From: Gammaproteobacteria bacterium | Lineage (GTDB): Bacteria > Pseudomonadota > Gammaproteobacteria > JAUZRS01 | Assembly (NCBI GenBank): GCA_030950195.1 | Contig: JAUZRS010000251.1 | Coordinates: 1-52,209, forward strand | DNA length: 52,209 nucleotides | Direction of reading: 5' to 3' | Shown: positions 1 to 52,209 of the stretch, piece by piece | Numbering within the stretch: the stretch's first letter is position 1 | Layout of the letters: each line of letters starts with the position of its first letter | The notes under the pieces: generated by a model | What the model was told of the DNA's origin: nothing | Seen by the model: only the letters and a program-made list of their open reading frames with translations | The model's database searches: none | Program-made: the position numbers and the translations under genes

Positions 1-1
1 A

Positions 2-1357
2 GGCAAATACCGTGGCTTGCAGGTCTACCTTGACTCCTGCGTCAAGTGTGGCGCGTGTACCGATAAGTGCCACTACTACCTTGGCACCAACGATCCGAAA
101 AACATGCCGGTGGCACGTCAGGATCTGTTCCGCAGCGTCTATCGTCGTTATTACACTGTGGCTGGCAAATATTTCCCCAAACTGGTGGGCGCGAAAGATC
201 TGACCAAAGAGGTGTTGGACGACTGGTACAGCTACTTCCACCAGTGTTCACAGTGTCGCCGCTGTTCGGTTTTCTGCCCCTATGGCATTGATACCGCCGA
301 AATTTCCATGGCCGCGCGTGACGTAATGAACCACATTGGTGTCGGGCAAAAATACTGCAACGAAATCATCTCCAAAGTCTACAAGATCGGCAACAACCTC
401 GGTCTGCCCGAACCTGCTCTAGCGGATACGCTGGAAGGTCTGGAAGAAGACATCGAAGATGAAACCGGCGTAGCCGTCAAACTGCCACTGGATCAAAAAG
501 GCGCAGACGTACTGCTGGTCACCCCTTCCGCTGATTTTTTTGCTGAACCTCACGTTGATGGTTTGATGGGATACGCCAAAGTATTCCACGAAGCGGGCAT
601 CAGCTGGACCATCAGCTCCTACGCATCTGAAGGTGCCAATTTCGGTATGTTTATTGGCAGCTACGACAACATGCGCAAAATTTCGCTGCGCATTCGTAAA
701 GCCGCGCAAGATCTGGGTGTAAAACGCATCGTCTTTGGCGAGTGTGGCCATGCGTGGCGCGTCGGCTACAGCTTCCTCAACACCTTAGCCGGCCCGTTTG
801 ATTTCTTAGATCAACGCTACCCTGTGCCACAGCACATTCTTGAAGTGACCCATGGGCTGCTGCAAGAGGGCAAGCTGCGCATGAATCCAGCGGTCAACGA
901 CCACATGACCTTGACCTTTCATGACTCGTGCAACGTAGCACGCGCCAGTCGCATGGGCGATAAACCCGGCGGCCAGTTCACCTTCCCACGGGATGTGATC
1001 AAAGCCGCCTGCAATAATTATTACGACATGGATCCCAGCACCACCCATCAGAACACCTTCTGTTGTGGCGGCGGTGGCGGTCTGCTCACCGATGACTTGG
1101 TTGAACTGCGGGTTAAAGGTGCTCTCCCACGAATGGAAGCTTTGAAAGAGGTAACCGAGGAGAAAAAAGTAACTCACATGGCGGCTATTTGCGCCATATG
1201 TAAAAGCCAGTTCAGTAAAATGCTGCCCTACTACGGCTTCCAGATGGATCAAATTGTCAGTGTTCACCAACTGGTGAGCGATGCACTGGTGATGAAAGGC
1301 AGTGAACAGGAAGCAGAACTCGACGCAGTTGAAGCAGATGACGGTGAAGCCGCCTAA
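2..1357 (+). CDS. dsrK: DsrK, HdrD-like Fe-S catalytic subunit of the DsrMKJOP complex (5' end cut by window edge)
   Basis: The frame is open back to base 2 (GKYRGLQVYLDSC...), so the track M at 17 is an internal TTG Leu. Two CX2CX2CX3C ferredoxin motifs (CVKCGACTDKC, CSQCRRCSVFCP) and a CCG-domain motif (FCCGGGGG). Followed by dsrLJOPNR in canonical order. Confidence 0.85.
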   Translation, partial: GKYRGLQVYLDSCVKCGACTDKCHYYLGTNDPKNMPVARQDLFRSVYRRYYTVAGKYFPKLVGAKDLTKEVLDDWYSYFHQCSQCRRCSVFCPYGIDTAEISMAARDVMNHIGVGQKYCNEIISKVYKIGNNLGLPEPALADTLEGLEEDIEDETGVAVKLPLDQKGADVLLVTPSADFFAEPHVDGLMGYAKVFHEAGISWTISSYASEGANFGMFIGSYDNMRKISLRIRKAAQDLGVKRIVFGECGHAWRVGYSFLNTLAGPFDFLDQRYPVPQHILEVTHGLLQEGKLRMNPAVNDHMTLTFHDSCNVARASRMGDKPGGQFTFPRDVIKAACNNYYDMDPSTTHQNTFCCGGGGGLLTDDLVELRVKGALPRMEALKEVTEEKKVTHMAAICAICKSQFSKMLPYYGFQMDQIVSVHQLVSDALVMKGSEQEAELDAVEADDGEAA

Positions 1358-1423
1358 ACGGCGTTTCACTTTTACCTTATTTACACAATTTAAAGATTAA
1401 ACAGACCTCACAGGAGGACGGGC

Positions 1424-3379
1424 ATGGCCACTTCTAAAGACGATATGAACCAAAAACTGACTTTTCGACGTTTTGAGGACGGTGATAGTGAATACCGCTC
1501 CGCAGGCGACATAATTTTAAACGAGGACACATCGTACAAATGCCCGACCTACGTGCATCGTACGCCTCCTTGCCAAGGCAGCTGCCCTTCTGGTGAGGAC
1601 ATTCGTGGCTGGTTGGACATCGTGCGCGGCATCGAACTGCCTCCCGAAGGTATGGAGATGTCGGAATACGCTTTCCGTCGTTCCACCGATGCCAACCCCT
1701 TCCCCGCTATGATGGGTCGTGTTTGCCCAGCACCGTGTGAAGACGGCTGTAACCGCAACAACGTCGAAGAGTTTGTCGGCATCAACTCCGTTGAGCATTT
1801 CATCGGTGATGAAGCGTTCAAAAACGGCTACACCTTCGACGTACCCGCCTTCAACGGCACCCGCATCGCCATCATCGGTGGCGGTCCTGCGGGCATGGCA
1901 GCCGCTTACCAACTGCGTCGCAAAGGCTACGGCAGTGTGATTTTTGACGATCACGAGCAACTCGGCGGCATGATGCGTTACGGCATCCCCGGATATCGTA
2001 CCCCCCGTGAAGTACTTGATCATGAGTGCAAACGTATTTTGAACATGGGTGAAATCGAATTCCGCGCCAACACCCGCGTCGGTCGTGATGTAGCCGTGGC
2101 TGACTTGGAAAAAGAGTACGCTTCTGTTTTATGGGCCTTGGGTTGTAAATCCGGTCGTGGCCTGTTTGTAGACGGCTGGGAAGGTACCCCCAACTGCGTC
2201 TCCGGAGTGGCGTTCTTAGAAGCGTTCAACACCGGAAAACTGCACGTTGCAGCGGATAAAGTGGTCTGCGTCGGTGGCGGTGATACCTCCATTGATGTGG
2301 TCTCTGTGGCACGTCGTCTGGGTAAAATCACCAACTTGCCTGAACATGAAAAACCCGAGCATGTGATCGGCGGTTACGTCGCCCACGATTCAGCCTACGC
2401 TGCCGCTCGTGAAGGCGCACAGGTCACCTTGACCTCCTTGTTCCCGAAAGAGAACATGACCGCTGCCGAACACGAAGTCACCGATGCACTCACCGAAGGG
2501 GTCACCATCCTTGAAGGTGTGATGCCCATTGCGTTGGTTAAAAACGCCGAAGGTCGTGCCACCGCTCTGCGCGTTGCCAAATGCACCGTGGACAGCGCCG
2601 GTCGTCCGACCCCAGTTGAAGGTTCTGAATACGACATCGAAGCCGATCTGATCGTATCCGCCATCGGTCAAGGCGGTGATCTCACCGATTTGGAAGAGAT
2701 GAATAACGGTCGCGGTCTGATTGATGCCGACAAATTTTACCAAGTACCTGGTAAAGCCGGTCACTTCGTCTGTGGCGACATCGTGCGTCCTCATCTGTTG
2801 ACCACCGCCATCGGCCAAGCGTCCATCGCCGTTGACAGCATCATTCACTACCTCAATCAAGAAGAGCAGAGCAAACGTCCAAAAGTGGATGTGCATCACT
2901 TCAACCTGCTCAGCAAATTGCAAGAGACCGATTTAGCACCAGAATCATTTGATGACCATGACGGTGATCTACGGGGTACCGATGGAGCAAATTTTGCCAT
3001 CCACAACTACGAAGATCGTTCCAACCAAGAGATCATCTCTTCTGACAAGCTCTTCTTAGGTCATTTTGATCACACGCCTCGCATCCATCGTGATGAAGTG
3101 GTTCCCAGCTCTGAAGAAGTTTTGGGTCACTTTGAAGAACGACTGGTTGCCCTCAGCGACGATCAAGCGGTTGAAGAAGCCAAACGCTGCATGAGCTGCG
3201 GCATGTGTTTTGAATGTGATAACTGCGTTATTTTCTGTCCTCAAGATGCCATCTTCCGCGTCAAGAAATCCGAAAAAACCACCGGCCGTTATGTGGACAC
3301 CGACTACTCTCGTTGCGTCGGTTGCCACATCTGTTCCGATGTCTGCCCCACCGGCTACATCGACATGGCTTTGGGTTAA
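1424..3379 (+). CDS. dsrL: DsrL, GltD-like NAD(P)H oxidoreductase with C-terminal ferredoxin domain
   Basis: 651 aa. Rossmann motif IIGGGPAGMAAAYQL, second dinucleotide motif VVCVGGGDTSID, and C-terminal 2x[4Fe-4S] motifs CMSCGMCFECDNCVIFCP and CVGCHICSDVCP. AGGAGG-like RBS upstream. Lies between dsrK and dsrJ. Confidence 0.85.
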   Translation: MATSKDDMNQKLTFRRFEDGDSEYRSAGDIILNEDTSYKCPTYVHRTPPCQGSCPSGEDIRGWLDIVRGIELPPEGMEMSEYAFRRSTDANPFPAMMGRVCPAPCEDGCNRNNVEEFVGINSVEHFIGDEAFKNGYTFDVPAFNGTRIAIIGGGPAGMAAAYQLRRKGYGSVIFDDHEQLGGMMRYGIPGYRTPREVLDHECKRILNMGEIEFRANTRVGRDVAVADLEKEYASVLWALGCKSGRGLFVDGWEGTPNCVSGVAFLEAFNTGKLHVAADKVVCVGGGDTSIDVVSVARRLGKITNLPEHEKPEHVIGGYVAHDSAYAAAREGAQVTLTSLFPKENMTAAEHEVTDALTEGVTILEGVMPIALVKNAEGRATALRVAKCTVDSAGRPTPVEGSEYDIEADLIVSAIGQGGDLTDLEEMNNGRGLIDADKFYQVPGKAGHFVCGDIVRPHLLTTAIGQASIAVDSIIHYLNQEEQSKRPKVDVHHFNLLSKLQETDLAPESFDDHDGDLRGTDGANFAIHNYEDRSNQEIISSDKLFLGHFDHTPRIHRDEVVPSSEEVLGHFEERLVALSDDQAVEEAKRCMSCGMCFECDNCVIFCPQDAIFRVKKSEKTTGRYVDTDYSRCVGCHICSDVCPTGYIDMALG

Positions 3380-3401
3380 TCAACAACAACGGAGCATCAT
3401 T

Positions 3402-3818
3402 ATGGCCGGTTCTTACCGAGGCATAACGTTGCTGTCCACTCTGCTAGGGGGGCTGCTTATGGCAGCCTCCCTGTTGGCATCTGCGGGAGTTTCGGCTCCC
3501 GTTGTGCCGCAAGGCAAAGGTGAACAGTGCGTTGAACCCACCGCTGACATGCGTAAAAATCACATGGAGTATCTGCTCCATCAACGTGATAAAACCATGC
3601 ATCAAGGCATTCGCAGTAAACAACACTCCCTAAAAGAGTGCATCAATTGCCATGTGCAAGCCAATAAAGCGGGTGATTATCCCAGCGTTCACGGCACCAA
3701 CAGCGAACAACATTTCTGCGACAGCTGCCACAGCTACGCAGCGGTCAAAATCGACTGTTTTGATTGTCACGCCGACCGTCCTGCATCCCCCTCTGCCGCA
3801 AAAGGTGCCAAACCATGA
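3402..3818 (+). CDS. dsrJ: DsrJ, periplasmic trihaem cytochrome c
   Basis: ATG 3402 is preceded by GGAG (3391-3394). N-terminal hydrophobic signal/anchor, then three CXXCH motifs (CINCH, CDSCH, CFDCH). The track start at 3210 overlaps dsrL and is not used. Confidence 0.8.
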   Translation: MAGSYRGITLLSTLLGGLLMAASLLASAGVSAPVVPQGKGEQCVEPTADMRKNHMEYLLHQRDKTMHQGIRSKQHSLKECINCHVQANKAGDYPSVHGTNSEQHFCDSCHSYAAVKIDCFDCHADRPASPSAAKGAKP

Positions 3819-4552
3819 GCGATCAGCATATCAATTCATATCGTCGCCGTTTTCTCGGCGGTGCCGGTGCTCTTGCCGCCTTAACCGTCGCGCCTGGCCT
3901 GCTGCTGAACGTCGTAAAAGCCAAACCGGCGGCTGAAGCGGTCAGCAATACAACCCGTTGGGGTCTGTTAATCGACGCCAATAAGTGCGGTGAAGGCTGT
4001 AACGATTGTGTTACCGGCTGTAACGAAGAGCATGGCCTAAAAGAGATTCACGGCCCCGCCACAGACGCACAGTGGATTCGCAGCGTCACAGTGCGTGATA
4101 CCAGCACCCAACACGTAACCCACTTGCCGATGATGTGTCAGCACTGTGAAAGCGCTCCTTGTGTAGACGTTTGCCCAACGGGTGCCTCTTTTAAACGTGA
4201 AGACGGCATCGTTTTAGTGGACAAACACACCTGCATCGGCTGCCGTTACTGCATGATGGCCTGCCCATATAAAGCACGCTCCTTTGTGCATGAACATCTG
4301 ACCGAACAGAAACCCGTGGCTCCTCGTGGCATCGGCACCGTCGAATCCTGCACGATGTGTGTTCATCGGGTGGATAAAAACGGTGAAAATACCGTCACAG
4401 CCTGCGCAGAAGCCTGCACCCACGACGCCATTTTGTTTGGTGATCTGAACAACCCCGAGAGCGACATTTCCAAGCGTCTGGAAAAAGAAGGCGGCACCCG
4501 CATCCGTGCAGATCTTGGACTCAACCCTGGTGTGCGTTACCAAGGTATTTAA
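3815..4552 (+). CDS. dsrO: DsrO, periplasmic Tat-exported 4x[4Fe-4S] ferredoxin-like subunit
   Basis: ATG 3815 overlaps the dsrJ stop (ATGA). Twin-arginine signal SYRRRFLGGAG. Cys clusters CGEGCNDCVTGC, CQHCESAPCVDVCP, CIGCRYCMMACP and CTMCVHR, typical of PsrB/NrfC-type subunits. Confidence 0.85.
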   Translation: MSDQHINSYRRRFLGGAGALAALTVAPGLLLNVVKAKPAAEAVSNTTRWGLLIDANKCGEGCNDCVTGCNEEHGLKEIHGPATDAQWIRSVTVRDTSTQHVTHLPMMCQHCESAPCVDVCPTGASFKREDGIVLVDKHTCIGCRYCMMACPYKARSFVHEHLTEQKPVAPRGIGTVESCTMCVHRVDKNGENTVTACAEACTHDAILFGDLNNPESDISKRLEKEGGTRIRADLGLNPGVRYQGI

Positions 4553-4576
4553 CCGTTATTGTTTGGGAAAGCTGTT

Positions 4577-5800
4577 ATGAAAATAGCCTATCGTACCATT
4601 GAAGGCCGCAGTCGCGGCTACTTTGCCCTGTTTGGGGTTCTCGGCCTGTTCGTTCTGGCCGGTCTGGGAGCCGCTCACCACATGGAGAGCGAAGGTCACT
4701 GGATCACCGGCATGAACAACCAGATCGTCTGGGGTATGCCCCATGTGTTTGCGGTCTTTTTGATCGTCGCCGCCTCTGGCGCGCTCAACATCGCCTCGAT
4801 CTCTTCGGTGTTTGCCAAAACCGCCTACAAACCGCTGGCGCGCCTCTCAGGGCTGCTCTCCATCGCCTTATTGGCGGGTGGCTTAATGATTTTGGTCTTG
4901 GATTTGGGTCGCCCAGATCGCCTCATCGTTGCCATGACCACCTACAACTTCAAGTCCATTTTTGCTTGGAACATCATCCTCTACAACGGCCTGTTTGCCA
5001 TTGTGGCGGTCTACATCTGGATGATGATGGAGGGGCGTTTTAATAAATACAGCCGCACCGTTGGCATGGTCGCCTTTATCTGGCGTCTGTTGCTCACCAC
5101 CGGTACCGGCTCCATCTTCGGTTTCTTGGTGGCTCGCCAAGGCTACGATGCCGCCATTATGGCACCGATGTTTGTGGTCATGTCCTTCTCCTTTGGTTTG
5201 GCCATTTTCCTATTGGTTTTGATGGCTTCTTACTCTTGGTCAGAACGCCCTCTGGGTGATGCCACGGTAAAGCGTCTGAAAAACCTCTTGGGGGTGTTTG
5301 TTGCCGGTGTGCTCTATTTTGTCTTGGCTTATCACCTGACCAACCTCTACGCCACTGAGCACCACGGTTATGAAGCGTTCTTGTTGCTGGGTGAAAACGG
5401 CGGCGGCATTTACAGCAACTTATTCTGGATCGGACAAGTGTTGTTAGGCAGCTTGCTGCCTTTGGCGCTGCTCTACCACCCCGTCACCGGTAAAAACCGC
5501 GTCATGCTCGGTTTTGCCTCGGTGCTGATCATCTTGGGTGGTCTGGCACAGATGTACACCATCATCATCGGTGGCCAAGCCTTCCCGATGGCGATGTTTC
5601 CTGGCATGGAAGTGAGTAGCAGCTTTGGTGACGGTGTCACCGCCAGCTACGCACCCAGCACTTGGGAAGTGATGCTCGGCGTTGGCGGTTTTGCCATGTC
5701 CTTGGTGATCGTCACCGCAGCGGTCAAAATTCTGGCCTTTTTGCCTGAAGACCTCAGCGATGAAATCGCCGATCCGCATACGGCCTCCAAAAGCACATAA
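4577..5800 (+). CDS. dsrP: DsrP, NrfD/PsrC-like integral membrane quinone-interacting subunit
   Basis: Polytopic hydrophobic protein with about ten helices, directly after dsrO. ATG 4577 is preferred over TTG 4559. Confidence 0.8.
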   Translation: MKIAYRTIEGRSRGYFALFGVLGLFVLAGLGAAHHMESEGHWITGMNNQIVWGMPHVFAVFLIVAASGALNIASISSVFAKTAYKPLARLSGLLSIALLAGGLMILVLDLGRPDRLIVAMTTYNFKSIFAWNIILYNGLFAIVAVYIWMMMEGRFNKYSRTVGMVAFIWRLLLTTGTGSIFGFLVARQGYDAAIMAPMFVVMSFSFGLAIFLLVLMASYSWSERPLGDATVKRLKNLLGVFVAGVLYFVLAYHLTNLYATEHHGYEAFLLLGENGGGIYSNLFWIGQVLLGSLLPLALLYHPVTGKNRVMLGFASVLIILGGLAQMYTIIIGGQAFPMAMFPGMEVSSSFGDGVTASYAPSTWEVMLGVGGFAMSLVIVTAAVKILAFLPEDLSDEIADPHTASKST

Positions 5801-5816
5801 GCCACACCGTTCAACT

Positions 5817-5856
5817 CCCCAAGCCGCTAACCAGCGCTTGGGGTTTTTCTATTTTT
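5817..5856 (+). terminator. Rho-independent terminator-like hairpin between dsrP and dsrN
   Basis: CCCCAAGC(C)GCT-aacc-AGCGCTTGGGG stem (5817-5843), followed by TTTTTCTATTTTT. Confidence 0.6.
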
Positions 5857-5876
5857 AAACTGCCAAAGTTACGTTC

Positions 5877-7265
5877 ATGGCTCATATCCTACTTTCAGCT
5901 GCCCATAAATCTTCGGGCAAAACCACCATAAGCATCGGCCTCTGTGCGGCTTTTAACGCCCGTGGTTTACAGGTTCATCCCTTTAAAAAGGGCCCCGATT
6001 ACATCGACCCCATGTGGCTCAGTCGTGCTGCTGGACACCCTTGCCATACGTTGGATTTTTACACCTCAACACACGCAGAAATTCTACACACCGTCGCTCA
6101 ACATCATCATCAATCGGATCTCTCTTTGATCGAAGGCAACAAAGGTCTCTATGACGGTCTTGATCTGAAGGGCAGCAACAGCAACGCTGCGCTGGCCAAA
6201 TTTCTGCACGCACCGGTTATTTTAGTACTCGACGCGCGTGGCATGACCCGTGGTATTGCACCCTTAGTCTTGGGTTATCAGCACTTTGATGCCGAGGTCA
6301 ATATCGCCGGTGTGATTCTCAATCAAGTGGGAGGCAGCCGCCACGAAGGCAAATTGCGCCGCATTATGGAACACTACACCGATGTACCCGTTCTGGGTGC
6401 GGTGCAACGTGACCCTGCTCTCGATCTGGAAGAGCGTCACTTAGGCCTGATGCCCAGCAACGAGGATCATTTAGCAACGGAAAAAATCAGTGCCATCGGC
6501 AACGCCATTGCCACACAGGTCGATTTAGATCAACTGCTCAGCATTGCTCAAGACGCTGAGCTTCCTGCCATAGCCCCTCCCTCTGTCTCCGCCTCAATTG
6601 GCCTGAAGACAGAAAAAAAGCTGCGCATTGGCATAGCCCAAGATGCTGCTTTTGGTTTTTATTACCCCAGTGATCTGCAAGCCCTACAAGACGCTGGAGC
6701 CGAGTTGATCAGCATCAACACGCTTAAGGATACTCAGCTGCCTAAGATTGACGGCCTCTTTATCGGCGGCGGTTTCCCTGAAACCCAGATGAAGGCGTTG
6801 GAAGCCAACACACAGTTGCGCTTTGAGATCCATCAAGCAATTGAAAACGGTTTGCCCTGTTACGCCGAATGCGGCGGTCTGATGTACCTTTCAAACGCGA
6901 TTCATTGGCAAGGGCAACGCTGTGAAATGGTCGGCATCATCCCCGCTGAAACCGAAATGCACCCTCGCCCACAAGGGCGCGGTTACGTTCGCCTGCAAGA
7001 GAACAGCGACAGCCTCTGGCCACGCGCGGGCAGCGCAGAGATCGCCGCCCATGAGTTTCACTACTCGGCGCTGTCCGGTTTGGAGCATAATCCAGCGTTT
7101 AAATTTGCCTATCAGGTGAAACGCGGTGTCGGCATCAACGGCCAACACGACGGTCTAATTTATAAAAACTTAATGGCCTGTTACAGCCATCAGCGCAACA
7201 GCCAACAAAACCCTTGGACAAGGCGCTTTATCGATTTTGTACATCGCTGCCAAACTCCTAAATAG
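5877..7265 (+). CDS. dsrN: DsrN, CobB/CbiA-family amidotransferase (sirohaem amidase-like)
   Basis: 462 aa. N-terminal nucleotide-binding loop AAHKSSGKTT and C-terminal glutamine amidotransferase region (AECGGLMYL). Position after dsrP. Confidence 0.8.
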   Translation: MAHILLSAAHKSSGKTTISIGLCAAFNARGLQVHPFKKGPDYIDPMWLSRAAGHPCHTLDFYTSTHAEILHTVAQHHHQSDLSLIEGNKGLYDGLDLKGSNSNAALAKFLHAPVILVLDARGMTRGIAPLVLGYQHFDAEVNIAGVILNQVGGSRHEGKLRRIMEHYTDVPVLGAVQRDPALDLEERHLGLMPSNEDHLATEKISAIGNAIATQVDLDQLLSIAQDAELPAIAPPSVSASIGLKTEKKLRIGIAQDAAFGFYYPSDLQALQDAGAELISINTLKDTQLPKIDGLFIGGGFPETQMKALEANTQLRFEIHQAIENGLPCYAECGGLMYLSNAIHWQGQRCEMVGIIPAETEMHPRPQGRGYVRLQENSDSLWPRAGSAEIAAHEFHYSALSGLEHNPAFKFAYQVKRGVGINGQHDGLIYKNLMACYSHQRNSQQNPWTRRFIDFVHRCQTPK

Positions 7266-7292
7266 AACCCTTAACCTAATGAGACTAACCTT

Positions 7293-7610
7293 ATGATTAC
7301 CGTAACCCCCGCTGCTGCCGTTCAAATTCGCATCGCCGCCAAACAAGGCGAAATGGAAAACATGCCCCTGCGTCTGGCTGTGAGCAAAAGTGCCACCGGC
7401 GAATTTCAATACGCTATGGGCTTTGATGACGACGAACACGAAGGTGATCAAACCACCACCACGGAAGAAATTTCCGTAGTGATTAATGTCACCAGTTTTG
7501 CTCTCTTGGAAGGTACCACCATTGATTACCTCGAACTGGAACCGGGTAAGTTTCATTTTGTCTTTATGAACCCCCAAGACCCCAACTACTTAGAGCCTTC
7601 CGAAGATTAG
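7293..7610 (+). CDS. dsrR: DsrR, IscA/HesB-like protein lacking the cluster-binding cysteines
   Basis: 105 aa with an A-type-carrier-like N terminus (MITVTPAAAVQIRIAAKQ...). The sequence contains no Cys at all, which is the known DsrR hallmark. Follows dsrN. Confidence 0.7.
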   Translation: MITVTPAAAVQIRIAAKQGEMENMPLRLAVSKSATGEFQYAMGFDDDEHEGDQTTTTEEISVVINVTSFALLEGTTIDYLELEPGKFHFVFMNPQDPNYLEPSED

Positions 7611-7615
7611 CCGTT

Positions 7616-7641
7616 AGGGGCGCAGGTCAGAATGCGCCCCT
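7616..7641 (+). terminator. Hairpin after dsrR (possible terminator, no T-tract)
   Basis: AGGGGCGCA-ggtcagaa-TGCGCCCCT, a 9-bp GC-rich stem 6 nt after the dsrR stop. Confidence 0.4.
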
Positions 7642-7811
7642 CACACAATCCAAAAGCCTTACAACGAACTTAATTTTGTGTAAAAATATCACCGTTCATG
7701 ACGAATTATTGGACTTTTGTCAGATATGATCCGGATAATGTCGGTATATGGAGGCAAGTCCCAACGGAGAAGGGAATATTATTCATAACAACGTAACAGG
7801 AAGAGCGACGC

Positions 7812-9296
7812 GTGGAAAGAGAACAAGCATTAAACGTTCTAGGTCTGGATTCTGAAGCCAGTCTACAAACAACCGAAATGGCCTACCAACTGAGGTGGGA
7901 TGAGTGCAATTTCACTATTGACCAATCCAATTCGGCGCAGGAACGCTTAGAAAGTCTCGATACCATGCAACACCTAGACAGTGCCGTTACCCTGTTGCGT
8001 AACGCTGCCAACCAAAAACATGACGATGATGAATTTACCATCGACAGTGCTGAAACCGTGATGATCCCCCCTACCGGAGCCACTCTACGACACACCTCAG
8101 CACCTAACTTAAGCTTGGCCGACACCTCCGCCATTGATCTTGAGTTGAACCACTCTCATATCCATAAAGCAGCGACCAGTGATGCTCCTATTCCAATGGA
8201 CGATGAAGATCACAACCCCACAATGATGGCACCCCAAAACGCTAATCTTGAACAACAACTCGTTCAAGACGCAGAAAAAACATCTCATTCCAAACGCGAA
8301 CAAGCGCGCAAAGAGCAGACTCAAAAAGCACCGCTTGATCTGAACATGGAAAAAACCCTGCTGGGTAAGCGCAGCGTGGTCAGCGCAAAACACAAAGCCG
8401 AACACGTTTTAGAATTAAATCAGACCCTGATCAACAGGCGCTACACCATTCAAGCCTTTATCGACAAGGGTGGCATGGGCGAAGTATACCAAGCCTACGA
8501 TAAGATCCGTCGTCAAGAGGTGGCCATCAAAGTACTGCTGCCCGATCTGGATAAAGACGCTTACGGACGTTTTTTCAACGAAGCACGTCTCTCCAGTCAA
8601 CTCAGTCACCAAAACATCGTCAACGTTTACGACGTGCAAAAAGACGGCGAACTGCTGTTTATGAGCATGGAGCTGCTGAAAGGTGAAAACCTCCGCCATC
8701 GAATGCGTCGTCAGCAACGCGCAAATGAAACCATGCCCGAAGCCGAGATCCATCAATTCGCCATCGCCATGAGCAGCGCACTTCAATACGCCCACAAAAA
8801 GATCATTCACCGTGATATAAAACCAGAAAACATCTGGGTCTGTGACAACGGTGAAATCAAACTGATGGATTTTGGCATCGCCCGCACCTTCTCTCACGAA
8901 CAAGCCATTCAAACCCGCACCGTGGCCGGTTCTGTACGTTACATGGCTCCCGAGCAGTTGGGCAGCGGCGATGGCACTCAAATGTTGGAAATCGACAGCC
9001 GTGCCGATCAATACGCCCTTGGGGTTATCCTCTATGAACTGCTGAGCAACACCCCACTCTCTGGTCGCATCACGCCCTTGTGTGAGATCAACAGCGACAT
9101 CAATGAACAGTTGGCTGAGATTGTGGAAAAAATGCTCGAAGGCAAAGCCGATAATCGCTTCGCCTCGACCAAAGTACTGCATCACGCCCTCAAAACACCC
9201 CTGAGCAGCAACAGCCTCTTCTCACAGTTCTCATCCAAGATGAACAAGCTAGCGCATGATTCACCCAAATGGAGCCGGTTTTTTTCACGTAAATAG
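7812..9296 (+). CDS. Hanks-type serine/threonine protein kinase with about 200-aa non-kinase N-terminal region
   Basis: Kinase motifs GGMGEVY...VAIKVL, HRDIKPENIW, DFGIAR and YMAPEQ. GTG start is preceded by AGGAAG. No transmembrane segment seen. Confidence 0.85.
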   Translation: MEREQALNVLGLDSEASLQTTEMAYQLRWDECNFTIDQSNSAQERLESLDTMQHLDSAVTLLRNAANQKHDDDEFTIDSAETVMIPPTGATLRHTSAPNLSLADTSAIDLELNHSHIHKAATSDAPIPMDDEDHNPTMMAPQNANLEQQLVQDAEKTSHSKREQARKEQTQKAPLDLNMEKTLLGKRSVVSAKHKAEHVLELNQTLINRRYTIQAFIDKGGMGEVYQAYDKIRRQEVAIKVLLPDLDKDAYGRFFNEARLSSQLSHQNIVNVYDVQKDGELLFMSMELLKGENLRHRMRRQQRANETMPEAEIHQFAIAMSSALQYAHKKIIHRDIKPENIWVCDNGEIKLMDFGIARTFSHEQAIQTRTVAGSVRYMAPEQLGSGDGTQMLEIDSRADQYALGVILYELLSNTPLSGRITPLCEINSDINEQLAEIVEKMLEGKADNRFASTKVLHHALKTPLSSNSLFSQFSSKMNKLAHDSPKWSRFFSRK

Positions 9297-9386
9297 TGAC
9301 TCTGCGGCACCCCCTTTGTTCCGCAGCGCATCCTTACTCCCATGCTCCCGCATAGGGATTTTTAAGCCTAACCTCCTTAACCAATT

Positions 9387-9935
9387 ACTTCCGACTTAGT
9401 AGTCAAAAACGTCAACAATACCCATCTGTTTTTATCGGCATTGGATCAAGGAGAGGTGTGTGACTTAATCTTGCTGGATATGCACCCGCCGAAGATGGAC
9501 GCTCTCAGTCTGTTGCAAGTGTTAAAAGAGCGAGAAAATAAAACACCTGCACTTATTTTATCCTCCACGGATAACATAAAAATTATTCAGTAAGCCTTAA
9601 TTCAAAGTGCGGTGGGGTTTGTCTCAAAAACCTATAGTTGCATAGCCTTACTCGCCGTTATCAAGCAGGTGATGCAAGATAAAATCTATCTATCAAAATC
9701 GGTTAAAAAGTCGATTAGGCAGCTGAAAAAAGTCAGCTATGGTAGCTCTGATCATCAAGTTAACAATCACTTCGGTTTGGCTAAAAACAGTTAGCAGTGC
9801 TGGAACTGACCGTGAAAGGCCACGACCAACCAGCAAGTAGCCTTGGTTATGAACGTCAGTGAACATACGATTAAATCCCATCCCATAAATCCCATCCCAT
9901 CCCATTTATTACTTAATTTCCCTGTTAAGTTAGGT
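9387..9935 (+). pseudogene. Decayed NarL/FixJ(LuxR)-family response regulator
   Basis: Receiver-domain remnant ...CDLILLDMHPPKMDALSLLQVLKERENKTPALILSS...IIQ, then an in-frame TAA at 9591-9593, then ALIQSAVGFVSKTYS...VMQDKIYLS. The LuxR HTH is split over two frames (QLAVLELTVKGHD / NQQVALVMNVSEHTIKSH), with TAG 9792 and TGA 9807 and 9813 in the main frame. The N terminus is missing. Confidence 0.7.
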
Positions 9936-10143
9936 CTTGAGTTTCCTACTTTGAAAAAGGGGGCAAGGGGGATTTGCTCTTACTTGATTTTTTACTCACT
10001 ACGTAACACCCGTTAAAAAGTGAAATTTAATCAGCGCCTATGTCATCAGGATTTAAATAACGGTAAACAAAGTCATTAAATTTGCCGAGATGAAATAAAG
10101 CAGTCGCACCAAACTCAATGGATAAAACAGACAAGGAATCATC

Positions 10144-11349
10144 ATGTACCTCTCTTTAACCACATCATTAAATGTAATCTTCATCTTAATCTCTTTTTTT
10201 TCACACAGCCTTTACGCGCTGCCCATCTCATGGGGAAAAAATGACAACGGTCAACTGGGTCACAACGCCGCCGGTGGTCCTGTTCCCCATGCCATTCTTA
10301 ACTCTGACCCATTCAGCGCGATTGACCTTGGCGCTCATGCCTCCATTGCACTGAAAACAGACGGCAGCGTCTGGAGCTGGGGAGGAAACTGGCACGGCGA
10401 ATTGGGCGATGGAAGCACAACACAAAGCACTCGACCCGTACAGGTGGTCGGCCTAAACAACGTCATTGCCGTGAGCCGAGCAGCAAAAACAGATACAGTG
10501 GCCGCCCTGAAAGCCGATGGCAGTGTTTGGTGCTGGGGACGGAATCAATATGGGCAGTTAGGCAACGGCACTCAGATAGACTCACTGACCGCCATGCAAA
10601 GCAACATCTCCAATGTGATCGCCATCGCCACCGGACCTGCAGATGTTATGGCCTTAAAAAAGGACGGCACCGTTTGGGCTTGGGGAGATAATTCTTATTG
10701 GAAATTCGGCTCCACCTCTGCGCTATCTGCTGGCAGTGTTTTTCAGGTCTTGGGCATCAGCAATGTGGTCGCCATCGCCTCCGGCAGTTATCACGCCCTC
10801 TACTTAAAAGCCGATGGCAGTGTTTGGCTGTCAGGACGCATGGGCAGTGTTTCTCTCAAAAGCCCCACGCAGGTGGCCAATTTATCCCGAGTGGTTGAAA
10901 TCACTGCTGGCCAAGAGTACAGCCTTGCCCGCAAAGAGGACGGCAGTGTCTGGGCGTGGGGTGCGAATTATTATGGCAATTTGGGCGATGGCACAACCAC
11001 AGAACGCCTGGCTCCCGTTCAGATCACAGGATTGAACCAAGTGGTGGATCTGTCTGCAAACTTATTCCACTCTCTGGCTGTAAAAACCGACGGCACTGTC
11101 TGGAGCTGGGGTTCAAATACAGCCGGTCAACTCGGCCACCGTAAGGCACAACACAAAACGCCTCAACAGATCATCGGTGTATCAAAATTCAATGCCGTCG
11201 CCACGGGCGGCAATCACTCTGCGGCCTATTTGGCACAATCAGCGCTGAGCAGCCTGCCTACACCCTACCCCCTCACACGTCGTGACGATGAAGACGAGAG
11301 TGATGACGACGACAACGAAGAGGATCACGATGACCAGCAAGATGATTGA
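10144..11349 (+). CDS. Exported RCC1-repeat (beta-propeller) protein with polyacidic C-terminal tail
   Basis: Signal-like N terminus. Repeated DGSVW-WG-N-YGQLG-G units, about seven. The tail RRDDEDESDDDDNEEDHDDQQDD is almost entirely D/E. AAGGAA RBS. Confidence 0.85.
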   Translation: MYLSLTTSLNVIFILISFFSHSLYALPISWGKNDNGQLGHNAAGGPVPHAILNSDPFSAIDLGAHASIALKTDGSVWSWGGNWHGELGDGSTTQSTRPVQVVGLNNVIAVSRAAKTDTVAALKADGSVWCWGRNQYGQLGNGTQIDSLTAMQSNISNVIAIATGPADVMALKKDGTVWAWGDNSYWKFGSTSALSAGSVFQVLGISNVVAIASGSYHALYLKADGSVWLSGRMGSVSLKSPTQVANLSRVVEITAGQEYSLARKEDGSVWAWGANYYGNLGDGTTTERLAPVQITGLNQVVDLSANLFHSLAVKTDGTVWSWGSNTAGQLGHRKAQHKTPQQIIGVSKFNAVATGGNHSAAYLAQSALSSLPTPYPLTRRDDEDESDDDDNEEDHDDQQDD

Positions 11350-11429
11350 ACCTTATTTCCATCCCACCTTGATTTTTAATCTCAGGCCTTTATCCTCTAA
11401 AGGTGATTTTCAACCAACTGGGGTTCCTT

Positions 11430-12086
11430 ATGTCTTTTGCTCGATTCGCACCACTGCTGTTTCTCTGCACTTTTACTGCCCAAGCTGGAGAGTTTGACAG
11501 CGACAGCTTACCCGTTGGCATCAGCGCTGGGATGGAACAGGCGACGGTGAAACACGCAGGCAAAACCATCGTGATCAAACGCAACCCCGACAACGCCCAC
11601 ACTGTGGATGAGAACTACGCCAAAACCTCTCGCCCTTGTCCGCCCTTCTGCATTCAACCCATGACTCTGGCACCCGGAGTGGAAACCATCGGTGAGTTGG
11701 AACTGATTGACTACCTGCAACGCCTGAGCAGCGGCGATAACAACATTCTCGTTATCGACTCCCGTACCCCAGTTTGGGTCGATCTGGGCAGCGTTCCTGG
11801 TGCGATTAATATTCCATGGAAAAAACTCAGTTTGAGCCAAGGGGCTGATCCATTGAGCCTCATTGAGATTTTAGAAGAGCAGTTTAACGTCCAGCAAAAC
11901 AGTGATTTTCTCGACTTTAAAAACGCCAAAACCTTAGTGATGTTTTGCAATGGCATGTGGTGCGGCCAATCTCCCAGCAACATCAAAACCTTATTACGGC
12001 TCGGTTATCCTGCCCACAAGCTCAAATGGTATCGTGGTGGAATGCAAAACTGGAACAATCTCGGCTTAACCACCGTTAAACCGTAA
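11430..12086 (+). CDS. Exported rhodanese-domain sulfurtransferase-like protein
   Basis: Signal peptide MSFARFAPLLFLCTFTAQA. CPPFC motif. Rhodanese active-site loop FCNGMWCGQS. ATG 11430 is preferred over GTG 11403. Confidence 0.7.
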   Translation: MSFARFAPLLFLCTFTAQAGEFDSDSLPVGISAGMEQATVKHAGKTIVIKRNPDNAHTVDENYAKTSRPCPPFCIQPMTLAPGVETIGELELIDYLQRLSSGDNNILVIDSRTPVWVDLGSVPGAINIPWKKLSLSQGADPLSLIEILEEQFNVQQNSDFLDFKNAKTLVMFCNGMWCGQSPSNIKTLLRLGYPAHKLKWYRGGMQNWNNLGLTTVKP

Positions 12087-12251
12087 AATATCAACAAAAA
12101 ACCAATAAACTCAAATGATTATAAATCCACAATTCATAGGCTCTGACGGGAAATAGCAATTTCCTGTATGATGCCAACCCTCTAAGACAAACTCTACTCA
12201 GCCCTTCATGGACGAGTGGCCACAATTTTTGATTAAGGGGAAACTAAACCC

Positions 12252-12482
12252 ATGAGTGAAAGTCTTGATCCTATCGTGCTTAATATTCTGTACGCCGTTA
12301 CCGGTGGTACCTTAACCCTGCTGTTTATGTGGCTGGGCTGCAAACTCTTCAACCACATGGTCTGTTTTGACATCAGCACCGAACTGGCCAAAGGCAACAT
12401 CGCTGTCGGCATCATGTTGATGGGTATTTTTGTCGGCATTGGCACCGGCCTCGGTCTGGTCATAGGGCTTGGATTAAACTGA
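12252..12482 (+). CDS. Small two-helix membrane protein, DUF350-like
   Basis: 76 aa with two hydrophobic helices flanking FDISTELAKGNIAVG. AAGGGGA RBS. The family assignment is from memory only. Confidence 0.5.
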   Translation: MSESLDPIVLNILYAVTGGTLTLLFMWLGCKLFNHMVCFDISTELAKGNIAVGIMLMGIFVGIGTGLGLVIGLGLN

Positions 12483-12484
12483 TC

Positions 12485-13087
12485 GTGTTCAGACCTCTAC
12501 TTCTTTCCCTCTGCCTTTGCATCGGCGCAGCACCCTCGACGCTCTACGCTGCCAAGAGCATTGATCAGTGGACAACGAAGTACGACCGTTATTTTAAAAA
12601 ATACAGCAAACGTTATTTTGGACCTCACTTTAATTGGAGATGGTTTAAAGCCCAAGCCATTGCCGAATCCGGCCTCAAACCAAAAGTCAAAAGCCACGTC
12701 GGCGCACGCGGTCTGATGCAGATCATGCCTGCCACCTACGCTGAAATCCGCAGCAAAAACCGTCAGTTTCTCAATATCGAAGAACCACAGTGGAACATCG
12801 CCGCAGGAATCTATTACAACCGTGGTTTATATCGAAAATGGCGCTTGCCTACGCTCTCCAATATGGAACGTCTGTTTCTCACCTTTGCCAGTTACAACGC
12901 TGGTTATGGTCGAATTCTAAAAGCCAAACGGCGAGCTGGAGGAGAGATTAAATCATGGAAAGATGTAGAACCCTATGCGCCCACCGAGACCAAAAACTAC
13001 GTCAAACGCATTTCCAGACTGCTTAATGGCAAACGTGATAAACGCAAACGCCGCCTGCACGGCATTGAAAAATGGAACAAATCTTAA
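12485..13087 (+). CDS. Lytic transglycosylase (SLT domain), exported
   Basis: GTG start 2 nt after the previous stop. Signal peptide. SLT motifs AIAESGLKP, GLMQIMPATY and SYNAGYG. Confidence 0.8.
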   Translation: MFRPLLLSLCLCIGAAPSTLYAAKSIDQWTTKYDRYFKKYSKRYFGPHFNWRWFKAQAIAESGLKPKVKSHVGARGLMQIMPATYAEIRSKNRQFLNIEEPQWNIAAGIYYNRGLYRKWRLPTLSNMERLFLTFASYNAGYGRILKAKRRAGGEIKSWKDVEPYAPTETKNYVKRISRLLNGKRDKRKRRLHGIEKWNKS

Positions 13088-13773
13088 GGCGCTGGGATGG
13101 GCCGTGTCTGAGTAAGCAGCTTACGATAGACCCAGCCGATTTTTTGCGTACCTACAATACCCACCTTAACCCATTTTCCCTGCCGACTCAGCTCCACCAA
13201 AACCTCACCGGCCCTTAATTTAGCAATGCGTTTGTAATGTACCGCCGGTCTGCGACGAATATTAGCGGTGCGACGGGTATACACTTGGCCAGCAAACAGC
13301 TCCCCCTCCTCCTCCAACAATTCTTTCAAGCGGCCTCTGGAAGGATAGTCTCGTTGATTCAGACGTGCGCGTAAAATCGTTTGTGCATCTTCATTACCAC
13401 GGCGAGCGGCACGAGCATAATACGCCACCGCCACATCGTAATCTTGCTCACCAGAATCCCCAAATTCAAACAGCATTCCCATAGAGAACATCGCATCCAC
13501 ATGATTTTTATCCGAGGCACTTAGCCACCAACTCATCGCCTTTTCATCATTAATCGCCAAACCGTAACCATTGTGATACATCCAGCCCAAACTGTATTGA
13601 GCATCGGCATCACCTGCTTCTGCCATCGGTCGCAAAATACAGTAGGCAATGGCATAATCACCCTCACGCATGGATTTGGTGGCACGTTCATACTCACTCT
13701 CAGCCCACAACGAACCGAAATGAAAAAGAACGGAAAACAGCAACAGTGCCGCTATTATTTTACTTTTTTTCAT
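13084..13773 (-). CDS. Sel1/TPR-repeat protein with C-terminal SH3b-like domain, exported
   Basis: Signal peptide. Sel1-type repeats (DADAQYSLGWMYHNGYG, HVDAMFSMGMLFEFG). The C-terminal RRRPAVHYKRIAKLRAGEVLVEL...WVKV segment resembles bacterial SH3. Confidence 0.7.
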   Translation of the reverse strand: MKKSKIIAALLLFSVLFHFGSLWAESEYERATKSMREGDYAIAYCILRPMAEAGDADAQYSLGWMYHNGYGLAINDEKAMSWWLSASDKNHVDAMFSMGMLFEFGDSGEQDYDVAVAYYARAARRGNEDAQTILRARLNQRDYPSRGRLKELLEEEGELFAGQVYTRRTANIRRRPAVHYKRIAKLRAGEVLVELSRQGKWVKVGIVGTQKIGWVYRKLLTQTRPIPAP

Positions 13774-13964
13774 ATGATTTGACGCTTAACCCCGTTTTGT
13801 AAAGACACTCCCTCTTAGATCCCCCTGCCCACTCCCAAGCAACAGCTGAATCTAAAACATACTACAACGAGAGTCCAACAAAATAGACAAAAAACAGACA
13901 TTTGTTGCTTAAATACAACTCAACACCCTAAAAAAACAGGTTTTTTCGACCTAAAAGGCACGGC

Positions 13965-14759
13965 CTATTTTTCTGCCACCAAATAGGCAATCCAACAGGC
14001 CACATCCTCACACCGCTCACTTTCAACAAACTCATCCAAGGGTCCATCGGTTTCGGGATCAAACGCCTGTAGGTAAATTCGTGTCTTAGAAAAACCACAC
14101 TCAAGTAATAATTCACGAATTTCTTTCGCTCCCCAGAGCCGCCAACGATAAGCATACGCTTGCTCCAGACGCGAACCGTCCTCAAACTCAAAGTGGATAT
14201 AACACTGCATGTCGGCGGTGACGGGGTTGTATTCCGCCTGCTGCCAAATGTAGGTAAAGCCCTCCAGCTCGCGCACCTCTTCTTGGGTTTGATGCGCTTC
14301 AAAACCACCAAAAGAGTCTAAAAAAAACAGACCGTCTTTTTTCAAACAAGCATAAACCCGCTGAAAATAAGCCTTCATCTGCGCTCGTTCTTGAAACAGC
14401 CAATAACTGAAATTCAACGCCTGACAGATGTCCACCTTATTCGTCTCGACCGTCAAGACATCCGCACTCAAAAGTTCAATTCGCTGCTGCTCGTCAACGG
14501 ACATCTCAGCCACATTGTGGTCTTCTCCCCAAGCCAGCACCTCGGCATCAATGTCCACCGCCACCGCGCTGTGAGCGGGGTTTAACTTGACCCATTCACA
14601 GGCCGAAAGCGCCGTACCACAAAAGTCCTCGCGCAAACGGTGTGGCCAGCGACCACGCAGGGCTTTAAACGTCTCTTGAACAAACTCCAGCTCAAACTCC
14701 ACCCCCTGCACCGAACGCTGATAGAGATCGTGCCGATCTGCTCTGTCTGCCAAGCTCAT
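13965..14759 (-). CDS. Class I SAM-dependent methyltransferase
   Basis: Motif I-like LREDFCGTA and post-I AVDID, with the overall length of the family. Substrate unknown. Confidence 0.65.
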   Translation of the reverse strand: MSLADRADRHDLYQRSVQGVEFELEFVQETFKALRGRWPHRLREDFCGTALSACEWVKLNPAHSAVAVDIDAEVLAWGEDHNVAEMSVDEQQRIELLSADVLTVETNKVDICQALNFSYWLFQERAQMKAYFQRVYACLKKDGLFFLDSFGGFEAHQTQEEVRELEGFTYIWQQAEYNPVTADMQCYIHFEFEDGSRLEQAYAYRWRLWGAKEIRELLLECGFSKTRIYLQAFDPETDGPLDEFVESERCEDVACWIAYLVAEK

Positions 14760-15533
14760 TTAACTTTTAATCCCCACGCCCCGATTCAACAGACTCATGG
14801 AAGCAGAAAACAAAACCAGAATAAAAAAGCCGATAATCAAAAAGGCACTGCTCATAGAGACATCGCTGACCCCTAAAATGGCGTAACGAAAGGCGTTGAC
14901 CATATAAAAAATAGGGTTAAACAGCGAAGCGGTTTGCCAAAATTCCGGTAACAACGTGATGGAATAAAAAATACCACCCAAATAGGTCAAGGGCGTTAAA
15001 ACAAAAGTGGGGATAATAGAAATATCATCAAAACTTTTGGCAAACACCGCATTGATAAACCCCGCCAGAGAAAACAGAATCGAGGTCAACAGGGCAACAA
15101 AAATCGTCAGCGGAAAATTATTGATCTGCAAATCGGTAAAAAACAGCGTCACCAACGTCACCACCACCCCCACCAGTAGACCCCGCGCCACCCCCCCCAA
15201 AACGTAACCCAGCAAAATCAGCACATTGGGCAGAGGCGAAACCAACAGCTCCTCAATGTGGCGCTGAAACTTAGTGCTGTAAAACGAAGAAACCACATTG
15301 GCGTAGGAGTTGGTGATGATCGACATCATAATAATGCCTGGGATAATAAAATCGGTGTAGGAATAACCGTCCATATTCCCCAAGCGTTGGCCTAACAACT
15401 CACCAAAAATCAACAAATAAAGCACGGTGGTAATCGCAGGCGGTAAAATGGTCTGCATCCAAATGCGAGCAAAACGCAACACCTCTTTGATCACCAAGGT
15501 CTGTAAGGCGATCCAATAGTTCTTCCAGTTCAT
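14760..15533 (-). CDS. ABC-2 type transporter permease
   Basis: 257 aa with six hydrophobic helices. Overlaps the upstream ATPase gene by 4 nt. YadH-like architecture. Confidence 0.85.
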   Translation of the reverse strand: MNWKNYWIALQTLVIKEVLRFARIWMQTILPPAITTVLYLLIFGELLGQRLGNMDGYSYTDFIIPGIIMMSIITNSYANVVSSFYSTKFQRHIEELLVSPLPNVLILLGYVLGGVARGLLVGVVVTLVTLFFTDLQINNFPLTIFVALLTSILFSLAGFINAVFAKSFDDISIIPTFVLTPLTYLGGIFYSITLLPEFWQTASLFNPIFYMVNAFRYAILGVSDVSMSSAFLIIGFFILVLFSASMSLLNRGVGIKS

Positions 15534-16459
15534 GATTTTTCCTGTGCATTTTTATCAATCAAGCGCAAGAAAAACGCTTCCAAACGATTGCTTTTGTTTT
15601 TCATACTCAACACTTCAACACCCTTTTCAGTCAGCTCCACAAACAGGGCATTAATACTTTGACCTTTGTTCACCTCTACCTCCAAGGTACGACCATCCTC
15701 TTGACAGCGCAAAGAGAAGCCCTTTAACTCCGGCAACGAGGGCAAGGGCTGAGCAATGTTCAGCAGAAAAGTCTCTGTTTGCAGTTGCTTGAGCAGCGTT
15801 CGCACCGCCCCCTGTTCAACAATTTTACCCTGATCAATAATGGCCATATTGCGACACAAGCTCTCCGCCTCTTCTAAATAGTGAGTGGTAAGAATGATCG
15901 TCGTGCCTTGCTGATTGATCTCGCGTAAAAACGTCCACATGGCACGGCGAATTTCAATGTCCACCCCGGCAGTGGGTTCATCTAAAATCAACAATTGCGG
16001 TTCATGCACCAAGGCGCGGGCAATCATCAAGCGGCGTTTCATCCCCCCTGACAACTCACGCGCCATTGAAAAACGTTTCTCCCACAGATCCAGTTTTCTT
16101 AAAAAATATTCCGCTTTTTCATACGCCTGTTTTCGCGCAATGCCATAATAACCGGCTTGATTGACGACAATCTCCACCACCGGCTCAAACATATTAAAAT
16201 TAAACTCTTGCGGCACCAAACCGATCATGCGTTTGACCGCCATTGGCATCGCATCCAGATCTTCGCCAAACACCCGCACCGAACCGGCACTTTTATTCAC
16301 CAAGGAACAGAGAATACCAATAGCAGTGGATTTACCGGCTCCATTGGGACCGAGCAGCGCAAAAAAATCACCCTGCTCCACCTTCAGATCGACCCCTTTA
16401 AGCGCCACCACGCCGTTGGCATAAAATTTCTTTAACCCATTAATTTCAACCGCATTCAT
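15530..16459 (-). CDS. ABC transporter ATP-binding protein (ABC-2 exporter)
   Basis: Walker A GPNGAGKST, signature LSGGMKRR and Walker B LLILDEPT. Confidence 0.9.
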   Translation of the reverse strand: MNAVEINGLKKFYANGVVALKGVDLKVEQGDFFALLGPNGAGKSTAIGILCSLVNKSAGSVRVFGEDLDAMPMAVKRMIGLVPQEFNFNMFEPVVEIVVNQAGYYGIARKQAYEKAEYFLRKLDLWEKRFSMARELSGGMKRRLMIARALVHEPQLLILDEPTAGVDIEIRRAMWTFLREINQQGTTIILTTHYLEEAESLCRNMAIIDQGKIVEQGAVRTLLKQLQTETFLLNIAQPLPSLPELKGFSLRCQEDGRTLEVEVNKGQSINALFVELTEKGVEVLSMKNKSNRLEAFFLRLIDKNAQEKS

Positions 16460-16532
16460 ATTTTTTAACCAAACCTATAAAAATAGACCCACAGAGGCAG
16501 GTAACACCCACCGCTGTGGCCATCTGACAAAA

Positions 16533-16871
16533 TTACAAGGTGATAATTTGATCGGGCATATTACCCGCCAACGCCCCATACAAATTGGGGAAACAACCAA
16601 TCACCGCGCCTTCCACCAACTTATCTTCAATCTCGCGCTCTTCGCAACACTGATCACAGCCCATCAACAACATGCCTTTCTCCTTGGCCACTTTCGCCAG
16701 ACGCTCTCCAATGGGGTTGCCCTCCAGCAAGACGTAGTTGTTGTCTTCAAAAAAGAACATGCCCACCACCTCGACACCGTGTGCGTCGTCTTCCAATTGA
16801 GGCAAAATCATTTTACCCAATTTAAACGAAACAGAGTGACCTTGACTGGAAAAAATATAAGCAACTTTCAT
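16533..16871 (-). CDS. DsrE/DsrF/TusD-family-like small protein
   Basis: 112 aa. MKVAYIFSS start, VVGMFFFEDN, GMLLMGCDQC and a C-terminal DQIITL pattern resemble the DsrE fold family. Motif-level call only. Confidence 0.55.
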   Translation of the reverse strand: MKVAYIFSSQGHSVSFKLGKMILPQLEDDAHGVEVVGMFFFEDNNYVLLEGNPIGERLAKVAKEKGMLLMGCDQCCEEREIEDKLVEGAVIGCFPNLYGALAGNMPDQIITL

Positions 16872-16903
16872 GGTTTAATCCTTAGTTTATGTAGGTATTT
16901 ATT

Positions 16904-16928
16904 AAAAAACGCGCTCTTTTAGCGCGCC
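16904..16928 (-). terminator. Rho-independent terminator downstream of the mutarotase gene
   Basis: Minus strand reads GGCGCGCT-aaaag-AGCGCG followed by TTTTTT. Confidence 0.55.
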
Positions 16929-16963
16929 TCATTTAACACCAAGCTCAACACAAAGGCAAAACC

Positions 16964-17854
16964 CTAAAGTAAGCTGTAAACTACAGACAAGCTGTGGCTC
17001 TGTTGCGGCTGCACTGTAACCACGTTATCAAAAGCGTTGGCGCTCTCCACACAGAGCATTTTTCGCCAACCCTCTGCGCCCAGATCCCCCATGCGTTCGG
17101 CCTTAGTAAACCACGGATTCCACACCACAGTGGAATCGCTGCCGCTTTTTTCAATAACAATTTTACGCTTTAACCCCGGATCATGAATCACGCACGTCGC
17201 AGGGCTGTTGACGTAAACGCGATCCGTCTCACTGGCAAAACGAATCTCACCCGCGTGCGTTTGCACTTCAGCTTCCGTCACTTTGTCATGGTAACTCACC
17301 CCCTCCAGACCGCTGACCGAGACCTGCTCAATGTCGCTGATCTGAAAATAGGTGTGCAGTGCTTCACTGATGACAAAGGCTCTGTCACTCAAATTACGAC
17401 TGCTCAGATTAATCTCCAATTTTGTCCCAATGCGAAACTCCACCTGCAACAGCGTCGCATAGGGCCACCATTTCGAACCGCCATCACAGACCAGTTCCAG
17501 CAGCAACGAAACCGAACCATCATCTAACAATTGACTGCCTTTGCACGCCCAATCAGCCACACGAGCAAAACCGTGCGCAGGAAAATCAGCCTTACGTTCA
17601 TGCGGACCAAACCACGGCCAGCAGACCGGCACGCCGCCACGCATCGCTTTGCCCACAGTCGGCTGAGCCTCTTCTGACATCCAAATGACCGGCTCTGCGC
17701 CTTTGGGTATCCAGCTCAATACCTGCCCCCCTTGCAGGCTGATTTCAGCCTGCGCCTGCTCGGTATTGATCTGAGCGATTACAACTCCATCCACCTCGGC
17801 AAAAGAGAGGGCATTGGGTAAAACGTATTGCTGCATTGCTTGCATACTCGGCAT
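16964..17854 (-). CDS. D-hexose-6-phosphate mutarotase (aldose 1-epimerase family, YeaD-like)
   Basis: Aldose-epimerase-family length and motifs (GGVPVCWPWFG, HGFAR). ATG 17854 with AGAGG RBS is preferred. The track start at 17935 runs into a repeat element. Confidence 0.8.
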   Translation of the reverse strand: MPSMQAMQQYVLPNALSFAEVDGVVIAQINTEQAQAEISLQGGQVLSWIPKGAEPVIWMSEEAQPTVGKAMRGGVPVCWPWFGPHERKADFPAHGFARVADWACKGSQLLDDGSVSLLLELVCDGGSKWWPYATLLQVEFRIGTKLEINLSSRNLSDRAFVISEALHTYFQISDIEQVSVSGLEGVSYHDKVTEAEVQTHAGEIRFASETDRVYVNSPATCVIHDPGLKRKIVIEKSGSDSTVVWNPWFTKAERMGDLGAEGWRKMLCVESANAFDNVVTVQPQQSHSLSVVYSLL

Positions 17855-17890
17855 GGTAAAACCTCTGTTAAACGTTAAAAAATAAGCCAA

Positions 17891-17993
17891 TTCGTAGGTT
17901 GGGGTGATAACCCCAACATTATCAAAGCGGTGCATTGAATTTTCGTTGGGGTTTATTGGAGTTTCGTTGGGGTTCGTTCCTCACCCAACCTAC
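17891..17993. repeat. Composite REP/MITE-like intergenic repeat
   Basis: Inverted termini GTAGGTTGGGGTGA (17894-17907) and TCACCCAACCTAC (17981-17993). Internal hairpin GTTGGGG-tgataa-CCCCAAC (17898-17917). Direct repeat TTTCGTTGGGGTT at 17941 and 17962. Confidence 0.5.
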
Positions 17994-18096
17994 CCATTGG
18001 AATTCATAATATTTTTTCCTTTAACTGGCAGAGAAACTTTATACCTTTTATGATGCCGACACCTCTTCGTCACATTGTTAATCATAGGTATGGGTT

Positions 18097-20697
18097 ATGG
18101 CTCTGAATGCATTGCAGTTTATCAACCGTCTGCTGATGAAAACCTCCGACGGCATGGCAAAAATCCCCGACTTCACCCGCCAACACCGCAAAAAGGCGCT
18201 GCTCTCGCTGCTGCTGTTGACGGTCTTTTTTGCCGCAGGAATTCCACGCATCAAGCTGGACATGAGCATGGAAGCCTTTTTCCGCGACGACGACCCGACC
18301 CTACACAACTTCAATATCTTTCACCATCTGTTTGGCAGCGACCAAGTCTTAATGCTCATGTTTCAGCCCCAAGACGGCGATGTGTTCAGTAACGACTCCC
18401 TGAATAAAGTCAAAGCACTGGAGGAAGATCTAAACCAGCAACGCCTCAAAGCCGACACGCCACTGAATCGCATCACCCGTGTGCGCAGCATCTACAGTGC
18501 CGACTTTTTAGAGGCCAGTGACGATGCCCTGATCAGCCGCAAATTCATCGGCCCCGACGGCCTTCCTCTCACCGCTGCCGAAAGCGACGCTCTGCGCCAA
18601 CTGGCGATGCAGCAGCGCGACTTCCCTGGGCAACTCTTCTCCCGTAACAGCAAACTGGGCATTTTAATGATCCAGACCGATTATGGCGCACGGCTGAAAA
18701 TTGCAAACGAGCAAACCGAAACGCTCAGTGCCGCCGAGAACGACAGCGGTTTTGAAGACGATTTCTCCGCCCCCGACACGGCAAGCAACAGCGGCTTGGC
18801 TCTGACCGCCGCCGAACTGCCCGAATTTGAGCGGGTGGAGATGGAAGAATACAGCGTCTTTATGAGCGCCTTTAACGACGTACTGGCACGACACCACTGG
18901 CAACACCAGCTCAACAACCCCGATGCCGATGCCACCCAATATCTGGCCGTGGGCAACCCATGGATTATGGATCTCTTTTTCAGCGTGGTGATGCAGGAGA
19001 TGGGGCTGATCTCACTGCTCTCTATTTTACTCATCATCATCGTGCTCTACTTTGTCGTCGGTTCACTGGCGGGTACCGTCTGGCCGACGACGCTGATCAT
19101 CACCGGTATTGTTTGGACGCTCGGCATCGTCGGCTGGTCTGGGGTAGCGGTGAATATGATGATCAACATCACCGTCTTTTTGATCCTCACCGTGGGCATC
19201 GCCGCCTCGATTCACATTCTATCGGTCTTCAAACAGATGAGCGAAGCGGGGCTAGAGGAACACGAAGCTCTAACAGAAACGCTGCGTAAAACCGGCCTAC
19301 CCATCATGTTGGCCGCCCTCACCACCATGGCTGGGATGCTCTCCATGTCCGTGATTCCCATCGCACCGATCAAAGCCTTTGCCCTGTTTGCCTCCGTGGG
19401 CGTATTTGTCACCTTCTGGCTGACGGTGATTTACTTGCCCACCTTGATGGAGATCTGGTCACCGATCAAACGCAACGCCGAGGGAAAAACAACGCAGAAA
19501 AAACGCGACCTGTATCTGCAACGTTTTTTAAGCTGGACCGATTACTGCGGGCGCACCTACCCCAAAACCATCATTGCCACCTTTGTCATCGTCTCAGCGG
19601 TCTCCTTGATGGGGCTGCCCAAGGTCTACATCGACACCAACCTCATGACCCTGATTAAACCAGGCGTGGGCATGAGCGAAGCCATCAGCGCCATTGATGG
19701 CAACTTTGGTGGCAGCTCCAACGCCGAAATTTTGATCGACAGTGGCCGTGCCGACGGCATCAAAGACCCACAACTGCTCAGGGCCATGCAGAGCCTGCAA
19801 GAAAAAATCATCGCCGGTGAACCGGAATTGGTGACGCGGGTGGACTCCATCGTCAAATTGGCCAAGGAATCCTATAAAAACCTACTCGACGGCAAAGAGA
19901 GTAACTACCGCATTCCCGACTCACAAGAGGTGTTGGCGCAAACCCTGTTCAGTTTTGAATCTGCCGATCCCGCCACGCGCAAACTGTTTGTCGATGACGA
20001 ATGGCAAGTGGCACGCATGACCATTCAGGTCAAAACACGCGGCTCGCGGGACTACGAGCAGTTCAATAAAAACCTGCAAGGTTGGATCGACGACAGTTTT
20101 GCTCAGATCCAACAACAAAACCCCAACTTCAAAGCGGGCATTACCGGCAGCATCCCCTTGATGATGGAGATGATGAGCTACGTCTCCAAAGCGCAGATCA
20201 ACTCCTACTTGCTGGTGATCGCGGTGATCGCCGTGCTGCTGCTGGTGATTTTTGGCTCCTTGCGCTTTGGGGTGATGGCAATGATTCCCAACCTGTTCCC
20301 CATTTTGGTCTTGCTGGGTGTCACGGGCTGGCTCGGCATCGCTCTGGACACCGACACGCTGTTGGTCATGCCCTTGGCCATTGGCATTGCGGTGGATGAT
20401 TCGATCCACTTTTTGACCCACTACCGCACCGAACTGCTGCGCGGCAAAAAATCAGAAGAAGCAATTCACTCGGCGCTGACCCATGTGGGGCAGGCGATGA
20501 TCTACACCTCCGTGGTGCTGTCGCTGGGCTTTTTGATCTTTGTCTTCTCCGTGCATCAGGGCTTGACCAACTTTGGCATTCTCTCCGCCATCGCCATGTT
20601 CTCCGCCCTGCTGGCGGATCTGTTTTTGCTGCCTGCAATGATCCACCTGTTTAAACCCTTTGAAAATCAAAAACACCTCACCACGGAGGCCGCATAA
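18097..20697 (+). CDS. RND-superfamily (MMPL/HpnN-like) exporter
   Basis: 866 aa. Two blocks of about six TM helices, each preceded by a large soluble loop, which is typical RND/SSD topology. Confidence 0.8.
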   Translation: MALNALQFINRLLMKTSDGMAKIPDFTRQHRKKALLSLLLLTVFFAAGIPRIKLDMSMEAFFRDDDPTLHNFNIFHHLFGSDQVLMLMFQPQDGDVFSNDSLNKVKALEEDLNQQRLKADTPLNRITRVRSIYSADFLEASDDALISRKFIGPDGLPLTAAESDALRQLAMQQRDFPGQLFSRNSKLGILMIQTDYGARLKIANEQTETLSAAENDSGFEDDFSAPDTASNSGLALTAAELPEFERVEMEEYSVFMSAFNDVLARHHWQHQLNNPDADATQYLAVGNPWIMDLFFSVVMQEMGLISLLSILLIIIVLYFVVGSLAGTVWPTTLIITGIVWTLGIVGWSGVAVNMMINITVFLILTVGIAASIHILSVFKQMSEAGLEEHEALTETLRKTGLPIMLAALTTMAGMLSMSVIPIAPIKAFALFASVGVFVTFWLTVIYLPTLMEIWSPIKRNAEGKTTQKKRDLYLQRFLSWTDYCGRTYPKTIIATFVIVSAVSLMGLPKVYIDTNLMTLIKPGVGMSEAISAIDGNFGGSSNAEILIDSGRADGIKDPQLLRAMQSLQEKIIAGEPELVTRVDSIVKLAKESYKNLLDGKESNYRIPDSQEVLAQTLFSFESADPATRKLFVDDEWQVARMTIQVKTRGSRDYEQFNKNLQGWIDDSFAQIQQQNPNFKAGITGSIPLMMEMMSYVSKAQINSYLLVIAVIAVLLLVIFGSLRFGVMAMIPNLFPILVLLGVTGWLGIALDTDTLLVMPLAIGIAVDDSIHFLTHYRTELLRGKKSEEAIHSALTHVGQAMIYTSVVLSLGFLIFVFSVHQGLTNFGILSAIAMFSALLADLFLLPAMIHLFKPFENQKHLTTEAA

Positions 20698-21569
20698 TGT
20701 TCAAACTCACCTTTAGTCTATTGGCACTCTCTCTCACTGCTCTGCCCCTGCACGCCGCGCCCAGCGCACGGCAGATCATGCAGCAGAGTCTGGATGTGAA
20801 CGACGGCAGCAGCCGTTACAGCCAAGCTCGCATGATGAGTTGCGCGTTTGTGATCAAAAAGGGCAAGCGCAAATGCCGCAGCAAACCGCGCCTCAAATTG
20901 ACCGAAAGTCTGGGCAAAGACGTAGGAGCAGAGGGCAAAGACAGCCTCTCTCTGAGCCTGATTCTGAAACCGAGCAGCGAAAAAGGCATGGCCTTTTTGC
21001 AGAAAGATTACGACGACACAGAGAAAGATTCAGAACAGTGGATGTATTTACCAGCGATGAAAAAACTGAAACGCATCGTCTCCGAAACCGACGATGGGCC
21101 CAAAACCGGCACCCTGTTTGGCTCCGAGCTGGCTTACGAAGACATTGAAAAACACCACATCAGCGACTCCACTTACGCGCTGCTAGAAGAGAACCTCAGC
21201 TACGGAAAACGCACGGTCTGGAAGATCAAAGCCACCCCCACGGAAAAATTCGCTCCCAAAACCTCCTACGGTCACTCCGTCGTTTGGATCGACCAGCAGC
21301 ATTATCTGCCCTTAAAAATAGAGCTGTACAATCGCCAAGGCAAATTAGCCAAAACCCTGTTGCAACAAAAAATCCAACAGATCGACGGCATCTGGATCGC
21401 CAAACGAATGCAGATCATTAATCACAGCAATCAACGCATGAGCCTGATGGTGACGGACAAACTGGCGCTCAATATGGACGTGCCTGACGGCCTGCTGGAG
21501 TCCCGTGCGCTCAAAGACAGCAACTACCGCGAAACGCAGATGAAGGCTCTGCGGATGTTGGCGAAATAA
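20697..21569 (+). CDS. Exported LolA-like outer-membrane lipoprotein-sorting family protein
   Basis: The start overlaps the RND stop (TAATG). Signal peptide MFKLTFSLLALSLTALPLHA. Size and partnership with an MMPL-type exporter fit the family. The family call is from memory. Confidence 0.6.
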   Translation: MFKLTFSLLALSLTALPLHAAPSARQIMQQSLDVNDGSSRYSQARMMSCAFVIKKGKRKCRSKPRLKLTESLGKDVGAEGKDSLSLSLILKPSSEKGMAFLQKDYDDTEKDSEQWMYLPAMKKLKRIVSETDDGPKTGTLFGSELAYEDIEKHHISDSTYALLEENLSYGKRTVWKIKATPTEKFAPKTSYGHSVVWIDQQHYLPLKIELYNRQGKLAKTLLQQKIQQIDGIWIAKRMQIINHSNQRMSLMVTDKLALNMDVPDGLLESRALKDSNYRETQMKALRMLAK

Positions 21570-21596
21570 AGGTGAAAAAGGCAACACGGTTTCCAT

Positions 21597-21699
21597 TCAC
21601 GCCGTCATTCCCGAAAATCACGCCGTCATTCCCGCAAACGCGGGAATCCACACGCAGATGCAACATCAACAAATGGATTCCCGCCTGCGCGGGAATGAC
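21597..21699. repeat. Cluster of ATTCCC-N8-GGGAAT palindromic repeats
   Basis: GTCATTCCCGCAAACGCGGGAATCCA (21625-21650) and its inverted partner TGGATTCCCGCCTGCGCGGGAATGAC (21674-21699). There is also a duplicated half-site TCACGCCGTCATTCCCG at 21597 and 21618. Confidence 0.75.
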
Positions 21700-23008
21700 A
21701 CAGCGTGTTAACCCCCTTTATCATTCTGTCTCGTTCACCTTTGCGCTTTACTGGGCATTGCTGCCCAGCCTACTCGCCGCACCTTTTATTTTATCGGCTG
21801 CCGAAGAAGAATTTGACGATTTTGCTGGTTTTTCTGATGTCGGCGAAACAGAGTCAACGTCCTCCGAGCCGTGGCTGCGCGGCAGCCTTTCGCTGGATCT
21901 GGCACGTCAAATCGGCGCTCCCAACCGCTGGGTTCGCAACGGCGTGAGCACGCAACTGATCCTCGACCGAGAGACTCCGTTTGGTCATCTTTACGCGGAA
22001 GCCACCGGCCTCTACAACGCCGCCTACCGACTGGAAAAGGATCCACAAGCCATCATCGACCGTTACGAAGCAGATGGCCTACTGCGGGAGTTCTATTGGC
22101 AAAAAGCCTTTGCTCAGTTCAGCCTCAGCGTGGGCAGAAAGATGCTGGTCTGGGGCAAAGCCGACATGCTGCCGGTGGTGAATATGATCACCCCCCAAGA
22201 TCGCAGCGCGGCGCTGTTTGCCAAACCCGAAGAGACCCGTTTAGGCCAAGATCTGATTCAACTCGACTGGTACGGCAACGGCCAGCAACTCAATGCGGTG
22301 CTGATTCCGCAGCCGCGATTCAATCTTCAAGTCAACAGCGGCCACCCTTACGCCACGCTCTTTTCGGACAGTACGGATCACATCAAAGACAACGATGTGG
22401 AATACGGCCTACGCTGGAACCAGCAACTGCCACGCGCTGAGCTGGCTCTGATTGCGGGGCATTTTGCCAATCGAGATCCGTTGTTTGATGGTTTTGAACA
22501 AACTCACCGAGCCAGCGATGTTCTGGCGCTCAGTTACAACCGTGCCGCCGATCCCTTTCTGTTTAAAACCGAACTGGCCTATCTGCCTCAACATCCGACG
22601 CAACTTTTTAGCCGACAAGGAAAACCGCAGGTTGAGGAAAAAGAGAGTTATCGTGCCATGTTGGGAGTGGATTACGTCAGCCAAAACTACGGCCGTTGGA
22701 TTGCCGAACTCTACGCCGAATGGCCCTCTGTCACTTACCCTGGCAGCAGCGCAAAAACCAGCTTTGGTCTGTTGGCAATCAACTGGAGTGAGCAGTATTG
22801 GCGCGATGATCTGCTACTCGGTGCCACAGTGATGTTTTTCAGTGACCTTGAAAATCGAGTGGTGCGCTTGAGCAGCCGTTATCAATACGACGACCGTTGG
22901 AGTTTGAATGGCCAATACAACCGCATTGATGCCAACGGTGATTCATTTTTACTTACGCCGTTAGAGGGATTTGATCGGCTTGATTTCACCCTCAGTTACA
23001 ATTTTTAG
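21695..23008 (+). CDS. Putative outer-membrane beta-barrel protein partnered with the RND/LolA-like pair
   Basis: Hydrophobic signal-like segment (ALYWALLPSLLAAPFILSA). Alternating beta-strand pattern and a C-terminal OMP beta-signal ...LDFTLSYNF. The start is uncertain: the track start at 21572 translates the palindromic repeat. Confidence 0.5.
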   Translation: MTQRVNPLYHSVSFTFALYWALLPSLLAAPFILSAAEEEFDDFAGFSDVGETESTSSEPWLRGSLSLDLARQIGAPNRWVRNGVSTQLILDRETPFGHLYAEATGLYNAAYRLEKDPQAIIDRYEADGLLREFYWQKAFAQFSLSVGRKMLVWGKADMLPVVNMITPQDRSAALFAKPEETRLGQDLIQLDWYGNGQQLNAVLIPQPRFNLQVNSGHPYATLFSDSTDHIKDNDVEYGLRWNQQLPRAELALIAGHFANRDPLFDGFEQTHRASDVLALSYNRAADPFLFKTELAYLPQHPTQLFSRQGKPQVEEKESYRAMLGVDYVSQNYGRWIAELYAEWPSVTYPGSSAKTSFGLLAINWSEQYWRDDLLLGATVMFFSDLENRVVRLSSRYQYDDRWSLNGQYNRIDANGDSFLLTPLEGFDRLDFTLSYNF

Positions 23009-23119
23009 TTATAAAATCGGCCTCTGTGTAGTGGTCAAGTAAATCTGGCCAAAGATTAGGAGCTAATTCCAAAATTGCAGCTCAGCTGACGCAGGGGATA
23101 ATCCTAAGTTGATTCAAAT

Positions 23120-23857
23120 TCACGCGGGTCCTCTCCCAACAATGCTCCTAACAACGTCAGTCAAACGGCACTTGAATTGATTAAAACTGGGCATATCAAT
23201 TCGGCACACATCAATATTATGTTCTCTCACTCGGTCTGCAATACCTTGAGCAGAGACCTCACCGGCCAACACCCTAGCCAGCTGAGTCTTCAAAGAGTGC
23301 GGCGCATTGTCATTGCCTGACTCACTTTCCAATGCATCACAGTGTTGGTAGTCTTTAGAGAGCGCACACAGCAGCCATGCCTCAGATTTGGGTTTAGGTA
23401 TCATCGGCACACCATAAGAAAAACCTTCATCATCAAACCCAGCCAACATGGAATCCCACTTGGCTTGCCAGTCACCTCGCCCCGCAGAAGCCGTGCCGTC
23501 TGCATCACGAAACAGTACCGCAACGACCTGATCGTTACACTCCGCTGCTTTTTCTTTTGCTCGTATGGCAAAAACACGAGCATTACGCCGATAATAAAGT
23601 GTTTCCGATCTGTTTTTTCTGCCTGGTAATGAAGGTGATTTTCGATGTGCTTTTAACTCTTGCGCACCTTGTGTCAACTCTGTTTCAGAGACGTACTCAA
23701 CAGATTCATTGTTAAGATCAAGATAAGAAAATTCGTAACCTTGAAGCCGCCCCAATAAGTGATCCACCATCACCGCCATCGGTCCTGCCATAAATTCAGC
23801 CGCATTATTCTTACCGCCTATATCTCCGACACCTTCTCCACTCAGCAAAAGGTACAT
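23120..23857 (-). CDS. Toprim-like (RloB/DUF4276-like) protein, partner of the upstream ATPase
   Basis: N-terminal LLLSGEGVGD (Toprim Glu), central VLFRDADG (DxD) and KSEAWLLCAL (E-x-W motif as in RloB-type proteins). The ATG overlaps the ATPase stop (TAATG). Motif-level inference only. Confidence 0.45.
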   Translation of the reverse strand: MYLLLSGEGVGDIGGKNNAAEFMAGPMAVMVDHLLGRLQGYEFSYLDLNNESVEYVSETELTQGAQELKAHRKSPSLPGRKNRSETLYYRRNARVFAIRAKEKAAECNDQVVAVLFRDADGTASAGRGDWQAKWDSMLAGFDDEGFSYGVPMIPKPKSEAWLLCALSKDYQHCDALESESGNDNAPHSLKTQLARVLAGEVSAQGIADRVREHNIDVCRIDMPSFNQFKCRLTDVVRSIVGRGPA

Positions 23858-25014
23858 TACTTGTCCTTATACCGCAGACCACTGATTTCATCAGCAAGCT
23901 GGCTTAGGTCTGTGTCCACAAATGCCTCCCCTGGCCCCATTAGTCTAAGCTTTTTGGCCATTGAAGGAATCGCAAATAGGGGAATTGCTTTGCTCAAGCC
24001 TGTATCTGTTTTGTAGAGATAATGAATGCCCGTTTTAGCCACCTCATCATCGAGATAGTTTAAGATCATCGGGCTGTGGGTAGTGACCAAAACCTGCTTG
24101 TCAGAATCAACCAAGCGTGTCATAAGAAACTCAATCAACTCAGGATTAATGCCATTTTCTATCTCATCAAACAACAGAAAACGATGTTCACTGAGCAGTT
24201 GTGCTAATACTGCGATCATACGCAACATGCCATCATTTATATGACGCGCATCCGTTAATAAATGATGCTGTCCATATTTTTCTTCTATAGAGAGCCCCTT
24301 CCAGCCTGAGCGCAAAGGGGCAACTTTTAATCGTTCAAGCTGAGGATAAATAGTATTCGTTTTTGCAAATAAAGTAGCTCGATGTTTTTCATTTAGCTCA
24401 TATAAAAAGGCAGATAAATTTTGCCCTCCTAAGCCCAGCTTGCCTTTTGCTTCACGAGTTCGACGACGTAACAGCTCTGGAGAAAGCAGATCCAGTGATT
24501 CAAGTTGAATAAAGAAATTCTTTAAATCCAATAAGTATGGAGTAAGCTGAGATGCTTTCAGTTGAGATAGAATCGACCCTTGATAGTCAAAAGCAATATC
24601 TCCTCGAAATAAGACTGTGTTTTTTCCCTGCTCGTTATAAATAACATAGTGGCCTTCTTCGACTTTCAAAACAACCTGACCGTTAGCAGTCACTCTTTCA
24701 CTGGTACAACGCAACGTCTGTCGATTAAACCCGGCCACCCACTGAAACTCTACTCCTTCGAACTGAAGGGTTACAAATAGGGAAATGTTACTTTTTCTGG
24801 TTAACTTGGAGTTAAGGTCTGCGGCTTTCCACTGTCGAGATTCCAGCCAGTTTTTTATATCGCCTTTAAATTGTTGGGCAATAAAATCGAGCAGTTGCAG
24901 TACAGTCGATTTACCTGAGCCGTTTAAGCCAACCAGACAAGAAAAAGGGGCCATTGGCAAATCAAAGTTCACCAAAGATTTAAAGTTATCTGCATGTAAG
25001 TGGGTTATCTTCAT
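23857..25014 (-). CDS. ABC/SMC-like AAA ATPase (AAA_15/AAA_21 type)
   Basis: MKITHLHADNFKSL start, Walker A GLNGSGKST, signature-like INDGMLRMIAVL, Walker B FLLFDEIENGINP and H-loop VLVTTHSP. Confidence 0.85.
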   Translation of the reverse strand: MKITHLHADNFKSLVNFDLPMAPFSCLVGLNGSGKSTVLQLLDFIAQQFKGDIKNWLESRQWKAADLNSKLTRKSNISLFVTLQFEGVEFQWVAGFNRQTLRCTSERVTANGQVVLKVEEGHYVIYNEQGKNTVLFRGDIAFDYQGSILSQLKASQLTPYLLDLKNFFIQLESLDLLSPELLRRRTREAKGKLGLGGQNLSAFLYELNEKHRATLFAKTNTIYPQLERLKVAPLRSGWKGLSIEEKYGQHHLLTDARHINDGMLRMIAVLAQLLSEHRFLLFDEIENGINPELIEFLMTRLVDSDKQVLVTTHSPMILNYLDDEVAKTGIHYLYKTDTGLSKAIPLFAIPSMAKKLRLMGPGEAFVDTDLSQLADEISGLRYKDK

Positions 25015-25139
25015 GGCATTGTCCCGTCAGCTACAGAGTCTATTGCTCTCATTTTTGCCCGTTACTGCTTTTACTTCCGCCAATAGATCAGAAAATTTTC
25101 CGTAGTTGATCTTCATACCACCACCATTATTTTAACCCA

Positions 25140-26270
25140 CTAATCAATTAACTCAGCACTGCTCAATTTTCGTAACAAAGCAGATCGGCCAGGATAACAA
25201 CGTTTAATTTCAACAACCTGTTCCTTAAAAGATTGCCAGTCATCTTGATGGTGAGCTAAATCACACAGCCCTTTTAAAATCGTCACGGCTTTATCGTATG
25301 ATTTTGATTTTTTCTCTTCGATTAAATCATAAACCTCCTGCCATGCCTCATCCTGTCTCGTTGCCAACACCGCCAATCGTTGTTGGCGAGCAATCTCCAA
25401 TTGACGTTGATGCTCTGCCTGTTGATCCCGTTTGTGTTCATCCTGCCGCTCAAGCAATTCTGCTATCGAGCGATTTGTTGATACATCTTTAGCGCCGTCA
25501 ACCTGCCCCTTTTTTGCCATTTTTTCTAACTTTCTGTTCAACAAAGCAGATAAATTTTCTTCACCATGAGCAAGGCGCAGAAGAAATTTACGCTGTTCCT
25601 TAGCAGGCAATTTATCAAGCCAAAGAGCCACATTAATTTTTTTCTCCTGCCGTGGCTTGCTTAGTTCTGCGGCAACAGCAACTAAGGCTTTATCAACGCC
25701 TAAAAACTTACACCACGCCACCTGCGCTGTGGAAAGCCTTTGTAACCCCGCAGGCAACGGTGGCTCCAAGAGATCAGCATCCACCTCACCATCATCCAAA
25801 ATATGTGCAGCGGCGAGCAACCAAGCCAAATACAAAGCACGAAAATCACCTTGCATTAACTCTGCTCTTAAATCCAGCAAATCATCCAGCCAACTCTCAG
25901 CATGCAACCAATCATCACTGCCATCATCTTGGAAATTAAAATCCAAAATAATGTGTTTTTTATCTTCCGAGAGAATACAATCAATCTCATCCGAAACCGA
26001 GAACAGAGCCACCTTTTTTATATCAACCAGCGAAACCGGCAAGCGAATCATTAAACGAAGTGATCCCCAGTCTGCCATATAAAGCATGATGTCAAAACAA
26101 CGCTCCATCAGCTGTACTTCATTGCCTCGAAAATCTCCGTAGTTATAAATAAAGGAGGCCTGATGAGAGGTGATTCGCGCTCGGCTGGAAAGTGTAGAAA
26201 GTTCCTTTTTTTCGACCTCACTCAAAGCACGGTCAATGGCACGAAACTCATAATATTGATACTCACTCAT
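25140..26270 (-). CDS. Conserved hypothetical protein (N-terminal YYEF...AIDR domain, charged coiled-coil C terminus)
   Basis: 376-aa ORF with a strong AAGGAG RBS 7 nt upstream. It begins MSEYQYYEFRAIDRALSEVEKKELSTLSSRARIT. No catalytic motif recognised. Confidence 0.6.
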   Translation of the reverse strand: MSEYQYYEFRAIDRALSEVEKKELSTLSSRARITSHQASFIYNYGDFRGNEVQLMERCFDIMLYMADWGSLRLMIRLPVSLVDIKKVALFSVSDEIDCILSEDKKHIILDFNFQDDGSDDWLHAESWLDDLLDLRAELMQGDFRALYLAWLLAAAHILDDGEVDADLLEPPLPAGLQRLSTAQVAWCKFLGVDKALVAVAAELSKPRQEKKINVALWLDKLPAKEQRKFLLRLAHGEENLSALLNRKLEKMAKKGQVDGAKDVSTNRSIAELLERQDEHKRDQQAEHQRQLEIARQQRLAVLATRQDEAWQEVYDLIEEKKSKSYDKAVTILKGLCDLAHHQDDWQSFKEQVVEIKRCYPGRSALLRKLSSAELID

Positions 26271-26338
26271 GGCCGCTTCTCCTTTACCTCTAAAATAATT
26301 AAACGCTTGTAATTAATAAAAAAACACCGTTCTTCATT

Positions 26339-26929
26339 TCACCACTCAATCCCTGCCTGCGCTTTCACCCCAAGACGAAACGCATGGCCGTCATCTTTGA
26401 TTGTGCTGATGGTATCGCCAATGGCCAACAGCTCCTCCACCATCGTCCGTCCGGTGATGATCACCGTCTGGTTTTTGGGGCGATGTTGCAACGCCGCCAC
26501 CACCGGCTCAATGGGCAAGTAACGGTACTTAAACATATAACTCATCTCATCCAGCACCAGCATATCAATGCTGTCATCTTGCAGCAGTTTTTCCGTCACC
26601 GCCCACGCCTGTTTCGCCGCCTCAATGTCCTGCTGCTTATCTTGAGTCTCCCAAGTAAAGCCATGCCCCATCACATGCCACTGCACCTGTGGGTGATCGT
26701 GAAACAGTTTATATTCACCGGTCTGCACTCGACCCTTGATGAACTGCACCACCGCACAGCTCTGACCGTGCCCCAGCGCCCGCGCCAAAGTACCAAAGGC
26801 AGAACTGCTTTTACCTTTGCCGTTGCCGCGCAGCAGAATCAACACCCCGCGCTCTTCCGTCGCCTTAGCAATGCGCTCGTCGATGACCGCTTTTTTACGC
26901 GCCATGCGCTGTTGATGATCTTGACTCAT
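26339..26929 (-). CDS. cobO: Cob(I)yrinic acid a,c-diamide adenosyltransferase
   Basis: 196 aa. P-loop-like GNGKGKSSSAFG, then VVQFIKG and LDE motifs typical of CobO/BtuR. The start overlaps the upstream chelatase gene by 4 nt. Confidence 0.9.
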   Translation of the reverse strand: MSQDHQQRMARKKAVIDERIAKATEERGVLILLRGNGKGKSSSAFGTLARALGHGQSCAVVQFIKGRVQTGEYKLFHDHPQVQWHVMGHGFTWETQDKQQDIEAAKQAWAVTEKLLQDDSIDMLVLDEMSYMFKYRYLPIEPVVAALQHRPKNQTVIITGRTMVEELLAIGDTISTIKDDGHAFRLGVKAQAGIEW

Positions 26930-28578
26930 AAAACCAACTCCAACTGAGAAAGGGGCAAGTAATCCGCCTGCAACAGAGCCGCCACTTCACGACAGCGCCC
27001 GCGCTTGACCGCCGCCACTTCGCTGTCGATCACCACGGTACGTCCAGACAAACGCACCGACGGCAAACACTGCCGACTGCGACCGTCACTGATTAAATAA
27101 TTCACCAACTGCAACTCCGGTTCCATCTGCAACCAGCGTTGAGTGCGACCCTGCAGGTAACTCAAGGCCTCGCGCAGCGGCGTACCTCCGGCAGCGGTCA
27201 AGCCATCCAGAAACGGCAATGGATTTTTGGGTGCGCGCTGGCGTGGCAACAGCTCTGTCACCTCTTGATTACCAAAACCGATCACCAACACCTGCTGACG
27301 CGCCAAATAGGCCTGCCGAGCAATGCCCGCCACCACCCCTTTGGCTTGAGCAAACGCCGACTCGCCCAACGTAGAGGCGGAACGATCCAGCAGCACCACA
27401 TGCAGCCGTTGTGGACGTTGACGCGCCCGCTGAAAAGCCAAACTCTGCCACGGCCAGATGCCACGATTGGCAACAACGGTGGCAAACCAACTCGGTTTGC
27501 TGTGCGTTTTCTGACTGCGTTTGCCTTGCGGCGCAAGGTTCGCAGATTTGGGCAACTCGGGCAGATTCACGCGACGCACAGCGGCGCTGGGCTGTGACTG
27601 TTCGCGTGCCATGCTGCCCCAATCTCCCGCCGCTTCGGTCTGTTTATCCGCCTGATTTTGCTCTGGCGGACGGCTAAAGGGAGGCGGTTCAGACGGCGCT
27701 GAAGGGGGTTCAGGTGGCGTTTTACGTCGATGCAGCAGCACCAACTCTTGCACCGCTTCCAGATCCGCCAAAGTCACTTCCACACGCCCCTGCCAAGCGG
27801 CGTGGCTTTTGGCCGCTCGACACCAGACAATATCGGCGCGCAACCCCTCCACCTGCGCCGCTGTGCAGCGTTCGGCAATGATTTCACGATGCTGTTCAGC
27901 GCACTGCACCGACGACAAACGCCGCCGAGCGGCCAGAAGTTCATCGGCCAAAGCTTGTTGTTGAGCCTGATAAGCCTGACAAAAAGCCTTGGGGTCGTCG
28001 TCAAAACCCTCGCGCTGGCGCACGATCTCGATCCGTTCCGCACGGCTGTAGATTCCGCTCAAAGAAACCGCCAAACCAAACCGATCCTGAAACTGGCTGC
28101 GCAGTTCTCCCTCATCAGGGTTCATCGTCCCCACCAGCAAAAACCGTGCGTCGTGTTGATGGCTGATGCCGTCCCGCTCAATGCAATTGATGCCGCTGGC
28201 GCTCACGTCCAGTAGTTGATCCACCAAATGATCGGCAAGCAGATTGACCTCATCCACATAAAGCACCCCCCGATGGGCGTGCTGCAACAGTCCGGGCTGA
28301 AATTCAACCTGCTGCTGATCCAGCACCCGTTGCAGATCCAGAGTGCCGATCAGCGCCTCTTCGCTGCACCCCAAAGGTAGGTTGATAAACGCACCCTCGG
28401 GCAACAGCTCCGCCAAACTGCGCGCCAAGGTGGATTTAGCCGCCCCTCGCGGACCGCTGATGCAGAGCCCGCCCAGACGCGGGTCGATGGCCAGCAGCAG
28501 CAAGGCGATTTTCACCGCCTGCTGCCCCACCACCGCTGAAAAAGGAAAATAACTCACAAAAAAAACCGCCGACCACAT
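26926..28578 (-). CDS. ChlI/ChlD(BchD)-like fused chelatase subunit: AAA+ module, Pro-rich linker, vWA domain
   Basis: FPFSAVVGQQAVKIALLLLAIDPRLGG, Walker A GPRGAAKST and Walker B LYVDEVNLL. Linker PPEPPSAPSEPPPFSRPPE. The C-terminal vWA domain begins VVLLDRSAS. ATG 28578 is preferred because the track start at 28611 translates a palindromic repeat. Confidence 0.8.
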   Translation of the reverse strand: MWSAVFFVSYFPFSAVVGQQAVKIALLLLAIDPRLGGLCISGPRGAAKSTLARSLAELLPEGAFINLPLGCSEEALIGTLDLQRVLDQQQVEFQPGLLQHAHRGVLYVDEVNLLADHLVDQLLDVSASGINCIERDGISHQHDARFLLVGTMNPDEGELRSQFQDRFGLAVSLSGIYSRAERIEIVRQREGFDDDPKAFCQAYQAQQQALADELLAARRRLSSVQCAEQHREIIAERCTAAQVEGLRADIVWCRAAKSHAAWQGRVEVTLADLEAVQELVLLHRRKTPPEPPSAPSEPPPFSRPPEQNQADKQTEAAGDWGSMAREQSQPSAAVRRVNLPELPKSANLAPQGKRSQKTHSKPSWFATVVANRGIWPWQSLAFQRARQRPQRLHVVLLDRSASTLGESAFAQAKGVVAGIARQAYLARQQVLVIGFGNQEVTELLPRQRAPKNPLPFLDGLTAAGGTPLREALSYLQGRTQRWLQMEPELQLVNYLISDGRSRQCLPSVRLSGRTVVIDSEVAAVKRGRCREVAALLQADYLPLSQLELVL

Positions 28579-28584
28579 TTGCTC

Positions 28585-28610
28585 GTCATTCCCGTGAATA
28601 CGGGAATCCA
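28585..28610. repeat. ATTCCC-N8-GGGAAT palindromic repeat, third copy
   Basis: GTCATTCCCGTGAATACGGGAATCCA has the same flanks (GTC...CCA) as the 21.6-kb copies. Confidence 0.75.
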
Positions 28611-28636
28611 TTGCTTACACGACAACAAGCTAAAAC

Positions 28637-29368
28637 TCACTGCGAAGCTTCAGTAGAGAACGTTAAACCACGGCGCAAGCCCCACGCAGCGAGCAACCCC
28701 AGCGCCAACCAGAAGAGCAGATTGGCCACGCCTGCCGAAAGCACAAACTGATGATGCAGCTCAACCAAGGAAGCCACGGCAGCGGGATCGGGGTGAATAA
28801 ATTCGGGGCCATTGAGCTGTGGCGCGCCAATTAAATGCGGCAACAGCAGCAACACAACACCCAAGGCTTTAAAAGGCAGCTGAGCAAAAAAGAGCAGGTA
28901 AAAACCCGCTCCGCTGGCCAGCACCGTCAGCAACCACCACGTTTGGCGCGACTCCAAGGCCGCCGCTTGGGTACCTGGAATTTCCGGCAACAGCCCCAAA
29001 CTGGGCGCAGCGAAGAAGGTCAAAAAACCCACCAAACCCCAGAGCAGCCCTGTGCCCAAACTGAACGGCGCACTGTTTTTAAGCTGCATGTAAGCCATCA
29101 GAGCCAGCAACATGGCTGCAAAACCAATCGCCGCCAACACATTGGAAAGCAGACTGTACAGCGTCCGCTCCACACCTTCTGCCGGTGCCCACGCTTCATC
29201 GCCATGAGAATGCGCACCGTGATGATGATCATGACCGGCCTCGGCCTGTTCAAATTGCTCAGCAGCAATGATAATCGGGGTCACTTGCCACTGCTGCACA
29301 GCGGTTAAAAAGAAACCGCTCAACAAACCCACAAACAGCGATAACAGAATCAATCGACGAAACAGCAT
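28637..29368 (-). CDS. cbtA: CbtA, cobalt transporter subunit
   Basis: Membrane protein with a His-rich loop GHDHHHGAHSHGDE. Lies downstream of cbtB and a cobalamin riboswitch. Confidence 0.8.
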   Translation of the reverse strand: MLFRRLILLSLFVGLLSGFFLTAVQQWQVTPIIIAAEQFEQAEAGHDHHHGAHSHGDEAWAPAEGVERTLYSLLSNVLAAIGFAAMLLALMAYMQLKNSAPFSLGTGLLWGLVGFLTFFAAPSLGLLPEIPGTQAAALESRQTWWLLTVLASGAGFYLLFFAQLPFKALGVVLLLLPHLIGAPQLNGPEFIHPDPAAVASLVELHHQFVLSAGVANLLFWLALGLLAAWGLRRGLTFSTEASQ

Positions 29369-29455
29369 CGTCCTCTCCTCACATTAGAAAGACGTTTTAA
29401 GAGCAAATCCCAAGACCCACCACCACAAAAAACCCAAACGACCAGAGCTTTTATT

Positions 29456-29496
29456 CCCCTCTTTGGAGGGGTGGCAGGCGAAGCCTGACGGGGTGG
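29456..29496. repeat. REP-like element in the cbtB-cbtA spacer
   Basis: Hairpin CCCCTC-tttg-GAGGGG (29456-29471), followed by TGGCAGGCGAAGCCTGACGGGGTGG. It sits in an unusually long 146-nt gap between two genes that are normally adjacent. Confidence 0.45.
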
Positions 29497-29514
29497 TTCT
29501 TGTTCAATGCGAAA

Positions 29515-29694
29515 TCAGTGACAGGGAAAGGTGACGCTGTGACGGGTGTCATGAGCGGCGTTATGCACCGCTTCGGTGGGCAAAAACCCCACCAGCAGCA
29601 TCATAACAGCGCCAAACAGAAAGCTGCCCAACAGGGCGACTTTGGCTTGGTCCAGCTCAAGAGGAGCGGCATTAGAGAGTGTGTTGTTTGACAT
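29515..29694 (-). CDS. cbtB: CbtB, small cobalt transporter subunit (59 aa, below the ORF-track cutoff)
   Basis: Minus-strand translation is MSNNTLSNAAPLELDQAKVALLGSFLFGAVMMLLVGFLPTEAVHNAAHDTRHSVTFPCH. It ends with the characteristic HNAAHDxRH...FPCH motif and has a GAGG RBS. Confidence 0.8.
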   Translation of the reverse strand: MSNNTLSNAAPLELDQAKVALLGSFLFGAVMMLLVGFLPTEAVHNAAHDTRHSVTFPCH

Positions 29695-29852
29695 AATAAC
29701 CTCGGGGCACCAGCCGTGCCGTAAATGAATGAAGTCTGAGCAGAGGCCGGTCTCCGGACTTGGGTGAAGACCCTTTACCGTTGCGGTGGCAGTGTTAGAG
29801 TCGCACTAAGCTTCCCGATTATCCCAACGCCACTGCGTCAGGCACCTCTTAA
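29695..29852 (-). promoter_or_regulatory. Cobalamin (B12) riboswitch controlling cbtB-cbtA-chelatase-cobO
   Basis: Minus strand shows GGTGCC...AATCGGGAAGCTTAGTGCGACTCTAACACTGCCACCGCAACGGTAAAGGG and the B12 box AAGTCCGGAGACCGGCC. P1 pairs AGAGGTGCC with GGCCTCT. A hairpin GGCAC-ggctg-GTGCC sits just before the GAGG RBS. Confidence 0.85.
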
Positions 29853-29879
29853 CAGCAGAGTATGATACCGAAGTTTGAC

Positions 29880-29911
29880 GTTTCAATCCACGCACCCGCG
29901 TGAGGTGCGAC
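29880..29911 (-). CRISPR. Solitary type I-C CRISPR repeat (array with no spacer)
   Basis: Minus strand reads GTCGCACCTCACGCGGGTGCGTGGATTGAAAC: 32 nt with GTCGC at the 5' end, an internal hairpin and an ATTGAAAC 3' end, as in canonical I-C repeats. It lies 177 nt downstream of cas2. No second copy was seen. Confidence 0.8.
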
Positions 29912-30088
29912 CGCCCGATTCTAATACACTAATTTTTAAAGAACAATTGGTAGATCTGCGCTAACCAGCACCACGAAGAGGTCGAAAATAAAAAAATCAG
30001 CAGTCTAAAGTATTATTTACATTAAAAACAATGGCTTAAAAACCCGCTAACCTCCCTAGGGTAAAATGAGAGCCAGAGGTTAGCGCAC
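29912..30088 (-). other. CRISPR leader region
   Basis: A/T-rich non-coding stretch between the cas2 stop and the repeat. Contains the hairpin CGCTAACCTC-21 nt-GAGGTTAGCG (30045-30085) directly after cas2. Confidence 0.6.
29918..29946 (-). promoter_or_regulatory. Candidate sigma70 promoter in the CRISPR leader
   Basis: Minus strand TTGTTC (29946-29941), a 17-nt A/T-rich spacer, then TAGAAT (29923-29918). The predicted start is at about the first base of the repeat. Confidence 0.4.
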
Positions 30089-30382
30089 TCAAAGAATCAA
30101 ACTGTCTCGCAAAGCATCAGGAACTGGCTTCGCTCCAACATGTTCGACTTTTTTCCTGCCTTGTTTACCCAAAAAATAAAAACGCAAACTGTCCTTTTTT
30201 GGATCAAAAATAGCCGTCAACTTAGCCTTAAGAACAACAAATTGAGCCGGTGTGACTTCACATTCAAACACCGAGTTTTGCACTCGCATCCCGTAATCAA
30301 GACAGGTTTTTGCGATGTTACGCAAACGTTTTGTCCCACCGTCAGACACAACACTCACATCATATGTAATCAGTACCAACAT
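30089..30382 (-). CDS. cas2: Cas2
   Basis: MLVLITYDVSVVSDGGTKRLRNIAKTCLDYGMRVQNSVFEC... is the classic Cas2 N terminus. The ATG at 30382 lies 1 nt after the cas1 stop. The track N-terminal extension overlaps cas1. Confidence 0.9.
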   Translation of the reverse strand: MLVLITYDVSVVSDGGTKRLRNIAKTCLDYGMRVQNSVFECEVTPAQFVVLKAKLTAIFDPKKDSLRFYFLGKQGRKKVEHVGAKPVPDALRDSLIL

Positions 30383-30383
30383 C

Positions 30384-31400
30384 TTATTTAACCCAGTAAG
30401 GTGGATAGTATTCGAGATCGCCCCGAATGTGCCGTGCCAGCAACAACGCCTGACAATGAGGCAATAAGCCAATGGCCACCGACTCACCCAGATAAGGATG
30501 AGTCACCTCTGTCTGTTTACGTTCTTGCCATGCAGACAACACCGTCTTTCTTGCGTCATCTGTCAAACGCACAGCACCACTGGCTTCGGTCACAAAATCC
30601 GTCAATTGGATTTGGCGGCGATTGATCAATGTCAATACAAAACGATCAGCCCAAAACGCTCGAAACTCCTCCAGCAAATCCAGCGCAAGACTGACACGAC
30701 CAGGACGGTCTTTATGCAAAAACCCCACATACGGATCAAGCCCCACCCCTTGCAAAGCAGAAGAGCACTCATGAGTAATGAGCGTGTACGCAAAAGAGAG
30801 CAGCGCATTAACCGGATCCAGAGGAGGGCGACGAACGCGACCACTAAACACAAAACCTTTACCGCGAATCAGTTCATTAAACGCCCCAAAATAACTGCGC
30901 GCGGCATCGCCCTCCATCCCCATGACCTCTTCCACCGATTTGGCCTGCTTTACTCGACGCAAACTAACAGACAACTTTTCTGCCGCACCTCGCAACACAG
31001 AATTATCACCATGATTACGCAACTCCCTCATCAACACCGAGCGGCTATTGGCCACCTTAGCTGCCACCATCAAACGCGCAATCGAGGTGCATTTTTCATC
31101 TTCATCCGCCCAACGATATTGGCCACGTCGCAACAACACGTTGCCTGTTTGCGGCCCCTGAACTCGTGCTAGAAACTTGCCATATTCGCTATAAAACGTC
31201 AGCCCGATCCCCTTTTCACCACAGTAACCCATCAGAAAAGGAGAGACTGAAACCTGACCAAAACAGAGAATATTGCCAATCGTTAACGCCGGAAACTGCC
31301 CCAGCTTTTCATCCCCATTCTTAATAACAATGGTCTCTCGCTCTTTATGGAGATAACTTTTTTGGCGCGTAATATAAAGGCTGTTCAGCAATTTTTTCAT
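30384..31400 (-). CDS. cas1: Cas1 (type I-C)
   Basis: 338 aa. MKKLLNSLYITRQKSYLHKERETIVI start and conserved FGFxGR-like and EEFR regions. Lies between cas4 and cas2. Confidence 0.9.
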   Translation of the reverse strand: MKKLLNSLYITRQKSYLHKERETIVIKNGDEKLGQFPALTIGNILCFGQVSVSPFLMGYCGEKGIGLTFYSEYGKFLARVQGPQTGNVLLRRGQYRWADEDEKCTSIARLMVAAKVANSRSVLMRELRNHGDNSVLRGAAEKLSVSLRRVKQAKSVEEVMGMEGDAARSYFGAFNELIRGKGFVFSGRVRRPPLDPVNALLSFAYTLITHECSSALQGVGLDPYVGFLHKDRPGRVSLALDLLEEFRAFWADRFVLTLINRRQIQLTDFVTEASGAVRLTDDARKTVLSAWQERKQTEVTHPYLGESVAIGLLPHCQALLLARHIRGDLEYYPPYWVK

Positions 31401-32020
31401 TATTTAAATAACTCATCAATATAAGCGGCTGAATGATCACGACGAAACGTATCTGGTTCACACACATTCACCAAAGAGCAGGCTCTACACCGCTTTTTAT
31501 CTTTAATCGGCGCAGGGGTTTTGCCTAAATTCAGCAGTGTACGAGCCGCTTTAATCACCGCGATGGTGCTTTCTCTCAGTTCGGTGTTAATGCTGACCAG
31601 CTCTCGCTTACGCACCTCCCAGTACCAAAGAGCACCTTCGTTCACTGCCACGGAACGCATCTCTTCAAGACACAGTGCCTGCGCACAGAGCTGAATACGA
31701 TCCCAATCGTGTACTTTAGGCTTTCCCCGTTTGTACTCCACAGGAAAATAATGGAGTGGCTCACCCTCCTCGATCTCCAAAAGATCCATTTTTCCAGTGA
31801 GGCCGTATTGTTGCGAGTGCAGCAGCACACTGCGCTCGTATCTCTTTTCTCGCCGCTGCTCAGCAACCGTGCTGTCCACTCGCTCGTGCAACACCCGGCC
31901 TTCTGCGGTAAAGCGGTTTTCTTCCCACACTTGCTCAATATGAATCAAAGCAAATTGACGTGGACAGTAGGCATAATGTTGTAGGGCTGAGATGGCCAGA
32001 TGATCATCGTTCATCTTCAA
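31400..32020 (-). CDS. cas4: Cas4 (RecB-like exonuclease with Fe-S cluster)
   Basis: 206 aa. YAYCPRQF N-terminal Cys plus C-terminal CRACSLVNVC cluster. Overlaps cas1 and cas7 at both junctions. Confidence 0.9.
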   Translation of the reverse strand: MKMNDDHLAISALQHYAYCPRQFALIHIEQVWEENRFTAEGRVLHERVDSTVAEQRREKRYERSVLLHSQQYGLTGKMDLLEIEEGEPLHYFPVEYKRGKPKVHDWDRIQLCAQALCLEEMRSVAVNEGALWYWEVRKRELVSINTELRESTIAVIKAARTLLNLGKTPAPIKDKKRCRACSLVNVCEPDTFRRDHSAAYIDELFK

Positions 32021-32856
32021 AACCCATCAATTTCCTCTGGCTGTAAACCCTCCAAATTATCCAGCGTATAAGCTCCATCTGCCTTTACCGAAAGCGTCCG
32101 GTGAACCTTTGCAGATGAATATTGACCTGATTTACAGTTGTGTTTCCACCAAATCACTTTTTCAACCACCATACTGCCTTCTGGACGAGCAGAGGAAGAA
32201 TCACCCTCAAACAATTTGGGCAGTATCGTCTTTATTTTATCGGCATCCGCATCATCAAAGCCCGTTCGAACAGCCAATTGGGGCGACATTGCGCCAAACG
32301 TGACGTAAACGGCTTTATCAACACGGTGCTTCATGCCCATGGTATCTGAGCCTTTTTTAGTGCCATCGCCTTCACCGCTGACACTTTTGGTGATTTGTGT
32401 GCTGGTAATACTAACGGGTTCAACACTAAATGCAGATTGAATTGAAACCGGCCCCCGAATCGGAATAGAAACACCCTCTTTGTTTTCACCCTTAAAAGCA
32501 AACAGTTGTCCAAAACTGCGTACATCCATCCATTTTTCATTTGCTAGTCGTGCTGTTTCTACAGGCGTGGTCTTTTTTACATTAAACGCCTCTTTTCCTA
32601 AGCCATGCTCGCTCGACTCTGCACGTCTTTTTAAACTGGGCATACCATCGGTTTTTTTCTCATCCGACTGCACAAATATCGGCTCACCTGCATCTTGCAA
32701 GCGGTCTCGAATTTTTCGTTTGATGCAAACATCCGACACCTCACCAAAGCCATCGTAGTCGGTGCGAGGACGATTTCCGTTCAGTGGGTCACCGTTAGGA
32801 TTGGCATTTTTCACACTAAAAATCAGGGCGAAATCAATTTTATTTTCTAAGCTCAT
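32017..32856 (-). CDS. cas7: Cas7c (Csd2)
   Basis: MSLENKIDFALIFSVKNANPNGDPLNGNRPRTD... is the typical Csd2 N terminus. 279 aa. Confidence 0.9.
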   Translation of the reverse strand: MSLENKIDFALIFSVKNANPNGDPLNGNRPRTDYDGFGEVSDVCIKRKIRDRLQDAGEPIFVQSDEKKTDGMPSLKRRAESSEHGLGKEAFNVKKTTPVETARLANEKWMDVRSFGQLFAFKGENKEGVSIPIRGPVSIQSAFSVEPVSITSTQITKSVSGEGDGTKKGSDTMGMKHRVDKAVYVTFGAMSPQLAVRTGFDDADADKIKTILPKLFEGDSSSARPEGSMVVEKVIWWKHNCKSGQYSSAKVHRTLSVKADGAYTLDNLEGLQPEEIDGF

Positions 32857-34853
32857 TTGTTGTCTCCATCAGTTTGTAATTCGCTACTTTCATTTGTTTG
32901 TTTTTTATTGCGAAGCTCAAATCGTTGGGCGTGATACGCCAACAGAAACTCTCCACTTAAAGGTTTGTCACTCAAAAATTCACCTTCTTCGAATTTAACC
33001 ATAACCTCATCCAATAGAGTTTGGATGTTATGCAAAAATCCTGCTCGGTTATTTTTTAGCCGTTGAATATAGGGCAATAATGCCAGCTCGATGTTTCGCC
33101 AGGTTGATGAGGGTCGATCTGCAAATCGTTGCATTAATCTGGCCGCCGTGGTGGAGCGATTTTCTCCAGCCACATAAAGTGACACACCTTCAATTCTTTC
33201 TGCAATCGCCAGCAAGCGACCATATAAATAATCTCGTGACGTATTGTCTTGCTCTAATCCCACGGTATATTCCTTATTCTGTTTTGGATCTCGTTTACAA
33301 AAGCCTCGGTACAAAGCACAGGCTATTCCTAAGTGTTTTTCCCACAACCACTGTTCATCCGTTTTATAGGCACTTCGATTACTGGCACGGCGCACCGCTT
33401 TTTCAACCAAATCTTGTGGGAATGGACGCGCTTCAACAATACAGGGTAAAACACGCTCAATGGTATTTTTCTTCAGTGAATCACTTACCGTGCTGCCATA
33501 AATAGCCTCCCAGATTGCCCGAGGGGATGGCGCACAAACAGGCCATACTGTCTTTGACATTGGTTTTTTCTTGCCAACATCTTTTTCAACTTTATGGCGT
33601 TGATACCAAGCAAACTCGTTATGCCATTTTGAGACACGCTCAATGTAGTCATCAGAAAAAAATTCTTGGTAATAGGTAATCGCCATGCGACCAGGGGTTG
33701 CAGAATCAAGCCCCATGATGATGATGCTGTCTGTAGCCTGTAATTTGACCTGATAACCGGCCATGTACTTTCCCAGAGCAATGGAAAATTGCTGCCCCAA
33801 GTTTTTTGCATGATCAATCTGGTTTTCAAGCAGCGGTAGCGGAAGAGAAACCTCTTGTATCTCTTCTGGCATGGCATCCCAAAGGTCTTCCATTGGTTCG
33901 GGTATCTCCTCACCTGATACAGCCCAAGCGATAATAGCTTGATCCCCATTTCGGAACCCTTGCCGAGAAATCAACCACCGCAAAGCATTGTGAGCTTTTT
34001 GCGTTACATCAAAAGAAACTCCAACCGATTGCGTACCCTGCTTTTCTATTGTGTTCTTAGTATCCGTAAACCGACCTCTAAAGGTATAACCCGATTTGTC
34101 ATTTGATGAAATCAGTTTTGCTTTATCACCTGTATGTCGCAATTTAGCAGGATGGTTAACGGCCAACGGTACATTCTTGCCTGTGATATAACACAACCCT
34201 ATCTGCCCCTTACTTTCTGACTCATAGTTTACCCATGCACGTTGCAAACTAGAATCCTCCCAACTGTTGCTCACAGCCTCACCTGGAACCTCAATGCTCC
34301 AACAAACCAATGCATTACCTTGATCCAAGATGCCTTTTTCTTTCGGTAACACTTTGAATATTTTTGGAGCCTCACACTCACCACTTTTTGGCCAAGACAA
34401 CAACAATGAATGCTCTTCATCAGTAAACAGAACCTTACTTTCAAGCAAATCTTTTACAACACACCCTTTTTCAACATACAATTTTACCGCCCTTGCTTTG
34501 CAATGAGTGTATTTTGAGTTACACCATTTATCCAGCTGCTCAAGATACCCATTAAAGTAACCTTTCTTTTTACCACCATAATCTGGATAATCTTTAGCAA
34601 CGTATTGAATTTTATCGGCCAATGGATGAGGTGCTTCGCCACTGCTTCTACCCGCTGACTTTTCAGTTGCAGGCAGTACCACTTGTGTTTTTTCTAAAAC
34701 CTCAGCCCGCCTAAAATTACCTTCAACATCAAGGGTTATTTTGATATGTGCATTTTGCAAGGTATGACTAATCGGCATCAACTGGTCTGAGTCAGGCAGA
34801 TCAAGCTGCATACCTGCTTCGTAAGTCTCATACAACTTTGCCATCCAGCTCAT
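32853..34853 (-). CDS. cas8c: Cas8c (Csd1), large subunit
   Basis: 666-aa ORF between cas5c and cas7c with 4-nt overlaps on both sides. MSWMAKLYETYE start is typical of Csd1. Confidence 0.85.
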   Translation of the reverse strand: MSWMAKLYETYEAGMQLDLPDSDQLMPISHTLQNAHIKITLDVEGNFRRAEVLEKTQVVLPATEKSAGRSSGEAPHPLADKIQYVAKDYPDYGGKKKGYFNGYLEQLDKWCNSKYTHCKARAVKLYVEKGCVVKDLLESKVLFTDEEHSLLLSWPKSGECEAPKIFKVLPKEKGILDQGNALVCWSIEVPGEAVSNSWEDSSLQRAWVNYESESKGQIGLCYITGKNVPLAVNHPAKLRHTGDKAKLISSNDKSGYTFRGRFTDTKNTIEKQGTQSVGVSFDVTQKAHNALRWLISRQGFRNGDQAIIAWAVSGEEIPEPMEDLWDAMPEEIQEVSLPLPLLENQIDHAKNLGQQFSIALGKYMAGYQVKLQATDSIIIMGLDSATPGRMAITYYQEFFSDDYIERVSKWHNEFAWYQRHKVEKDVGKKKPMSKTVWPVCAPSPRAIWEAIYGSTVSDSLKKNTIERVLPCIVEARPFPQDLVEKAVRRASNRSAYKTDEQWLWEKHLGIACALYRGFCKRDPKQNKEYTVGLEQDNTSRDYLYGRLLAIAERIEGVSLYVAGENRSTTAARLMQRFADRPSSTWRNIELALLPYIQRLKNNRAGFLHNIQTLLDEVMVKFEEGEFLSDKPLSGEFLLAYHAQRFELRNKKQTNESSELQTDGDNK

Positions 34854-35566
34854 AATTTTTCTCCCTCAAGCTCCACGGACAAAAAGTTCTCACCTTCTAC
34901 GAACTCTTTTGGCAACATCGTACGAACAAAACGACTCACTGTACATTCCTCAGGGCGAGGAAATTCCAAAATTCCCTTTTTTAAAGTAGAACTCCAAAAA
35001 CGGCTGTGCAGTTCATTTTTACCCGTCTCATCTGGGTAATCAAAACCATGAAACATCAAACCAAAACCCAGCTCATCAATATCATCATAAGCACCGACTC
35101 CCTCACCAAATTCACATGGCTCAACGTAGGCCTGACAGTCACGAGTTCCCAGAAAAATATCCTGCCTGCCACCCCGTTCGATTGATCGTTTCGCAATGGA
35201 AAAGTGCTTGCCGTCAATATGATCCTTGGCCAATTCAGGTCGGTGTTCGTTCCATTCAAAATGCGCTTCGACCTGATACTCCACCTCATGCAAAAAGGTA
35301 TAAATGGCCAAACTGTTACCACCACTCCAGACCAACGGTTTGACACCCTTAGTCTGTGTTCGCAACGTTTTAATCACCCTCACCTTATCCACATACCAAA
35401 TAAAAGAAGGCTTCCAATAAATTGATTTTAAAACACCTTTTATGGCTTCATAAGTTGGCAAGTGATAGGAGCATTTTTCACCACCTATTTTTGTCACTGG
35501 ATCAGTAAACAGGGCATAACGCCCATGCACCTTGAAACTGACACTATTCTTTGGCGTTGCATACAT
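34850..35566 (-). CDS. cas5: Cas5c (Cas5d) pre-crRNA endoribonuclease
   Basis: SFKVHGRYALFTDPVTKIGGEKCSYHLPTYEAIKGVLKSIYWKP is the hallmark Cas5d N terminus. 238 aa. Confidence 0.9.
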   Translation of the reverse strand: MYATPKNSVSFKVHGRYALFTDPVTKIGGEKCSYHLPTYEAIKGVLKSIYWKPSFIWYVDKVRVIKTLRTQTKGVKPLVWSGGNSLAIYTFLHEVEYQVEAHFEWNEHRPELAKDHIDGKHFSIAKRSIERGGRQDIFLGTRDCQAYVEPCEFGEGVGAYDDIDELGFGLMFHGFDYPDETGKNELHSRFWSSTLKKGILEFPRPEECTVSRFVRTMLPKEFVEGENFLSVELEGEKL

Positions 35567-35578
35567 TCGGTTTTCTCC

Positions 35579-37993
35579 TTAAAAAACATGTGCTGTCATT
35601 TGACAACAGGGTTTATCAGACAAGCCAAATTCATTACTGTAATATTGCTCATCCAGACAGTAGATCTCTTCATCAGGCTGTATTTCATACACCGCTTTTT
35701 CTTGCTGTAATCGCTTCAACACATTCGGAAAAACATTGACACTGTATTGCTGCGCCTGCTTCAGCAAGTTACGATACCTTTTTATATCAAACTCTTTCGC
35801 CACACGCCCCAACTCAGCAATAATATTTTTCCCCTCATTACCATACGGAACAATGATCGCTTGTGTGGGCGAGTCAATCGCCTTGAATATCTTGCCAGCG
35901 GTCATAAAAGAGTGTTGCAGCAGAATAGATTTTTTATTTTGGCCAACATTCCGCGTATTCTCGCTCAATAAATTAAGCAGATCATCATCCCAACCCAACT
36001 GCTTGGCTGAAACAGGGTAACTCATCTCCTTAGCTCGATCATGAAAGTAATATTTAAAATACTGACCGATGGCCTCGGGAGCAAGCAAATTATCAAATCC
36101 TTCTTCCATTACCCGCAAGGCCTTATCTCGACCAACCTTGATTTCTTGCAATAAATCTATTTTTTCTTCATCTGGATTGACAACATGCACTGTCGCGCTT
36201 TTGAGTAAACCATTTCTATTGCAGCGCCCAGCGGCTTGCGCTATGGAATCCAATCCAGCCAGAAACCGAATCACTGAAGAAAAATCCACATCGACACCCG
36301 CTTCAATTAATTGGGTACTGATACAGATAACGGGTTGATTGCTCTTCAATCTCACCTTAATTTTTTTAAATATGACTTTACGGTGTGCAGGACAGAGACT
36401 GGTACTCAACTGAAAAATTGAATTTTCATCAACATCAGGATCCGTCTCTATCTCAAGGTACAGTTGTTGCGCCCAAGATTTGGTATTAACAATCACCAGA
36501 CAACTACCGAGTTTTTTAAATTCCGCCAAGGCAAGCTCTGAAATTTGAGCCGTTGTCCAGCCTTCAGGACGAACTTTGTTGCTCAAAGTCACACGATTTA
36601 AATCTGCAAACAATTTAGGTACATTGTTAACCAACTCATTTTCAGGCGGTAGCAGCAATTGCCCTTTCTCTGGAGAATGAAGTTTATCGAGCAACGGCTG
36701 CGTCGCGGTACAAAGTAGCGCAGTCGTTTTACAATGATCACTAAGGAAATTTAGCGCGTTGCAAAACAGGTGGACGCAATTTATTGGCAAAGTCTGAATC
36801 TCGTCAAAGATCAACACGCTGTTGGCCAGTTGGTGCATTTTTCTTGCGCCTCGTGTACCACCTGAAAACAGCACCTCAAGAAACTGCACCATCGTTGTCA
36901 TCACAATGGGTGCATCCCAATTCTCACTCACCAACTTGCTATGCCAACTCTGCTGTTCTGGCTCCAGATTCGAATGCTGTTCCAGAACCCACGGGGTTTC
37001 ATCCCTTGAATCTTCAATAACCGCTCTAATAGCCTCTGCGTTCTGTTCAATAATAGAGGTAAAGGGAATAATATAAATAATCCGATCCAGTTTATGCTGC
37101 TGAACATGATGCAGTGCGTAACGCAAGCTGGCGTAGGTTTTTCCTCCGCCAGTGGGAACAGTGAGGGTATAAATTCCCTGCGCATCTAACGCTCGCGCAC
37201 GGCACGTCTCTGAAATCTCTCTTCGCAATAGATCAATCGGCTTATCGCCATTGAATTTTTTATTAGCCCGCTCAAAACGTTCAATAGCAATAGTCCAAGC
37301 GGGTCTATTATTTCTATAAGGTTCATTCTCAGGAAATTCAAAGTCTGCGCTGTTCATACGGTCGGCATCAATCAAACAACTGAATAACAGACGGCTAAAA
37401 AAACCCACATTAAATGCTCGAATGGATTTATTAGGCGCTTGACCAACGACCTTGAGCCGCCGCCATACGCATTGAATCAACTCTTTTCCCACTAATGCCT
37501 GAATCTTTTCAAGGTACTCTTCTGGCGCGCTCTCCAATGCTTCATTTTTATGGGTTTTATGATCCGACTTTTCCATTCTTTTTGAGAAGCTATTCTTGCC
37601 GTCTGGCTTGAGACAATCAATCAAACCACTGTGGTGTGACGCAATACAAAGAGACAAAATTTGACCAACCAACTGCCCTTGTAGCCCCCACTTTTGGCAG
37701 CTCTCCCAAACCCATTGAGCACCGGCACTGGAATGATCAATCTTTCCCTTTAAACCTTTAAAATCAACAAAATCATCCTCATCTGGATTAATCAGGCCTG
37801 TCGCAGATGCTAAATATGTCTGAAATTCTGCACTGTATTTTCCAAAATCATGTAATAAACCAATGACTTCACCCGCATCACCTAGTCCTATTTTTTCTGC
37901 ACAACGTGCAGTCAAACAGCCCACTTCGTTCAAGTGATCAATCAGATTTTGCTTATCCCCATTTTTTTTCACATGAGCAATGTGGTTATTCAT
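35579..37993 (-). CDS. cas3: Cas3 HD nuclease / SF2 helicase
   Basis: HD motif LLHDFGKYSAEFQ. Helicase motif I VPTGGGKT and motif II IFDEIQ. 804 aa. First gene of the operon. Confidence 0.9.
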   Translation of the reverse strand: MNNHIAHVKKNGDKQNLIDHLNEVGCLTARCAEKIGLGDAGEVIGLLHDFGKYSAEFQTYLASATGLINPDEDDFVDFKGLKGKIDHSSAGAQWVWESCQKWGLQGQLVGQILSLCIASHHSGLIDCLKPDGKNSFSKRMEKSDHKTHKNEALESAPEEYLEKIQALVGKELIQCVWRRLKVVGQAPNKSIRAFNVGFFSRLLFSCLIDADRMNSADFEFPENEPYRNNRPAWTIAIERFERANKKFNGDKPIDLLRREISETCRARALDAQGIYTLTVPTGGGKTYASLRYALHHVQQHKLDRIIYIIPFTSIIEQNAEAIRAVIEDSRDETPWVLEQHSNLEPEQQSWHSKLVSENWDAPIVMTTMVQFLEVLFSGGTRGARKMHQLANSVLIFDEIQTLPINCVHLFCNALNFLSDHCKTTALLCTATQPLLDKLHSPEKGQLLLPPENELVNNVPKLFADLNRVTLSNKVRPEGWTTAQISELALAEFKKLGSCLVIVNTKSWAQQLYLEIETDPDVDENSIFQLSTSLCPAHRKVIFKKIKVRLKSNQPVICISTQLIEAGVDVDFSSVIRFLAGLDSIAQAAGRCNRNGLLKSATVHVVNPDEEKIDLLQEIKVGRDKALRVMEEGFDNLLAPEAIGQYFKYYFHDRAKEMSYPVSAKQLGWDDDLLNLLSENTRNVGQNKKSILLQHSFMTAGKIFKAIDSPTQAIIVPYGNEGKNIIAELGRVAKEFDIKRYRNLLKQAQQYSVNVFPNVLKRLQQEKAVYEIQPDEEIYCLDEQYYSNEFGLSDKPCCQMTAHVF

Positions 37994-38167
37994 GACATGT
38001 CTCAGTATTTTAAGGAGTAAGAAACCATAACATGAAACAAGTCTCTAAATAAGAATTTAAACACTATTAACCCCATCGTCTTGAATAAGATTCACATCAG
38101 ATAAGCCCTATTTTGTGGATCACAGTCACAACAGTGGCAGATCAAACCTTCCCCCTGCTTCAGCCTC

Positions 38168-38195
38168 GATGTCCGATGTCCGATGTCCGATGTTT
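38168..38195 (+). repeat. Heptanucleotide tandem repeat (GATGTCC)x3 plus GATGTTT
   Basis: Read directly: GATGTCCGATGTCCGATGTCCGATGTTT. Each unit carries an ATG, so successive ATGs fall in all three frames. Confidence 0.9.
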
Positions 38196-38253
38196 TATTC
38201 TGCTGTTGATTTGGCTAGAATGGCGCGCAATTACAACCATAAGGCATCAAACC

Positions 38254-39603
38254 GTGTCAGATCCTGTTCCAGATACAACTGCACCGCCCTCCCCAGTCAC
38301 CTTTTGGCAGTCGTTTCTCTACTGGCTGAAACTGGGTTTTATCAGTTTTGGTGGGCCTGCCGGTCAGATCAGCATGATGCACCAAGAGTTGGTGGAGAAA
38401 CGGTGCTGGATCTCTGAGCGGCGTTTTTTACACGCGCTGAACTACACCATGGTTTTACCCGGCCCCGAAGCGCAGCAGTTGGCAACCTACATCGGTTGGT
38501 TGATGCACGGCGTGGGGGGTGGCATCGCCGCTGGGGTGCTGTTTGTTTTACCCTCACTGTTTATTCTCAGCGCCTTGACGTGGGTCTATCTGGTTTACGG
38601 TGATGTCGCTGCCGTAGCGGGTATTTTGTATGGCATTAAACCCGCCGTGACGGCGATTGTGCTCTTTGCCGCCTATCGTATCGGTTCACGCGCTTTGAAA
38701 AACAATCTGCTGCGCGGCATGGCGCTGTTGGCCTTTATTGCTATTTTTGCCTTCTCTATTCCTTTTCCCTACATCGTTTTAAGTGCAGGATTAATGGGCT
38801 ATTTCGGTTCCCGTTTCGCGCCAGAACAGTTTCAAGTGGGCGGCCATCACGGTGCCTCAAACGACACTTTTGGCGCGGCTTTAATTGATGACAACACCCC
38901 CATTCCCGCACACGCTAAATTTAAAACCAGCCGCTTTCTGACCTTTTTATTGGTGGGTCTGCTGATTGCTGCCAGTGTCATGATTTTATTAATCCTGAAC
39001 TACGGCTGGCAAGGCACACTGACCCAGATGGGCTGGTTTTTTAGCAAAGCGGCCTTAGTGACCTTTGGCGGTGCTTACGCGGTGTTACCCTACGTTTACC
39101 AAGGCGGTGTTGAGCAGTACGCCTGGCTGACGGGCACCCAGATGATTGACGGTTTGGCTTTGGGTGAAACCACCCCAGGGCCACTGATTATGGTGGTGGC
39201 TTTTGTCGGTTTTGTCGGCGCATGGACAAAAGAAATTTTTGGCCCAGAGATGCTGTTAATGGCAGGACTGGCCGGTGCAAGCGTTGCCACGCTGTTTACC
39301 TTTTTACCGTCCTTTTTGTTTATTCTGCTCGGCGGCCCCTTGGTTGAAGCCACCCGTGGTGATCTGAAATTCACCGCTCCCCTAACGGGCATCACCGCAG
39401 CGGTGGTGGGAGTGATTCTTAATTTGGCCGCCTTTTTTGCTTACCATGTACTTTGGCCAGCAGGCTTTGAGGGTTCCTTTGAATGGGTTTCTGCCTTAAT
39501 TGGTCTGGCGGCAGCCGTGGCGCTGTTTCGCTTTAAGCTCGGCATTGTCACGGTCATCGCCGCTGCGGCGCTGTTGGGTTTGCTCTATTCCGTTCTGGCT
39601 TAA
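38254..39603 (+). CDS. chrA: Chromate transporter ChrA (two fused CHR domains)
   Basis: FLYWLKLGFISFGGPAGQISMMH and a second AALVTFGGAYAVLPY motif. Polytopic. The start is uncertain: GTG 38254 has an AAGG RBS, and in-frame ATG 38176 lies inside the heptamer repeat. Confidence 0.8.
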   Translation: MSDPVPDTTAPPSPVTFWQSFLYWLKLGFISFGGPAGQISMMHQELVEKRCWISERRFLHALNYTMVLPGPEAQQLATYIGWLMHGVGGGIAAGVLFVLPSLFILSALTWVYLVYGDVAAVAGILYGIKPAVTAIVLFAAYRIGSRALKNNLLRGMALLAFIAIFAFSIPFPYIVLSAGLMGYFGSRFAPEQFQVGGHHGASNDTFGAALIDDNTPIPAHAKFKTSRFLTFLLVGLLIAASVMILLILNYGWQGTLTQMGWFFSKAALVTFGGAYAVLPYVYQGGVEQYAWLTGTQMIDGLALGETTPGPLIMVVAFVGFVGAWTKEIFGPEMLLMAGLAGASVATLFTFLPSFLFILLGGPLVEATRGDLKFTAPLTGITAAVVGVILNLAAFFAYHVLWPAGFEGSFEWVSALIGLAAAVALFRFKLGIVTVIAAAALLGLLYSVLA

Positions 39604-39615
39604 AAATGCCTTATT

Positions 39616-41001
39616 TCAGCATTCAATAATATTCACCGCCAGCCCACCCAAAGAGGTCTCTTTAAACTTCACCGACATCTCCATCCCCGTCTGTTTCATC
39701 GCCGCAATGCAGTCGTCTAAGGTCACCAGATGCTGACCGCTGCCCCGCATCGCCAAGGAGGCAGCGGTGTAGGCTTTAATCGCACCAAAACCATTGCGCT
39801 CAATGCACGGCACTTGCACCAAACCTTTAACCGGATCACAGGTCATGCCGAGGTGATGTTCAAGAGCCATTTCTGCCGCATTTTCAATCTGCTCTGTGCT
39901 GCCACCCCGCACCGCACACAACCCCGCCGCTGCCATTGAGGCCGCCACCCCCACCTCTCCTTGACAGCCCACTTCCGCACCGGAAATAGAACCGTTGTGT
40001 TTAATCAAACCGCCGATGGCCGCAGCGGTTAATAAAAACGTTCTAACCTGCTCTGCTGTACCCGCTTCATGCAAGATAAAATAATATAAAATGGCCGGTA
40101 TCACCCCCGCTGCACCGTTGGTTGGTGCGGTCACCACTCTGTGTCCGGTGGCATTTTCTTCATTAACAGCCATCGCATAGGCACACAACCAATCGTTGGC
40201 ATTCACCCTATTAGAATGAGTATCAGCCAATAACTGTTGATGCAAATCCTTAGCACGACGCGGTAAATTCAACCCACCTGGCAACAGCCCCTCCGCAAGC
40301 AAACCACTTTTAAGGCAATGCAACATAGAGGACCAGATTGCGTCAAGACCTTGATTCAACACCTCATTGGAACAGCGTTGCAGTTCATTACAGCGTTTCA
40401 TTTCGGCAATGGAACGTTGACTGTCGGCGGACATTTCCAACATCAGGCGTGCTGAAGAAAAACCATACACAGCCGCCGCCTTTTTTGTTTCCTGCGCTGA
40501 AATCGACTGATTCATTTCTGCACGTGTACTGATAAAACCACCACCAAGAGAAAAATACGTTTCTGCAAGCAGCGTTTTTCCATTCTGATCCAACAGCTCA
40601 AAAATCATTCCATTGGGGTGTTCTGACAGTGCCTCGCCTTGATCAAAAATAATGTCCTGTTCGGGATTAAACAAAACCCTGTGATCCTGATCCAGCTCAA
40701 TAGAAGAGTCGCACCAGACACGGCTCACAATCGCATCCAAGCCCTCTTGCGCCACATCCTCCGGCAAATAGCCGTGCAGCCCCAAGGCCACGGCACGATC
40801 CGTCGCATGTCCTTTGCCGGTAAAAGAGAGCGACCCTTTAAGGGTGCAGCGAAGGGAGCTGTCGGGGGAAGAGGGCTGAGCAACGAACAAGTGCTGTTTA
40901 ACCCGCTGCACAAACGCTTGCGCCGCCAACATTGGCCCCATCGTATGCGAGCTTGAAGGACCGATGCCAATTTTAAACAACTCAAGAACACTGATAAACA
41001 T
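39616..41001 (-). CDS. sdaA: L-serine ammonia-lyase (Fe-S dependent, single chain)
   Basis: [25 protein letters not shown] terminus and 461 aa length are diagnostic. Confidence 0.9.
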
Positions 41002-41045
41002 ACTGCAATCCTTTATTTTTTAGCTAAAGCCTATTTACATTAATT

Positions 41046-41957
41046 TTACGCACCGCTGCAAGCCAGAAAACGTTGATACAAGCCCATAATCTGCTCAGCC
41101 ACGCTCTCATTGCCCGCATACAATAACCCACGATGATTCATAAACGTCGTAGTCAAACGATTCAACGCCAACGGCTGCCCTTCAATGTCCACTGCCACCG
41201 CACCGACCTCATGAAACAGGCAGGCAGTGGCGGCGTAATCCCACAGACTGCCCCCGCTGGCACCCTCTCGTGGATATTTAAAATAACAGTGATTCGGCGT
41301 TTCCAACAAATGGCACGCATTCATCACCGCACCGATACGAAAATGAATTTCAGCCCCCGGCAAATCCAAAACATCTGCAATGGCCTCTAAACCCGTTTGT
41401 GTCTGCTGCAACCACCGATGCTGCTGAAAACTGAAATCGGTGGTTAACACCAAAGGCTGAGCCTGATCCAATTTAGGCCGCTGCATTAAACAGCCGTTTT
41501 TATACGCTCCCTGACCCCGAACGGCGCTGAAAAGCGTTTCGGTTACAGGATCAAAGACCACCCCAATCAATGGGGTGCCATTTTGTGCCACCAGCGCAAT
41601 GGAGACCGAAAAACCGGCCTCCTGCTTCACAAAAGCCAAAGTGCCGTCCATAGGATCAATGCACCAAAAAGCCGCTTTCTGATGACGCTCGCCATCGTCA
41701 CGGGACTCCTCGGCCAACAGAGCTAAATCGTATGACAAGCAACTGGGCTGTAAAATGGCCAGAATGGCCGCTTGAGCTGTGTGATCCACTTCGGTCACGA
41801 TCTGCGACGCGGCACTGCTGCCGACGTTTTTTTGCTGGATGTGAAACGAGCTGTGACGATGAGCGTTGATAATCGCCCCTGCGGCAAGGGCGGCTTTAAT
41901 CGCCCGTTGTTTTAATTCATTTAACTGTTGAACGTTAAAATTCAACTGTTTTCCCAA
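41046..41957 (-). CDS. Inositol monophosphatase / CysQ-family phosphatase
   Basis: Motifs LLAEES and WCIDPMDGT. The start is uncertain because it overlaps the vapC 3' end by 16 nt. Confidence 0.75.
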   Translation of the reverse strand: MGKQLNFNVQQLNELKQRAIKAALAAGAIINAHRHSSFHIQQKNVGSSAASQIVTEVDHTAQAAILAILQPSCLSYDLALLAEESRDDGERHQKAAFWCIDPMDGTLAFVKQEAGFSVSIALVAQNGTPLIGVVFDPVTETLFSAVRGQGAYKNGCLMQRPKLDQAQPLVLTTDFSFQQHRWLQQTQTGLEAIADVLDLPGAEIHFRIGAVMNACHLLETPNHCYFKYPREGASGGSLWDYAATACLFHEVGAVAVDIEGQPLALNRLTTTFMNHRGLLYAGNESVAEQIMGLYQRFLACSGA

Positions 41958-42367
41958 GGATTATAAAGCTCTACTGAACTCTGCTGCATATCTGAAATAT
42001 TGCGCGTCACCACCACACAGTGATTGATTAAACCCGTCACCGCAATCAAACCATCAATGGCAGGCAACGGCTTACCCACGATCTCTGAAGCACCCTGTAT
42101 TTCACCCCACTTTGATGCAACACGCAAATCAATGGGTAAAACTCGTCCCTTGAAACGCTGTTTTAAATCATTCTCAAGCCATAATCTCAAACGGTTTTTT
42201 CTAATTTCATCAGATGATTTTTTTATGCCTTTCTCAATTTCACCAAAGGTGAGTACACTCAGATAAAGTGCTGACTCATCCTGTTTTTGCAACCATTGAA
42301 TCACGCTTTTATTTGGCTTTGGCCTAATCACCTCAGAAATAACACAGGTATCCAACAAATATTTCAC
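41942..42367 (-). CDS. vapC: PIN-domain toxin (VapC/FitB-like)
   Basis: MKYLLDTCVISE start carries the first acidic PIN residue. 141 aa. 4-nt overlap with the upstream antitoxin gene. Confidence 0.85.
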   Translation of the reverse strand: MKYLLDTCVISEVIRPKPNKSVIQWLQKQDESALYLSVLTFGEIEKGIKKSSDEIRKNRLRLWLENDLKQRFKGRVLPIDLRVASKWGEIQGASEIVGKPLPAIDGLIAVTGLINHCVVVTRNISDMQQSSVELYNPWENS

Positions 42368-42627
42368 AAGTCTGTTTCTCTTGGTTTTGCCTTATCTCTG
42401 TCTAGGTCAAATTCCACCTCGGCAAGAGGTGAATCACGCAAAAAGGCCACCAAATCTGTTTTAGGTTGAGTAATTTTTATGTACTCTTCAAACGATAAAA
42501 CCACCACCGCTTTATCACCGTGTTTTGTCACAATTTGCGGTTCCTTATGCATCGCGTCAGAAACCAACTGACCAAAATGACTTTTTGCTTCCTGTAACTG
42601 CCAAGTATTGTCTTTCATGATTCCCAC
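42364..42627 (-). CDS. Phd/YefM-family antitoxin
   Basis: WQLQEAKSHFGQLVSDA...PQIVTKHGDKAVVVLSFEEY is the typical Phd/YefM N-terminal domain. The start is either 42627 or 42618. Confidence 0.8.
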   Translation of the reverse strand: MGIMKDNTWQLQEAKSHFGQLVSDAMHKEPQIVTKHGDKAVVVLSFEEYIKITQPKTDLVAFLRDSPLAEVEFDLDRDKAKPRETDL

Positions 42628-42715
42628 CCTAACTATTTAAAACAGTGATGACTAGACACTAAAGCGTGAAACGATACGTGTCAAAAACCCAGCAAGGGCG
42701 GAACATATTCCACCC

Positions 42716-43690
42716 CTACGGCAACGCCGCAACCACCTCTTTGGCCAGTCGTTCGCTGTAACGGTGAATTTTCCAATGATCAGGACTCCAGCCCTTAAGA
42801 AAACGGTAAAAATCCGTCCACGCCACAGAGTAAAGAGGTCGCCAAGCGGCTTCCACCTCATCAGGATTAATCGCGGCTTGATCCGCTAACAGAGCCGTTT
42901 TAAGCGCAGAAAAATAGTGCGCCAATAAAGTCTCTTCCAGACGCTCACATTCCGATTCATTCAGACAACTGCCGATAAAATAAGCCACATCTTTCATGCC
43001 GCAACCACCACCGACGTACTGAAAATCCACTGCGGCCACGCGATCACCTTCAGCGGAAAAACAGAAATTAGCCAATTTGGCATCGCCATGCACAACGGTT
43101 TGAAACGGCGCAGCGGTTAAGAGGCGATCCAGCTCCCCCGCCGCCGCTTTCAGCGCCCCCTCTTCCATGCTGGCCAGCTCATCAGGGCGCGTTTCCAAGT
43201 GCCAATAACAGCCCACCGGCCACAAACCCGCTGGCGTTTCGCCCATAAATTGCGCATGAAAATGGGCTAACCAACTCAGGCAGACACGCATCTCATCCAG
43301 CGTCACTTGATCTTTGCGTTGCGGATAACCGGAGCTGTCCAGATCCTCCAGCACCATCAACCACTCACCCTCATGCTGCTCCAATGCCAGACATTCGGGC
43401 ACACGCGCTGCCTTGCCACAACGAGCCGACCACTGGCGATACCATTCGCTCTCCACTTGGTAGGAGCGTACTTTGCGCTGATGTGAGCGGTCGCTGTTCC
43501 AGCCCCGTGGGTGTTGGCTTTGATCCGGCAAACGAACGTGTTTCACCACCACACTGCTGCGAGATGAACCGATCAAGCCGTAACGGTCAATGCTGCCGTA
43601 ACCGCTCCAGAGGCTTTGAATGGTGCCAGCGTCGAAGAGGTCTGTAGCTTTGGTGGTTTTAAGAATGATTTTATTCAGAGCTATTGACAT
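42716..43690 (-). CDS. Kinase-like phosphotransferase (APH/choline-kinase/EcKL fold)
   Basis: Catalytic-loop motif [13 protein letters not shown] and DFQYVGGG. 324 aa. Substrate unknown. Confidence 0.7.
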
Positions 43691-43806
43691 ATTTTATACA
43701 TCAGGAAGAACATCCCAATTATCAACAAAACCACAAACCCGCCAAAAAATCGCTTTATCTGTCATAGTCACTCCTATAAATTTTCTATCCAATTTTATTA
43801 AAAAAC

Positions 43807-44529
43807 TCACTTCACCGCCAACAACGAAACAAAATTCCAACACTGAAACCAAACCTCAACCGATTCAAACCCCACCGCCTGCAACCGCTGTTGATGCTGC
43901 TGCACGGTCTCAGGAATCAAGACATTCTCCAACGCTGAGCGTTTTTGACTGATTTCCAGATCACTGTAACCATTGGCACGTTTAAAGCCGTGGTGCAGAT
44001 CCACAAACCGCTGCTCTTTTTCTGCCGACTCCAGCGCGATTTTCTCCGATAAAATCAACACCCCGCCACGATTCAATCCGGCGTAAATCTCCGCTAACAA
44101 CGCCTCACGCTGCGCCAACTCAATAAATTGCAGGGTAAAATTAAGCACCACCACCGATGCATTTTCAATTTTTAGCTGAGTAATATCGGCACAGCGCAGC
44201 TCGATGTTCTCACTCTCACCAGCACGGCGCAGATGCTCATCGCAACGCGCCAACATCGCCTCGGAGTTGTCCACCGCCACAATGGGCACCTGCGGATTTT
44301 GCCGCCGCAAAGAAAAGCTAACCGCCCCCAAAGAACAGCCCAGATCGTAACAACGGCTGCCTGTTTGGTAAAATTGTGCGCCGATCACGCCGATGTTCTC
44401 CACCAAAGTGAGGTAACCGGGCACCGAACGCTGAATCATATCGGGGAACACCTGCGCCACCGCCGCATCGAAGCTGAACCCCGCCACCTCCGTCAACGGC
44501 TGCTGGTAAATCTGATCTTTAACCTTCAC
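43807..44529 (-). CDS. cmoA: Carboxy-S-adenosyl-L-methionine synthase
   Basis: FSFDAAVAQVFPDMIQRSVPGY and YDLGCSLGA motifs. 240 aa. Confidence 0.85.
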   Translation of the reverse strand: MKVKDQIYQQPLTEVAGFSFDAAVAQVFPDMIQRSVPGYLTLVENIGVIGAQFYQTGSRCYDLGCSLGAVSFSLRRQNPQVPIVAVDNSEAMLARCDEHLRRAGESENIELRCADITQLKIENASVVVLNFTLQFIELAQREALLAEIYAGLNRGGVLILSEKIALESAEKEQRFVDLHHGFKRANGYSDLEISQKRSALENVLIPETVQQHQQRLQAVGFESVEVWFQCWNFVSLLAVK

Positions 44530-44535
44530 CGCCGC

Positions 44536-45921
44536 CTACAATCCACCTTGAGTTAATTTGGCCGGATCAAGTAGACGTTTCAATTCCAGCTCTGATAAAT
44601 CGGTATTTTCCAATGCCACCTCCAGAACAGGGCGGTTTTCACGATACGCCTGCTTGGCAATGGCTGCGCCTTTTTCATAACCAATCACGCCGTTCAGCGC
44701 CGTGACCAAAATGGGATTGCACTCCAAAGCGTGACTCAAATTGTCGTCATTGACCGTGAAACCCGCGATGGCTTTTTCTGCCAACACACGGCTGCCGTTG
44801 GCCAACAGGGTGATGCTCTGCAACAAGTTATACGCGATCATCGGCAACATCACATTGAGCTGAAAATTGCCCGCCTGCGCGCCGACGGTAATCGCGCTGT
44901 CATTGCCCATTACCTGCGCCGCCAGCATACAAATCGCCTCCGGCACCACCGGATTCACCTTACCTGGCATGATGCTGCTGCCCGGTTGCAGCACAGGCAG
45001 AGCAATCTCACCCAACCCCGCCAGCGGTCCGCTGTTCATCCAGCGCAGATCGTTGGCAATTTTCATCAAACTGATGGCCACCACTTTTAGCTGACCGCTC
45101 ATTTCCGCCGCCGCATCTTGGCAACTCAGCGCCTCAAAAGGGTTCTCCATCGTCACGAAGGGAAAACCGCTCTCAGCGGCCAGCACCCGAGCCACCCGCG
45201 AACCAAATTCAACATGAGCGTTGATCCCCGTACCCACCGCCGTGCCACCAGAAGCGATCTCCAACAGACGTGGCAGTGAGGCTTCAATTCGGTCGATACC
45301 GTGGCGAATCTGCGCCGCCCAGCCCCCCAATTCTTGATCCATACGCACCGGCATCGCGTCCATCAGATGGGTGCGACCGGTTTTAACCTTACCTTTTAGT
45401 TCGTCGGCACGCGCTTCAATGACCTCAGCCAACTGCACCAGCGCGGGCAGCAGTTGCTCGTGCAGCGCCAGCACAGCGGCGATGTGAATCGAGCTAGGAA
45501 ACACATCATTGGAGCTTTGGCTCATATTGACGTGATCGTTGGGGTGAACCGTTTCGTTGCCGTAACCGCTGGCCAGATGCGCCACCACTTCGTTGCAGTT
45601 CATGTTCGAGCTGGTACCGGAACCGGTCTGAAAAATATCCACCGGAAAATGTGCGTCGTGTTGACCGGAGGCGACCTCCAGTGCCGCCTTTTGAATCGAG
45701 CCGCAGCGATCTTGATTGAGCAGCCCAAGATCAAAATTGGCCTGCGCGCAGGCGTGTTTTAACAGCCCCAACGCACGAATCATCTCACGGGGCAGGCGCA
45801 AACCACTGATGGGGAAATTCTCCACCGCTCGCTGGGTTTGCGCACCGTACAAGGCCTCTTTCGGCACCTGTAACGCCCCCATGCTGTCGTGTTCACTGCG
45901 AAATTTCACCTGACTCATCAC
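44536..45921 (-). CDS. fumC: Class II fumarate hydratase (fumarase/aspartase superfamily)
   Basis: RSEHDSMGALQVP...GAQTQR, QTGSGTSSNMN, SQSSNDVFP and the GSSIMPGKVNP signature. Overall closer to FumC than to AspA. Confidence 0.8.
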   Translation of the reverse strand: MMSQVKFRSEHDSMGALQVPKEALYGAQTQRAVENFPISGLRLPREMIRALGLLKHACAQANFDLGLLNQDRCGSIQKAALEVASGQHDAHFPVDIFQTGSGTSSNMNCNEVVAHLASGYGNETVHPNDHVNMSQSSNDVFPSSIHIAAVLALHEQLLPALVQLAEVIEARADELKGKVKTGRTHLMDAMPVRMDQELGGWAAQIRHGIDRIEASLPRLLEIASGGTAVGTGINAHVEFGSRVARVLAAESGFPFVTMENPFEALSCQDAAAEMSGQLKVVAISLMKIANDLRWMNSGPLAGLGEIALPVLQPGSSIMPGKVNPVVPEAICMLAAQVMGNDSAITVGAQAGNFQLNVMLPMIAYNLLQSITLLANGSRVLAEKAIAGFTVNDDNLSHALECNPILVTALNGVIGYEKGAAIAKQAYRENRPVLEVALENTDLSELELKRLLDPAKLTQGGL

Positions 45922-46106
45922 ACCTCCTCCAATCGATCACAGACAAATTATAGGCGCAGTTTAGCGGTTTCCTGCTCACAGGCCTAATCTTCTGCACCAA
46001 GGAGGGTGTTCAAAAAACCAACCCCAAACCAAGCAAGCAAAAAAAGTCACCAGCCCGTCACAACAGTTAGGTATAATTAAGACTTTCTTTACTTTCCGGA
46101 CACGTC

Positions 46107-47054
46107 ATGAGCAGCAGTTTAAAAGAAGCCATCTACCGTCAGCGTGAGCACCTCGCAGCTCTGTTGAGCAAAAGCATGCGCACTTTGGCCAAAAACAGCG
46201 CAACACAACTGCATAATCGCACCGCCCTAGAGAAGATACTGCAACAGGCTCTGACAGAAATTCGCTGCAAACACCTCTATATTATGGATCAAAACGGCAT
46301 TCAGTTGACCGATAACGTCACCGATGACGGCCTTGATGAAGCACACTTTGGCCGTGATCGTCTCGACCGTCCTTACATGCAAGACATTATCGGCAGCACC
46401 GATTTTAAACTCTCTGAAGCCTACATCAGCCGCAACAACAAACGCCCTTCTCTAACCGCCATTCAAGTAATTCGAGATGCCGAGCAGCAGCACATCGGTT
46501 TTCTGGGAGCGGATTACGACCTGCGTGAACTGCCAGGTACCGAAGAGATTTATCAAGAGTCGCACGATTGGCGACAGATCAAAGGCGACCCCGCCATTCG
46601 TGGCGGCCTGTTTGCTCAACAGCGAGCGGAGAGCGCGATGGATGGCAACCTCGACACCATCCTGCCGTTGATGAACGAATTGATGGTTAACCACGGTGTA
46701 TTTCACTGCAAGCTGCATTTTTCCAGCAGCCGTGCCACCATCTGGGCGCTGGACAGCCCGTACGCCTATCGACTGCTCAATTTTGATGAGTTAATTGATC
46801 CCGACACCTGTCTCGCCTACCCACGTCGCCCGTATCTACAGCAATCCATTGTCGCTCCCAATGAGATTTTACCCATTTTGGAAATGGGGCAGCAGCTGCG
46901 TTTTGCCGATGAGACGGTCTATCTGCGCTCTCTTTCGCTAAACCTCTGCAACGGCATGGTGGCACTCAATTTTTCCTGCGACGGTACACACTACCTGCGT
47001 TTTGATGAGTTTCTCAAACGCGGTTTGAATTTTTGGTTTGGCGAGCTGTTTTAA
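46107..47054 (+). CDS. Hypothetical cytoplasmic protein with possible Cache/PDC-like N-terminal half
   Basis: 315-aa ORF with a TATAAT box at 46072-46077. The segment LYIMDQNGIQLTDNV...RPYMQDI...LSEAYISRNNKRPSLTAIQVI...IGFLGADYDL resembles Cache-type sensor modules. No TM segment or output domain seen. Confidence 0.4.
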   Translation: MSSSLKEAIYRQREHLAALLSKSMRTLAKNSATQLHNRTALEKILQQALTEIRCKHLYIMDQNGIQLTDNVTDDGLDEAHFGRDRLDRPYMQDIIGSTDFKLSEAYISRNNKRPSLTAIQVIRDAEQQHIGFLGADYDLRELPGTEEIYQESHDWRQIKGDPAIRGGLFAQQRAESAMDGNLDTILPLMNELMVNHGVFHCKLHFSSSRATIWALDSPYAYRLLNFDELIDPDTCLAYPRRPYLQQSIVAPNEILPILEMGQQLRFADETVYLRSLSLNLCNGMVALNFSCDGTHYLRFDEFLKRGLNFWFGELF

Positions 47055-47055
47055 A

Positions 47056-49089
47056 CTAAGGCTCACCACTTTTTGCACCATTAAAATAAAGCATGTAACG
47101 TGCGGTTTCATAAAAGGCGCGTCCGTACTCTGCAAGACGTTGCGCTTCATCAGGAAATTCTACCGCCACGTCCCGAGCCGGTGTTTCACTCTGCAAGTCA
47201 TAAAGATAGGTTTTATTTTGCTCGGCTCTAAAATCCGTCGCCGAAATAAAACGCTCGCTCACCACCCCCAAACGACTGTTAAAACCATAAAGAAAAGCCA
47301 ACGAATCGGCATTCTCATTCCGTTGCAGTGCGTCACGTCCCAAGGTGGTATTTTTATAACTCAGACCCGCCAATCCCGCCAAAGTAGGAAACACATCCAG
47401 CTCACTGGTCACCTGAGAAATACGCCGAGGCTGTACATAGTTCGGCGCATAAATAATCAACGGCGTGTGGTAAGTGAATAAATTCAAAGCATCATAGGCT
47501 TTACCCATATGAGGCGAGGGGCTGCTGGTAATGCCGTGATCACCATGAAAAACATAAATCGTATTCTCGCCGTAACCCGCTTGCTCACCTAATTTAATTA
47601 ACTCGCCAATAAAATGATCCACCAGACGCACACCGTTGTAACGCCCTTGCAACGGAAAACCTTGCCACTGTTTTTTATCTTCGGGTAAAGCTTTAATTTC
47701 AAAACTCAGATTATCTTCAGGGATGGTAAAAGGCGGATGATTACCCGCAGTTTGAATCACCGCCACAAAGGGTTTATCTCGGTCATGCTGGGAAAAAACA
47801 GCACTTGCTTCACGAAACAGATCCAAGTCAGAGATGCCCCACACGTCATTTTTAGGCGCAGTGTAGCTGCCCTCTTCGTACAAATTAAGCTCATTAATGT
47901 TGTGCAACAAACCACGAACATTGCCCCAACTGGCACTGCCGCCGATAAAATAATATTTTTCATAGTCTTTAAACTGGTCAAACACCATCTGTTGATCAAC
48001 AATCATTGGATTACGGCTGGCCGTACGCACCGGAGAGACATCGGGAATGCCGGTCAAAAGTGCGAATACCGAACGCGCCGTGCCGCCCACCGGCACATAA
48101 AACCGATCAAAAAACAGCCCTTCACCCGCCAGTCGATCCAAATTGGGCGTGGCGTTTAACGTATTGCCAAACAGCCCCAACTGATTTGCGCCCAAAGACT
48201 CCACCAGCACATAAATAATATTGGGTTTTTTAAGCGTTGAATTGTGACGCTTAGAGACAATTTGACGAGCGTAATTCAACGGTGTTGTGGCCGTTAATGT
48301 TGGCAAGCCTAAATACTTCGCCATCAAGGGATAAGCACGACGCGCTTGCGCCTCATCGTAAGGCTGTTCCACCTCATATTTAAGCGTATCAAAATAGAAC
48401 AGCACTGGATTAAGCGCCAACGCCGAAGCAAAGGCATTGTTGCCCATAAAGGCATCGCTCCAGCGCAGCGGGTACCACGATGCCTTGCCATACAAACCCG
48501 CAAAGGTCAGCAGAAAAACCAACAGAGCAGCGCTTACTTTGGCTCGCCACCCCGTTGCACCCGCCTCTTTTTCGCTCAAAGGGCGCGTGATTTTCTCTAC
48601 AACAAAACCATACAGAACCCAAAGAACAAGCCACAACAAGGTGATTTTCACCATCGGATAACTCTGCCACAACATATCGGCCGAGATCTCAGCGTTGTCA
48701 GCAAAACGCAGTACCGAGGCATTCAGGCGCTCACTGAGATACGCGTAGTGGCCAAAATCGAGAAAATAAGCCAGTGAAACAAACCCCCAACTCAGCAGCA
48801 GATAAACCGACACGAGGTTTTTAAAGCCACTCCGACAGAGCAGATTCAAGCGCGGCAGTGCCGCCAACAGCAGCAGAGGCAAGCTCAACAACAGCGCCAA
48901 GCGCAGATCAAATTTGGCTCCCAGATAAAACGCCTGCACGGTGGTGGCAACCGAAATCGAATCAGAGGGCCAAAAAGAGATTAGAAAACCGAGCCGAAAC
49001 AGCAAGAAAGCAGCAAAATGAAAGAGGGTTAAAAAGAATAAAAAACGCAAACGGCGAGAATGCCAAAAAGGATCGGACTGAGCGGACAT
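47056..49089 (-). CDS. LtaS/MdoB-like sulfatase-family membrane phosphotransferase
   Basis: Five N-terminal TM helices plus an alkaline-phosphatase-superfamily domain (VLVESLG, GGTARS, HGDHG). Confidence 0.75.
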   Translation of the reverse strand: MSAQSDPFWHSRRLRFLFFLTLFHFAAFLLFRLGFLISFWPSDSISVATTVQAFYLGAKFDLRLALLLSLPLLLLAALPRLNLLCRSGFKNLVSVYLLLSWGFVSLAYFLDFGHYAYLSERLNASVLRFADNAEISADMLWQSYPMVKITLLWLVLWVLYGFVVEKITRPLSEKEAGATGWRAKVSAALLVFLLTFAGLYGKASWYPLRWSDAFMGNNAFASALALNPVLFYFDTLKYEVEQPYDEAQARRAYPLMAKYLGLPTLTATTPLNYARQIVSKRHNSTLKKPNIIYVLVESLGANQLGLFGNTLNATPNLDRLAGEGLFFDRFYVPVGGTARSVFALLTGIPDVSPVRTASRNPMIVDQQMVFDQFKDYEKYYFIGGSASWGNVRGLLHNINELNLYEEGSYTAPKNDVWGISDLDLFREASAVFSQHDRDKPFVAVIQTAGNHPPFTIPEDNLSFEIKALPEDKKQWQGFPLQGRYNGVRLVDHFIGELIKLGEQAGYGENTIYVFHGDHGITSSPSPHMGKAYDALNLFTYHTPLIIYAPNYVQPRRISQVTSELDVFPTLAGLAGLSYKNTTLGRDALQRNENADSLAFLYGFNSRLGVVSERFISATDFRAEQNKTYLYDLQSETPARDVAVEFPDEAQRLAEYGRAFYETARYMLYFNGAKSGEP

Positions 49090-49166
49090 AAAAAAACCTT
49101 AACTAAACAGTGGATAAACAGAGCCCCTTCTGGCTCTCTACAATTTTATCCCACCATTTTAAGCCA

Positions 49167-52100
49167 TTAAGGCAACAGAGTGCGAATTTCAACTCGGCGG
49201 TTTTCTACTCGTCCAGCAAGCGTTGCATTATTTCTTAACGGGTGGCGTTCACCATAACCTGTGACCTGCAAACGATGACCACTGACACCGTGCTGAAGCA
49301 AATAGTCCCGCACCGCGTTGGCACGCTCTAAAGAGAGCTGCATATTGTAATCTCGGCTGCCACGACTGTCTGTATGCCCTGCCAGCAGCAAAACAACCTC
49401 ATCATGTTGCATCAACTGCAAAGCCAAATTGTGCAAAACAGTCTGCCCCGCCTCAGATAAAATAGACTGATCGTAGGCAAAACCAATTCGCAATTGAATT
49501 AACAACGGCTCAACCTGAGCAGGCTTTTCTTTAACGTCAACCGCCTGCCTTTGTACGCCAACGGGAGTCGGAAGCGAAGCCGTTTTCACCACGCTAGAAG
49601 AGCGACCCCAACGAGCCTGAAACGCCAGCGCCAACACTTGAGCATCACGATCAAAGTGACTGTAATCCAGTTTAGCACCCCACTGAGAATTAATCGGCCA
49701 CAAAAAACCGGCACCCCAATGGATGCCGATGTCATTCAAATTGCGTAATGCAATTCTCGAATCCGTAGCCTCGGTACTCAACATATGCAACCCCCCTTTT
49801 AGATAAGGTCTGAGCTTTTTTTTCGGCAGCTGAATCAGGTATTCGAGGCTCAGACCATAGGCTTTGTAAGCCAAACTGCCCAGATCGCCAATCTGCGCCA
49901 AACGATGTTTGAGACGCACCTCACCCAGATCCAGCGCAAAACCTTCCAACAACCACTCTTTATGCCATTGAAAACCAACCGCCAAACCCAAGCTCATGGC
50001 ACGATTGTCTGTTATATCAACCCCGAACTGAGTTCGGCTCGGCTGCAAACGACTGATGCCGGTCAATACATTTAACGACCAAGTTGGATTGGGTAACGGT
50101 TCAAGGTTCGCATCAACAGCAGTGGAAGTCCGACTGTAACTGACCGGTGAAAAAGCCAACATCGGCAGAAAAGAGAGCGCTGCTAATTTCTTCCGTCGTA
50201 AAATCAACAAAGAAAACAGCATCAACAACCAAAAGGGTTCCGCGCTGCCCACTCCCGTCACCGAGGTGCTCAAACTGAATTTAATTTCGTTGTCCAGTTG
50301 ATCAGTAATCTCATTACGATTACTGTCCAACAGCGGCAGCGGCCGATCACTGAACTGATCCGACCAACCGTCACCGTTCTGATCAATAAATTGATCCACT
50401 CGACCGTCGTTGTCGTAATCCATACCACCGGCTTCAATGATGTCCATCAAGGTATCGTTGTCTGAATCGTTATCGAGATAATCGGGCAGGCCATCGTTAT
50501 CCGTATCCATCGGCTTCAACGGCATCAGCAACAAGCCATCGGAAAGACCATCGCCATCCAGGTCTACAAACTGATCCCAAAGACCATCGTTGCCCTCATC
50601 CACACCCAAAGCTTCCAGTAGATCCGGCAGACCATCGTTATCGCTGTCCAGATCCAAATAATCAGGAACACCATCACCATCGCTGTCTAACAAACCTTCC
50701 ACCTGATCTGACAGACCATCGTTATCGTCATCCAGATCAAATTCATTCAAAATGCCATCACCGTCACTGTCCAAAATACTGATCACCCAGATCGTACGAA
50801 TCAGCTCAGGGGCTGCATTGCCCGAGCTGTCACTGACGGCATAACGTAAGGTGTAAATCCCAGCCACCTCACTCTCCACCTGACCGCTCACCTGTACTTG
50901 GGCAGAGAGATCCCCCTCCACCTGATCCAAAGCTTCAAAGCCAGGCTCTTGATAAAGCTCACCTTGCAAGATAGAAAGCGACGCCTCACCCAATAAGGTG
51001 AGACGGGGCGCAGTGAGATCCAGCAACGTCACCTTCTGCTGTGCTTGACTTTGATTGCCATAAAAATCGCTGGCTACCCAAGTGACAAGGGTCTCACCAA
51101 GAGGAAAACGGCTTGGCGCATCGTGGCTGAGGCTCACTGAAAACAGATCGTTTGCCGTCGCCTGACCAAAATCGACCGCCGTTAACAGCGTCTCCGTCAC
51201 CACGATCACATCTGAAGGCAGCATCAACACAGGCACTGTGGTGTCTTGCACCCGCACCGTACGTTGCACAGGCACACTCAAATTACCCGCGACATCACGA
51301 ACGCGGTAATTCAATTGATACGTTCCCGGCAGCGCACTGTTGACCTGCCCTGAAATGTGCACTGCTGCGCTAAGATCACCGTCCACAATATCGGTTGCAA
51401 TGACACCCGCCTCTTGATAAAACTCACCTGCTTCTATGGTCACATTGGCATTGCCCAACAAGGCCAACGATGCAGGCGTACGATCCAACACCGTCACCAC
51501 CCGACTCAATTGCGCAGAATTGCCAAATTGATCGCTGACCTGATAAAGCACCGAATAAACCCCAGGAACATAGGTATTAACCGTACTGCTAACCACCACA
51601 TTGGCACTTAAATCATTACCCAGATCATCCTGCGCCGTGGCACCGGCATCTTGATAACTGTCACCCGCTTCCAAGCTGACATCGCCACCATTAAGCGTGA
51701 TCACTGGAACGTGCAAAGGCACTACCTGCACCGTTCTTAAGACAAAAGAAGCATTACCTCGACTGTCTTGAGCATCGTAACGCAGGGTGTAACTGCCCAA
51801 GGTAAAAGGGTCAACCATACCGCTGACCTGTACTGACGCACCCACATCCCCATCCACCAAATCAACAGCAGTCACTCCCAACTCTTGGTAAGGAGTGCTG
51901 ATTTTTAAGGTCACATTGGCATTGCCATTCAGCCCCATCAAAGGCCCTTGAGTGTCCACTACGGTCACCGTCTCTATCGTCGTAGCACGATTACCAACCA
52001 CATCCACCGCTGTCCAAGTAATGGAGGTGACACCCAAAGGATAAGCATTCAGCCCATTGTGACTCAAGGTCACGGGCGAGGTGTCCAGTACCGTTGGCGG

Positions 52101-52209
52101 CGTTAAGGTCAACGTACTGATTACGCCTGTTGCCTCTAAAATGTGATTCAGTGGTGGTGTAATTTGGGGTGCTGTTTGATCAATCAACAGCGTCACCGCA
52201 GCGGCGGTT
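49167..52209 (-). CDS. Giant surface protein: Ig-like/HYR repeats, thrombospondin type-3 Ca-binding repeats, barrel-like region, OmpA C-terminal domain (5' end beyond window)
   Basis: The frame stays open to the window edge. About five repeats of the LNG.NV.LE.G..YQE.G..A.D.VDGDLS pattern. [22 protein letters not shown] repeats. C-terminal [26 protein letters not shown]...NRRVEI OmpA motif. Confidence 0.8.

Follow-up and report, generated by a model that had tools for sequence, protein, structure and literature searches.

Introduction

Judged by full-length matches to existing protein models, two overlapping genes in a contig from an uncultured gammaproteobacterium (the window, meaning the whole stretch of 52,209 nucleotides that was analysed) form an intact member of PDC-M25, a two-gene candidate module, and not a new system. 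The first gene, A, encodes an ABC ATPase and the second, B, a putative metal-dependent nuclease effector; by analogy with related systems, the pair is most likely an ATPase-controlled nuclease that would act in abortive infection or as a backup defence. A sequence-only reading of the same DNA had proposed a candidate anti-phage module that it could not recognise as any named system, and the absence of a name is the part that fails, since a check against PADLOC-DB v2 matched protein A to the PDC-M25A model (PDLC04541; E 1.4e-157, residues 2-381 of 385, profile positions 1-373 of 380) and protein B to PDC-M25B (PDLC04546; E 9.2e-90, residues 1-239, profile positions 1-244 of 248), with four more PDC-M25B models also matching B. 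PDC-M25 is cassette CAS_00102, in which FAM_00005 is followed by FAM_00372; it was nominated through "guilt by embedding" in defence systems, and all 145 PDCs were described as untested (Payne et al., bioRxiv 10.1101/2024.01.29.577857). In a literature search, the name PDC-M25 appeared in the main text of no paper, and it is not among the candidates assayed in two studies of PDCs (one of them PMC12881386).

The gene pair and its surroundings

The 385-aa and 245-aa reading frames reported earlier, with their stop/start overlap, are both present and intact, and their strand, previously unstated, is the minus strand. Gene A (23857..25014) encodes PDC-M25A and gene B (23120..23857) encodes PDC-M25B, assignments that draw on the ORFs, PADLOC and AF2 models for both and additionally on Pfam for A. 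At the coupling junction (23855..23868, minus strand) the sequence TAATG lets the stop codon of A (TAA, 23859-23857) and the start codon of B (ATG, 23857-23855) have one base in common, and a Shine-Dalgarno-like AAGGA (23868-23864) lies within the 3' end of A, separated from that ATG by a 6-nt spacer. The tight coupling proposed for the two genes extends to the family: of 80 loci in other genomes, 79 have A ahead of B and the remaining contig is truncated, and the gap at the junction in those 79 is most often 1 nt, within a span of -23 to +16 nt. In every case the two genes are direct neighbours in this order, and nearly all pairs abut or overlap. A promoter scan found no promoter-like site upstream of A on the same strand, and a terminator scan returned terminator-like matches at chance level. 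The suspected A/T-richness is also real, the GC content being 0.414 in A and 0.473 in B where neighbouring genes have 0.53-0.59, and a GC3 of 0.39-0.41 for the pair against 0.64-0.65 in its neighbours.

The proposal that the pair shares a co-directional block with a CRISPR-Cas island is right about the strand, the type I-C cas3-cas5-cas8c-cas7-cas4-cas1-cas2 operon (30089-37993) also being on the minus strand, but about 5 kb of conserved housekeeping genes stand between the two (cbtB, cbtA, an AAA chelatase-like gene and cobO, a cobalt/cobalamin block, together with a 376-aa gene), and there is no CRISPR array anywhere in the window. A sister genome conserves this intervening block and the 376-aa gene while having neither the cas operon nor the pair; the CRISPR-Cas neighbourhood is uninformative here, and the cas genes and the pair are separate indels flanking a conserved housekeeping block. 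The 376-aa neighbour was considered as a third component and rejected, as it is kept in the sister genome without A and B, recurs beside A and B in just one of the 80 loci, and has mixed contexts of its own.

The ATPase and its partner

All of the motifs on which an AAA_15/AAA_21 assignment of A had been based were found, namely Walker A GLNGSGKST, INDGMLRMIAVL, the Walker B/D-loop LLFDEIENG and the H-loop TTHSP, and they are kept at 90-100% across 71 orthologues. The signature-like motif is DGMLR, the Walker A lysine is K35, the Walker B glutamate is E284, and there is a conserved GPGE...DT segment towards the C-terminus. The protein passes both Pfam thresholds (AAA_21 at 3e-21, 77.1 bits against a cut-off of 27; AAA_15 at 3e-16, 60.4 bits against a cut-off of 32.1) and also matches the SMC_N and RecF models weakly. 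Its AF2 model (pLDDT 87.6) has an ABC-head fold, the four nucleotide-binding motifs being intact in the sequence, and gave 525 significant PDB matches in Foldseek, with Rad50/SMC heads and PtuA on top; hhalign aligned A with HEC-01A (99.3%, E 5e-20) and with the N-terminus of P2 Old (96%), and TsOLD (6P74) is among the solved sequences nearest to it. Sequence and predicted structure together make A a catalytically complete ABC ATPase and place it in the OLD/HEC-01A/PtuA-like defence clade.

The likeness to Rad50/SMC heads and the weak SMC_N and RecF matches are also what would suggest a housekeeping DNA-repair pair resembling RecF (an ABC ATPase) and RecR (Toprim). I give this suggestion next to no credence, as the PDC-M25 pair occurs in no more than 225 genomes out of 185,579 species searched, is missing from the sister genome, has a foreign base composition, and is located in BREX operons and on plasmids.

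The motifs quoted for B are likewise present (LLLSGEGVGD, FRDADG and KSEAWLLCAL), and the invariant residues of the protein are G7-E8-G9, D12, D118xD120, E159-x-W161 and E177, with E8, D118, D120, E159 and W161 remaining invariant in relatives down to 25% identity; the motifs of both A and B are therefore not chance, since they are conserved across orthologues and divergent relatives. The AF2 model of B (pLDDT 87.2) has an alpha/beta core with acidic residues at strand ends, and by predicted secondary structure the invariant E8 and D118xD120 follow strands 2-7 and 111-116, respectively. In the model the order would be of the Toprim type, with a Glu after strand 1, a DxD after strand 3 and a Glu after strand 4.

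To this extent the earlier description of B as Toprim-like fits, but the fold, HMM and hhalign checks all came back negative. The model is a confident one and nevertheless found no structural relative among Toprim nucleases or any other entry in the PDB (0 Foldseek matches at E<=0.001, the best being CTP synthase at 0.057), nor any match in BFVD at E<=0.001; A, put through the same pipeline with its 525 matches, is the positive control. Protein B matched nothing in Pfam or NCBIfam, the latter also when searched with the broad B alignment, and PDB sequence-profile searches with narrow and broad alignments gave nothing relevant. HMMs for Toprim, Toprim_OLD, RloB (PF13707) and DUF4435 matched none of 25 B-family members at E<=10, and in hhalign the B profile reached a probability of 0.07% against P2 Old and was negative against HEC-01B as a single sequence. 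An exhaustive profile search yielded no bridging families among the matches listed (the best 150 of 569 representatives, all at E<=1e-49). An apparent fusion, P0241, was set aside as uninformative, since it is a chimera missing strand 1 and E8.

The likeness to DUF4276 fared a little differently. Both DUF4276 (PMC12065111) and HEC-01B (Payne et al. Fig. S6) are placed in the Toprim superfamily by the literature. Among the relatives of B, 7 of 25 and one divergent member match DUF4276 at 13-19 bits, below the gathering threshold of 30.2 and collinear with profile positions ~48-192, but B of the window itself does not match DUF4276 (PF14103) even at E<=10, and comparison with a 29-sequence DUF4276/HEC-01B profile (hhalign, and HMMER run each way alongside reversed controls) did not rise above noise or the reversed controls. 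The HEC-01B model PDLC04210 matches the B family at E ~0.005, in divergent members only. DUF4276 seeds lying by 'mad3-like' ATPases were tried as a further lead in the loci and rejected, those neighbours being housekeeping genes. The Toprim assignment of B is thus not established, and B should not carry the label 'Toprim' pending more evidence.

It follows naturally to ask whether B is a nuclease at all, and it could instead be another enzyme or an adaptor (a phosphoesterase, a nucleotide-modifying enzyme or a sensor) built on a Rossmann-like alpha/beta scaffold, in which the E...DxD...E pattern is convergent or binds a ligand or metal. The missing nuclease fold match, the negative Toprim/DUF4276 profile comparisons and the best weak Foldseek matches, which are generic three-layer alpha/beta enzymes, point in that direction. 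However, five invariant acidic residues at strand or loop ends typify metal-dependent phosphoryl-transfer sites, the weak DUF4276 and HEC-01B matches are collinear and include divergent members, and the characterised partners of the ATPase clade to which A belongs are all nucleases (Toprim, NERD, PIN and HNH), so that I regard a non-nuclease B as unlikely and a nuclease as the better supposition.

BREX embedding and mobility

The PDC-M25 family is patchy across phyla and occurs on seven plasmids. Of the 41 well-flanked loci, 14 have the pair inside type I BREX, with pglX on one side and pglZ on the other, the proteins seen flanking embedded pairs being PglX, PglZ, BrxC, BrxL and BrxB, and RefSeq-annotated BREX-1 plasmids agree, carrying the pair in two different slots (pglX-pglZ or brxC-pglX); these loci give the family a strong association with defence. 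The Acinetobacter plasmid pNDM1_010055 is one natural host of a BREX-embedded pair. One plasmid copy adjoins an HNH nuclease. The other 27 well-flanked loci have the pair elsewhere than in BREX, with few defence-model matches among its nearest neighbours.

The copy in the window has no BREX genes beside it apart from the relic of a pglX 3' end (25027..25116, minus strand), which was found by tblastn of PglX C-termini and encodes ...KINYGKFSDLLAEVKAVTGK... up to a stop codon 12 nt 5' of the A ATG. The pglX-homologous part of this relic (~25116-25048) is 72-81% identical to PglX C-termini across stretches of 20-23 aa (best E 1e-6), 18 of 20 residues agree with the PglX consensus C-terminus, and the spacing from relic to A is the same as in BREX-embedded loci. 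Relics of pglX also occur in four other stand-alone loci (L017, L028, L041 and L077). Since the window pair carries this 3' relic, it descends from a BREX-embedded cassette.

The pair is variable between sister genomes. When the window was compared by blastn with the sister MAG (L084), a segment of 1,994 bp containing A and B (23010..25003) was found to be replaced there by 190 bp of unrelated sequence, with flanks that are 92.8-94.5% identical and breakpoints at 25004 and 23009; the sister retains the pglX relic leader and the first 11 nt of A. No convincing target-site duplications or terminal inverted repeats were seen at the indel. Absence from this syntenic site, low GC and the seven plasmids argue for mobility of the pair.

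These same observations invite two further explanations. According to the first, A and B are a BREX accessory, for example one modulating PglX/PglZ, and the BREX-less copy in the window is a decaying and functionless leftover, which would suit the third of well-flanked loci lying between pglX and pglZ, a pglX relic accompanied by no other BREX gene, and a pair already lost from the sister genome. I consider this improbable, because both ORFs are full length with all family-invariant residues intact, 27 of the 41 loci are outside BREX, and related pairs of ATPase and effector work autonomously; the BREX slot moreover varies between plasmids, which is easier to reconcile with an independent passenger than with a fixed subunit of BREX. 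The second would make the pair a selfish element of the addiction or toxin-antitoxin type, maintained through post-segregational killing and playing no part against phages, as might be read from the annotation of AAA_21 as 'putative AbiEii toxin, type IV TA' and from a small, mobile, plasmid-borne two-gene unit with presence/absence polymorphism. A sister genome that lost the pair without visible compensation, a BREX embedding that is specific and recurrent, and the absence of a small antitoxin-like DNA-binding gene all speak against this, and it strikes me as very unlikely.

Discussion

The reading that I favour, if by a small measure over its being wrong, is an intact PDC-M25 in which A holds nuclease B and then activates it upon a phage cue. 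I infer the mechanism from PARIS, HEC-04 and the OLD-family systems, with the trigger and the substrate taken purely by analogy. Protein A, as a dimer or oligomer, would keep B inactive and act as the sensor; the trigger would come from the phage, plausibly in the form of a protein that counters restriction or BREX (an Ocr-like DNA mimic, for example); and ATP binding or hydrolysis would then release or activate B. As a putative Mg2+/Mn2+-dependent nuclease using E8/D12, D118/D120, E159 and E177, B might cleave nucleic acid (tRNA or DNA) and so arrest growth or abort the infection. The module could then take over as a backup once BREX is inhibited, and defend on its own where it lies outside BREX, as in the window.

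A bolder proposal, which I advance tentatively and hold to be possible but doubtful, is that PDC-M25B represents an unrecognised nuclease lineage (a very divergent offshoot of Toprim/DUF4276, or a fold of its own, in either case with no solved relative) and that the pair is an autonomous abortive-infection passenger of BREX, sensing BREX inhibition (by Ocr-like proteins, for instance) and spreading via the pglX 3' end. Recombination through that conserved end would account for the relics upstream of stand-alone copies, and the pglX 3' end may serve as a recombination arm for cassette exchange; together with the sister polymorphism, the relics picture how BREX-embedded cassettes get out and survive on their own as islands. 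An active PDC-M25, if that is what it proves to be, would add another ABC-ATPase and effector system to the OLD/PARIS/Septu/HEC group, and as its effector currently has no structural relative, much could be learned from its structure or from assaying its activity.

How, then, does the pair compare with the systems already described? The logic of an ATPase joined to a Toprim protein, invoked at the outset from OLD, GajA, PARIS and RloA/RloB, holds for the ABC ATPase, while the Toprim character of B is not established and each of these named systems differs from the pair. For RloA/RloB, it is the RloB match that the B family lacks. OLD and Gabija GajA have an ABC head of the same broad clade as A, but fuse ATPase and Toprim in ~550-600 aa where here they are split into 385 and 245 aa; the GajA and Old models match only the ATPase motifs of A (8e-15 and 2.5e-12), B does not resemble the Toprim domain of Old, and no helicase such as GajB adjoins A/B. 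For MADS, antiphage_MADS3 is the best NCBIfam match of A (7.7e-23, 81.3 bits against a cut-off of 420), and PADLOC mad3 matches at 6.7e-20. Mad3 and Mad4 likewise combine an ABC ATPase with a DUF4276 homologue, as Mad4 is described (PMC12065111), and full MADS defence requires both mad3 and mad4; B, however, matches no NCBIfam or mad4 model, and the other mad genes are absent at this locus.

PARIS comes nearer in its layout, being split into ATPase and effector like A/B, and A matches AriA models at 5e-22, although far below its PDC-M25A score; AriA is a protein of 53-55 kDa (PMC11464382) whereas A is shorter at 385 aa, and AriB is a DUF4435 Toprim whereas B has neither a DUF4435/AriB match nor an AriB structural match in the PDB. 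In PARIS, sensing of Ocr releases the nuclease, which cleaves tRNA (PMC11464382), and OLD-ABC/Toprim (PARIS-like) modules are reported from within BREX loci, where modules of OLD-ABC and a nuclease have been proposed as backup effectors (PMC12839542). With HEC-01, which is protective against at least one phage (PMC12881386), the pair has in common the two-gene layout, the embedding in defence systems and a full-length homology of A to HEC-01A, both belonging to FAM_00005. HEC-01B and B also follow a common motif order of Glu, DxD and E-A-[WF], with 35 residues from DxD to Glu in HEC-01B and 39 in B; HEC-01B is nevertheless only 192 aa long against 245 aa, B being longer by ~55 residues in the stretch from strand 1 to the DxD, and the two have no significant profile similarity. 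With PDC-M25 itself, gene order, adjacency and full-length model matches are all alike and there is no defining difference, this copy being stand-alone where others are embedded and its host an uncultured gammaproteobacterium, and the locus should accordingly be annotated as PDC-M25 (candidate).

A catalogued candidate system

The two open reading frames that the sequence-only reading had proposed at 23120-25014 lie exactly there, both on the minus strand: gene A, for the ATPase, at 23857..25014 (385 aa) and gene B, for its partner, at 23120..23857 (245 aa), with a TAATG junction in which one base is common to the TAA stop of A and the ATG of B, and an AAGGA site 6 nt upstream of that ATG. All the motifs it quoted are found in the two proteins, and the A/T-richness it remarked on is upheld by a GC content of 0.414 (A) and 0.473 (B) vs 0.53-0.59 in flanking genes and a GC3 of about 0.40 for the A/B segment vs about 0.64. 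What did not survive is the view that the pair is not recognisable as any named system, since the PDC-M25A and PDC-M25B models of PADLOC-DB v2 match A and B over their full lengths (E 1.4e-157 and 9.2e-90), and the pair is almost certainly PDC-M25. This is cassette CAS_00102, FAM_00005 then FAM_00372, one of 145 predicted "phage defence candidates" chosen for their embedding in known defence systems (Payne et al., bioRxiv 10.1101/2024.01.29.577857); its name is absent from the main text of the papers in the literature searched, and it is not among the PADLOC candidates assayed in two experimental studies. The first interpretation is supported in part only: the pair is a catalogued candidate system, detectable automatically by PADLOC, to which the window copy adds another member, and what is worth retaining is a protein B without a solved structural relative, together with relics of the BREX gene pglX.

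That A is an ABC-type ATPase holds, since it scores above the Pfam thresholds for AAA_21 and AAA_15 and its Walker A, DGxLR signature, Walker B (DExExG) and H-loop (TTHSP) are kept across 71 orthologues. Its AF2 model (pLDDT 87.6) has 525 significant PDB matches, the best being Rad50/SMC heads and the Septu/retron PtuA (E about 1e-12, TM 0.5-0.57). HEC-01A is a full-length homologue (hhalign 99.3%, E 5e-20) and P2 Old has the N-terminal ATPase region in common with A (hhalign 96%), while the top NCBIfam match, MADS3, reaches 81 bits, yet its cut-off is 420.

Distribution and association with BREX

A scan of 185,579 genomes, one per species, returned 225 relatives in Gammaproteobacteria, Planctomycetota, Desulfobacterota, Cyanobacteria, Zetaproteobacteria, Nitrospirales and other groups. 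An A homologue sits directly upstream of B on the same strand in 79 of the 80 retrieved loci (the contig of the 80th is truncated), with junction gaps of -23 to +16 nt, 38 loci having a 1-nt gap. When neighbouring proteins were clustered and then scanned with PADLOC, PglX was placed upstream and PglZ, BrxL, BrxC and BrxB around the pair. In 14 of the 41 loci flanked by 4 kb or more on each side, the pair lies between pglX and pglZ of type I BREX. RefSeq annotation of plasmids confirms this embedding independently, the order on Acinetobacter pNDM1_010055 being brxC, pglX, pair, pglZ, brxL, and Moellerella plasmids carrying the pair in another slot, between brxC and pglX. On a Hydrogenimonas plasmid, an HNH endonuclease adjoins the pair. 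The family is borne on seven plasmids and on no phage record; at non-BREX loci, defence-model matches are rare among the three nearest neighbours per side.

Other genes also turn up at these loci. Position +1 after gene B, between PDC-M25B and pglZ in BREX, is often taken by a SoFic-like protein with a Fic domain (about 345 aa; PADLOC SoFic, 5e-41; L007, L008, L009 and about 7 more), so that two embedded passengers would share this slot. At L029 a second AAA_15/AAA_21 ATPase (10791-11960), 389 aa long and sharing 22% identity with A, stands immediately 3' of PDC-M25B within the BREX operon, where no gene is obvious as its partner. A very divergent pair on Skermanella sp. TT6 plasmid pTT6-2 (L085 4908-6844), with no defence context, helps to delimit the minimal conserved core: its A shares 26% identity with that of the window, and its B, which hhalign aligns to the B profile at 93%, retains GEG..D, DAD and SESW as motifs.

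The window copy and its neighbours

The same co-directional block had been said to hold a CRISPR-Cas island, and a complete type I-C cas operon (cas3, cas5, cas8c, cas7, cas4, cas1, cas2; 30089-37993) is indeed on the minus strand, but cobalt/cobalamin-region genes (cbtB, cbtA, an AAA chelatase-like gene and cobO) and a 376-aa gene intervene, and the 52-kb window has no CRISPR array. The 376-aa conserved hypothetical protein (25140-26270, minus strand, GC 0.43) matches nothing in Pfam, NCBIfam or PADLOC, and its homologues number about 1,200; in Desulfobacter vibrioformis one of them (L038 10723-11877) adjoins a PDC-M25 pair, and at L089 another has a type I R-M system as its neighbour. It was rejected as a module component on locus neighbourhoods and on its conservation (98% identity) in a sister MAG lacking the pair. 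Elsewhere, an 84-nt tandem repeat (50607-50771; 2 copies, 76% matches) lies within a 1009-aa minus-strand ORF at 49167-52196.

The sister MAG (GCA_030949385.1) is syntenic through cbtB, cbtA, the AAA gene, cobO, the 376-aa gene, DUF1302, a TP_0789-like gene and MMPL, with flanks 93-94% identical; its cas site holds an ApaLI-type R-M system, a BrnT/BrnA toxin-antitoxin pair and HrpB instead of the cas operon. Window 23010-25003, spanning A and B, corresponds there to 190 unrelated bases, and retention of the leader plus the first 11 nt of A points to loss or replacement in the sister rather than simple insertion in the window. At that deletion site (L084, about 11257-11364) the retained ATGAAGATAAC of gene A runs on into a 35-codon ORF (MKITLKALNGFLG...) whose start, on inspection, resembles an ABC ATPase N-terminus and which may be the remnant of another cassette.

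The 125-bp leader of A is no ordinary intergenic DNA: at 25116-25048 it carries a pglX 3' relic encoding KINYGKFSDLLAEVKAVTGK, 18 of whose 20 residues agree with the conserved PglX C-terminus and whose stop lies 12 nt upstream of A's ATG, as in BREX-embedded loci, and the window has no further BREX genes. Similar relics lie just upstream of A in four stand-alone loci without BREX genes (L017 8709-8792, L041 8651-8788, L077 8644-8799 and L028 7343-7510), with PglZ N-terminal relics downstream too at L041 and L028. Stand-alone copies, the window's included, thus descend from BREX-embedded cassettes. The relics suggest that cassettes were exchanged, or that BREX decayed, at breakpoints within the conserved pglX 3' end.

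Is protein B a Toprim-like nuclease?

Homologues of B number >1,400 in 90% clusters (569 representatives at 50%), every one unannotated and without a Pfam domain, and an alignment down to 25% identity leaves G7-E8-G9, D12, G14, G25, D118, D120, E159, W161 and E177 invariant. In the AF2 model, a confident one (pLDDT 87.2, pTM 0.88), E8 ends strand 1 (residues 2-7), D118xD120 comes after strand 111-116 and S158-E159 directly after strand 149-152. The Menshen paper (PMC12065111) counts DUF4276 and RloB among the Toprim members and describes the Toprim site as follows: in a sheet of order 2-1-3-4, its Glu lies close to strand 1 and its DxD comes behind strand 3. The Toprim-like label given to B by the sequence-only reading stands as far as motif order, which in the model fits such a site, but Foldseek found nothing in PDB or BFVD at E<=0.001, PDB sequence-profile searches gave no match, Toprim, Toprim_OLD, RloB and DUF4435 HMMs matched 0 of 25 family members, and hhalign against P2 Old gave 0.07%. 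The positive signals are all sub-threshold: Pfam DUF4276 in 7 of the 25 members and the divergent Skermanella one (13-19 bits vs a cut-off of 30.2), collinear between protein residues about 83-236 and profile positions about 48-192, and the PADLOC HEC-01B model PDLC04210 in two divergent members (E about 0.005). HEC-01B is itself assigned by annotation to the DUF4276 family and has been superposed on the BpOLD Toprim domain (Payne et al., 10.1101/2024.01.29.577857); its motifs run in the same order as in B (EE, then RDQD, then ELEA[FW], in HEC-01B letters), with a DxD-to-Glu spacing of 35 residues vs 39 in B. Compared with a profile built from 29 HEC-01B relatives, B did not rise above reversed-sequence controls, whether by hhalign (0.8%) or by HMMER run in each of the two directions. 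Since the direct tests are negative and the signals sub-threshold, a Toprim/DUF4276-like nuclease is taken here as plausible rather than as demonstrated fact, and I put a Toprim-related nuclease at slightly under an even chance.

Proposed mechanism and known systems

The gene of a complete ABC ATPase and that of a small, conserved protein whose acidic residues form an active-site-like cluster are here in tight coupling, in a module that is mobile, patchy in distribution and BREX-associated, and the pair is probably a defence system. By analogy, A would sense a phage cue, for which an anti-BREX or anti-restriction protein is plausible, and license B in an ATP-dependent manner, and B, as a putative metal-dependent nuclease, would then cause abortive infection. 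The models for this scheme are PARIS (PMC11464382), HEC-04, HEC-01 and the OLD-ABC plus nuclease modules embedded in BREX, which have been described as "backup effectors" (PMC12839542).

Follow-up and report, generated by a model that had tools for sequence, protein, structure and literature searches.

The 52,209-nt window (the whole stretch of DNA analysed here) runs, on its minus strand, from cas3 to cas2 through a 177-nt leader, one 32-nt CRISPR repeat and a cobalamin riboswitch into the genes cbtB-cbtA-chelatase-cobO. The explanation that we favour, with a probability of about 0.6, is that an acquired type I-C island with a spacer-less array came to rest here, that its distal end displaced the -35 of the cbtB promoter, and that the result is a by-product of insertion or collapse which the cell tolerates. 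The juxtaposition most likely arose when the island inserted or the array collapsed, the locus being a variable one, and evolution has probably not tied Cas proteins to metabolism here.

The island holds the set cas3-cas5c-cas8c-cas7-cas4-cas1-cas2, complete and without cas6, and all seven genes match I-C-specific or general cas NCBIfam models at near full length. These minus-strand genes are cas3 (35579..37993; HD nuclease plus helicase, gene 1 of the I-C operon; TIGR01587 and TIGR01596), cas5c for the pre-crRNA endonuclease (34850..35566; TIGR01876, E=5e-74), cas8c (32853..34853; TIGR01863, E=2e-107), cas7c (32017..32856; TIGR02589, E=5e-92), cas4 (31400..32020; TIGR00372), cas1c (30384..31400; TIGR03640, E=2e-152; identical to MDQ7016890.1) and cas2 (30089..30382; TIGR01573), which starts with the ATG at 30382 and encodes 97 aa, the length that Cas2 also has in relatives. 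In composition the island is foreign, with a GC of 0.44 and a tetranucleotide r of 0.62-0.74, against 0.50-0.53 and 0.89-0.94 in the flanks, and it was probably acquired horizontally.

The single type I-C repeat, GTCGCACCTCACGCGGGTGCGTGGATTGAAAC at 29911-29880 of the minus strand, is present in one copy in the window even when up to three mismatches are allowed, which bears out the earlier note in its claim of a solitary I-C repeat ending at 29880. It folds into a 7-bp stem followed by an 11-nt 3' tail, UGGAUUGAAAC, whose ending ATTGAAAC is that of type I-C tails, and it belongs to the repeat family found in the arrays of related loci. A search for at least two repeats with spacers between them returned this one copy only in the window, possibly an effect of assembly, and about 35 nt downstream no degenerate second repeat was detected (local alignment score 13, shuffle median 12). 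Small arrays do occur among the relatives, with one spacer in L008 and a leader plus single repeat in the JGI contig L049. The array of the window is best read as empty, namely as a leader with one repeat.

The leader (29912..30088, minus strand) is a genuine type I-C leader, homologous by alignment to its counterparts at about 11 related I-C loci, in which its architecture is conserved. Its motifs include CGCTAACC (30085-30078) and two copies of GGTTAGCG (30052-30045 and 29966-29959), all on the minus strand, and the first of these copies pairs with CGCTAACC as a hairpin just 3' of cas2. This hairpin, CGCUAACC...GGUUAGCG, was considered as a terminator and rejected: it is conserved, but the U-tract after it is found only in the window. 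Closer to the repeat, on the transcribed strand, lies the boxA-like GTTCTTTAAAA (29944-29934, minus strand), the sole match in the window to GNTCTTTAANA, the consensus of boxA, the NusB/NusE antitermination element. The same motif stands at the matching leader position in related loci and was found in eight; in L006, L009, L010, L011 and L014 it stands 22 nt upstream of repeat 1, as in the window, and in L046 this distance is longer by 1 nt, while L017 and L018 have the motif with no repeat detected and other loci have near matches. The CRISPR boxA of L. pneumophila Lens is identical to GTTCTTTAAAA, and the Legionella CRISPR boxA, when tested, raised pre-crRNA about 10-fold (PMC7862264).

On the other side of the repeat, the cobalamin riboswitch matches RF00174 over the full length of the model at 29864-29728 of the minus strand (Infernal/Rfam, 73 bits where the gathering score is 31.5, E=4e-16), and RF00174 was also detected in L001-L005. 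P1 has its first position at 29856 and its first canonical pair at 29855; the AAGAGG/CCTCT of the window becomes AACAGG/CCTGT in L002 and L050, a compensatory G-C to C-G change. From the repeat end there are 15 nt to the 5' edge of the model and 23-24 nt to P1. The earlier note had P1 starting at about 29852 after a gap of 27 nt; the gap is indeed tight, but P1 begins at 29856 and the gap, at 23-24 nt, is tighter still. Its claim that no room is left for an independent promoter held up: the covariance-model scan of the 5' boundary, which it had proposed, set the aptamer edge at 29864, nearer to the repeat than had been estimated, and gave no extra room.

Between aptamer and cbtB, the expression platform (29695..29727, minus strand) comprises, by sequence and fold, a hairpin at 29720-29706 and the Shine-Dalgarno GAGG at 29703-29700. 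Because the platform is near the Shine-Dalgarno and has no terminator, the riboswitch appears to exert its control by translation. In one fold AACUUCGG (29876-29869) paired with the region of the Shine-Dalgarno, a possibility that was discarded, L002 giving it no covariation support. Minimum-free-energy folding was uninformative, with z-scores near 0, whether or not the transcripts carried the leader/repeat extension. The operon, on the minus strand, then consists of cbtB (29515..29694; TIGR02459), cbtA (28637..29368; TIGR02458), a putative cobaltochelatase gene (26926..28611; ChlI/ChlD-like AAA+; TIGR02442 with E=4e-129, under the curated cut-off) and cobO for cob(I)yrinic acid a,c-diamide adenosyltransferase (26339..26929; NF004637).

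What the cbtB promoter looked like before the island came is suggested by relatives that lack it. The sister MAG contig L001 aligns with 94.5% nucleotide identity over 25004-29877 of the window, so that homology ends 3 nt past the repeat, and homology with L001 and with two more distant contigs, L002 and L050, begins at 29877/29878. None of the three has a CRISPR at this site; in its place, L001 has the hrpB stop and then about 55 nt. In all of them a native promoter, (A/T)(T/A)GCCA-17-TATCAT, adjoins the same riboswitch, and the sole promoter match in each is xxGCCA or TTGGCT, 17-18 nt and TATCAT, with a -35 matching the consensus at 4/6 positions. L001 and L050 have in common GCCACCnCAAnCAAAyTTCGGTATCAT, of which the window retains only CAAACTTCGGTATCAT; in more distant cbtB loci, too, the promoter adjoins the aptamer. 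Synteny in relatives without the cas island, another check put forward earlier, places the native -35 where the repeat 3' end now lies. The window keeps the native -10 half (29859..29877, minus strand: CAAACTTCGG, followed by the -10 TATCAT at 29867-29862), and its -35 half is apparently replaced by the repeat 3' end, with TTGAAA or TGGATT as the candidate substitute.

Within that repeat end (29881..29890, minus strand), promoter scanning and position weight matrix (PWM) scoring gave two -35-like elements, TTGAAA (29886-29881) and TGGATT (29890-29885). The only match that the scan returned in the region was TTGAAA-16-CATACT, with the alternative -10 CATACT at 29864-29859 in the retained promoter half (9/12 consensus positions; about 0.4-0.9 such matches expected by chance). 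The earlier note had offered two hexamer pairs, TTGTTC-17-TAGAAT in the leader and TGGATT-17-TATCAT across the repeat end; both are present where it had put them, each with 8/12 positions and below the scan threshold. Of the second pair, the idea that the repeat 3' end could act as a -35 stands, but TTGAAA is a better candidate for it than TGGATT. Each option has its price, in that TGGATT is weak (3/6) and TTGAAA needs the shifted -10. PWM scoring further showed that I-C repeat ends give -35-like matches with whatever sequence comes next. By sequence, the promoter calls are individually at or below chance, and it is the genome comparison that supports them.

Putting these observations together, we propose that an intact type I-C island of 8.2 kb, from 29880 to about 38050, would have been gained horizontally and that its distal end would have taken the place of the -35 half of a native sigma70-type cbtB promoter. 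Just two routes would then be left for transcription of the cbtB operon. Along the first, a hybrid promoter would combine a -35 from the repeat 3' end (TTGAAA/TGGATT) with the native -10 (TATCAT/CATACT) and start at the 5' edge of P1. Along the second, read-through from the leader, out of the region of boxA and TTGTTC/TAGAAT, would give an mRNA with a leader-repeat 5' extension, and a Cas5c cut at the base of the repeat hairpin would leave an 11-nt handle on it. Control by B12 would in either case remain with the riboswitch. In the terminator scan of the window no intrinsic terminator separates the leader from cbtB, and transcripts of the leader are therefore likely to run through the repeat into the riboswitch.

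A first competing explanation takes TTGTTC-17-TAGAAT for the CRISPR promoter and has it start at repeat base 1. With the native promoter destroyed, it would drive cbtB mainly or alone, so that each cbtB mRNA would begin with the whole repeat hairpin. We consider this unlikely, even though the native -35 is gone and the pair is present where the earlier note had put it. By PWM the pair outscores all other candidates in the window leader and in most related leaders, yet its 10.2 bits stay below the shuffle 95th percentile of 11.1. Its position is conserved across leaders: the -10 (TAGAAT, 29918..29923, minus strand), kept in related leaders as TAGAAT, TAGACT, TAGTAT, TATTAT or TAAGAT, always stops 6 nt short of repeat 1, and the hexamers are conserved amid variable stretches of 5 nt and of 6 nt that flank the -10. 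The supposed -35, however, TTGTTC (29946-29941), overlaps GTTCTTTAAAA, an 11-mer that matches a functional boxA letter for letter, and a boxA must be transcribed to work; the entire 19-mer ATTGTTCTTTAAAAATTAG is conserved, would-be spacer region included, which is atypical of promoters; and more distant I-C leaders carry a boxA-like GCTCTTTGACA with no -10 there. For a single promoter the boxA and the -35 readings of this one motif exclude each other. Because TTGTTC falls within a boxA identical to that of Legionella, leader transcription may start further upstream than repeat base 1. A search upstream of boxA returned weak candidates only (about 3-9 bits); their positions were inconsistent, their -10 stopping 86-103 nt short of the repeat. 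A second competing explanation, which we hold to be just as unlikely, is that a metagenome assembler collapsed a multi-spacer or population-heterogeneous array to one repeat. Hundreds to thousands of nt would then separate leader and riboswitch and make read-through much less likely, but the last repeat would still adjoin the truncated cbtB promoter; this junction would remain, and so would the absence of the native -35. The window is a whole MAG contig, related contigs often break at arrays (L007 and L009), a second leader with a single repeat is seen in L049, and the junction pattern GTGGATTGAAACGTCAAAYTTCGG had 0 matches in JGI metagenome contigs, all of which would suit a collapse. On the other hand, the repeat is complete, the contig is continuous and has no N bases, L008 provides a genuine one-spacer array, and the tetranucleotide and GC composition of the two flanks agree, by which a chimeric contig joining different organisms is ruled out.

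In a third explanation the lone repeat would be a crRNA-like or Racr-like element through which Cas5c or Cascade processes, binds or stabilises the cobalt/B12 mRNA. Cas7 coating of the P1 5' strand, making the transcript insensitive to B12, would be one route to such an evolved coupling, and a boxA-modified RNA polymerase overriding riboswitch-linked polarity another. Cas5c is intact: it matches Bacillus halodurans Cas5d (4F3M) with E=1e-87 and keeps the Y...KH catalytic residues (SIYWKP and GKH). In Cas5d the catalytic triad has been defined and cleavage leaves an 11-nt 5' tag (review PMC5965381). Because these residues are kept, a cut at the hairpin base leaving an 11-nt handle, as anticipated in the earlier note, is mechanistically plausible. 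The repeat, moreover, is perfect, the P1 5' strand falls within the 35 nt after the handle, and there are known cases of repeats that stand alone and act in regulation or as anti-CRISPRs (bioRxiv 10.1101/2023.03.03.530964; PMC10651486). Against all this, the leader-repeat-riboswitch arrangement was found in this MAG contig only, being absent from the 94.5%-identity sister and from the other relatives, with two genomes of the lineage in the protein database; there is no degenerate second repeat; and the 35-nt pseudo-spacer has no other match in the window, whether full, partial or in the seed, cas promoters included. On the latter two counts a crRNA-like mini-array of the CreTA/CreR/scaRNA type was also rejected. 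No special adaptation is needed, because every array with read-through yields handle-tagged trailer RNA. With one MAG contig and a foreign island to go by, nothing suggests that the regulatory link between Cas and cobalt/B12 proposed at the outset has evolved as such, and we regard it as very improbable. Slightly less remote, though still a long shot, is a variant in which leader transcripts would be loaded with Nus factors at boxA, run through the lone repeat into the riboswitch and be cut by Cas5c. Cas5c/Cas7 would settle on the 11-nt handle and roughly the next 35 nt, with the P1 5' strand among them, and keep the aptamer from folding, so that a fraction of the cbtB-cobO mRNA escapes B12 repression. 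Cobalt uptake and corrinoid adenosylation would in that case be tied to the expression of CRISPR-Cas.

The displaced-promoter explanation, which we prefer, makes the arrangement look like a strain-specific accident of island insertion and not like an evolved regulatory link. Not being conserved, the arrangement is by itself no evidence of a new regulatory system, and we judge it a curiosity of modest novelty. Nevertheless, provided that the assembly is right, the locus offers a clean natural case of a complete CRISPR-Cas system with an empty array, the minimal substrate for spacer acquisition, and of a defence-island boundary that halved a housekeeping promoter and left the operon reliant on island sequence. 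More generally, it suggests that the turnover of defence islands can rewire the expression of neighbouring metabolic genes, and that the ends of I-C repeats (TTGAAAC) are -35-like elements ready for use. It also amounts to a natural construct for asking whether Cas5c or Cascade acts on mRNA that is not of CRISPR origin.

Compared with known systems, the window resembles canonical I-C (Dvulg) loci, such as those of Legionella pneumophila Lens and Myxococcus xanthus, in its gene order and in a 32-nt repeat family ending in GTGGATTGAAAC, and its leader is homologous to those of related loci. It further shares its boxA, letter for letter, with the Legionella I-C leader, and a boxA is also carried by the M. 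xanthus CRISPR leader (bioRxiv 10.64898/2026.07.09.737519). Unlike these loci, its array has no spacers and enters the promoter of a protein-coding operon directly, with no trailer. With solitary repeats and mini-arrays (crRNA-like regulators, Racr) it has in common a near-perfect single repeat that comes after promoter-bearing sequence and would be bound or cut by the cognate Cas nuclease, but here the repeat is found where an array canonically lies, preceded by a full leader and an adaptation module, has neither a ψ-spacer target nor a degenerate repeat, and is neither on a phage nor beside an acr gene. Cobalamin-riboswitch cbtAB/B12 operons likewise have RF00174 followed by cbtB-cbtA-chelatase-cobO, with a promoter that adjoins the aptamer in the relatives, whereas the window is without the native -35 and has a CRISPR repeat and leader upstream. 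In type II-C arrays (Campylobacter jejuni and Neisseria meningitidis) the repeat 3' end gives a promoter element for the adjacent downstream sequence (PMC3656092). Those repeats carry an extended -10, a conserved design serving every spacer, whereas the I-C repeat end in the window only resembles a -35 and pairs, apparently by chance, with a -10 that was already resident at the neighbouring operon. Hybrid promoters form at the ends of IS elements or genomic islands, which bring an outward-facing -35 to a resident -10. What we propose for the window is of this kind, since acquired DNA is predicted to replace the resident -35 half and to supply a substitute -35 at a workable spacing; the acquired end of this candidate promoter, however, is not an IS inverted repeat but a CRISPR repeat.

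[quoted passage not shown] Directly 3' of cas2 lies a 177-nt leader (29912-30088), followed on the same strand by a 32-nt repeat, GTCGCACCTCACGCGGGTGCGTGGATTGAAAC (29911-29880), which occurs once in the whole window with 3 mismatches allowed and whose fold has a stem of 7 bp and a tail of 11 nt. The repeat end is 15 nt from the model edge, and 23-24 nt from P1, of a cobalamin riboswitch (RF00174, minus strand, 29864-29728; Infernal, 73 bits; gathering score, 31.5), and 3' of it, also on the minus strand, NCBIfam models place cbtB, cbtA, a putative cobaltochelatase gene of the ChlI/ChlD type and cobO. The layout read in the earlier note from the sequence alone, a lone I-C repeat abutting a riboswitch operon, is therefore correct, as repeat search, Infernal and gene models agree; its claim that no room is left for a promoter also stands, since the covariance-model scan did not shift the boundary to free such space. 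REP-like palindromes (GTCATTCCCGC-N-GCGGGAATCC) were seen at 21625-21699 and at the cbtA-chelatase junction (28585-28612), and a similar GGATTCCCACGC...GCGTGGGAATC element lies 5' of the riboswitch in another contig (L005).

The Cas1 and CbtA proteins are identical to MDQ7016890.1 and MDQ7016887.1, the next closest Cas1 being 87% identical, and the lineage is represented by only two genomes in the protein database. An identical CbtB is encoded on JAUZSP010000007.1 of GCA_030949385.1, a sister MAG contig (L001), which shares 94.5% identity with window 25004-29877. The homology ends 3 nt after the repeat, and at the matching position L001 has no cas genes, the hrpB stop codon being followed by ~55 nt and the same riboswitch. 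In two more distant cbtB contigs, the upstream genes directly abut the same conserved promoter-riboswitch block: a HEPN/MNT-type toxin-antitoxin pair in L002 (CbtA 79% identical) and, in L050 (75% identical), a putative RHH-antitoxin-like ORF, so read from its C-terminal residues only. L001 and L050 have GCCACCnCAAnCAAAyTTCGGTATCAT in common, the sole promoter-like scan match in each of the three contigs is ATGCCA/TAGCCA/TTGGCT, 17-18 nt, TATCAT, and a TTGACG-type promoter adjoins the aptamer in more distant cbtB loci too. Of the native block the window retains only CAAACTTCGGTATCAT, and the repeat 3' end stands in place of the native -35 and ~10 nt of the spacer. Because the sister and the more distant L050 both retain the native -35, the promoter state of the window is derived. 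The junctions against the cbtB promoter (window, 29877/29878; L001, ~9818; L002, ~5615; L050, ~120) cluster within ~15 nt, and four genomes present four upstream neighbours, namely the CRISPR island, hrpB accompanied by RM and BrnTA genes, the HEPN/MNT pair and the RHH antitoxin-like gene; the site resembles a hot spot for turnover of defence and toxin-antitoxin genes.

Segments 1-23009, 25004-29877 and 38051-52209 have a GC content of 0.50-0.53 and tetranucleotide correlations of 0.89-0.94, against 0.44 and 0.62-0.74 for the cas island (29880-38050), whose far side adjoins chrA and ordinary metabolic genes. The agreement between the flanks in both measures rules out a chimeric contig and places them in one genome type, the island looking horizontally acquired. 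Near its left edge, between cas3 and the divergent chrA, the heptamer CGGACAT stands three times in tandem (38169-38189). In related I-C operons, cas4 and cas1 are separated by the gene of a Bro-N domain protein (L006-L008), or cas7 and cas4 by a MazE/PIN toxin-antitoxin pair (L009-L011); neither cargo is present in the window operon. A 2-kb insertion relative to L001 (23010-25003, GC 0.44) holds two minus-strand ORFs (23857-25014 and 23120-23857) matched by PADLOC to PDC-M25A (AAA ATPase, E=1e-157) and PDC-M25B (E=9e-90), a two-gene candidate system that, like the CRISPR island 5 kb away, is a strain-specific defence module. Two coding repeats (10341-11114 and 50384-50774) are unrelated to the finding; one has a ~150-nt periodic unit ending ...DGxVWxWG (RCC1-like), the other GAT/ATC-rich units of 36-84 nt (calcium-binding-type).

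Among ~11 related I-C loci gathered via Cas1 homologues, the leaders follow a common plan: cas2 stop, a CGCTAACC...GGTTAGCGG hairpin, ~75 variable AT-rich nt and GGTTAGCG, then 11 nt, ATTGTTCTTTAAAAATTAG, 5 variable nt, TAGAAT, 6 variable nt and repeat 1. The GGTTAGCG motif (twice in the window leader, its complement CGCTAACC once, making three of the four matches in the whole window) lies in the hairpin directly 3' of cas2 and also at an invariant distance of 47 nt from repeat 1 (L006-L019, L042, L046), and may serve in protein binding or integration. The leader promoter proposed earlier, TTGTTC-17-TAGAAT, can be read in two ways: it is the top PWM candidate in most related leaders and its -10 invariably ends 6 nt before repeat 1, but it scores 10.2 bits, below the 95th percentile of shuffles (11.1; median 7.7), and its '-35' sits within GTTCTTTAAAA (29944-29934), the sole match in the window to the boxA consensus GNTCTTTAANA. 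In eight related loci, too, the leader region holds this one match. The CRISPR array of L. pneumophila Lens has exactly GTTCTTTAAAA as its boxA, and that 11-mer raised pre-crRNA ~10-fold in a synthetic array leader (PMC7862264); boxA has also been reported from an M. xanthus I-C leader (bioRxiv 10.64898/2026.07.09.737519). In more distant I-C leaders GCTCTTTGACA occupies the corresponding position but no -10-like hexamer accompanies it, and no convincing promoter was found upstream of boxA in the leaders. For one promoter the boxA and '-35' readings cannot both hold; either way transcription covers the repeat, and between leader and cbtB no intrinsic terminator was found.

The second proposed promoter, TGGATT-17-TATCAT, had to be modified: the repeat end does supply a -35-like hexamer, but this pair reaches only 8/12, and the sole scan match in the region is TTGAAA (29886-29881, repeat end)-16-CATACT (29864-29859), at 9/12. 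As in the relatives, transcription from such a hybrid promoter would start at the 5' edge of P1 (~29855-29850). By PWM, TTGAAA pairs equally well or better with the first spacers of two related loci (L008 and L009), so that a likeness to -35 elements is general to the I-C repeat end and the window match needs no special explanation. Every promoter call, taken singly, is at chance level.

As to processing, Cas5c matches B. halodurans Cas5d (4F3M, E 1e-87) and keeps the catalytic Y...KH residues, and Cas5d cuts the hairpin base to leave an 11-nt 5' tag (PMC5965381); on these grounds a leader read-through transcript would probably be cut to UGGAUUGAAAC plus the riboswitch mRNA. A handle-tagged trailer RNA is the same outcome for any array read through. 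Elsewhere in the window nothing matches the 35-nt pseudo-spacer, even partially or in its seed, and no degenerate second repeat was found after the lone one, so that the locus does not fit crRNA-like mini-array regulators or the phage Racr context, and both were rejected. Among JGI metagenome contigs none shows the leader-repeat-riboswitch junction pattern; one (L049, Ga0114931_10045862, 3632-3664) has an I-C leader, a single repeat and ~290 nt of non-CRISPR sequence, and only a partial Cas1 match upstream. That locus is in decay or else reflects the assembly effect considered for the window. In L008 (Logan SRR31550840, 7488-7584) the I-C array is minimal, with one spacer between two repeats; its terminal repeat is degenerate (…GAATT), and ~90 nt on stands uvrD with its own extended -10 promoter. 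Even if assembly had collapsed an array in the window, its last repeat would lie against the truncated promoter all the same.

Most likely, then, an I-C island with an apparently empty array in this MAG assembly was acquired, and the -35 half of the cbtB promoter gave way to its end. The operon would be expressed from the repeat/native hybrid promoter, by leader read-through or by both, with B12 control most likely kept by the riboswitch, which appears to act on translation. The interpretation in the earlier note is partly supported, the native -35 being lost and CRISPR sequence now lying upstream; a link between Cas proteins and metabolism is not supported, the arrangement being, on the sequences compared, strain-specific and with no sign of selection for such a link. 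All components are of known kind; to our knowledge, the juxtaposition of a CRISPR repeat with a riboswitch operon is itself undescribed. This juxtaposition has mechanistic kin in the hybrid promoters of IS or island ends and in the repeat-borne promoters of II-C arrays (PMC3656092).

Follow-up and report, generated by a model that had tools for sequence, protein, structure and literature searches.

How does a CRISPR-Cas locus with a complete set of type I-C cas genes come to hold a single repeat and no spacer at all? The locus in question is located on a 52,209-bp stretch of DNA (the window) that constitutes an entire contig of an NCBI metagenome-assembled genome (MAG) from an uncultured gammaproteobacterium.

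The cas operon is complete and intact

ORF calling revealed seven intact type I-C cas genes on the minus strand in the order cas3-cas5c-cas8c-cas7-cas4-cas1-cas2, with no extra ORF interrupting the operon among the calls. Each of the seven Cas proteins matched the NCBIfam model of its own type I-C or Cas family above the curated cut-off and over practically the whole profile, and these data confirmed the initial annotation of the genes as full-length and uninterrupted. The first gene, cas3 (35579..37993; 804 aa), encodes an HD nuclease and SF2 helicase (NCBIfam cas3_core, 123 bits; cas3_HD, 107 bits) and is followed by the three signature genes of the subtype, all scoring above their NCBIfam subtype cut-offs, i.e., cas5c (cas5d; 34850..35566; 238 aa), encoding the type I-C pre-crRNA endonuclease (TIGR01876, 249 bits, profile positions 1–202 of 203), cas8c (csd1; 32853..34853; 666 aa; TIGR01863, 360 bits, profile positions 1–587 of 588), and cas7 (csd2; 32017..32856; 279 aa; TIGR02589, 308 bits). 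The adaptation genes are cas4 (31400..32020; 206 aa; TIGR00372, 158 bits), with a four-cysteine cluster and a RecB-like D..EYK motif, cas1c (30384..31400; 338 aa; TIGR03640, 508 bits), and cas2 (30089..30382; 97 aa; TIGR01573, 62.6 bits). While the gene junctions had been described as overlaps of 1–4 nt, this applies to four of them (4 nt for cas5c/cas8c, cas8c/cas7, and cas7/cas4, and 1 nt for cas4/cas1), whereas cas3/cas5c and cas1/cas2 are separated by gaps of 12 nt and 1 nt, respectively. On its other side, cas3 is separated from the divergent chrA gene (with a product of 449 aa) by an intergenic region (37994..38253) that contains (CGATGTC)x3.9.

The catalytic motifs noted earlier (the HD and DExQ-type helicase motifs of Cas3 and the cysteine cluster of Cas4) stood up to alignment with relatives and with the solved structures 8ZNS, 8G9U, and 8D3L. 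Specifically, Cas3 contains the HD motifs, PTGGGKT, DEIQ (motif II), TATQP, and QAAGRCNR, which are conserved in its relatives and in the I-C Cas3 structures 8ZNS and 8G9U (E 4e-82), and DEAQ or DEIQ is usual at motif II in this clade and in the solved I-C Cas3 structures. Cas5c matched Cas5d of Bacillus halodurans (4F3M) over residues 5–227 (E 1e-87; identity of about 60% as estimated by eye), with alignment of the IYWKP tyrosine and the GKH pair, which we take to be the catalytic residues of Cas5d. Cas1 matched the I-C Cas1 of the Cas4-Cas1-Cas2 structure 8D3L over residues 1–336 (E 2e-104) with its E/H/D-E residues aligned, and Cas4 matched the Cas4 of the same structure from end to end (E 2e-36) with its cysteine cluster and D..EYK motif aligned. 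The proposed check against characterized I-C orthologues (8ZNS, 8G9U, 4F3M, and 8D3L) therefore found the key residues conserved in Cas3, Cas5c, Cas1, and Cas4, and all Cas proteins appear catalytically competent as judged from the alignments. Cas8c gave weak matches to solved I-C Cas8c proteins, to which it bears only distant similarity. Inspection of cas8c further pointed to a candidate internal Cas11c start, i.e., a GTG at codon 531 (~33263) preceded by AAGGAA, which would yield a product of 136 aa.

In gene set and gene order, including the absence of cas6, the locus is like the type I-C systems of Bacillus (Alkalihalobacillus) halodurans, Desulfovibrio vulgaris, and Neisseria lactamica (4F3M, 8D3L, 7KHA, 8G9U, and 8ZNS), and it is a complete and genuine type I-C locus. 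Unlike these solved systems, it has no spacers, and its adaptation and effector modules differ in phylogenetic affinity.

A conserved leader is followed by a single repeat

Downstream of cas2 lies a CRISPR leader of 177 nt (29912..30088, minus strand) with conserved boxes TCGCTAA and GGTTAGCG, which could be aligned with the leaders of five related loci. Its length and boxes are conserved in full-length alignments to related loci bearing arrays of 26, at least six, and at least three repeats. A TTGTTC-N17-TAGAAT sequence in the leader (29946..29918), ending 6 nt ahead of the repeat, looks promoter-like and was not called by a consensus scan.

The leader ends at a single I-C repeat of 32 nt (29880..29911, minus strand) with the perfect consensus GTCGCACCTCACGCGGGTGCGTGGATTGAAAC, which has a predicted 7-bp hairpin and a 3′ ...ATTGAAAC handle, so that length, hairpin, handle, and preceding leader are all those of a type I-C system. 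Its start (GTCGCAC...) and end (...GTGCGTGGATTGAAA(C/T)) are like those of the B. halodurans repeat printed in PMC6519985. Within the contig, GTCGCACCTCACGCGGGTGCGTGGATTGAAAC occurred once at up to three mismatches (shuffled sequences gave 0), and the search of both strands for a second or degenerate copy yielded a best other match of 19/32, which equals chance (shuffled mean maximum of 19.5). No tandem or direct repeat family was found near the repeat either, and the single copy falls short of the at least two direct repeats and at least one spacer that define a CRISPR array. The earlier description of a leader plus exactly one canonical repeat and zero spacers (29911..29880) was thereby confirmed, as was the lack of a further copy in the window, which speaks for this contig and not for the remaining genome.

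In related I-C loci (L007–L014, from Ca. Thiodiazotropha, Thiotrichaceae, and other gammaproteobacterial MAGs), a homologous leader of equal length is followed not by one repeat as here but by an array, with repeat numbers from 2 to 26 or more, the small array of L009 counting two repeats and one spacer. In those relatives whose contigs extend past cas2, the array directly follows cas2 and the leader. The repeat of these loci differs from GTCGCACCTCACGCGGGTGCGTGGATTGAAAC at 3–5 positions, and, unlike the present locus, they carry a Bro-N-domain gene between cas4 and cas1 and (except for L013) a different effector module that is only 21–38% identical to the one here. The exact 32-mer makes multi-spacer arrays in six metagenome contigs, which speaks for a bona fide repeat.

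Memory might reside elsewhere, with arrays of the same repeat on other contigs providing crRNAs in trans and the cas-adjacent repeat being a decayed secondary array. This would be compatible with loss of the local array, and the seven intact cas genes suggest ongoing selection. Moreover, the visible portion of the genome amounts to 52 kb, and CRISPR arrays often escape binning into MAGs. Nevertheless, the exact 32-mer was absent from the 185,579 GTDB species-representative genomes scanned, the six metagenome contigs carrying it have A+T-rich and unrelated flanks, and the relatives reaching past cas2 carry their array right there, so that we regard this scenario as rather unlikely.

The repeat abuts a cobalamin riboswitch operon

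A cobalamin riboswitch aptamer, missed in an earlier reading of the sequence, begins 15 nt past the repeat (29728..29864, minus strand; Rfam RF00174, 73 bits vs. a gathering score of 31.5; full-length, model positions 1–189), leaving no room for a degenerate array. It controls an operon on the same strand consisting of cbtB (29518..29694; 58 aa; Pfam PF09489, 66 bits), cbtA (28637..29368; 243 aa; Pfam PF09490, 159 bits; 96% identical to protein P0121 of a relative MAG), an AAA+ chelatase-like gene (26926–28611), and the cobO/btuR adenosyltransferase gene (26339–26929), the latter two being identified via Pfam and syntenic with the relatives L015 and L019.

The DNA of L015, the riboswitch of which scores 73.2 bits (RF00174), is 94.5% identical over 4.9 kb, with BLASTN homology beginning at position 29877. 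Alignments showed L015 and L019 to be homologous to the window up to 1–2 nt from the repeat end (i.e., a junction of G, perhaps GT, at 29878..29879, minus strand). Upstream of the same riboswitch, no CRISPR-Cas system is present in L015 (which has hrpB there) or in the short contig L019 (which has the same upstream sequence as L015). Since homology to these CRISPR-less relatives runs up to the repeat, the sequence following it is native DNA and not a trailer or spacer, and no array trailer is left. In addition, any overlap between the repeat and the native flank is too short for an assembler to connect the two by itself, so the join needs reads that span the junction.

At the equivalent place in a relative, an ATGCCA-N17-TATCAT promoter is predicted. 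In the window the TATCAT –10 box is kept nearby, and the repeat has taken the place of the native –35 box predicted for the cbt operon. The consensus scan (9/12) called a promoter-like TTGAAA-N16-CATACT (29859..29886, minus strand), the –35 hexamer of which is the 3′ end of the repeat, although such a match is not evidence of function.

This proximity raises the idea of a non-immune role, in which a crRNA-like RNA would use the 5′ end of the riboswitch as its "spacer", or the repeat would provide the cbt/cob genes with a –35 box and a site for 5′ processing, with Cas proteins or leader controlling B12 synthesis or the uptake of cobalt. Leader, repeat, and riboswitch are indeed co-directional with only 15 nt between the latter two, the promoter-like match uses the repeat end where the predicted –35 box of the relative is lost, and the repeat is predicted to form its hairpin independently. 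Moreover, standalone repeats with regulatory roles are known, and 34% of the I-C loci surveyed by Shmakov et al. 2023 had at least one extra repeat-like sequence (PMC10120712). Like the solitary repeat units, mini-arrays, and crRNA-like regulators of the CreTA/CreR type (PMC10120712), the present repeat is a lone array-type repeat inside a CRISPR-cas locus. However, those elements are added to a normal array, are conserved among related loci, and have a pseudo-spacer partly matching a cas or toxin promoter, and none of these three properties holds here. In the related loci, the same leader precedes an ordinary array, and the arrangement with the riboswitch recurs in none of the related I-C loci or host relatives compared. 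The 35 nt after the repeat lack a PAM-flanked partial match in the contig, the promoter region of cas3 included; the best contig-wide seed match next to a TTC PAM was 9/12 at an unrelated coding site, with none in the cas3–chrA intergenic region. The promoter matches are weak consensus hits, and the fold of the whole region is no more stable than that of shuffled sequences (z = 0.4). The non-immune role suggested in the initial annotation thus found no support, and we attach the least credence to it.

The locus is mosaic and probably horizontally acquired

The GC content of the cas region (41–48%) is below that of the cob genes (52–60%) and the chrA side (49–55%), which confirms that the island is more A/T-rich than its flanks. 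The tetranucleotide composition of the cas genes also correlates less with the flanks, which are themselves indistinguishable from each other. Together with the CRISPR-less but 94.5%-identical relative L015, this foreign-looking composition supports the proposed horizontal acquisition of the cas locus. Furthermore, the locus is a mosaic, in which the Thiodiazotropha/Thiotrichaceae type accounts for the adaptation genes cas4-1-2, the leader, and the repeat, while the effector genes cas3-5c-8c-7 represent a B. halodurans-like variant. Cas1, Cas2, and Cas4 are 83–87%, 80–85%, and 75–78% identical, respectively, to these relatives, and Cas4/1/2 plus leader are 75–85% identical to Thiodiazotropha-type loci, which have normal arrays.

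Given this origin, the system could be naive, i.e., transferred with its leader and one repeat only, never having held spacers and awaiting its first acquisition. Besides the foreign composition, the intact leader-repeat junction would fit this scenario, and a single repeat is enough for adaptation. Indeed, as the initial annotation had stated for other type I systems, leader plus one repeat sufficed for spacer acquisition by the E. coli type I-E system in vivo (Yosef et al. 2012, PMC3384332), and the in vitro integration substrates of the B. halodurans I-C system hold one repeat (PMC6519985). Although they share leader and one repeat, the E. coli case involves another subtype and an artificial construct, while the present case is natural (or assembled) and has a host operon in the trailer's place. 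Against a naive system, all close relatives whose contigs extend past the first repeat have spacers, no integrase, transposase, or att-like repeat was found to mark the island edge, and the transfer would need to have stopped exactly at the repeat boundary. Nothing in the data distinguishes "never had" from "lost", and we deem a naive system improbable.

The array was possibly lost at the repeat boundary

We instead favor, at roughly even chances, a real and horizontally acquired I-C locus that lost its array through a deletion or rearrangement. In this scenario, an ordinary array would once have been present and then been removed, one end of the event being the first repeat-spacer boundary and the other falling within the cbt promoter, downstream of its –35 box and upstream of its –10 box. 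Natural single-repeat arrays left by recombination were explicitly predicted in PMC3384332. However, the simple repeat-repeat collapse put forward initially should leave the trailer, yet homology to the CRISPR-less relatives resumes 1–2 nt past the repeat, so that an event ending at the repeat-spacer boundary is needed.

Some observations nevertheless count against array loss. The chance of a random deletion end falling within 2 nt after a repeat is ~3%, a coincidence that the proposed history leaves unexplained. Moreover, seven intact cas genes without spacers are under no obvious selection, which argues that either the event is very recent or further arrays lie elsewhere. The join at the repeat is also not independently corroborated, because the chrA-side and cbt-side blocks were not found adjacent among the relatives retrieved, and the relative MAG with a 96% match to the cbt-side block contains no orthologue of at least 90% identity for the chrA-side proteins.

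The precise position of the join, at the repeat's spacer-side boundary and hence at the second Cas1-Cas2 attack site, might alternatively be a footprint of the CRISPR machinery on the chromosome and not a random deletion. Either the integrase would have joined a chromosomal end there, or Cas3 self-targeting would have been followed by annealing of a self-derived first spacer with its source. If true, which we consider highly improbable, the array would have been deleted and the leader fused to the B12-riboswitch operon, yielding a self-tolerant, spacerless locus with a leader that transcribes host genes.

Finally, since the source is a MAG contig, the lone repeat could stem from an assembler passing through a 32-nt repeat node, or it could represent a minority variant. 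A real multi-spacer array would then exist at this place, its final repeat lying against the riboswitch, and the assembler would either have skipped the spacers (from leader to repeat to flank) or have picked up a rare spacerless variant where arrays are hypervariable in the population. The window constitutes a MAG contig in its entirety, and in de Bruijn assemblers a 32-nt repeat is short enough to become one node at small k. Among related short-read contigs, breaks at or mis-joins within the first repeats are typical, as those of L008, L010, and L011 end inside repeat 1 and that of L014 has an I-C repeat fused to one of I-E-like type. The perfect consensus of the single repeat is as expected from merged first and last repeats, and the flanking blocks are unlinked in the relatives retrieved. 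At k>32, however, a leader-repeat-flank path requires real spanning reads, and arrays usually break contigs instead of collapsing, as in the related contigs. Moreover, both flanks are indistinguishable in tetranucleotide composition, and the repeat-to-riboswitch junction must be real DNA even then. We regard this account as less likely than array loss but as its main rival, and the spacerless state may partly reflect metagenome assembly.

Consequences of a spacerless locus

As the locus offers no foreign spacer for a crRNA, it confers no immunity by itself. Since leader plus one repeat is a sufficient substrate in vivo for the I-E system of E. coli and in vitro for the I-C system of B. halodurans, Cas1-Cas2-Cas4 could, by analogy, rebuild an array from them, so that memory would be absent but the system could be re-armed. 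Leader transcription would pass through the repeat hairpin into the riboswitch and may now add to the expression of the cbt/cob operon. The locus thus represents a known and ordinary kind of system (type I-C) in an unusual state, i.e., spacerless and with its repeat joined nearly directly to a B12 riboswitch operon.

A complete type I-C cas operon ends in a leader and a single repeat

The cas operon of the window is encoded on the minus strand and comprises cas3 (37993..35579), cas5c (35566..34850), cas8c (34853..32853), cas7 (32856..32017), cas4 (32020..31400), cas1 (31400..30384), and cas2 (30382..30089), each an uninterrupted ORF. The initial annotation had assigned seven full-length cas genes to the 29880–37993 region, and each of the seven products indeed scored above its curated NCBIfam cut-off in a match spanning nearly the whole profile, with Cas5c, Cas8c, Cas7, and Cas1c also passing the models specific to subtype I-C. 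The tight coupling through overlaps of 1–4 nt that had been proposed holds for four junctions (4, 4, 4, and 1 nt) but not for two others, where gaps were found (12 nt 3′ of cas3 and 1 nt 5′ of cas2). All of the catalytic motifs claimed for Cas3 could be located (i.e., the HD motifs, PTGGGKT, DEIQ, TATQP, and QAAGRCNR), and motif comparison indicated that the Q in motif II is usual in this clade and in the solved I-C Cas3. Cas5c could be aligned over its whole length to Cas5d of B. halodurans, and both Cas4, for which catalytic features had likewise been noted, and Cas1 aligned end-to-end with the I-C Cas4-Cas1-Cas2 structure (PDB 8D3L). Moreover, the suspected A/T-richness of this island is borne out by a GC content of 41–48% in the cas region vs. 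52–60% in the cob genes. The locus itself is an ordinary, canonical type I-C system.

The 177 nt 3′ of cas2 constitute the leader, which is followed by one copy of the repeat (5′-GTCGCACCTCACGCGGGTGCGTGGATTGAAAC-3′, at 29911..29880) that is predicted to fold independently into a hairpin. Alignment with related loci revealed that the leader retains the boxes TCGCTAA, two copies of GGTTAGCG, and ATTGTTCTTTAAAAATTAG...TAGA immediately 5′ of the repeat, and the leaders of the loci with the nearest Cas1 proteins are of equal length and carry the same conserved boxes. As previously read by eye, the repeat is the only one: no second copy with up to three mismatches was present in the window, and the next-best match on either strand (19/32) is at the level of shuffled sequence. 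Exactly the same 32-mer is the repeat of multi-spacer arrays in six metagenome contigs (L001–L006) and is therefore a working variant. These contigs, considered as DNA of the present organism, hold true arrays but were dismissed because their flanks are unrelated and A+T-rich. Among the GTDB species representatives, the exact repeat yielded no matches. It is possible that arrays reside elsewhere in the same genome.

The repeat is fused to the native upstream region of a cobalamin riboswitch

Only 15 nt downstream of the repeat, and on the same minus strand, lies a full-length cobalamin riboswitch (RF00174, 29864..29728, 73 bits), followed by cbtB, cbtA, an AAA+ chelatase-like gene, and cobO (the cbt operon), so that there is physically no space for a decayed array. 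In a close CRISPR-less relative of the host (L015, from MAG GCA_030949385.1), whose DNA is 94.5% identical to 29877..25004 of the window and whose CbtA is 96% identical, hrpB is followed by the riboswitch, and a second, more distant relative (L019) has the same upstream sequence. Homology with both relatives begins 1–2 nt past the last base of the repeat (i.e., ...GGATTGAAAC / G / TCAAACTTCGGTATCAT...), and the post-repeat sequence is thus native host DNA rather than a spacer, trailer, or degenerate repeat. The break is located between the predicted –35 (ATGCCA) and –10 (TATCAT) boxes of the relative, and a consensus scan predicts that the TTGAAA at the 3′ end of the repeat occupies the place of a –35 box in the window. 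Transcripts starting in the leader would run through the repeat hairpin into the riboswitch and may thereby influence cobalt uptake or B12 synthesis.

Within the riboswitch, 31 nt downstream of the repeat, the sequence at 29848..29817 (minus strand) resembles the repeat at 18/32 positions, with matches of at least 18/32 occurring at a window-wide rate of about 2e-4 per position. Since the same sequence is identical in the CRISPR-less L015, this resemblance is probably due to chance.

As assembled, the locus provides no crRNA directed at a foreign target. The initial annotation had raised a non-immune role, which was addressed here as crRNA-like regulation (cf. CreR/CreA). This reading was rejected: nowhere in the contig do the 35 nt past the repeat find a PAM-flanked partial match, and relatives do not share the arrangement.

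The neighbourhood of the riboswitch operon may be a defence-gene hotspot. In L015, a defence island (617–5722) with two DNA methylases, an ApaLI-type restriction enzyme, and BrnT/BrnA lies upstream of that operon at a distance of a few kb.

The window has a second low-GC insertion (23010–25003, 43.6% GC) with the candidate defence pair PDC-M25A (23857–25014, 523 bits) and PDC-M25B (23120–23857, 299 bits); this insertion is missing from the 93–94% identical L015, which has ~190 bp at that position instead.

The single-repeat state most likely arose by deletion or rearrangement

Collapse of an array through repeat-repeat recombination, as initially proposed, should have left the array's own trailer behind, yet no trailer is present. 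Because the –35 region of the host operon is gone as well, a deletion or rearrangement is indicated instead of a simple crossover of the first repeat with the last. Most likely, such an event would have ended on one side at the boundary between the first repeat and its spacer, and on the other within the cbt promoter. The join falls within 1–2 nt of the spacer-side boundary of the repeat, for which the chance is ~3% (2 of ~67 positions per repeat-spacer unit), and this boundary is the site of the second Cas1-Cas2 integration cut (PMC6519985). From its position, one may speculate that the rearrangement was the work of the adaptation or interference machinery itself. A first spacer derived from the host's own DNA that recombined with its source would yield exactly this structure, but this candidate is not supported, since the would-be protospacer in the relatives (L015, L019) is preceded by CAA or AAG, not TTC. 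Microhomology at the junction was discarded: the CACCTCA common to the 5′ part of the repeat and the native sequence of the relative is at the wrong repeat end for the join. No integrase or transposase was found near the locus.

Alternatively, the system could be naive and never have been loaded, a state that is not distinguishable from loss. This is less likely, given that spacers are present in every relative whose contig passes the first repeat. The nearest Cas1 proteins (83–87% identical) stem from Ca. Thiodiazotropha, Thiotrichaceae, and other gammaproteobacterial MAGs; their arrays are countable only where contigs extend past the first repeat, and hold 26 repeats in L007, at least six in L013, at least three in L012, and two (with one spacer) in L009. 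Several other contigs end within repeat 1.

The two flanks have separate relatives

While the cbt side of the window is syntenic with L015, the chrA side is syntenic with two loci of ChrA relatives (L016 and L018), which share chrA, the inositol phosphatase, and the kinase with the window and have a polysaccharide gene cluster upstream of chrA, with neither cas nor cbt. In none of the relatives retrieved were both flanks adjacent. Proteins of the cbt side (1–29877) cluster at ≥90% identity with those of MAG GCA_030949385.1, and those of the chrA side (38000–52209; ChrA, SdaA, kinase, PDC sensor, and LTA synthase) are singletons at 90%. The nearest ChrA relatives are 88% identical and belong to other assemblies, and no ChrA of GCA_030949385.1 was found among the ChrA matches with NCBI accessions. 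In the 260-nt divergent cas3-chrA intergenic region, a perfect tandem heptamer, (CGATGTC)x3.9, was observed at 38167–38193.

The window is a complete MAG contig, and the main rival to a real single-repeat locus is an assembly artefact, in which a leader-repeat-flank path was drawn from a population whose spacers vary, or in which a spacerless minority variant was assembled. At small k, the 32-nt repeat may be a single graph node, and the chrA-side proteins lack a ≥90% orthologue in GCA_030949385.1, the MAG with a 96% match on the cbt side. At larger k, however, spanning reads are required for such a path, and related contigs break off at their arrays instead of collapsing. Moreover, the tetranucleotide signature is alike on both flanks, with between-flank correlations (0.84–0.91) equal to the within-flank values, and this admittedly weak test gave no support to a chimera between organisms. 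On balance, we regard an artefact as less likely than not, and even then the repeat-riboswitch junction must be real DNA.

Related loci point to a mosaic of adaptation and effector modules

Protein comparisons show that the locus is a mosaic of adaptation and effector modules. Its Cas4, Cas1, and Cas2 are 75–85% identical to those of all these related loci; its Cas3, Cas5, Cas8, and Cas7 are just 21–38% identical to those of most of them. Solely in L013 are Cas5, Cas8, and Cas7 61–85% identical, Cas3 being left out of this comparison as the L013 contig lacks the start of cas3. Judging from PDB matches, the effector proteins are B. halodurans-like.

Among the relatives, the metagenome contigs L012 (6172–8781) and L013 (5560–8169) are 99.85% identical over a stretch comprising cas4, cas1, cas2, the leader, and the first spacers, with no DNA similarity upstream of cas4 in cas5, cas8, and cas7 (cas3 being truncated in L013). 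An exchange of effector modules that broke at the start of cas4 is thereby indicated. All close Cas1 relatives have a Bro-N-domain gene (111–283 aa) between cas4 and cas1 (L007 9143–9985, L009 9577–9912, L010 9139–9990, L011 1423–2130, L012 6791–7126, L013 6179–6514, and L014 620–955); the window has none, its cas4 and cas1 overlapping by 1 nt. In L009 (11488–11584), the two repeats enclose one spacer, and uvrD lies immediately past the terminal repeat, which is degenerate (...GGATTGAATT). In L014 (2440–2526), the first I-C repeat and one spacer-length stretch are followed by a type I-E-like repeat (GTGTTCCCCGCGCATGCGGGGATGAACCG), a pairing that reflects either adjacent arrays or a short-read mis-join.

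Implications of a single-repeat locus

A single repeat suffices for acquisition in the I-E system of E. coli (PMC3384332), and the in vitro integration substrate of the B. halodurans I-C system likewise has one repeat (PMC6519985). With an intact repeat, leader, and set of adaptation genes, and with one repeat sufficing elsewhere, the system should be able to rebuild an array.

The type I-C system of the window is canonical, and its state, although unusual, had been predicted. Should the single repeat be an assembly artefact, it would offer a useful caution on reading CRISPR loci in MAGs. If real, it would be a natural case of the minimal array proven adequate for adaptation in the laboratory, and a snapshot taken just after total memory loss but before decay of the cas genes. 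The main points of note are the exact fusion of repeat to riboswitch and what the locus implies for the 'array-less' cas operons of genome surveys. The B12 riboswitch fusion is a concrete case of array loss that rewired the region upstream of a metabolic operon. Furthermore, standard CRISPR finders require at least two repeats, so that single-repeat loci would be listed as cas operons without arrays; among the systems that genome surveys class as 'array-less', some may therefore retain the capacity to be re-armed.
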